Origin: Candidatus Zixiibacteriota bacterium | GTDB lineage: Bacteria > Zixibacteria > MSB-5A5 > GN15 > FEB-12 | DNA length: 24,453 bases | Assembly (NCBI GenBank): GCA_041742355.1 | Contig: JBGSIV010000003.1 | Coordinates: forward strand, 1-24,453 | Reading direction: 5' to 3' | In this document: positions 1 through 24,453 of the stretch, piece by piece | How positions within the stretch are numbered: position 1 is the stretch's first letter | Layout of the letters: every line of letters starts with the position of its first letter | Made by a program: the position numbers and the translations under genes | The notes under the pieces: model-generated | The model's database searches: none | Told to the model about the DNA's origin: nothing | What the model saw: the letters and a program-made list of their open reading frames with translations, nothing else

Positions 1-36
1 GCCCAGGAAGGAGATGATTCAATGCCCGGGATTTTG

Positions 37-355
37 CAAAACGAACCCAACGGTCGGTCGGTGTTCCGAGGGGCGCAAGCCCCGAGAAACCCGACATCCC
101 GGCCAACCCGAAATTGCGCAAACGAACCCAATTCCCCCTTCTGTCACCCCGGGCTTGGCCCGGGGCCCAGTCAAGCCCAGGACATCGGTATGCTGAAATT
201 AACCAAAACGAACCCAATGGTAGGTCGGTGTTCCGAGGGGCGTCAGCCCCGAGAAACCCGACATCCCGGCCAACCCCGAAATTGCTCAAACGAACCCAAT
301 TGCCCCCCTTCCGCAGGGTCTAGCGCGACCCCGAGCGGCGCCAAAACCAACCCAA
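37..355 (+). repeat. Array of five CAAA(A)CGAACCCAA motifs separated by hairpin-containing spacers, including a ~105-bp direct repeat (37-141 vs 204-311)
   Basis: Motif at 37-50, 119-131, 204-217, 287-299 and 342-355 (last copy CAAAACCAACCCAA). Hairpins at 57-95 and its copy near 224-262, at 147-165 (CCCCGGGC-TTG-GCCCGGGG) and at 316-331. GCCCAGGA at 1-8 and 175-182 suggests the array continues left of the window. Confidence 0.85.
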
Positions 356-418
356 TACGCCATCGCCCGCGGCTCTCCACCCCGGGCGACAACACATAAC
401 CTATAGCACAGCAATAAC

Positions 419-1186
419 TTACGGAATCTCCCGCTCCGGCGGCCCATCATAGGTCGACGGTGGCGGGCCGAGCCTCCGCATCGGCTTCTCCCGCGTCATC
501 TCCTCGTACGCATGCGCCAGCAACCCCGGCACCCGCGAGATGATGAAGAACCCCTTCCCCAGCCGCCAGTCAAATCCCATATCCGAGATCACCGCCGCAA
601 TCGCCCCATCCACATTGATCGGCAGCGCCTTCCCCGTCTTCTCGTGCAGGGCCTGCTCGACCGCCTTGCACAGGTCGATATGCCGCCCCTTGTAGCCGTG
701 ACGTTCCGCGATCTCAAAGAGCTTCCCCGTCCTGGGGTCGACATTGTGCAGCCGATGTCCGAATCCCGGCATCCGCTTCTTGCTCGTCCCGAGCCAGTCG
801 ACCAGCTCGGCCGCCAGCGCCTCGACCGCTCCCGGCTTCTTCGCCCACTCCTGCAGGATCTTCGCCGACTGCTCGATCGCCCCGCCGTGTGTATCCCCGA
901 TCACCAGCACCCCGCCGGCGATCGCCGCATTGAGCGAGTTCCCCCCCGACACGACTGTCCGCGTCCCCAGCACCGACGGCGGCGACGCGCCGTGATCGAC
1001 GGAGGACACCAGGATGGCATTCATCAGCGCCGCCTCCGCCTTGGTCGGGAGTTCCCCTTTGAGAATCAGGTACACCGTCTCGGCGTACGACAGCTTCTCC
1101 ATGATATCCGTGATCCCATATCCCCGCACCCGTATTTTCCCCGGCCCGATATCCGTGATCGCCGTGTTCCAGGTCTCCTCAGCCAT
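419..1186 (-). CDS. Citryl-CoA lyase family protein (citrate synthase-like small protein)
   Basis: 255 aa with citrate-synthase-fold motifs WNTAIT, IRVRGY, VDHG..PPS, HGGA, PGFGHR, DPR, NVDG and SRVPGLLAH. Upstream RBS GGAGAGG on the minus strand. Confidence 0.88.
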   Translation of the reverse strand: MAEETWNTAITDIGPGKIRVRGYGITDIMEKLSYAETVYLILKGELPTKAEAALMNAILVSSVDHGASPPSVLGTRTVVSGGNSLNAAIAGGVLVIGDTHGGAIEQSAKILQEWAKKPGAVEALAAELVDWLGTSKKRMPGFGHRLHNVDPRTGKLFEIAERHGYKGRHIDLCKAVEQALHEKTGKALPINVDGAIAAVISDMGFDWRLGKGFFIISRVPGLLAHAYEEMTREKPMRRLGPPPSTYDGPPEREIP

Positions 1187-1225
1187 CTCAACCTCTCCTA
1201 TCTACCGTCTGCGCCTGATTGCATC

Positions 1226-1458
1226 GTGGTGTCAGGCGCCCCCGCCTGACACGTTCCAATTCCTCCGGTGGCCCACCATTCATGGTGGGTGTCTCTGTGC
1301 CATGGACCACTCTGTGTGTCCGAGCGTGCTGTGCGCGGCACATGTCCACATGTGCCGCGCAGGGGCGGGGCTTATCTCCGCCCTCCGCGTGGTGTCAGGT
1401 GTCCCCACCCGACACATTCCCTGCCTGTGGTGTCAGGCGCCCCCGCCTGACACATTCC
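1226..1458. repeat. Cluster of REP-like palindromes (BIME-like mosaic)
   Basis: GTGGTGTCAGGCG-CCCC-CGCCTGACAC at 1226-1252 and 1427-1453, with a variant at 1389-1415. CCCACCA-TTCA-TGGTGGG at 1272-1289. Perfect 14-bp inverted repeat TGCGCGGCACATGT/ACATGTGCCGCGCA at 1332-1361. GGGCGGGG-CTTAT-CTCCGCCC at 1363-1383. Confidence 0.85.
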
Positions 1459-1474
1459 TTATCTAGCCCACGAA

Positions 1475-2323
1475 CTACAAACTATCCGCTTCACTTTCCG
1501 GGCTCACCACCTGGCGCGTCAGCCCCAGCCACTGCGTCTCAAGGCTATCCACCGGCACTCCGAAAACCCCCTGTACCGCCGTCTCAAACGGCTCCACCGA
1601 CGTATAGAGCATCCGGAGCGTCTCAATCCCCCGGGTGAAGACGACAAAGTCGACGAACGACGCAGCTTCAGCCGCCCGGTCCGGGTCGGTGTCGATGGTG
1701 AAGGCGGTGTCAATCCCGAGCTCCCGCAGTGGCACAAACTTGTCTGTCTGGATAAGCCCCACCGTCCACTCGTGGTAGTTTTTCCCCGAGAAATCGAGCA
1801 GCTTCATCACCCCGTGCTTGAGAAACTTGTGCTTCGGCTCCCCCGGCACCCAGCGCTGGAGCATGTATCCTGCGGCCAGCGGCCCGTATGAGCCCGGCAA
1901 CCAGAGGTGGATTACGCTGTCGACGTGCGGGTAGATCGTCCCGGTCACCGAATTCCCGTGTCCCACACCGGTATAGAAGTACACCGGCACCGGCGCGGCG
2001 TCCTGCGGCACCGGGATCCCGAAGAACTGGGCATCCCGCCGAAGCAGCGCTTCCAGGTTCTTGACCATGTCATAGACATAATCCGCCCGCGGATGATCCG
2101 GCGGGTAGTGCACCCGAATGTTGCGGAAGGTGTAGGTCGTCCAACCCTTATAGGGCTCTTTCGGCCGCTCCACGGTCATCGCCGTGTCCCGGCCCCCGAT
2201 CCGGACGCCCGCCTCGCCGGAGGGTTGCTCGGGCTTTTCGTCCTTGGAGCACGCGGCCGAAAAAACGACCGCGAAGGCCAACAAACTTACCAGCGCCCGG
2301 CCAAAGAAGTGCATAATTCTCAT
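1475..2323 (-). CDS. Lipoprotein with a peptidase MA (gluzincin)-like fold, metal ligands apparently lost
   Basis: Hydrophobic signal ending in FSAA-C lipobox. The C-terminal half (AEAASFVDFVV..RGIETLRMLY...FETAVQGVFGVPVDSLETQW) follows the peptidase-MA-like pattern, but there is no HExxH. Good promoter upstream. Confidence 0.7.
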   Translation of the reverse strand: MRIMHFFGRALVSLLAFAVVFSAACSKDEKPEQPSGEAGVRIGGRDTAMTVERPKEPYKGWTTYTFRNIRVHYPPDHPRADYVYDMVKNLEALLRRDAQFFGIPVPQDAAPVPVYFYTGVGHGNSVTGTIYPHVDSVIHLWLPGSYGPLAAGYMLQRWVPGEPKHKFLKHGVMKLLDFSGKNYHEWTVGLIQTDKFVPLRELGIDTAFTIDTDPDRAAEAASFVDFVVFTRGIETLRMLYTSVEPFETAVQGVFGVPVDSLETQWLGLTRQVVSPESEADSL

Positions 2324-2380
2324 CCAGTAGGTAAGCTACCCCGGGGCAGCCAAATGGGACCTAAATGTTTATGGTGGGCT

Positions 2381-2409
2381 AATATATTCCCGACAGAAAC
2401 GAGTGTCAA
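2381..2409 (-). promoter_or_regulatory. sigma70-type promoter for the lipoprotein gene
   Basis: Minus strand TTGACA (2409-2404), 17-nt spacer, TATATT (2386-2381), about 50 nt before the 2323 start. Confidence 0.75.
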
Positions 2410-2443
2410 ACCCTATTCCAAGTTATTGTTTTCACAAATCGAC

Positions 2444-2474
2444 TTGACTTGGCCGGGGTCAATGACGATATTTT
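2444..2474 (+). promoter_or_regulatory. Possible promoter/operator of the redox operon
   Basis: TTGACT at 2444-2449 with a weak -10 (GATATT at 17 nt or TATTTT at 19 nt). It overlaps the palindrome TTGAC-N9-GTCAA (2444-2462). Confidence 0.35.
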
Positions 2475-2584
2475 CCTAAAGATAGACACACATGGCGTTT
2501 TAAGGTCGATAAAGTGGGGATTTACCGGGCGCACCCCGCCGTCGGCCGGCCAGGAAAACCACCTGAAGGTACACCGCGGTGCTG

Positions 2585-3325
2585 ATGGCCAGTCCGACAC
2601 AGAAATTCCAGTCGCCGACGTTTGCCAAACGCATCCTCACTATTGTCGGCGGATACGGCAGCGGCAAATCCGAGGTATCGGTCAATCTGGCCCGCTACCT
2701 GGCCCGGACCTCCGGCCGCCCGGTTGCGATCGCCGACCTTGACATCGTCAACCCGTACTTCCGTTCCCGCGAAGCGACCGGCCGCCTCATCGCCCTCGGC
2801 ATCAAGCCGATCCATCCCACCGACAGCCACACCTTTGCCGACCTGCCGATCATCCTGCCCGGCGTCCGCGGCGCCCTGGAGCAGTTCGACGGCACCCTGA
2901 TTCTGGATGTCGGCGGCGACGATGTCGGCGCCCGCGTTCTGGGCTCGCTCCATGACGCTTTCCCGGCCGATGACCACGAACTCCTGCTCGTGCTCAACGC
3001 CAACCGGCCGTTCACCGCGAACGTGCCCGCCTGCAAATCGCTCATGGCCAAGATCGAGTCGGCCGCCGGACTCCGTTTCACCGGGATCATCTCCAACACC
3101 CACCTGCTGGAGCACACCACCCCGGAAACGGTGCTCGACGGCCTGCGCCTCGCCCGAGCGCTCTCAGGCGATACCGGCCTGCCGATCGTCTTTATCGCCG
3201 CTCTGGAAGAACAACTGTCGCATATAAGTAGTAAGGATATAGATGTCCCGGTGCTCACCCTGAGCCGCCTGCTCCTCAAACCCTGGGAACGCCCCAACGA
3301 CAGCCCCGGCTCAGTCGCACCGTAA
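2585..3325 (+). CDS. P-loop NTPase (MinD/ParA/CobQ-like) of the family found upstream of vor operons
   Basis: Walker A GGYGSGKSE and motifs DLDIVNPYFRSRE, DVGGDDVGARVLG and NANRPFT. ATG at 2585 chosen over GTG at 2579. Confidence 0.82.
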   Translation: MASPTQKFQSPTFAKRILTIVGGYGSGKSEVSVNLARYLARTSGRPVAIADLDIVNPYFRSREATGRLIALGIKPIHPTDSHTFADLPIILPGVRGALEQFDGTLILDVGGDDVGARVLGSLHDAFPADDHELLLVLNANRPFTANVPACKSLMAKIESAAGLRFTGIISNTHLLEHTTPETVLDGLRLARALSGDTGLPIVFIAALEEQLSHISSKDIDVPVLTLSRLLLKPWERPNDSPGSVAP

Positions 3326-3338
3326 AAGGATACCGTGT

Positions 3339-3572
3339 ATGCCAGGAATACGCATAGATAAGAACCACTGCAAAGGGTGCGCCCTGTGCGTGCATGCCTG
3401 CCCCCAGAAGATCATCTCGATGTCGGATGACATCACTGTCCGGGGGTACTTCTACGCACGCCTCCACGATCCCTCGCGCTGCATCGGCTGCCGGCTCTGC
3501 GCCATTACGTGCCCGGATGCCGCTATTGCCGTGCTCGCCCACGGAACCACCTTCGCACTCGTTGACTACTAA
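3339..3572 (+). CDS. 2x[4Fe-4S] ferredoxin, delta subunit of 2-oxoacid:ferredoxin oxidoreductase
   Basis: CKGCALCVHACP and CIGCRLCAITCP motifs, AAGGA RBS, directly upstream of the alpha subunit. Confidence 0.92.
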   Translation: MPGIRIDKNHCKGCALCVHACPQKIISMSDDITVRGYFYARLHDPSRCIGCRLCAITCPDAAIAVLAHGTTFALVDY

Positions 3573-3593
3573 GCGATCGGAGCAGGATACGTC

Positions 3594-4733
3594 ATGGCAA
3601 AGATACTGATGAAAGGTAACGAAGCGATCGCCGAGGCCGCGATCCGCGCCGGCGCCGAAGGCTACTTCTGCTACCCGATCACGCCGCAGTCGGAAGTGGC
3701 CGAGTACATGGCCAAGCGGATGCCCGAAGTGGGCGGCGTTTTCCTCCAGGGCGAAAGCGAAGTGGCCGTCGGCTACATGATTTTCGGCGCCGCCTCGACC
3801 GGCAAACGCGTCTTTACGACCTCGTCGTCGCCGGGCATCTCGCTCATGCAGGAGGCTATCTCCTACATGGCCGGCGCCCACCTCCCCGCCGTCATCGTCA
3901 ACATCATGCGCGGCGGCCCCGGCCTCGGCGGCATTCTCCCCGCCCAGTCCGACTACTTCCAGTCCGTCAAAGGCGGCGGCCACGGCGACTACCGCGTCCT
4001 CGTCCTCGCCCCTTCGTCGGTGCAGGAAGCGGTCGACCTCATGATGCTCGCTTTCCACCTCGCCGACAAGTACCGCGCCCCTGTCATGCTCATCGGCGAC
4101 GGCATGATCGGCCAGATGATGGAGCCGGTCGAATTCCCCGAGAAATACGAGGAAGAGCCTCTGCCCGACAAGACGGAATGGGCCGCCACCGGCTCCAAAG
4201 ACCGCAAGCCGCGGATTCTCAAATCCCTCTTCCTCGATCCCGAGAAGCTCGAGAAGAACTCCTGGGAGCTCGACGACATGTACAAGGTCTGGCGCCGCGA
4301 TGAAGTCCGCCACGAGCTTTACAAAGTCAACGACAAGAACCGGATCCTGATAGTCTCCTACGGCACGATGGCCCGCATCTGCCAGACCGTGATCGACGAA
4401 CTCGAAGCCGAGGGGATCTCGGTCGGCCTCCTGCGGCCTATCTCGCTGTACCCGTTCCCGACCGAGCAGATTCACGCCGAGGCGACCAAAAAGAACATCG
4501 AGCAGGTGCTCACGGTCGAGATGTCGACCGCCCAAATGCTCGAAGATGTGCAGCTCGCCATTCTTGGCAAGAAGCCGATCGACTTCTTCGGCCGCACCGG
4601 CGGCATCGTCCCGGCCCCCGAGGAAGTGCGGGCCAAGATCATGACCATGCTCGGCTGCTCCGAACCCAAAGCCGCGCCGGCTGCCGGCCGCACGGCCGCC
4701 GCCAAAAAAGCGACGGCCCGCAAGAAGAGGTGA
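3594..4733 (+). CDS. vorB: 2-oxoacid:ferredoxin oxidoreductase alpha subunit (VorB-type, 3-methyl-2-oxobutanoate dehydrogenase family)
   Basis: MKGNEAIAEAA, YPITPQSE, QGESEVA, TSSSPGISLMQE, RGGPGLG, QSDYFQSVKGGGHGDY and VEMS..QM motifs typical of VorB. Confidence 0.92.
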   Translation: MAKILMKGNEAIAEAAIRAGAEGYFCYPITPQSEVAEYMAKRMPEVGGVFLQGESEVAVGYMIFGAASTGKRVFTTSSSPGISLMQEAISYMAGAHLPAVIVNIMRGGPGLGGILPAQSDYFQSVKGGGHGDYRVLVLAPSSVQEAVDLMMLAFHLADKYRAPVMLIGDGMIGQMMEPVEFPEKYEEEPLPDKTEWAATGSKDRKPRILKSLFLDPEKLEKNSWELDDMYKVWRRDEVRHELYKVNDKNRILIVSYGTMARICQTVIDELEAEGISVGLLRPISLYPFPTEQIHAEATKKNIEQVLTVEMSTAQMLEDVQLAILGKKPIDFFGRTGGIVPAPEEVRAKIMTMLGCSEPKAAPAAGRTAAAKKATARKKR

Positions 4734-4740
4734 GGATCTC

Positions 4741-5508
4741 ATGGCTAATGCGATAACATCGATATTCGAACGCCCCGTTGCGCTCCAGGAGACCGTAACC
4801 CACTACTGCCCCGGCTGCACCCACGGCATCATCCACCGCCTCGTCGCCGAATCAATCGACGAACTGGGCGTGCGGGAACGCACGGTCGGCGTCGCTCCGG
4901 TCGGCTGTTCGGTCCTGGCCTACAACTACTTCAACTGCGACTTCCTCGAGGCCGCCCACGGCCGCGCCCCCGCGCTGGCCACCGGCTTCAAGCGCCTCCG
5001 CCCCGACATGATTGTCTTCACGTACCAGGGGGACGGCGACCTCGCATCAATCGGCATGGCTGAGATCATCCACGCCGCCAACCGGGGCGAGAAGTTCACG
5101 ACCATCTTTGTCAACAACGCCATTTACGGCATGACGGGCGGCCAGATGGCCCCGACCACTTTGCCGGGGCAGGTGAGCACCACGTCGCCGCACGGGCGCG
5201 ATGTGGCCACAGCCGGTTACCCGATCCGGGTATCCGAACTGCTGTCGACACTGGCGACCCCGCTCTATATCGAGCGCGTCGCTGTGCACACCCCGCGCCA
5301 CGTCATCCGGGCCAAACAGGCCATACGACGGGCCTTCGAGTACCAGGTCAAGGGCCTGTGCTTCTCCCTGGTCGAAGTCCTCTCCACCTGCCCCACCAAC
5401 TGGGGGAAAACGCCCGATGATTCCATCCACTGGCTGGAGGACAACATGGTGCCGTTCTACCCGCTCAAGCGGTTCCGCACGCCGGAGACAGCCGGGGAGG
5501 TGCGGTGA
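4741..5508 (+). CDS. 2-oxoacid:ferredoxin oxidoreductase beta subunit (TPP-binding)
   Basis: HYCPGCTHG, PVGCS, AAHGRA, TPP motif QGDGDLASIG...NNAIYGMTGGQ and STCPTNW. Confidence 0.93.
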   Translation: MANAITSIFERPVALQETVTHYCPGCTHGIIHRLVAESIDELGVRERTVGVAPVGCSVLAYNYFNCDFLEAAHGRAPALATGFKRLRPDMIVFTYQGDGDLASIGMAEIIHAANRGEKFTTIFVNNAIYGMTGGQMAPTTLPGQVSTTSPHGRDVATAGYPIRVSELLSTLATPLYIERVAVHTPRHVIRAKQAIRRAFEYQVKGLCFSLVEVLSTCPTNWGKTPDDSIHWLEDNMVPFYPLKRFRTPETAGEVR

Positions 5509-6071
5509 TGCACCAGTATGAAGTCATGTTCGCGGGCTTCGGCGGCCAGGGTATCATGACCGCCGGCCAGTTGCTCGCGTACACCGGCATCAAAGAGGGC
5601 AAACACGTCGCGTGGATCCCCTCCTACGGGCCCGAAATGCGCGGCGGCACCGCCTACTGCACTGTGGTCGTCTCCGATCTGCGTATCGGCAGTCCTATCG
5701 TGACTAACCCGCGGTGCGTGTGCGCCTTCAACCGCCCCTCATTCGACAAATTCGAACCGAAGATCAAACCGGGCGGCCTGCTGGTAGTGAACAGCTCCCT
5801 CATCGATGTCTCCAGCACCCGCTCCGATGTCTCTCAGCTGTATGTCCCCGCCAACGAAATGGCCATCATGGCCGGCTCCCCGAAATCGACCAACATTATC
5901 GTTCTCGGAGCTTTCGTCGGCGCCAGCGGCGTCGTATCAATCGAGACGCTCCGCAAGGTCGTCAAGGAGAAGCTTGCCTCGAAAGCCAGCCTCCTCGATA
6001 TCAACCTGCGCCTCCTCGACGAGGGCTACAAGCTGTCCCAGGGCATGATCCGCCAGAAGGATACCGTATGA
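5508..6071 (+). CDS. 2-oxoacid:ferredoxin oxidoreductase gamma subunit
   Basis: AGFGGQG, PSYGPEMRGGTA and N..LGA motifs. ATG overlaps the upstream TGA (TGATG) and follows a GGAGG RBS. Confidence 0.93.
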   Translation: MHQYEVMFAGFGGQGIMTAGQLLAYTGIKEGKHVAWIPSYGPEMRGGTAYCTVVVSDLRIGSPIVTNPRCVCAFNRPSFDKFEPKIKPGGLLVVNSSLIDVSSTRSDVSQLYVPANEMAIMAGSPKSTNIIVLGAFVGASGVVSIETLRKVVKEKLASKASLLDINLRLLDEGYKLSQGMIRQKDTV

Positions 6072-6541
6072 AACACGACCTCACGAAAATCCCCGAAATC
6101 ATCGGACGGTATCCTCAGGAGCCGGGGTCGCTGATCGCCGTGCTGCAGGATATCCAGAAGGAGTTCAACTTTCTCCCGTGCGAGGCGCTGACCGCGACGG
6201 CCGAGGCGCTCGATGTCCCGCTGTCTAAAGTCTTCTCCGTGTCGACTTTCTACAACGCCTTCTGCCTTTCCCCGCGCGGCGAGAAAATTATCCGCGTCTG
6301 CATGGGCACCACCTGCCACATCCGCGGCGCCAAACAGCTCCTCGAACAGCTCGAGACGCGCCTCAATATCAAGGCGGGGCAGACTACCAAGGACATGCAG
6401 TTCACGATTGAAGTCGTCAACTGTGTCGGCGCCTGCGCGCTGGCCCCGGTCGTGATCATCAACGAGGAATACCACGGCAACTGCAAGGTCTCCGACGCCA
6501 AACGCTTCACCCGCCGCAAACACGAGAAAGAGGAGGCCTGA
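6068..6541 (+). CDS. NuoE/HydC-like [2Fe-2S] subunit (BfuC-type)
   Basis: LIAVLQDIQ, VSTFY, C-x4-C (CMGTTC) and C-x3-C (CVGAC..AP). True start is ATG 6068, overlapping the gamma-subunit stop (ATGA); the ORF-track start at 5714 is an over-extension. Confidence 0.92.
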   Translation: MKHDLTKIPEIIGRYPQEPGSLIAVLQDIQKEFNFLPCEALTATAEALDVPLSKVFSVSTFYNAFCLSPRGEKIIRVCMGTTCHIRGAKQLLEQLETRLNIKAGQTTKDMQFTIEVVNCVGACALAPVVIINEEYHGNCKVSDAKRFTRRKHEKEEA

Positions 6542-6545
6542 CGCC

Positions 6546-8402
6546 ATGCGTATCGAGTCTCCCAAACAACTGGCCGCCCTGCGGAAAGATCTGCTCGCCA
6601 AAGACAAGCAGACCACCAAGAAGCTCATGGTCTGCTGCGGCCCCGGGTGTCTGGCGAACGGCGCCGGCAAACTCGTGACCGAGTTCCGCAACACCCTCAA
6701 GAAGAAACACATCAAGGGTATCAGTGTCGAAATCCTCAAGGAAACCGGCTGCCACGGTTTCTGCGAACAGGGCCCCCTCGTCGTCATCGAACCGGAAGGC
6801 ATTTTCTACACGCACGTGAAACCGGCCGATGTCGAGACCATCATCGAGGAATCCCTGCGCCACGACTACGTGATTGACGGTCTCCTCTACACCGATCACC
6901 GCACCGGCGAACGCAAACGGACCTACCACGACATCGACTTTTACTCGAAGCAGACGCGCATCGCCCTGCGGAACCTCGGCAAGATCGACCAGTACTCGAT
7001 CGACGATTACATCATGCACGGCGGCTACCAGTCGATGGCCAAGGTGCTCACCTCGATGACGCCCGATAGCGTCATATCCGAGGTCAAAACCTCCGGCCTC
7101 CGCGGACGCGGCGGCGCCGGTTTCCCCGCGGGCAAGAAGTGGGAATCGTGCGCCAAGGCCGATGACTGGCCGCACTATGTCGTCTGCAACGGCGACGAGG
7201 GCGATCCCGGCGCGTTCATGGATCGCTCCATCATGGAGGGCGACCCGCACTCGGTCATCGAAGGCATGATCATCTGCGCTTTCGCGGTCGGCGCCAGAAA
7301 CGGCTACATCTACGTGCGCGAGGAATATCCGCTCGCGGTCCAGAACCTCCAGCTCGCGATCAAGCAGGCCACCGACTACGGTCTCATCGGCGAGAAGATC
7401 CTCGGCACCGAATTCTCCTTCGAAATCAAGGTCAACCGAGGCGCCGGAGCGTTCGTCTGCGGCGAATCCTCGGCTTTAATGAAATCGATCGCCGGCGAGG
7501 TCGGCGAACCGCGCGCCAAGTATGTCCGCTCGGTGCTCAAGGGCCTCCACGACCACCCGACTGTGCTGAACAACGTCGAGTCGTATGCCAACATCCCGGT
7601 CATTATCGACAAGGGTGGCGAGTGGTTCGCCAAAATCGGCACTCCGAAGAGCACCGGCACCAAGGCCTTCTCGCTCGTCGGCAAAGTCCGCAACACCGGC
7701 CTGATCGAAGTCCCGATGGGCACGACACTGCGCGAGATCATCTACGATATCGGCGGCGGGATCCAGGACGATCGCCCCTTCAAAGCGGTCCAGACCGGCG
7801 GCCCCTCCGGCGGTTGCCTCCCTGATGACAAGCTCGACCTGCCGGTCGACTTCGACACGCTTACCGACGCGTACTCGATGATGGGCTCCGGCGGCATGAT
7901 CATCATGGACGACCGCACGTGTGTCGTCGATGTCGCCAAGTACTTCCTCAAGTTCCTCGTCGACGAATCCTGCGGCAAGTGCACGCCCTGCCGCGAGGGC
8001 CTCTACCAGTTGCACGCCCTGGCCCAGAAGATCTCCGACGGCCTCGGCACCGAGGATGACATCGTGAAGATGGAGAAGCTCTCCGACGTCATCATCATGG
8101 GTTCGCTCTGCGGCCTCGGCAAGTCCGGCCCCAACCCGTTCGTGAGCACCATCCGCTATTTCCGCGATGAGTACCTCGCGCACATCAAGGACCACAAGTG
8201 CCCCGCCGGCGTCTGCACCGCGCTCATCCGCTACGACATCATCCCCGAGAAGTGCGACGGCTGCATGGCCTGTATCTTCGCCTGCGCGGTCAACGCGATC
8301 ACCGGGCGCAAGGGGAAGGTCCACACCATCAATCAGGATATCTGTACCAAATGCGGCGCCTGTATGGCCGTCTGCCGTCGGCACGCCGTGGAGGTCTCAT
8401 AA
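6546..8402 (+). CDS. NuoF/HydB-like FMN/NAD(P)H-binding Fe-S subunit with electron-bifurcating-type architecture (BfuB-type)
   Basis: 618 aa. N-terminal thioredoxin-like 2Fe-2S domain (CCGPGC, GCHGFC), GLRGRGGAGFP, NGDEGDPGAFMDR, GGPSGG, ESCGKCTPCREG..LCGLG, HIKDHKCPAGVC, and C-terminal 2x[4Fe-4S] (CDGCMACIFAC, CTKCGACMAVC). Confidence 0.93.
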   Translation: MRIESPKQLAALRKDLLAKDKQTTKKLMVCCGPGCLANGAGKLVTEFRNTLKKKHIKGISVEILKETGCHGFCEQGPLVVIEPEGIFYTHVKPADVETIIEESLRHDYVIDGLLYTDHRTGERKRTYHDIDFYSKQTRIALRNLGKIDQYSIDDYIMHGGYQSMAKVLTSMTPDSVISEVKTSGLRGRGGAGFPAGKKWESCAKADDWPHYVVCNGDEGDPGAFMDRSIMEGDPHSVIEGMIICAFAVGARNGYIYVREEYPLAVQNLQLAIKQATDYGLIGEKILGTEFSFEIKVNRGAGAFVCGESSALMKSIAGEVGEPRAKYVRSVLKGLHDHPTVLNNVESYANIPVIIDKGGEWFAKIGTPKSTGTKAFSLVGKVRNTGLIEVPMGTTLREIIYDIGGGIQDDRPFKAVQTGGPSGGCLPDDKLDLPVDFDTLTDAYSMMGSGGMIIMDDRTCVVDVAKYFLKFLVDESCGKCTPCREGLYQLHALAQKISDGLGTEDDIVKMEKLSDVIIMGSLCGLGKSGPNPFVSTIRYFRDEYLAHIKDHKCPAGVCTALIRYDIIPEKCDGCMACIFACAVNAITGRKGKVHTINQDICTKCGACMAVCRRHAVEVS

Positions 8403-8404
8403 CC

Positions 8405-9190
8405 ATGGCCACAGTCAACATAACGATTAACGGGCGAGTCGTCCGGGCCGAGAAAGGGGAAATGCTCCTCGATGTCATCCGCCGCGAGGGCATCGAGATC
8501 CCCGCTACCTGCGCTCACAAGGCGGTCGAGGCCTTCGGCGCCTGCCGACTCTGCACGGTCGAGATTACCAAGGACGATTGGAAGGGGTGGAAGAACTACG
8601 TCACGAGCTGCCTCTACCCGGTCGAGGCGGGCCTGATTGTCTTCACCCACTCCCAGCCGGTGATCGATCTGCGCAAGACGCTGCTCGATCTCCAGCTTGC
8701 ACGTCATCCCAATACGCCGCTCATTCAGGAAATGGCCGCCCAGTACGGCGTCAATAAGACGTCATACGAAGAGCTTCCCGATGCCGACGACTGCATCCTG
8801 TGCGCGCTGTGCACCCGGGTGTGCGACACGATGGGCTTCGCCGCGATCTCGACTGTCGGCCGCGGCCATGGCAAGAAAGTCGCGCCGCCCCTGGATCAGC
8901 CGCCGCCGGCGTGTGTCGGCTGCCTCGCCTGTGCTCAGGTCTGCCCGACCAACTTCATCAAGTTCACGCAGGCCGGCGCTCATCGGGAGATCTGGGGCAA
9001 GGCGTTCGATATGATCACCTGCACCCGCTGCGGCAAAGCGGTCATCACGAAAGAATTCGCCGAGAACCTGTCCGCGAACCGCAATATCCCGCGCGAATAC
9101 TTCGACGTCTGCGATGATTGCCACCGCAAGGAGCTGGCCGGGACCATGGGCCGTATCGCCAACTGGAACCGCGAGGAGGTAACCCGATGA
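8405..9190 (+). CDS. Short NuoG/HydA N-terminal-like Fe-S subunit with no H-cluster or molybdopterin domain (BfuA-type)
   Basis: ATG at 8405, 261 aa. 2Fe-2S motif (IPATC..GACRLC..TSC), 2x[4Fe-4S] (CILCALCTRVC, CVGCLACAQVCP) and extra C-terminal CTRC...CDDC. No HxxxCxxC cluster. Confidence 0.88.
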   Translation: MATVNITINGRVVRAEKGEMLLDVIRREGIEIPATCAHKAVEAFGACRLCTVEITKDDWKGWKNYVTSCLYPVEAGLIVFTHSQPVIDLRKTLLDLQLARHPNTPLIQEMAAQYGVNKTSYEELPDADDCILCALCTRVCDTMGFAAISTVGRGHGKKVAPPLDQPPPACVGCLACAQVCPTNFIKFTQAGAHREIWGKAFDMITCTRCGKAVITKEFAENLSANRNIPREYFDVCDDCHRKELAGTMGRIANWNREEVTR

Positions 9191-9627
9191 ACTCCCGACT
9201 CGTTGTCAAACCGAACCTCTGCATCGGCTGCCGCACCTGCGAACTGGCCTGCTCGTTCACCCACACAGTCGACGGCAAACCCGGCCGCTCGCGGATCTTC
9301 ATGCTCGACGGCGGCTATGACAAGCTCTGGGTGACCGTCACCTGCCTCCAGTGCGATGACCCCGCGTGCGTGAAATCCTGCCTTGTCGACGCCCTGCGCC
9401 GCAACGAGGTCACCGGCGCGATCGAGCTCAACCAGGAGAAGTGCGTCAAGTGCATGGCCTGTGTCGCCGCCTGTCCGTTCGGCTGTGCGATCCTCGACTC
9501 CGGCCATAATCAGGTGGTCAAGTGCGATCTGTGCGGCGGCGATCCCGCCTGCGCCCGTTTCTGCCCGACCAAAGCGCTGGAGTACCAGCCTATCGCGCAG
9601 ACTCAGAAGGCGAAGAAGGTCGGCTGA
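9187..9627 (+). CDS. 4x[4Fe-4S] electron-transfer subunit (DmsB/CooF/HycB type; resembles AOR-associated small subunits)
   Basis: ATG 9187 overlaps the upstream stop (ATGA). Four Cys clusters: CIGCRTCELAC, CLQCDDPACVKSC, CVKCMACVAAC and CDLCGGDPACARFC. Confidence 0.9.
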   Translation: MNSRLVVKPNLCIGCRTCELACSFTHTVDGKPGRSRIFMLDGGYDKLWVTVTCLQCDDPACVKSCLVDALRRNEVTGAIELNQEKCVKCMACVAACPFGCAILDSGHNQVVKCDLCGGDPACARFCPTKALEYQPIAQTQKAKKVG

Positions 9628-9640
9628 CGGCACAGAGATG

Positions 9641-9727
9641 ATCGGGTCGCCCACAGTCGGGTCGCCCACAGCCGGGTCGCCCACAGTCGCGTCGCCCACT
9701 GTCGGGTCGCCCACAGCTTGCTGTGGG
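9641..9727 (+). repeat. Five tandem 15-bp units (GTCGGGTCGCCCACA consensus) ending in a hairpin
   Basis: Units at 9641, 9656, 9671, 9686 and 9701. The last runs into CCCACAGC-TT-GCTGTGGG (9710-9727). An inverted copy lies at 10011-10034. Confidence 0.9.
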
Positions 9728-9744
9728 ATCCTCGAATGCGAATA

Positions 9745-9772
9745 GTAGGGCGGGAGTCCCCAGACTCCCGCC
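9745..9772 (+). repeat. GTAG-type REP palindrome
   Basis: GTAG tag followed by a perfect 10-bp stem GGCGGGAGTC-CCCA-GACTCCCGCC. Confidence 0.8.
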
Positions 9773-10010
9773 TCATTTATGTCCGACCTTCGCCTGACCT
9801 TACACTCTGTCTCTTTCATTACGGGGGGTCTGGACAATCTCCATCAATTCGCAGTCGAATTTGGACAATAATCACGTACGTATGGCGGTCCGGGGAGGAC
9901 CGCTGAAAGACGATGAGTGGGATGGGGTTAGCGATGGGTACCGGGCGTGACAAGAGATCGTTTGGAGCCGAATGTACGGTCATGGGATTGGCGCCAAAGG
10001 TCGGAAAGCG

Positions 10011-10034
10011 CACAGCGAGCTGTGGGCGACCCGG
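10011..10034 (-). repeat. Inverted copy of the GGGTCGCCCACAGC-nn-GCTGTG palindromic unit
   Basis: Reverse complement reads CCGGGTCGCCCACAGCTCGCTGTG, matching 9702-9725 with two differences. Confidence 0.8.
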
Positions 10035-10089
10035 ACCCGACACTGGTCTTCACTGACGCCGCGAAAATCAAGGACCGACCAATTCCATT

Positions 10090-10117
10090 ACATATCACAT
10101 ATCACATATCACATTTC
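10090..10117 (+). repeat. Heptamer tandem repeat (ACATATC)x3 plus ACATTTC
   Basis: Read directly; ends 3 nt before the -35 box at 10121. Confidence 0.85.
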
Positions 10118-10120
10118 ACC

Positions 10121-10149
10121 TTGCCACCCCCCCCCCCCTCTTCTAGTAT
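10121..10149 (+). promoter_or_regulatory. sigma70-type promoter with a C12 homopolymer in the spacer
   Basis: TTGCCA (10121-10126), 17-nt spacer containing C12 (10127-10138), TAGTAT (10144-10149), 33 nt before ATG 10183. Confidence 0.65.
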
Positions 10150-10182
10150 CTTTCGACAGGCTCCATCAGCGGGGAATACGAT

Positions 10183-11286
10183 ATGCGAACGACCGTGTCC
10201 ATCTTGATCCTTATTCTCTCTTCGACCCTGGCCACCGCCGGTACACTCCACGTACCCGACCCCTATCCTACGCTCGCCGATGCCATCGCCGCCGCGAACT
10301 CCTGCGACACCATCCTCCTCGCCCCCGGCACCTACTCCGGTCCCGGCTTCCAGAACCTCGTTCTCGACAACCGCTGCCTCACAATCAGCTCTGCTTCCGG
10401 TCACGATTCGTCCACTCTGGACCTCGGCGGTGCTCCCTTCATTCTCGTCACTAACAGCACGACCCCAAGCGAAGAGACAATCACTCTCCGCGATCTCACC
10501 CTCTCCAACTCCAGCGTGGAATACGGCGCCGGTGCGAGCATCGACATCATCAACTGCCGCTTCATCGGATCCGCGGTGTACGACGCCCTCCCCTCTGGAA
10601 ATGGCCTCATCGACTCGTGCATCTTTCAGCAAAGCACCATCGCGCTTGAGGACTCTGTCCATCAGACTATTTCGAGTTCGCTATTTCTATCCGCCGGCTG
10701 GGCGGGCATCCATTGTCAGGATGCCTCGGGAGCGACCATCGTCGGCAACATCTTTGCCTATAATCATGACGGCATATACGCCTACATCACTCGGGGCTTT
10801 GTCGTTGAGCGAAACGTGTTCATCGGAAATCAGTCCGGAATTTCGGACGAACTCTGGACTGTCGATGTCGATTTGAACGACAACCTCTTTTGGGATAATG
10901 GGCAGAACTTCTCCTATTTCAGGCTTCCCCCCGACGCCACCGGCAACATCTATGATCAGGATCCCCGCTTCTGCAACCTCCCCGAGACTGCCCGCTCCGT
11001 GATGGCCGACTCCCCGCTCCTTCCCGAAATCAACGGCCGCGCCCTCATCGGCAATGTGACTCTCGCCTGCCGTTGCGGCGACATCGACAGCTCAGGCCAT
11101 CTCGACCCCAACATCGCCGACCTCACCTACCTTATTGGTTTCCTCTTCCGCGGTGGCCCGGCCCCGGCATCCCTCGCCTCCTCTGACCTGAACGGCTCGG
11201 GAGGCGGCGCCTCGTCAATCGACATTGCTGATGTCACCTACCTGGTCGCCTTCCTCTTCCGCGCCGGCCTTTCCCCCGTCTGCTGA
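10183..11286 (+). CDS. Secreted right-handed beta-helix (pectin lyase/NosD-like) protein with C-terminal dockerin-like domain
   Basis: Sec signal peptide, then TLHVPDPYPTLADAIAAA..DTILLAPGTYSG typical of beta-helix surface proteins, PbH1-like repeats (I..N.F..N..GI) and DPRF. Duplicated Ca-loop motif GDID...NIADLTYL..FLFRGG / DLNG...DIADVTYL..FLFRAG at about 11068-11283. Confidence 0.85.
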   Translation: MRTTVSILILILSSTLATAGTLHVPDPYPTLADAIAAANSCDTILLAPGTYSGPGFQNLVLDNRCLTISSASGHDSSTLDLGGAPFILVTNSTTPSEETITLRDLTLSNSSVEYGAGASIDIINCRFIGSAVYDALPSGNGLIDSCIFQQSTIALEDSVHQTISSSLFLSAGWAGIHCQDASGATIVGNIFAYNHDGIYAYITRGFVVERNVFIGNQSGISDELWTVDVDLNDNLFWDNGQNFSYFRLPPDATGNIYDQDPRFCNLPETARSVMADSPLLPEINGRALIGNVTLACRCGDIDSSGHLDPNIADLTYLIGFLFRGGPAPASLASSDLNGSGGGASSIDIADVTYLVAFLFRAGLSPVC

Positions 11287-11320
11287 TCCCCCGCACCCGC
11301 TGCCCCCCCAGAAATCCCCC

Positions 11321-11397
11321 TTGACACCCCCCCGAAATTTCGACTCATTAACCAGTTAGACAGATTTCCGCCGCCCGGAAACCCCGCCCGGCGGAAA
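11321..11397 (+). promoter_or_regulatory. Probable promoter (-35 TTGACA) and 5' leader stem-loop of the STAS gene
   Basis: TTGACA at 11321-11326 with a weak -10. 9-bp stem TTTCCGCCG (11365-11373) / CGGCGGAAA (11389-11397). Confidence 0.4.
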
Positions 11398-11450
11398 CCA
11401 CACACCGACTTTTGCGTACAGACACATAACCGGACCGGAGGCTAACCAGT

Positions 11451-11789
11451 ATGAAAATGACCGACCGCGAGCAGGACGGCGTGGTCATCCTTGAGCCTAA
11501 AGGAAAAATCATGGGCGGTCCCGACGCCAGCCTGCTCCACGACAAGCTCCACGACGTTATCGAACACGGTAAGCGCAAGGTCGTTATCGACCTCGCCCAG
11601 GTCGACTGGATGAATTCCACCGGACTGGGCATTCTCATCTCCAGCTACACCACCCTGCGCAACCACGGCGGGGAACTGAAGCTGGCGAATGTGACCGACA
11701 AGATTCAGTCGCTCTTGACCATAACCAAACTGGTGACCGTTTTCGACGCCCACGACAGCGTCGACGAGGCCATTAAGGCATTCAAGTAG
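11451..11789 (+). CDS. rsbV: STAS-domain anti-sigma factor antagonist (RsbV/SpoIIAA family)
   Basis: 112 aa. VVIDLAQVDWMNSTGLGIL contains the phosphoacceptor Ser; GGELKL and LLTITKL motifs. GGAGG RBS. Confidence 0.92.
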   Translation: MKMTDREQDGVVILEPKGKIMGGPDASLLHDKLHDVIEHGKRKVVIDLAQVDWMNSTGLGILISSYTTLRNHGGELKLANVTDKIQSLLTITKLVTVFDAHDSVDEAIKAFK

Positions 11790-11827
11790 CCGGGAGTACC
11801 GCCGTCCAGCGCGTATGCGAATTCACG

Positions 11828-11864
11828 GCAGGCAGGCCTGATCCCGGTCCTGCCTGCTTTTTTT
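11828..11864 (+). terminator. Intrinsic terminator between rsbV and rsbW
   Basis: 9-bp stem GCAGGCAGG (11828-11836) / CCTGCCTGC (11849-11857) followed by T7 (11858-11864). Confidence 0.8.
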
Positions 11865-11879
11865 GGAGACACTACCGCC

Positions 11880-12302
11880 ATGAAACGACCTGTCATCGTG
11901 GGGAACCGGATCACCGTCCCCTCCAGCCACGACTTCCTGCCGACCGTCGATGAATTCGTCGAAGGTATCCTCCGCGGATGGGGTACCGACGAGTCTGTCA
12001 TCGCCGACATCGCCATTTCCGTCTCGGAACTGGTGAACAACGCCATCGTGCACGGCAGCAAGATGAACGCCGAAAAGGAAATTTCGGTCGAAATCGCCCA
12101 GACCAACGGCAAAGCCCGCATTACCGTGTGCGACCCCGGCACCGGTTTCGACCCCGCGCGGATCGCCAACCCGCTCGACGACGAAAACCTCCTGAAGGAA
12201 GTCGGACGCGGCATCTTCATCGTCCGCTCCCTCATGGATTCCGTCGACATCGAGGTCAGCGTCGGCGGCACCGCCATCACGATCACCAAGACCATCAACT
12301 GA
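11880..12302 (+). CDS. rsbW: Anti-sigma factor / Ser kinase (RsbW/SpoIIAB family, HATPase_c_2)
   Basis: ISVSELVNNAIVHG (N box), DPGTGFD (G1) and GRGIFIVRSLMD (G2). Confidence 0.92.
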   Translation: MKRPVIVGNRITVPSSHDFLPTVDEFVEGILRGWGTDESVIADIAISVSELVNNAIVHGSKMNAEKEISVEIAQTNGKARITVCDPGTGFDPARIANPLDDENLLKEVGRGIFIVRSLMDSVDIEVSVGGTAITITKTIN

Positions 12303-12331
12303 TCGCCACCTGAGCACTCCCGGTGAGGGGC

Positions 12332-14620
12332 ATGAACTTCGAACTGGTGCAAATAGTCCTCTACCTCCTGACAGGCGGATTCCTCGTCTTCCTGGCGATC
12401 ACCGTCGTGCGCGACAATATCGCCAACCGCCTCAATCGGGTCACCAGCGCCATGCTCTTTTTCGCCGGCCTCGGGCCCCTCTTCATGGCCCTCGCCGCCA
12501 TTGTCCGCCTCTCGCCCGACAGCTCGCTCGGCTTCGAGGAATCCACCCTCTACCACCTGCGCCATTCGTGGGAGTTCTTCTTCCCCCTCCTCCTGCTTTT
12601 CTCGTGGATCTTCCCCGAAGACCGCCTGCGCGAGTTCCGCCACGACCGCCTAAAGTATGTCATTTTCGTCCCGACTTTCCTCCACCTGGCGCTCGTGCTC
12701 TTCTATAACCAGCTTGTCAATTTCCTGAGCCTGCTCCAGATCGAACCCGGCGACCGAGGCTTCGTCAGCATCATCCTCACGCCGATCGCCAAGCTCTTCT
12801 CGTTTATCCTCATGTCGATCGGCGCTATCCGCACCTACGACGAGCAGATCTTCGGCTTCCTGAACCTCATCTATATCGTGGTCGCGATCTATTTCCTCGA
12901 GGTCGGGCGGCGCATGGTCACCAATCCGCGCCTGCTCACCCAGACCCGCGTCCTCTTCCGCGGCATCCGGATCGGGCTGGCCCCGTGGGCGATCGCGTTC
13001 CTCGGCGGCCTCCTCTGGGCGAGAGTCTTCACTCCCGAGCTCCAGAGCATCCTCATGATCGCCGGCGCGCTCCTCGGCTGCGCCTTCCTCAGCTACGCCA
13101 CCATCCGCTACCAGTTCCTCGATGTCCAGGTGCGCTTCCGCCAGTCCTTCGTCTACACCATCACCTCCGGCCTCCTGGTCGGGCTGTATATCCTGCTGGT
13201 CGTGGAATCCCGGTCGTTCCTGACCCCCGTGTTCGGCGCGCAGGCCCAGGTCGTGAGCTACGCCTTCATCATCGTGATCCTGCTCCTCTTCCAGCCGGTC
13301 AACAACGCGATCGACAACGTCATTCGCTCCCTCTTCATTCGCACCCGCACCGATCACCGGAACATCATCGAACGGTTTTCCCGACAGGTCATTTCGCTGT
13401 TCGAGCCGATGAAACTCCGGCAGATTATCGAAGATACGCTCAAAACCGCGCTCCTCGTCGAGCGCGTCTACTTCGTCCTCTACGACGACGAGGTCGGCGA
13501 GTACACCCTTGCCCGCAGCCAGGATCAGCCCCGCCGCATCATCCTCGACCGTGACGACCTCCTCCTGCGCGGCATCAACCTGCTGGAAACCCCCACCCTC
13601 CTGCAGACCCTCGGCGACTATCTCCAGGGTTCCCAGGTCGCCGCCCTCCTGCAGGAACGGCAGGTCAAACTCGTCCTGCCGATGAAAGACGCCAAGCACA
13701 TGCTCGGCTTTTTAGCTCTGACCGACAAGGTCGCCGGCTATCGGTATTCGTCCGATGATATTAATCTCCTCGGCGTGTTATCCAACCAGATGGTCACAGC
13801 GCTGACCAACGCCCGCCTCTATGCCGACTCCCTCGAACGCATGCGCCTCGAGGAGGAAGTCAGCCTCGCGCGGCAGATTCAGCTCGACCTGCTCCCCGCT
13901 CAACCGCCGAGCCTCGCCCTCTGCGAGATCGCTGTTCACTCCACCCCCTCGCGCACTGTCGGAGGCGACTTCTACGACTTCATTCAGAAGGAAGATCACC
14001 GCATCGGCCTGGTTATCGCCGACGCCTCCGGCAAGGGTATGCCCGCCGCCCTTATGATCACGCAGATCCAGGCCATCATCCGCAGCGAGGTCAACAACGG
14101 CAACCTCATCGGCGACATCATGACCCACCTGAACAACCAGGTCGTCGCCGCGACCTCATCGGAGAAGTACGTGACTCTCTTCTACGGCGAGCTCGACACT
14201 CGCAGCGGCGATTTCGAGTACTGCAACGCCGGCCACAACTACCCTGTCCTCGTCCGCGCCGACAGTTCGATCGAACTCCTCGATGAAGGCGGTCCGATCA
14301 TCGGCGCCTTCGCCGGCATGCCCTACAAGTCGGCCACGATCAAGGTCGGCCCCGACGACGTCCTGTTCCTGTTCACCGACGGGCTCTCGGAAGCCATGGA
14401 CGACGACGGCAAGGAGTACGGCGAGGAGCGCATTCGCCGGTTTGTCCAGACCCACCGCGGCAAAGATGCCGCCACCATCATGCAGGCGATTCTCGACGAT
14501 GTCCGCACCCACGATGCAACTTTCCCGCCGCGCGATGATACAACCATTATTACGATGAAGTGTAACACGCACCTGAAAGCGGAGGCCACGGCGGATTCCC
14601 ATGAACGACAAGTATCGTGA
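12332..14620 (+). CDS. Membrane-bound SpoIIE/RsbU-type PP2C phosphatase with multi-TM sensor and GAF domain
   Basis: About ten hydrophobic segments in the N-terminal 330 aa, then a GAF-like region (LVLPM..LGFLAL..YSSDDINLL..NARLY) and PP2C motifs VGGDFYD, IADASGKG, CNAGH, FTDGLSE and DDTT. ATG 12332 follows GAGGGG. Confidence 0.9.
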   Translation: MNFELVQIVLYLLTGGFLVFLAITVVRDNIANRLNRVTSAMLFFAGLGPLFMALAAIVRLSPDSSLGFEESTLYHLRHSWEFFFPLLLLFSWIFPEDRLREFRHDRLKYVIFVPTFLHLALVLFYNQLVNFLSLLQIEPGDRGFVSIILTPIAKLFSFILMSIGAIRTYDEQIFGFLNLIYIVVAIYFLEVGRRMVTNPRLLTQTRVLFRGIRIGLAPWAIAFLGGLLWARVFTPELQSILMIAGALLGCAFLSYATIRYQFLDVQVRFRQSFVYTITSGLLVGLYILLVVESRSFLTPVFGAQAQVVSYAFIIVILLLFQPVNNAIDNVIRSLFIRTRTDHRNIIERFSRQVISLFEPMKLRQIIEDTLKTALLVERVYFVLYDDEVGEYTLARSQDQPRRIILDRDDLLLRGINLLETPTLLQTLGDYLQGSQVAALLQERQVKLVLPMKDAKHMLGFLALTDKVAGYRYSSDDINLLGVLSNQMVTALTNARLYADSLERMRLEEEVSLARQIQLDLLPAQPPSLALCEIAVHSTPSRTVGGDFYDFIQKEDHRIGLVIADASGKGMPAALMITQIQAIIRSEVNNGNLIGDIMTHLNNQVVAATSSEKYVTLFYGELDTRSGDFEYCNAGHNYPVLVRADSSIELLDEGGPIIGAFAGMPYKSATIKVGPDDVLFLFTDGLSEAMDDDGKEYGEERIRRFVQTHRGKDAATIMQAILDDVRTHDATFPPRDDTTIITMKCNTHLKAEATADSHERQVS

Positions 14621-15170
14621 TTTCGATCCCGACCGATTGATGGACCTGAAAAACGCCTTCTGCGGGTACACCTTCTGCCCCCGCTGCGGCAACCGCCTCT
14701 CCCCTCGGCATGTCGACGGCGTCACGCGCATGGCCTGTGACAACACCGACTGCAATTTCATCTTCTACCAGAACCCCATCCCCGCCGCCGGCTGCATCAT
14801 TGTCGAGGACGACGCCGTCCTCCTCGTCAAACGCGCCCATCCGCCCAAAATCGGCTGGTGGTGTTTCCCCGCCGGATTCATGGAGTGGGGCGAACACCCC
14901 ACCGACACCGCCATCCGCGAGGTCCGTGAAGAGACCGGGCTCGAGGTCAGACTGAACGGCTTCTTCGAAGTCTACTCCGGAACCGATGACCCCCGCGTCA
15001 ACGCCATCCTCCTGCTGTATCTCGCCGAACGCACTGGAGGTGAACTCAACCCCGGCGACGACGCCGAAGAGGTCCGCTACTTCGCCTTCGACAATCTCCC
15101 CGATTCCATCGCGTTCGAGTCGCACCACCAGGCCCTCGCCGATTACCAACAGCGTATCCGGCGGAGGTGA
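14601..15170 (+). CDS. NUDIX hydrolase with N-terminal zinc ribbon (ADP-ribose pyrophosphatase-like)
   Basis: FCPRCG...C..C..IFYQNP zinc ribbon and Nudix box GFMEWGEHPTDTAIREVREETGL. Start may instead be ATG 14640. Confidence 0.9.
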   Translation: MNDKYRDFDPDRLMDLKNAFCGYTFCPRCGNRLSPRHVDGVTRMACDNTDCNFIFYQNPIPAAGCIIVEDDAVLLVKRAHPPKIGWWCFPAGFMEWGEHPTDTAIREVREETGLEVRLNGFFEVYSGTDDPRVNAILLLYLAERTGGELNPGDDAEEVRYFAFDNLPDSIAFESHHQALADYQQRIRRR

Positions 15171-15173
15171 CCC

Positions 15174-16622
15174 ATGGAGTCCCCCTTCGGATCACGCCTC
15201 TTCCGGCTCTTTCTGCTCTTCGCCCTGATTCCGTCACTACTGCTGATTCTCCTCGGCTACTACCTCGCCGTTCAACCCGGCCTGAATGATACAGACGCCA
15301 CCCGCGATATCGTCCCCGCCCTCAACGATTACTACAGTGCCCGGCTCGACAGCGCCACGGTCGCCACGCTCGCCGTGCAGATCGACACCATCCTGCCTCC
15401 CAACCTCGATTTCCTGTTGGTCTTCGTCGGCGACTCGCTGCGCTACTCGTCTTTCCCGCCGGATTCCCTCGCGGGCGTCCAAAGCCAGCTGGTCCGCTGC
15501 ATCGACGCCAACCGCCACTCGGGCGGCGTCACGGTCGGAGACCGCCTCTACCAGTTCGCCGGCTATTCCCGGGGCGACAGCCTTTTCGTCGGCGGAATCG
15601 CCCATACACCCGGGCTCTCGCATATCCTCATGGCTTATCAGCAAACGCACGCCGCCGCCGCGACGGAAAAGGGACTGCGCACCCGCTATGCGGTCTTTCT
15701 CGCCCTCGTCTTCGGCGTCGTCGCGCTCGTCGCGCTTGGCCTCGCCTATGCGCTCTCACGGCGCCTCGCCCGGCATCTCTCGCAACCCCTGACCCAGCTA
15801 AGCGAGGCCACCGGTCGCATCGCCGCCGGTGAATACGGCCAGACCGTTCCCCCGCAGGGTGTCGGCGAGATCCGCAACCTCATCGAGAACTTCAACCGCA
15901 TGACCGGGCAACTCCAGTCGACCACCGCTCGACTCGTACAAACCGAACGCATCGCCGCGTGGCGCGAAGTCGCCCGCCGCTTCGCTCATGAACTGAAGAA
16001 CCCCCTCCAGCCCATCGCCGTCTCCCTCTACCAGATCCGGCAGAAACTGACTGGCACGCCCGCGTATGATTCCGTCGCCGAGCCCCTCGAGGCGGTCACC
16101 GAGGAAGTCCGTCACCTCACCGACCTGGCCCAACGATTCTCCAATCTGGCCAAAATGCCCGAAGCCAAACTCGAGCGGCACGATCTAACGGCCGTGATCT
16201 CCTCAATCATCGAACTGTACCGCGAGAAGATGGCCCCCTATGAATTCTGCACCGAGACGCCCGTGCATCCGGTCATGGTCCGGCTGGATATCACCTACTT
16301 CCGTGAAGCGATCCACAACCTGCTGCAGAACTCCGTCGACGCCACCCCGCCCGGCAAACGCATCTCGCTCCGGCTTTACACCGACTATTCCTCTGCTTTC
16401 ATCGAGGTGGCCGACGAAGGCGAAGGCATGACCGACCACATGATCGACTCCCTCCCGATCGCGTACTTCTCTACCAAGCCGCACGGCACCGGGCTCGGCA
16501 TGACGATTGTCCACCAGGCAGTCGCGGAGCATCGAGGCTCGATCATGACGGCCTCGTCGAAAAAGGCCGGCACCACCATTACTATCCGCCTGCCTCTCGA
16601 TAAGGGAGCAGCCGATGCCTGA
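15174..16622 (+). CDS. HAMP-domain sensor histidine kinase (NtrY-like, no PAS)
   Basis: Two TM helices around a periplasmic domain, HAMP (PL..L......IA.G..GEI..L...FN.M), H box AWREVARRFAHELKNPL, N box NLLQNS, DEGEG and GTGLG. Confidence 0.92.
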   Translation: MESPFGSRLFRLFLLFALIPSLLLILLGYYLAVQPGLNDTDATRDIVPALNDYYSARLDSATVATLAVQIDTILPPNLDFLLVFVGDSLRYSSFPPDSLAGVQSQLVRCIDANRHSGGVTVGDRLYQFAGYSRGDSLFVGGIAHTPGLSHILMAYQQTHAAAATEKGLRTRYAVFLALVFGVVALVALGLAYALSRRLARHLSQPLTQLSEATGRIAAGEYGQTVPPQGVGEIRNLIENFNRMTGQLQSTTARLVQTERIAAWREVARRFAHELKNPLQPIAVSLYQIRQKLTGTPAYDSVAEPLEAVTEEVRHLTDLAQRFSNLAKMPEAKLERHDLTAVISSIIELYREKMAPYEFCTETPVHPVMVRLDITYFREAIHNLLQNSVDATPPGKRISLRLYTDYSSAFIEVADEGEGMTDHMIDSLPIAYFSTKPHGTGLGMTIVHQAVAEHRGSIMTASSKKAGTTITIRLPLDKGAADA

Positions 16623-17934
16623 GCGTATTCTCATCATCGATGACGAGCCGAGCATCACCCGCGCTTTCTCCTCGCTCCTCTCCGGCGAAGGCTACCAGAC
16701 GGCCTGCGCTCCGTCAGCCGACAGCGCGGAGAAAATACTCCCGACCGCCCGTTTCGATCTGATCCTGCTCGACCTCAACCTTCCCGGCACCCCCGGTATC
16801 GAATTCCTCCGCCGCCTTCACCGCGACTCCACCACCGCCGCGGTGCTGGTAATCTCCGGCCAGTCCGATATCGGCATCGCCCTCGAGGCGGTCAAACTTG
16901 GCGCCCTCGACTACCTGGAGAAACCGGTGCCTCCCGAGAAGCTCCTCACCGCCGTACGCTCCGCTCTCCTGCTCTCGGCCGCGGAGCGCCAGCGCGCGCT
17001 CCTGCTCGACGAAATCGAGCGCACCTCCCCCATCATCGGCGAATCGGCCGCAACCAAACGCCTCCTGCACACCATCGACCAGGCCGCCGCCACCGATGTC
17101 ACGGTTCTCTTCACCGGCGAAAACGGCACGGGCAAGGAGCTCGCCGCGACTCGGCTCTACCTCGCCTCCAACCGCCGTCACATGCCGTTCGTCAAAGTCA
17201 ACTGCCCCGGCATCCCCGCCACGCTCTTTGAATCGGAGCTCTTCGGCCACATGAAAGGCGCCTTCACCGGCGCGGTGAAAGACTATCCCGGCAAGTTCGC
17301 GCTCGCCGACCACGGCACCCTCTTCCTCGATGAAGTCGGTGACCTCCCGCTCGAGTGCCAGGCCAAACTCCTGCGTGTCCTTGAAACCGGCGAGCTCGAA
17401 CGCCTCGGTTCGGTCGATTGTACCACCGTCGATGTCCGCATTGTCGCCGCCAGCAACCGTAACCTCCCCGACCTCTGCGCCCAGGGAAGATTCCGCGAGG
17501 ATCTCTACTACCGCCTCAGTGTGTTCACCATCGAACTCCCCCCGCTGCGGGAACGGCGCGACGATATCCCCCTGCTCGTCGGCGAGTTCCTCCGCCGCTT
17601 TGATCCGTCGGGTCGCACGAATATCTCCCCGGCGGCTCTTGCGGCGCTCGTTTCCCTGGACTACCCCGGCAACATCCGCCAGCTCAAGAACACGATCGAA
17701 CGCCTCACCATCCTGTGCGCCGGACGCACCATTGAACCGACTGATGTCGCTCCCCAGCCGCACGCTGCCACAGATTCCTCACAATCCCTCGCCGAACGCC
17801 TCGTTGCCTGCGAACGAGAGATCATCCGCGCCGCCCTCGCCCAATGCGACGGAAACATTTCCGCCGCCGCCCGCCTCCTGCAGACTGATCGCGCCAATTT
17901 GTCGCGCCGCATCAAAGATCTCGGCCTCCGCTGA
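16615..17934 (+). CDS. sigma54-dependent response regulator (REC-AAA+-Fis HTH, NtrC/NtrX-like)
   Basis: REC (IIDDE, LLDLNLPG, KP), Walker A GENGTGKE, ESELFGH..GAFTGA, LFLDEVG, FREDLYYRL, PGNIRQL and a Fis-type HTH. Confidence 0.95.
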   Translation: MPERILIIDDEPSITRAFSSLLSGEGYQTACAPSADSAEKILPTARFDLILLDLNLPGTPGIEFLRRLHRDSTTAAVLVISGQSDIGIALEAVKLGALDYLEKPVPPEKLLTAVRSALLLSAAERQRALLLDEIERTSPIIGESAATKRLLHTIDQAAATDVTVLFTGENGTGKELAATRLYLASNRRHMPFVKVNCPGIPATLFESELFGHMKGAFTGAVKDYPGKFALADHGTLFLDEVGDLPLECQAKLLRVLETGELERLGSVDCTTVDVRIVAASNRNLPDLCAQGRFREDLYYRLSVFTIELPPLRERRDDIPLLVGEFLRRFDPSGRTNISPAALAALVSLDYPGNIRQLKNTIERLTILCAGRTIEPTDVAPQPHAATDSSQSLAERLVACEREIIRAALAQCDGNISAAARLLQTDRANLSRRIKDLGLR

Positions 17935-18110
17935 TACTTCGATATCTTGTCATCTCTGAGAGCGCGTCCTGTCATTGCGAAAAGCGTGTGACCCTGGGGC
18001 ACCGTGGGCGGCAGACGTCCTTGTCCACCGCGAAGCCGCCCAACTTCTGTGCACCCCTGTGTGATTCGGCCACACCGACCGCCCTTCCTGCCGTACAATC
18101 GAATGTGAAT

Positions 18111-18142
18111 TAACAGCTTGATATTGTGGCACAGAATTTGTT
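18111..18142 (+). promoter_or_regulatory. sigma54 (-24/-12) promoter with adjacent IHF site
   Basis: TGGCAC-AGAAT-TTGTT at 18127-18142 (canonical -24 GG; -12 reads GT instead of GC). Reverse strand TATCAAGCTGTTA at 18111-18123 matches the IHF consensus WATCAANNNNTTR. Confidence 0.6.
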
Positions 18143-18169
18143 TTATGCGGCGAGAAAACGGAGGAATGT

Positions 18170-19939
18170 ATGCGCAGATTGATCCTGATCCTGACCATCA
18201 TGCTCGCGGCGCTGACCGCCGCCCCCCTCGCCCAGACCGACCAACCGACACCCTATAAGGAATACCAGTCGACCACCACGCCGATGGAACCCCTCTTCAC
18301 GGTCGCCTTCACCCGGAATGACGTGGCCGTCACCCTGTGGATCGACAGCACCGCATACACCGCCGTCGCCGGCCACGACGATGTCAAGATCAACCCCGAG
18401 AAAGTCATCGTCGAGCGCGGACGGGTCTGGTTCGATGACGAGGGCCTCCACTACCAGGATCAGCAGTTCCCCGAGGGCTACACCATTCCCTACACCCTCA
18501 TCGCCGACACCCGTATCGACGACAACGCCGACACCGTGGTGGTCAACTTCCTCACCATCCGCGGCGACATGGATCGCCTCGGACGGCTCCGCCGCGGCAA
18601 CGAAATCACCTTTGACGATCCCATCACGATCGAGAGCAAGCAGTTTATCCGCGGTCTTGTCATGTCCGTCGCGGGCAAGGTCGAAGTATATGGCGAGGTC
18701 AACAAGGACGTCATTTCGCTCTTCGGCGACATCTACATCGGCCCCGGCGCCACCGCCCGCGGCGACCTCGCTTCGGTCACCGGCCGGATCGAGCTCTCCG
18801 ATGGCGCCTCCGTTTACGGCGAGCTCTTCTCCGGCTCCGAATACTTCGGCCACCGTCGTCCCCGGTTCTACCGCGAGGAGAACTTTGACCTCACAACCCG
18901 CTTCGTTTACAACCGCGTCGACGGCGCCACGCCCTACCTCGGCCTCAAGTTTCAGGACCCCGACTCGGTCCTCCCGTCGGCCTGGGTGAACGCCGGCTAC
19001 GCCTTTGCATCCTCCCGCTGGCGTCTGGAACTCGGGGTCGAACAACCCCTTTACCGCACCATTCCGCTCGCCCTTGGAGGATCGTACTACCGCCGTCTTG
19101 CCTCCGAGGACGACTGGATCATCACCGATGACGAGAATTCGATCTTCACCCTCCTTGTCACCGAGGACTATAAGGATTACTGGGAGGCCGAAGGCGCCAC
19201 GCTGTGGCTCAACAGCCGCCCCCTGGCCAACCTGCGCCTGACCGCGGCTTACCGCTATGAAGAAACCAACTGGCGCCGCGCCTACCGCCAGCTCTGGTCC
19301 CTGATCGGCGGCGACGATCTGTTCCGCCGCAACTACAGCTTCATTCCCGAACCGCTCCGCGACGCCAACATCGCCGAGATCGACACCTCCACCAACGGCA
19401 GCCTCAACTTCTCGGCCGACTACGATACCCGCAACGAGGAAGAACCGTTTGCCTATCCCGGCTGGCGCATCACCGCGGATCTCGAGTGGTCCCACCCCGA
19501 CTTCAGCTCCGACTTCGACTACCGGCGCTACCTGATCCAGGTCCGGCGCCACCAGCCGCTGCACGAACACGCGTGCGTCCTCCTGCGCGCCGCGTTCGGC
19601 AACTCCGACGGCTACCTGCCGCTCTACAAGCGCTTCGGCTTCGGCGGCCTCGGCACGGTCGAGGGCTACAAATTCAAGGAGTATTTCGGCACCCGCTTCT
19701 GGTTCGCCAACGCCGAGTACCGCTTCGAATTTCCCAAAACCGATCTCGCCGCCTCCGTGTTCTGGGATGTCGGCCAGATCGCCAACGAAACCCGGCTCGA
19801 CAGCGATATCGACGTCAAGAACTCCATCGGCGCCGCTGTCATGATCGGCAACGATATTCGCATCAGCCTCGCCAAACGGCTCGACCGCTCGGAGGACGCC
19901 GACCCGCGCTTCCTCGTCCGGTTCAACTACGACTTCTGA
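18170..19939 (+). CDS. Outer-membrane Omp85/BamA-TamA-like beta-barrel protein with bactofilin-like (polymer-forming) periplasmic domain
   Basis: Signal peptide, G/V/I-rich repeat segment (nt ~18596-18823), YNRVDG barrel-start motif, alternating aromatic strands, GGLGTVEGY loop, NAEYRF, FWDVG and C-terminal beta-signal VRFNYDF. Confidence 0.8.
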   Translation: MRRLILILTIMLAALTAAPLAQTDQPTPYKEYQSTTTPMEPLFTVAFTRNDVAVTLWIDSTAYTAVAGHDDVKINPEKVIVERGRVWFDDEGLHYQDQQFPEGYTIPYTLIADTRIDDNADTVVVNFLTIRGDMDRLGRLRRGNEITFDDPITIESKQFIRGLVMSVAGKVEVYGEVNKDVISLFGDIYIGPGATARGDLASVTGRIELSDGASVYGELFSGSEYFGHRRPRFYREENFDLTTRFVYNRVDGATPYLGLKFQDPDSVLPSAWVNAGYAFASSRWRLELGVEQPLYRTIPLALGGSYYRRLASEDDWIITDDENSIFTLLVTEDYKDYWEAEGATLWLNSRPLANLRLTAAYRYEETNWRRAYRQLWSLIGGDDLFRRNYSFIPEPLRDANIAEIDTSTNGSLNFSADYDTRNEEEPFAYPGWRITADLEWSHPDFSSDFDYRRYLIQVRRHQPLHEHACVLLRAAFGNSDGYLPLYKRFGFGGLGTVEGYKFKEYFGTRFWFANAEYRFEFPKTDLAASVFWDVGQIANETRLDSDIDVKNSIGAAVMIGNDIRISLAKRLDRSEDADPRFLVRFNYDF

Positions 19940-20586
19940 TGAGGCTCTTCGCGCCCAGAGATCCCCGGCGGCCGGCCCTCCTGGTGCTGGCCGCCCTCCT
20001 TATATGCCTTCCGGTGTATGCCCAGGATCCCCCCGACAATGTCGAGTACGATCTCATCCGCCACCACGACTCCCTCACCGCCTGGCTCAACCTCGCGCGA
20101 TATTTCGGCGACCCCGAACTGCAGGCCCTCTCCGACGGCATCGGGTTCGCCTGCCGGATCGACCTCGCCCTCAGCCACCCCCGGAAGCTCTGGGGATCAA
20201 CCCCCGTCGCCACCGCCTCCCGTGAGTTTCTCGTCTCCTACAACCTGCCCGCCCGGAGCTATCGCCTGACACTCCCCGACACTACCCAGCCCGACCACCT
20301 CTTTCAGTTGCCCGATGATCTGCTGACATACCTCGCCGATTCTATCCTCATTCCCATCTGCCCGATTGATTCCCTCCCTATCGGCCGGAACTACCGCCTC
20401 AGCCTCGACATCTCCCGTATCTCGTTGACCGGCATCAACCTCGCGGCCGACAACCAGTCTGACAACCCATCCGCCATCCGGCTCCTTTTCCGCGAATTCC
20501 TCCGTTTGACCGGCTACGGCCGTGACCAGTGGAAGACTACGTCGCGCACCTTCCGGCTCGCCGAAATCACCCCACGGCCCCATTGA
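19939..20586 (+). CDS. DUF4390-like exported protein
   Basis: True start ATG 19939 overlaps the upstream TGA. Signal peptide, then ELQALSDGI....IDLAL.HPRKLW...VA.......SYNL..RSYRL, the DUF4390 pattern; such genes often neighbour NtrY-like kinases. Confidence 0.65.
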   Translation: MRLFAPRDPRRPALLVLAALLICLPVYAQDPPDNVEYDLIRHHDSLTAWLNLARYFGDPELQALSDGIGFACRIDLALSHPRKLWGSTPVATASREFLVSYNLPARSYRLTLPDTTQPDHLFQLPDDLLTYLADSILIPICPIDSLPIGRNYRLSLDISRISLTGINLAADNQSDNPSAIRLLFREFLRLTGYGRDQWKTTSRTFRLAEITPRPH

Positions 20587-20736
20587 CCACCCGCGTGGTA
20601 TTCTTCTCTCCTGCCGGTATCTGACCCCCAGTCTTGGGGTTAATCCCCTGCCTGAATTACCGATATATAAACAGACATAACTTTGGTTGGAAAAACGTAC
20701 GCGCATGAACCAGGCCCGGAAGGAAAAACGGCGAAT

Positions 20737-22524
20737 ATGAATTACTCCGACGCAGACGCCAAGCAAACGCTGGGGGGAGCCGCCGCGCCCGTGGAACCAC
20801 TCGATGTCCTCGCGGCAATCGAGGCTACCCTCGACGAAGTCGCCGAGGCAAACCCACGCCTGGAGTCCGAGACTCCGCAGTCGACGCGGAGCGTCGATGA
20901 CCTCAAAGCGCTGCTCGAAGTCTCCATGGCCATCAACTCGTCGCTCGTCGCCGACGATGTCCTGCAGATAGTCATGCGCAAAGCTATCGAACTCATGCAG
21001 GCCGAGCGCGGACTCATCATGCTCCTCGATGAGAACAACCAGCTCCAGGTCCGCACCGCCTACAACCTCTGCAAAGAACAGATGATGGACGAAGACTTCA
21101 AAGTCTCCAACTCCGTCACCTCCAAAGTCGCCGACACGGGCAAGTCGATCTACACCTCCGACGCCCTGTCCGACGAACGCTACGCCAACCAGCGCTCGGT
21201 CGTCGAACTCCACCTGCGCTCCATCATGTGCGTTCCCCTCAAAGTCAAAGAGAAGGTCGTCGGCGTCATCTACCTGGACAATTCCAGCGAAAGCCGCATG
21301 TTCCTCAAGTCCGACCTGTACCTCTTCGAGCTCTATGCCCAGCTCGTGTCCAACGCGCTGCACAACGCCAACATCTACGACCGCCTCCTGAACCTCCAGC
21401 GCTACAACGAGTCGGTCATCGCCAAAGCCCCGATGGGCACGGTCGTGCTCGATGCCGACGGCCGTATCACCACGATCAACGCCGCCGCCCTCGAGATCTT
21501 CGACTTCAACCGCGAGAAAATCGCCCTCGTTGGCGAAGGCCCCGCGCCCACCCGCTTCCTGGACCTGCTCCAGGAAAGCGAAGTCCCCCGGTGGCAGCAC
21601 ATGATCGGCACCGCCCTGGCCACCCAGGAAGACTTCTCCGACTCACGCTACTTCCACAACACCGGCTACCTCGAGAAAGCCCTCTCCACCAAGATCTCCC
21701 CCATCTCGCAACTGCCCCACGGCAAGGATGGCGTCATCATGGCGGTCGAGGACATCACCGAGAAAGTCATCATGGAGAAGTACGTGATCCTCTCGGAAAA
21801 ACTGGTCGCCAAGGGGGAAATGGCCGCCTCTATCGCCCACGAACTGAACAACTACCTCGCTATCGCCTCCAACAACGCCGAACTTATGGCCCTCAATATC
21901 GATCGCGAAAAGTACGACAAGGTCAAGTTCAACGCCAAGGCGATCACCGAGAACGTCTTCAAGATCAAACGCTTCGTCGACAGCCTGATGGACTTCTCCA
22001 AACCGGAATCAGAGTTCATCAGCTACGACGTCAAACACCTGATCGAGGATCTTCTCTTCTCGCTGCGGGTCCAGCCCCGCTTCAAACGAACCCACTTCAC
22101 CATCGACCTCGATCCCCGCATCCCCAACCTCGAGATGGACGTCGGCCAGATCCAGCAGGTCCTCATGAACCTGCTCAACAACGCCGCCGACGCTATCGAG
22201 GAACGGGTCGTCCGCGAAAACCGCGGTACCGACTTCAAGCGCGAGATCACTATCCGCGCCGCCTACGAACAGGAACGTGAACGCATCCTCGTCTCCGTCG
22301 CCGACAACGGCACGGGCATGTCCGACGAAACGCGCAATAAGATCTTCACGCTCCACTTCACGACCAAGAAAGGCGGCCACGGACTCGGCCTGTCCAACTG
22401 CCGGAAGATCGTGCAGGCCCACAACGGCGACCTGCTCGTCGAATCGACCCCCGGCGAAGGCACCGAGTTCAAGGTGATCCTCCCCCGCTTCCAACCGGAG
22501 AAGCGCAAGAGCGACAAAAAATGA
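20737..22524 (+). CDS. Cytoplasmic GAF-PAS sensor histidine kinase
   Basis: GAF (AERGLIML..SDALSDERY..SV..LHLRSIMCVPL..VVGVIYLDN), PAS (VLDADGRITTINAAALEIF), H box IAHELNNYL, QQVLMNLLNNA, DNGTGM, FTTK and GHGLGL. ATG 20737 preferred over TTG 20683. Confidence 0.92.
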   Translation: MNYSDADAKQTLGGAAAPVEPLDVLAAIEATLDEVAEANPRLESETPQSTRSVDDLKALLEVSMAINSSLVADDVLQIVMRKAIELMQAERGLIMLLDENNQLQVRTAYNLCKEQMMDEDFKVSNSVTSKVADTGKSIYTSDALSDERYANQRSVVELHLRSIMCVPLKVKEKVVGVIYLDNSSESRMFLKSDLYLFELYAQLVSNALHNANIYDRLLNLQRYNESVIAKAPMGTVVLDADGRITTINAAALEIFDFNREKIALVGEGPAPTRFLDLLQESEVPRWQHMIGTALATQEDFSDSRYFHNTGYLEKALSTKISPISQLPHGKDGVIMAVEDITEKVIMEKYVILSEKLVAKGEMAASIAHELNNYLAIASNNAELMALNIDREKYDKVKFNAKAITENVFKIKRFVDSLMDFSKPESEFISYDVKHLIEDLLFSLRVQPRFKRTHFTIDLDPRIPNLEMDVGQIQQVLMNLLNNAADAIEERVVRENRGTDFKREITIRAAYEQERERILVSVADNGTGMSDETRNKIFTLHFTTKKGGHGLGLSNCRKIVQAHNGDLLVESTPGEGTEFKVILPRFQPEKRKSDKK

Positions 22525-24453
22525 CCAGCCCCCTCCTGCCGCCCGGGTACCGCCGCACAGCGTACCTCGGCCGCGGTGGCACGGCCGAGGTCCTGCGAGC
22601 CTGGAGCGATCGAGACCGGCGCGAGGTAGCCCTCAAGCTCCCGCTGGCCGATGCCTCGCCTGTCGATGATATCCCGTTCGCCGCCCTGGTCGAACGGGAA
22701 CGCGCCCTGATCGGCGCCTCCCGCTTCCCCGGCCTTGTCCGCATTCTCCACTCGTCCGTCGAACCACCGTTTATCGCCATGGAAATCTGCGCCGGGCCGA
22801 CCCTCGATACGCTTGGCCGCATCGACTCCCTCCCGCGCGCCCTGAACCTCCTCAGCGCTCTCGCGGTCGATCTCGAGTACCTGCGCGCGGCCGGTCTTGT
22901 CCACGGCGACCTGAAACCGCAGAATTTCTTCCTCCCTTCCAACTGGGAGTCCCTGCCGGATACCGCCCTCTTCTGGCTCAAGCTATCTGATTTCTCGCTG
23001 GGCAAGCGCGCCGATGAACCCGATGCCCTCCGCGTCGGCCTCGGCACCGTCGGCTTCATGGCGCCAGAGACCATCACCACCCAGACTGCGACCCATCGCA
23101 GCGACCTCTTCGCCCTCGGCGTCATCGCCTATACCATGCTCACCGGCGTCCATCCCTTCCTCGAGGGCGAGACCGACCCGGCTGTGATCAACAGCCGCTG
23201 CCGCGAGGACGATCCCGCGCCGATCGACCAAGTGCGCCCGGAAACCGGTTCTGCCCTCGCTGACCTTGTCTCTCGGCTCCTGGCTAAGCGCCCCGAGGAC
23301 CGTACCGCCACCGCGTGGCAAGTCTGTCTTGAACTGGAGAAATTCGGCGCCACCTACCCCTTCCGCAAAGCGCTGAGCGCCGTGCATCTGATCCCCCACG
23401 GCGCGACATTTGATGATATGCTGACTGCTGTTCCTGTCGACTGGGATCCCCACCGCGACTATCTGTCGACAATCTCTCTGCGCGATCCGGTCGGTCTCCG
23501 CCTCGTGCTTTCGGCCAACACACGCCGTGGCAACCTCGCCTACGACGGCAACCGCTTCCGCTTCAAATCTCGCCCTTACTGGCCGTGTCCCTTGCGCCGA
23601 CGCACGCTGCACTCTTTCGCCAACTCCCCGCGTGCGCACCGCAAAGCTCTGGTCAAAGCGGCAATCCTCGGAACGCCTGACTTCGCCCCCAGTCCAACCG
23701 ACACCGCCACGCTGCTGTTGCTCCCCTCGCTGCTCCGACCCGGCACCATCCGCAAGATCTCCGCAAGCAAGGCTCCAGTCGCGGAGAAGCGAGAGGATCA
23801 CATCGCCGCCACCCGCCTGTCGATTCAGGCCGGCGACCTCACCCGTGCCGAACGCTGCTGCTTCCAGGCCGCCACGCTCCTGCAGAAGGACCATCAGATC
23901 CGACCGGCCCTCACCCTGATAGACACCGTCCTTGATTTCGCGCTGCTGATTCATCGCGAATTCGATGTGGCCAAGTTGATTCGAATGAAGGGGGACATTC
24001 TCAAGAACGCCGGAGAGATCGACGCTGCCCATGCCGCTTATTGCCGGGTGATTGACCTGTACCAGGGGCGAACTCCGGATCTTCTCCTCGGCAAGACCTA
24101 CAATGCGATCGGCGACCTCTTCAAGTTGAAACAGCGATTCACCGAGGGGATTGCGGCCCTGGAGCAGGCGCTCGCAATCTACGAGGCGACGTCGAATCAA
24201 CTGGAGTTGTCCCACACGTATAACAACATCGGCAATATGTACTATATCGCCGGCAACCGCACCGAGGCGCTCCGTCAGTACCGCCGCGCTCTGCGCACCC
24301 AGCGTCGTCTCAACGCCACCGCCCAGGTTGCATCCACGCTCAACAACCTCGGCGGCGTCATGGCGATGACCGGTCGGCTCACTCGCGCTGCCCGCCTCCT
24401 CCTGCTGTCGCTCGGTCTGAAACGCACTCTTAGCGACACCGGCGAGATCGCCC
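22521..24453 (+). CDS. Ser/Thr protein kinase with TPR repeats (3'-truncated by window edge)
   Basis: Not in the ORF track because no stop lies in the window. Manual translation from ATG 22521 (ATGA overlap) gives LGRGGTAEV, VALK, VHGDLKPQN, KLSDFSLG, GTVGFMAPE, SDLFALGV..Y.MLTG..PF and LLAKRPEDR, then TPRs (KTYNAIGDLF, HTYNNIGNMYY, STLNNLGGV). Confidence 0.9.
   Translation, partial: MTSPLLPPGYRRTAYLGRGGTAEVLRAWSDRDRREVALKLPLADASPVDDIPFAALVERERALIGASRFPGLVRILHSSVEPPFIAMEICAGPTLDTLGRIDSLPRALNLLSALAVDLEYLRAAGLVHGDLKPQNFFLPSNWESLPDTALFWLKLSDFSLGKRADEPDALRVGLGTVGFMAPETITTQTATHRSDLFALGVIAYTMLTGVHPFLEGETDPAVINSRCREDDPAPIDQVRPETGSALADLVSRLLAKRPEDRTATAWQVCLELEKFGATYPFRKALSAVHLIPHGATFDDMLTAVPVDWDPHRDYLSTISLRDPVGLRLVLSANTRRGNLAYDGNRFRFKSRPYWPCPLRRRTLHSFANSPRAHRKALVKAAILGTPDFAPSPTDTATLLLLPSLLRPGTIRKISASKAPVAEKREDHIAATRLSIQAGDLTRAERCCFQAATLLQKDHQIRPALTLIDTVLDFALLIHREFDVAKLIRMKGDILKNAGEIDAAHAAYCRVIDLYQGRTPDLLLGKTYNAIGDLFKLKQRFTEGIAALEQALAIYEATSNQLELSHTYNNIGNMYYIAGNRTEALRQYRRALRTQRRLNATAQVASTLNNLGGVMAMTGRLTRAARLLLLSLGLKRTLSDTGEIA

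What the first reader, a model, noticed from the sequence alone, without database searches (positions are those of the whole stretch)
2585..9627. Vor-type oxoacid oxidoreductase translationally coupled to a catalytically 'headless' HydABC/Bfu module: candidate new electron-bifurcating complex
Seen in sequence: nine genes with gaps of at most 21 nt. The gamma-subunit stop overlaps the HydC-like start (ATGA at 6068-6071), so both halves form one operon. The B subunit carries the features associated with bifurcating HydB/BfuB: GDPGAFM, GGPSG, an N-terminal 2Fe-2S domain, the H..C..C segment and C-terminal 2x[4Fe-4S]. The A subunit has no H-cluster or pterin domain, and no catalytic partner follows the 4x[4Fe-4S] subunit. 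Established knowledge: BfuABC cores couple NAD(P)H and ferredoxin to a third reaction supplied by an attached enzyme (FeFe or NiFe hydrogenase, FDH, tungsten AOR; POR-linked members have been predicted from genomes). Inference: here the third reaction is oxidative decarboxylation of a branched-chain or other 2-oxoacid. Electrons would pass via the delta and small subunits and be split between NAD(P)+ and ferredoxin, or run in reverse for reductive carboxylation.
Basis: partly seen in the sequence, partly recalled or inferred. Interest (0 to 1): 0.8.

Follow-up and report, generated by a model that had tools for sequence, protein, structure and literature searches.

The report
Oxoacid oxidoreductase wired to bifurcating module
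Nine tightly packed genes most likely build one enzyme in which a branched-chain-type 2-oxoacid oxidoreductase hands electrons through an iron-sulfur adaptor to a flavin module that splits them between NAD and ferredoxin, an untested variant of an enzyme kind predicted in 2022.

Summary
In detail: nine + strand genes (2579-9627) with gaps of 21 nt or less and three ATGA/GTGA overlaps encode a P-loop NTPase, a four-subunit 2-oxoacid:ferredoxin oxidoreductase (delta, alpha, beta, gamma), BfuC, BfuB, a 261-aa headless BfuA and a 4x[4Fe-4S] subunit. BfuB carries every sequence mark that Schut et al. 2022 use to tell bifurcating Bfu enzymes from NuoF-type relatives. Among the 80 closest relatives of the alpha subunit, 50 of 70 judgeable loci carry the same Bfu module, in at least eight phyla, and none carries an AOR, FDH, CODH or hydrogenase. 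The class (Por-Bfu) was predicted in 2022 and has never been purified. This version differs in four ways. Its OFOR is a different type, which sits in leucine-dehydrogenase/ptb/buk operons in Bacillota. It has a WorS/PadI-like adaptor. Its BfuA is WorA-like, with the C-terminal helix that Por-Bfu lacks. It also has an OFOR-linked NTPase. The delta subunit bears a C-terminal tail in 48 of 49 Bfu-linked loci and 0 of 20 stand-alone loci. This scan has already reported the same nine-gene variant on other genomes (e1-6996706, e1-4951453). Bifurcation, complex formation and substrate remain untested. Verdict: real, a new variant of a known predicted kind.

The parts
2444..2472 (+). Promoter-like site (TTGACT-17-GATATT) upstream of the first gene
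   Evidence: Consensus scan, 9 of 12 matches. This is a pattern match only.
2579..3325 (+). SIMIBI-class P-loop NTPase (248 aa; alternative start ATG 2585). It is an OFOR-associated accessory gene of unknown function.
   Evidence: Pfam matches to CbiA and ParA are weak and below the curated cut-offs, and no NCBIfam family matches. The AF2 model has pLDDT 85, and the best Foldseek matches are SRP-type GTPases at TM about 0.5. The gene lies upstream of the OFOR in 72 of 76 judgeable loci, including 17 of the 20 loci without Bfu. The protein has only one Cys.
3339..3572 (+). OFOR delta subunit, 2x[4Fe-4S], 77 aa, with a C-terminal tail ...HGTTFALVDY
   Evidence: Fer4 families and PorD_KorD/OGOR_delta models match. 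The tail motif is present in 48 of 49 Bfu-linked and 0 of 20 stand-alone delta subunits.
3594..4733 (+). OFOR alpha subunit, 379 aa
   Evidence: POR_N and PFOR_II match. NCBIfam PRK07119 'VorB' scores 519 bits against a cut-off of 399. The nearest solved chains are 1YD7, 8YS5 and 6N2N.
4741..5508 (+). OFOR beta subunit (TPP-binding, one [4Fe-4S]), 255 aa
   Evidence: TPP_enzyme_C matches. C23, C26, C56 and C217 and the GDG motif are invariant in 56 sequences.
5505..6071 (+). OFOR gamma subunit, 188 aa. Its start overlaps the beta stop (GTGA).
   Evidence: PF01558 POR matches at 2e-39. The junction was read.
6068..6541 (+). BfuC (NuoE/HydC-like [2Fe-2S]), 157 aa. Its start overlaps the gamma stop (ATGA).
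   Evidence: PF01257 matches at 1e-46. The junction was read.
6546..8402 (+). BfuB (NuoF/HydB-like: FMN, NAD(H), N-terminal [2Fe-2S], C-terminal 2x[4Fe-4S]), 618 aa
   Evidence: Pfam domains are listed. The best solved relatives are 7T2R_B, 8A6T_B and 9MQX_B at E about 1e-215 to 1e-219. The Bfu-specific motifs are present.
8405..9190 (+). Headless WorA-like BfuA: [2Fe-2S], two [4Fe-4S] motifs, a CxxC...CxxC zinc finger and a C-terminal helix, 261 aa
   Evidence: phmmer against 9MQX_A gives 4.7e-46 over residues 4-246. The AF2 model has pLDDT 92.5 with a helix at 237-258. Foldseek against 9MQX_A gives TM 0.84/0.88 and rmsd 2.2 A.
9187..9627 (+). Small 4x[4Fe-4S] adaptor (WorS/AorA/PadI-N-terminal type), 146 aa. 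Its start overlaps the BfuA stop (ATGA).
   Evidence: The best NCBIfam match is PadI positions 7-140 of 443, at 2.6e-29. The best solved matches are 8C0Z_C at 1.8e-30 and 9MQX_E at 2.7e-29. All 16 Cys are invariant in 45 sequences.
9748..9773 (+). Terminator-like hairpin (11 pairs, 8 of them G-C) that ends the operon
   Evidence: Consensus scan. This is a pattern match only.

Best explanation
The operon encodes one soluble multi-subunit enzyme made of three modules.

(1) The first module is a four-subunit TPP-dependent 2-oxoacid:ferredoxin oxidoreductase of the PRK07119 'VorB' type. Its most likely substrates are the 2-oxoacids derived from valine, leucine and isoleucine, possibly with a broader range.

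(2) The second module is a WorS/PadI-type 4x[4Fe-4S] adaptor.

(3) The third module is a BfuABC core.

The inferred electron path is TPP, then the beta [4Fe-4S], then the two delta clusters, then the four adaptor clusters, then the two [4Fe-4S] and the [2Fe-2S] of BfuA, and finally the BfuBC flavin/cluster site. At that site NAD+ and ferredoxin are reduced together. By analogy with Wor-Bfu the reaction would be: 2 oxoacid + 2 CoA + NAD+ + 2 Fdox gives 2 acyl-CoA + 2 CO2 + NADH + 2 Fdred. The reaction would be reversible.

BfuA would hold the adaptor with its zinc-finger-buttressed C-terminal helix, as WorA holds WorS. The delta subunit's linkage-specific C-terminal tail is a candidate dock on the OFOR side.

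The ninth gene, a SIMIBI NTPase, belongs to the OFOR and not to the electron path. It is probably an assembly or maturation factor.

What is shown: the gene content, domains, motifs, synteny and co-variation. What is inferred: the complex, the electron path, the coupling and the substrate.
For: Operon structure. Gaps are 21 nt or less, there are three 4-nt overlaps, and one promoter-like site and one terminator-like site flank the nine genes.

Synteny. BfuCBA follows the OFOR in 50 of 70 judgeable relatives from at least eight phyla, always in the same order.

No rival catalytic partner. None was found in those loci or in this genome, which is 93.8% complete.

BfuB marks. The window's BfuB has DEGDPGAFMDR, GAGAFVCGE, the Cys3His ligand pattern of cluster B2, the N-terminal 2Fe-2S domain and the C-terminal 2x[4Fe-4S] domain. 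These match the criteria in Supplementary Figs 9-10 of Schut 2022.

BfuA. It matches WorA across its whole length, including the zinc finger and the C-terminal helix. WorA uses that helix to bind WorS (PMC12318220, passages read). All 7 Por-type BfuA end at the zinc motif, and those loci have no adaptor gene.

Adaptor. It is 45% identical to the N-terminal domain of PadI-like proteins, where that domain is fused to an OFOR beta subunit. Four of the 8 longer homologues found are fusions of this kind.

Delta tail. It is present in 48 of 49 linked loci and 0 of 20 unlinked loci.

Substrate. This genome has a separate single-chain PFOR, a KorDABG cluster next to sucCD-like genes, and an IOR. The Bacillota homologues L146, L151 and L158 (57-58% alpha identity) sit behind Leu/Val-type dehydrogenase, phosphotransbutyrylase and butyrate-kinase genes. 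This genome has a buk gene and two ptb genes on contig C283.

Physiological need. No Rnf/Nqr gene was found, so a direct route from these electrons to NAD would be useful.
Against: No OFOR-Bfu enzyme has ever been purified or assayed. Only 2 papers in the held library name Por-Bfu, and both treat it as a prediction.

Twenty of the 70 judgeable relatives have the same OFOR type without Bfu. The OFOR can therefore work with free ferredoxin, and co-transcription alone does not prove a complex.

The delta-tail and linkage correlation rests on only 4 changes of linkage on the alpha tree. That gives 2 independent pairs on well-supported branches, with a sign test p of 0.5.

The E0' of 2-oxoacid oxidation is about -500 mV (value for pyruvate in Table 1 of Schut 2022). 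That is low enough to reduce both acceptors without bifurcation.

The nearest solved alpha subunits are a P. furiosus 2-ketoacid enzyme and two chains annotated as 2-oxoglutarate enzymes, not a proven VOR. The substrate is therefore inferred only from gene context and from exclusion of the other OFORs.
Confidence: 0.52

Rival explanations
1. One complex, but not bifurcating. All electrons from the OFOR go through the adaptor and the Bfu module to NAD+. This would be an NAD-dependent 2-oxoacid oxidoreductase in the manner of the NADH-dependent phenylglyoxylate dehydrogenase (PadEFGHI) or the NAD-linked AorABC.
For: The adaptor's best database match is the N-terminal domain of PadI, a subunit of an enzyme that NCBIfam names 'NADH-dependent'. 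AorA, the adaptor of an NAD-reducing enzyme, is its best solved relative. The 2-oxoacid couple is low enough to reduce NAD+ directly. This genome has two NuoEFG-containing complex I gene sets that could use the NADH.
Against: The window's BfuB keeps every feature that Schut 2022 list as absent from non-bifurcating relatives: the motifs, the Cys3His B2 ligands, and the N- and C-terminal cluster domains. Pad and Aor use a different FAD subunit, not BfuBC (the Pad subunit make-up is recalled). In Wor-Bfu, the nearest characterised relative, neither acceptor is reduced alone (Schut 2022, passage read).
Confidence: 0.2
2. Two enzymes that are only co-transcribed. An ordinary VOR reduces free ferredoxin. 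BfuABC plus the adaptor is a separate ferredoxin/NAD(H) enzyme, which either recycles that ferredoxin or serves an unknown third partner.
For: The same ATPase-VorDABG cluster stands alone in 20 of 70 judgeable relatives. On the alpha tree the stand-alone Bacillota loci lie outside the clade that holds all Bfu-linked loci, so the Bfu module looks like an add-on. The organism lacks Rnf, so a soluble Fd:NAD enzyme would fill a gap.
Against: The order and tight spacing are fixed in 50 loci, with gamma/BfuC overlaps. The delta tail is specific to linked loci, 48 of 49 against 0 of 20. In solved relatives, adaptors of this family attach a catalytic subunit to BfuA, and here the OFOR is the only candidate. 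In PadI-like proteins an adaptor-like domain is fused to an OFOR beta subunit.
Confidence: 0.15
3. The same complex, but used mainly in reverse. NADH and reduced ferredoxin together drive reductive carboxylation of branched-chain acyl-CoA to 2-oxoacids for amino-acid synthesis.
For: Schut 2022 propose the synthetic direction for Por-Bfu. Liu et al. 2012 (PMC3362086, passages read) report that Ignavibacterium album lacks genes for branched-chain precursors and suggest that its VOR carboxylates simpler substrates. In Desulfobacula L136 the stand-alone cluster lies between an HMGL-like synthase gene and an ACT-domain gene, and in L137 it lies next to an aminotransferase gene.
Against: The Bacillota relatives sit in catabolic Leu-dehydrogenase/ptb/buk operons. 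This genome has buk and ptb genes for making ATP from acyl-CoA. I did not check whether this genome has the ilv/leu pathway.
Confidence: 0.13

Closest known systems
Por-Bfu (Por-BfuABCDEFG), a type 2 Bfu enzyme predicted from genomes by Schut et al. 2022 (PMC9304861). Example: Dehalococcoides mccartyi 195. It has not been characterised.
   Same: A four-subunit OFOR is encoded directly beside BfuC, BfuB and a headless BfuA, and the same coupled reduction of NAD+ and ferredoxin is proposed. The BfuB sequences of the two kinds are neighbours in the tree: the group holding Vor-linked and Por-linked sequences, plus a nested clade with other neighbours, has SH-aLRT 88.
   Different: The OFOR is of another type. 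The window's subunits are 23-31% identical to the Por-linked ones, and the gene order is D-A-B-G rather than G-D-A-B. Por-Bfu has 7 subunits and no WorS homologue, and its BfuA lacks the C-terminal helix. That was confirmed here in 7 of 7 Por-type loci. The window has an adaptor, a helix-bearing WorA-like BfuA and an NTPase gene. The phyla also differ: Schut list Chloroflexi and Proteobacteria (12 sequences).
Wor-Bfu (WorABCSL) of Acetomicrobium mobile, biochemically bifurcating, cryo-EM structure 9MQX (PMC12318220)
   Same: BfuA matches WorA across its full length (E 4.7e-46, TM 0.84/0.88), including the zinc finger and C-terminal helix. The adaptor matches WorS (2.7e-29). BfuB matches WorB (9e-215).
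   Different: The catalytic partner is a TPP-dependent OFOR, not a tungstopterin WorL. No AFOR gene was found in the locus or in the genome. The adaptor has only 7 residues beyond the stretch that aligns with WorS, where WorS has 15. Those 15 include the C-terminal helix that WorS uses to polymerise, according to the passages read. A three-copy nanowire is therefore doubtful here.
NADH-dependent phenylglyoxylate dehydrogenase PadEFGHI (NCBIfam NF045762/64/66; the biochemistry in Azoarcus evansii is recalled and was not read here)
   Same: It is an OFOR-type enzyme that delivers electrons to NAD+. Its beta subunit, PadI, carries at its N-terminus a 4x[4Fe-4S] domain homologous to the window's adaptor (E 2.6e-29; 45% identity to the PadI-like protein P0002).
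   Different: Here the adaptor is a separate protein and the NAD module is BfuABC. The window's alpha, beta and gamma score far below the Pad model cut-offs: 71 against 700, 33 against 700, and 68 against 300.
Stand-alone NTPase-VorDABG clusters of Bacillota, Desulfobacterales, WOR-3 and others (unnamed; seen in loci L125-L158)
   Same: They have the same five genes in the same order, with alpha 55-63% identical and beta 63-72% identical.
   Different: They have no BfuCBA and no adaptor. Their delta subunit lacks the C-terminal tail, in 0 of 20. In Bacillota they are embedded in Leu/Val-dehydrogenase, ptb and buk operons.

Membership tests
BfuABC family (Schut et al. 2022) | BfuB has a NuoF-like core with FMN and NAD(H) sites and the N3-type [4Fe-4S] | tested here: met
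   PF01512 matches at 1.5e-45 and PF10589 at 7e-29. The ESCGKCTPC motif is present.
BfuABC family (Schut et al. 2022) | Bfu-type motifs DEGDPGAFMDR (NADH site) and GAGAFVCGE (FMN site) are present, rather than the DEGEPG..KDR and GAGAYxCGE forms of non-bifurcating relatives | tested here: met
   The window reads VVCNGDEGDPGAFMDRS and NRGAGAFVCGESSALM, compared with Supplementary Fig. 10. By regular expression the two motifs are found in 48 of 50 and 50 of 50 Vor-linked BfuB.
BfuABC family (Schut et al. 2022) | Cys3His ligands of cluster B2 (C438, H525, C531 and C536 in A. mobile numbering) | tested here: met
   The window reads DRTCVVD ... EYLAHIKDHKCPAGVC, which matches the pattern in Supplementary Fig. 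9. This was judged from the motif pattern, not from a structure.
BfuABC family (Schut et al. 2022) | BfuB has an N-terminal [2Fe-2S] domain and a C-terminal 2x[4Fe-4S] domain. BfuC has a [2Fe-2S] cluster. BfuA has 2Fe-2S and 4Fe-4S domains. | tested here: met
   PF01257 matches BfuB at residues 24-102 and Fer4 families match at 565-615. BfuC matches PF01257 at 1e-46. BfuA matches Fer2_4 and Fer4_21.
BfuABC family (Schut et al. 2022) | Tightly coupled three-substrate reaction in which neither NAD nor Fd is turned over alone | not testable with these tools
   This needs an anaerobic enzyme assay.
Por-Bfu (predicted class) | Four OFOR subunits are encoded contiguously with BfuABC | tested here: met
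   The arrangement is conserved in 50 of 70 judgeable loci.
Por-Bfu (predicted class) | The OFOR is of the PorGDAB (pyruvate) type, as in the Dehalococcoides and deltaproteobacterial examples | tested here: not met
   The window's subunits are 23-31% identical to those of the 8 Por-linked loci, and the gene order differs. Alpha passes PRK07119 'VorB' and scores far below the PorA models.
Por-Bfu (predicted class) | Seven subunits, no WorS homologue, and a BfuA with a zinc finger but without the C-terminal helix | tested here: not met
   An adaptor is present. BfuA has a 22-residue tail that is predicted to be helical. All 7 Por-type BfuA end at the zinc motif.
Wor-Bfu (WorABCSL) | WorA-type BfuA and a WorS-type 4x[4Fe-4S] subunit | tested here: met
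Wor-Bfu (WorABCSL) | Tungstopterin WorL (AFOR) catalytic subunit | tested here: not met
   tblastn found no AFOR match in the window's genome or in the Vor-linked loci.
Four-subunit 2-oxoacid:ferredoxin oxidoreductase | Alpha (POR_N, PFOR_II), beta (TPP-binding with four Cys for one [4Fe-4S]), gamma (POR) and delta (2x[4Fe-4S]) | tested here: met
2-ketoisovalerate (branched-chain) ferredoxin oxidoreductase, VOR | Preference for branched-chain 2-oxoacids | not testable with these tools
   The support is indirect. The NCBIfam 'VorB' model is passed. Bacillota relatives lie in Leu-dehydrogenase/ptb/buk operons. PFOR, KOR and IOR are encoded elsewhere in this genome. The archaeal VorA model PRK08366 scores only 71 bits against a cut-off of 646.
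NADH-dependent phenylglyoxylate dehydrogenase (PadEFGHI) | A PadI-type beta subunit with a fused N-terminal polyferredoxin domain, and Pad-type alpha and gamma subunits | tested here: not met
   The domain is present here as a separate protein. The window's alpha, beta and gamma score 71, 33 and 68 bits against cut-offs of 700, 700 and 300.

The most novel reading that the evidence does not exclude
This is a widespread three-module machine that is not described in the papers searched. An NTPase-assisted branched-chain 2-oxoacid oxidoreductase is plugged through a WorS/PadI-type adaptor and a delta-subunit C-terminal tail into a BfuABC core. It performs obligately coupled reduction of NAD+ and ferredoxin. 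That would be the first TPP-dependent 'third reaction' shown in flavin-based electron bifurcation. In organisms without Rnf it would be a main link between the ferredoxin and NAD pools. The NTPase would be the first dedicated accessory factor known for an OFOR.
Probability: 0.35. Interest if true: 0.7.

Novelty: new variant of a known kind. Interest (0 to 1): 0.55.

Why it matters
OFORs are central enzymes of anaerobic carbon and amino-acid metabolism, and they are normally thought to use free ferredoxin only. If this enzyme is one bifurcating particle, amino-acid-derived 2-oxoacids could be oxidised, or made, with a fixed split between NADH and reduced ferredoxin. That would change the energy and redox budgets inferred for Zixibacteria, Ignavibacteria, Calditrichota, Planctomycetota, Myxococcota and others that are known mostly from metagenomes.

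It would also make the open question raised by Schut et al. 2022 directly testable: why would a low-potential substrate need bifurcation at all? This architecture offers concrete handles for that test, namely the adaptor, the BfuA helix and the delta tail.

The OFOR-linked NTPase is a separate lead for OFOR assembly.

Tried and rejected
Complex model. Complex prediction with beta, delta and the adaptor, each given as an alignment, returned no answer (score 0.22 against a mark of 0.32, controls not run). It counts neither for nor against binding.

Expression. The look-up of sequencing runs listed no RNA holder. I laid no reads.

Trees. A tree with the mixture model did not finish, so I used LG+G4 quick trees. 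Support values are SH-aLRT only.

The NTPase. No Pfam or NCBIfam family reached its cut-off. Foldseek places it only in the SIMIBI class. The Atlas gives only uncharacterised CbiA-like clusters.

Reading as 2-oxoglutarate oxidoreductase. I considered this because of the D-A-B-G gene order and because the nearest solved structures include 2-oxoglutarate enzymes. I rejected it as the first choice because a separate KorDABG lies next to sucCD-like genes on contig C95 and because of the gene context of the Bacillota relatives.

Reading as a catalytic head encoded elsewhere. I rejected this because tblastn found no AFOR, CODH, XDH or FeFe-hydrogenase gene in this 93.8%-complete genome.

Nanowire of several OFORs. 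I judged this unlikely because the adaptor lacks the C-terminal extension of WorS.

Flawed measurements. The simple regular expression for the BfuA tail mis-measures proteins whose last zinc ligand pair is not CxxC, so I read the sequences themselves. My regular expression for the H..C..C segment was too strict for relatives, matching 34 of 50, and I do not use that count.

Earlier notes and literature. The search of earlier findings by place returned nothing. Literature searches found no description of this nine-gene variant. The library holds open-access papers and preprints only. The figures of Schut 2022, including Figs 3 and 7 and the clade trees, could not be seen. I therefore cannot exclude that one of their 12 Por sequences (clades 35 and 44) is of this type.

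Full report
WHAT IS THERE

The window (62% G+C) carries nine + strand genes between 2579 and 9627. The intergenic distances are 13, 21, 7, -4, -4, 4, 2 and -4 nt. The gamma stop overlaps the BfuC start as ATGA at 6068-6071. A promoter-like site lies at 2444-2472, and an 11-pair terminator-like hairpin lies at 9748-9773.

Pfam and NCBIfam identify the genes in this order:
- A P-loop NTPase, with only weak CbiA/ParA matches below the cut-offs.
- OFOR delta, with 2x[4Fe-4S].
- OFOR alpha, with POR_N and PFOR_II. NCBIfam PRK07119 'VorB' scores 519 bits against a cut-off of 399.
- OFOR beta, with TPP_enzyme_C.
- OFOR gamma, with POR.
- BfuC, NuoE-like.
- BfuB, NuoF-like, with an N-terminal thioredoxin-like 2Fe-2S domain and a C-terminal 2x[4Fe-4S] domain.
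- A 261-aa BfuA with Fer2_4 and two 4Fe-4S motifs only.
- A 146-aa protein with four 4Fe-4S motifs.

IS THE B SUBUNIT OF THE BIFURCATING KIND?

I read the supplement of Schut et al. 2022 (PMC9304861) as text and main-text passages. It gives sequence marks that separate Bfu enzymes from non-bifurcating relatives:
- DEGDPGAFMDR rather than DEGEPG..KDR.
- GAGAFVCGE rather than GAGAYxCGE.
- Three Cys and one His for cluster B2.

The window's BfuB has all of them: VVCNGDEGDPGAFMDRS, NRGAGAFVCGESSALM, and DRTCVVD...EYLAHIKDHKCPAGVC. Its best solved relatives are the B subunits of bifurcating enzymes: 7T2R at 3e-219, 8A6T at 4e-218 and 9MQX at 9e-215. Complex I NuoF scores about 1e-114.

IS THE LINKAGE CONSERVED?

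I searched one genome per species with BfuB and mapped the nine proteins onto the 80 loci returned.
- 16 loci are Vor-linked, and 10 of those show all nine genes. The others are cut by contig ends, except L062, which lacks matches to the NTPase and the adaptor.
- 8 loci are linked to a different OFOR, in the order PorG-D-A-B, with 23-31% identity to the window's subunits.
- About 20 are linked to an adaptor plus an AFOR gene (Wor-Bfu).
- The rest are linked to CODH (with or without ACS), a xanthine-dehydrogenase-like enzyme, FeFe hydrogenase, Fdh and others.

I then searched with the alpha subunit, which again returned 80 loci. Of these, 70 have enough sequence after gamma to judge. Fifty carry BfuC/BfuB there and 20 do not.
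- The linked loci are 14 Zixibacteria, 12 Ignavibacteriota, 7 Myxococcota, 4 Planctomycetota, 2 Calditrichota, 1 each of Acidobacteriota, Bacteroidota and Delongbacteria, and 8 unassigned.
- The unlinked loci are 7 Bacillota, 7 Thermodesulfobacteriota, 1 each of WOR-3, Myxococcota and Acidobacteriota, and 3 unassigned.

None of L081-L158 holds an AFOR, CODH, XDH, FeFe, Fdh, ACS, GltD-like, HdrA-like or DAO gene at E 1e-10. Of the 40 loci with the adaptor, 34 have at least 2 kb of sequence beyond it. In several of those loci the genes beyond it were scanned: STAS/anti-sigma kinase/SpoIIE genes, Lon, peptidases and a cytochrome c.

The window's own genome is 4.37 Mb in 310 contigs and 93.8% complete. 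tblastn found no AFOR, CODH, XDH or FeFe-hydrogenase gene in it.

PHYLOGENY

In an LG+G4 quick tree of 79 BfuB sequences, the 17 Vor-linked rows need 2 changes of label, and one origin is not excluded. A clade of 5 sequences with a fused BfuCB and a giant BfuA is nested among them. The 8 Por-linked rows form one clade (SH-aLRT 98). The group holding both has support 88. The next neighbours are the Wor-, Codh- and XDH-linked sequences. This corresponds to what Schut call clade 45, but I could not see their trees.

In the alpha tree, rooted on this genome's KorA, the Bacillota stand-alone loci are basal. A 99-supported clade of 80 rows holds all 57 Bfu-linked rows and 13 stand-alone rows.

WHAT KIND OF OFOR, AND WHICH SUBSTRATE?

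The genome has four OFOR alpha genes:
- A 1247-aa single-chain PFOR.
- A delta-alpha-beta-gamma set next to succinyl-CoA-synthetase-like genes on C95. It is presumably the 2-oxoglutarate enzyme and its alpha is 31% identical to the window's.
- A 595-aa gene that I read, from its length and a weak POR_N match, as an indolepyruvate-type (IOR) alpha.
- The one in the window.

The nearest solved alpha chains are a P. furiosus 2-ketoacid enzyme (1YD7, 1e-52) and two chains annotated as 2-oxoglutarate enzymes (8YS5, 6N2N). PORs are far more distant.

The best functional hint comes from relatives. In Bacillota loci L146, L151 and L158 (57-58% alpha identity), the NTPase-VorDABG cluster directly follows Glu/Leu/Phe/Val-dehydrogenase, phosphate butyryltransferase and butyrate-kinase-family genes. 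In L136 the cluster lies between an HMGL-like gene and an ACT-domain gene. In L137 an aminotransferase gene follows it.

The window's genome has a butyrate-kinase gene and two ptb genes on C283.

Branched-chain 2-oxoacids are therefore the most likely substrates. This is an inference.

THE ADAPTOR AND BfuA SET THIS APART FROM Por-Bfu

The small subunit's best family match is the N-terminal 4x[4Fe-4S] domain of PadI, the beta subunit of the NADH-dependent phenylglyoxylate dehydrogenase (positions 7-140 of 443, 2.6e-29). Its best solved relatives are AorA (8C0Z_C, 1.8e-30), WorS of Wor-Bfu (9MQX_E, 2.7e-29) and the WOR5 small subunit.

Among 8 longer homologues:
- Four are PadI-like fusions of this domain to an OFOR beta subunit. 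P0002 is 45% identical to the adaptor. P0005 passes the PadI model at 718 bits against a cut-off of 700.
- One is fused to an HdrA-like flavoprotein domain.

This is a Rosetta-stone link between this adaptor type and OFOR beta subunits.

BfuA aligns with WorA over residues 4-246 (4.7e-46), including CTRC...CDDC. Its AF2 model has pLDDT 92.5 with a helix at 237-258. The model superposes on 9MQX_A with TM 0.84/0.88 and rmsd 2.2 A.

The Wor-Bfu structure paper (PMC12318220, passages read) makes two relevant points. WorA's zinc-finger-buttressed C-terminal helix binds WorS. The A subunits of Por-Bfu and Mbh-Bfu have the zinc finger but lack the helix, and those enzymes lack a WorS homologue.

I confirmed this in the loci. 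All 7 complete Por-type BfuA end within 0-2 residues of the zinc motif (CPDHR, CQNCRK), and those loci have no adaptor. The window's BfuA has 22 further residues. The median is 22 in 52 Vor-type sequences and 17 in 17 Wor-type sequences.

The adaptor itself has only 7 residues beyond the stretch that aligns with WorS, where WorS has 15. Those 15 include the C-terminal helix that WorS uses to polymerise. A 1:1 attachment therefore seems more likely than a nanowire.

A MARK ON THE OFOR SIDE

The delta subunits of Bfu-linked loci end in a conserved tail...(H/N)G(T/L)x(F/Y)xL(F/Y)(D/E)Y. It is present in 48 of 49 linked loci. The exception, L113, has the same tail without the last Y. It is absent from all 20 stand-alone delta subunits, which stop soon after the second cluster motif.

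At matched alpha identity (55-66%), the median identities to the window's subunits compare as follows:

| Subunit | Linked loci | Stand-alone loci |
|---|---|---|
| delta | 52% | 44% |
| beta | 70% | 68% |
| gamma | 47% | 50% |

This fits delta being the docking face. The caveat is that the alpha tree needs only 4 changes of linkage. That leaves 2 independent pairs on well-supported branches and a sign test that cannot reach significance.

THE NINTH GENE

The NTPase lies upstream of the OFOR in 72 of 76 judgeable loci, including 17 of the 20 stand-alone ones. It therefore belongs to the OFOR module.

Its invariant motifs are GxYGSGK(T/S)E, DLDIVNPYFRSRE, LDVGGDD and NxxRPFT, over 68 sequences. 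It has a single Cys, so it is not a NifH-like cluster carrier. Its model (pLDDT 85) is nearest to SRP-type SIMIBI GTPases at TM about 0.5. An assembly or maturation role is a guess from what SIMIBI NTPases commonly do.

PHYSIOLOGY

No Rnf/Nqr subunit was found in the genome. Two NuoEFG-containing complex I gene sets and a NiFe-hydrogenase-linked Bfu-like cluster are present. A direct route from 2-oxoacid electrons to both NADH and ferredoxin would suit such an organism.

The reverse, synthetic direction is also possible. Schut 2022 propose it for Por-Bfu. Liu et al. 2012 suggest a carboxylating VOR in Ignavibacterium album, which lacks branched-chain precursor genes (PMC3362086, passages read).

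NOVELTY

The class is known as a prediction: Por-Bfu, 12 sequences, Chloroflexi and Proteobacteria, never purified. Only two papers in the held library use the name. Searches for the Vor-type arrangement found nothing.

This version fails two defining features of Por-Bfu, the OFOR type and the lack of a WorS homologue. It combines parts of three known systems: the Bfu core and WorA/WorS joint of Wor-Bfu, the PadI-type adaptor-OFOR pairing, and a VOR-type OFOR.

Earlier reports of this scan describe the same nine-gene variant on other genomes (e1-6996706, e1-4951453), as well as six-gene and fused Por-Bfu forms. My tests agree with them. They add four things: the assignment of the NTPase to the OFOR module, the catabolic context of the stand-alone relatives, the BfuA-helix and adaptor co-occurrence, and the delta tail.

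VERDICT

The feature is real and conserved. It is most likely one OFOR-adaptor-Bfu enzyme (confidence about 0.5 for the full mechanism). It is a new variant of a known predicted kind, of moderate interest (0.55). The decisive evidence has to come from biochemistry.

Noticed in passing
window 419-1186 (-) and 1475-2323 (-): A 255-aa citryl-CoA lyase (NCBIfam NF004869, 309 bits against a cut-off of 212) and a 282-aa protein with no family match lie divergently upstream of the operon. Three of the four Zixibacteria/Ignavibacteria-type loci scanned upstream (L085, L090, L100) have the same pair in the same place: a short citrate-synthase-like gene and an unmatched 270-305-aa gene. L116 has an acetyltransferase gene in place of the first. 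This may point to a citryl-CoA-based (reverse) TCA variant.
   Followed up: partly
window 9642-9716: Five tandem copies of a 15-nt unit (TCGGGTCGCCCACAG, 90% matches) lie between the stop of the adaptor gene and the terminator-like hairpin. Their role is unknown.
   Followed up: no
window 11451-14620 (+): A partner-switching set: STAS (11451-11789), an anti-sigma-kinase-like HATPase_c_2 protein (11880-12302) and a 765-aa SpoIIE phosphatase (12323-14620). HATPase_c_2 and SpoIIE genes lie directly after the operon in L090, L100 and L116, with a STAS gene in front in L100 and L116. L085 has a SpoIIE gene there. This set is a possible regulator of the operon. In the window a beta-helix protein gene (10183-11286) is inserted between the operon and this set.
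   Followed up: partly
own genome, contig C299 about 13000-23100: A second Bfu-like cluster. Its BfuC-like and BfuB-like genes (47% and 51% identical to the window's, all Bfu motifs present) lie next to CCG-domain (HdrB-like) genes, an MvhD-like gene, and a NiFe hydrogenase large subunit with its protease.
   Followed up: partly
own genome (whole): No Rnf/Nqr subunit (PF02508) was found in the 93.8%-complete assembly. Two complex I gene sets with NuoEFG are present (C220, C259).
   Followed up: partly
L003, L004, L005, L006 (BfuA C-terminus): In several Ignavibacteria the second Cys pair of the BfuA zinc finger is replaced (for example ...YFKLNDESHRKE...), while the C-terminal tail is kept.
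   Followed up: no
L154 10421-14630; L156 5750-9125: L154 has two successive BfuC-BfuB pairs after the OFOR. L156 (Vicinamibacterales) has a delta-beta fusion, the gene order D/B-G-A, and no Bfu module.
   Followed up: no
protein P0001 (444 aa): The closest longer homologue of the adaptor (51% identity) is fused to an HdrA-like FAD domain. This is another way of wiring this polyferredoxin to a flavoprotein.
   Followed up: no
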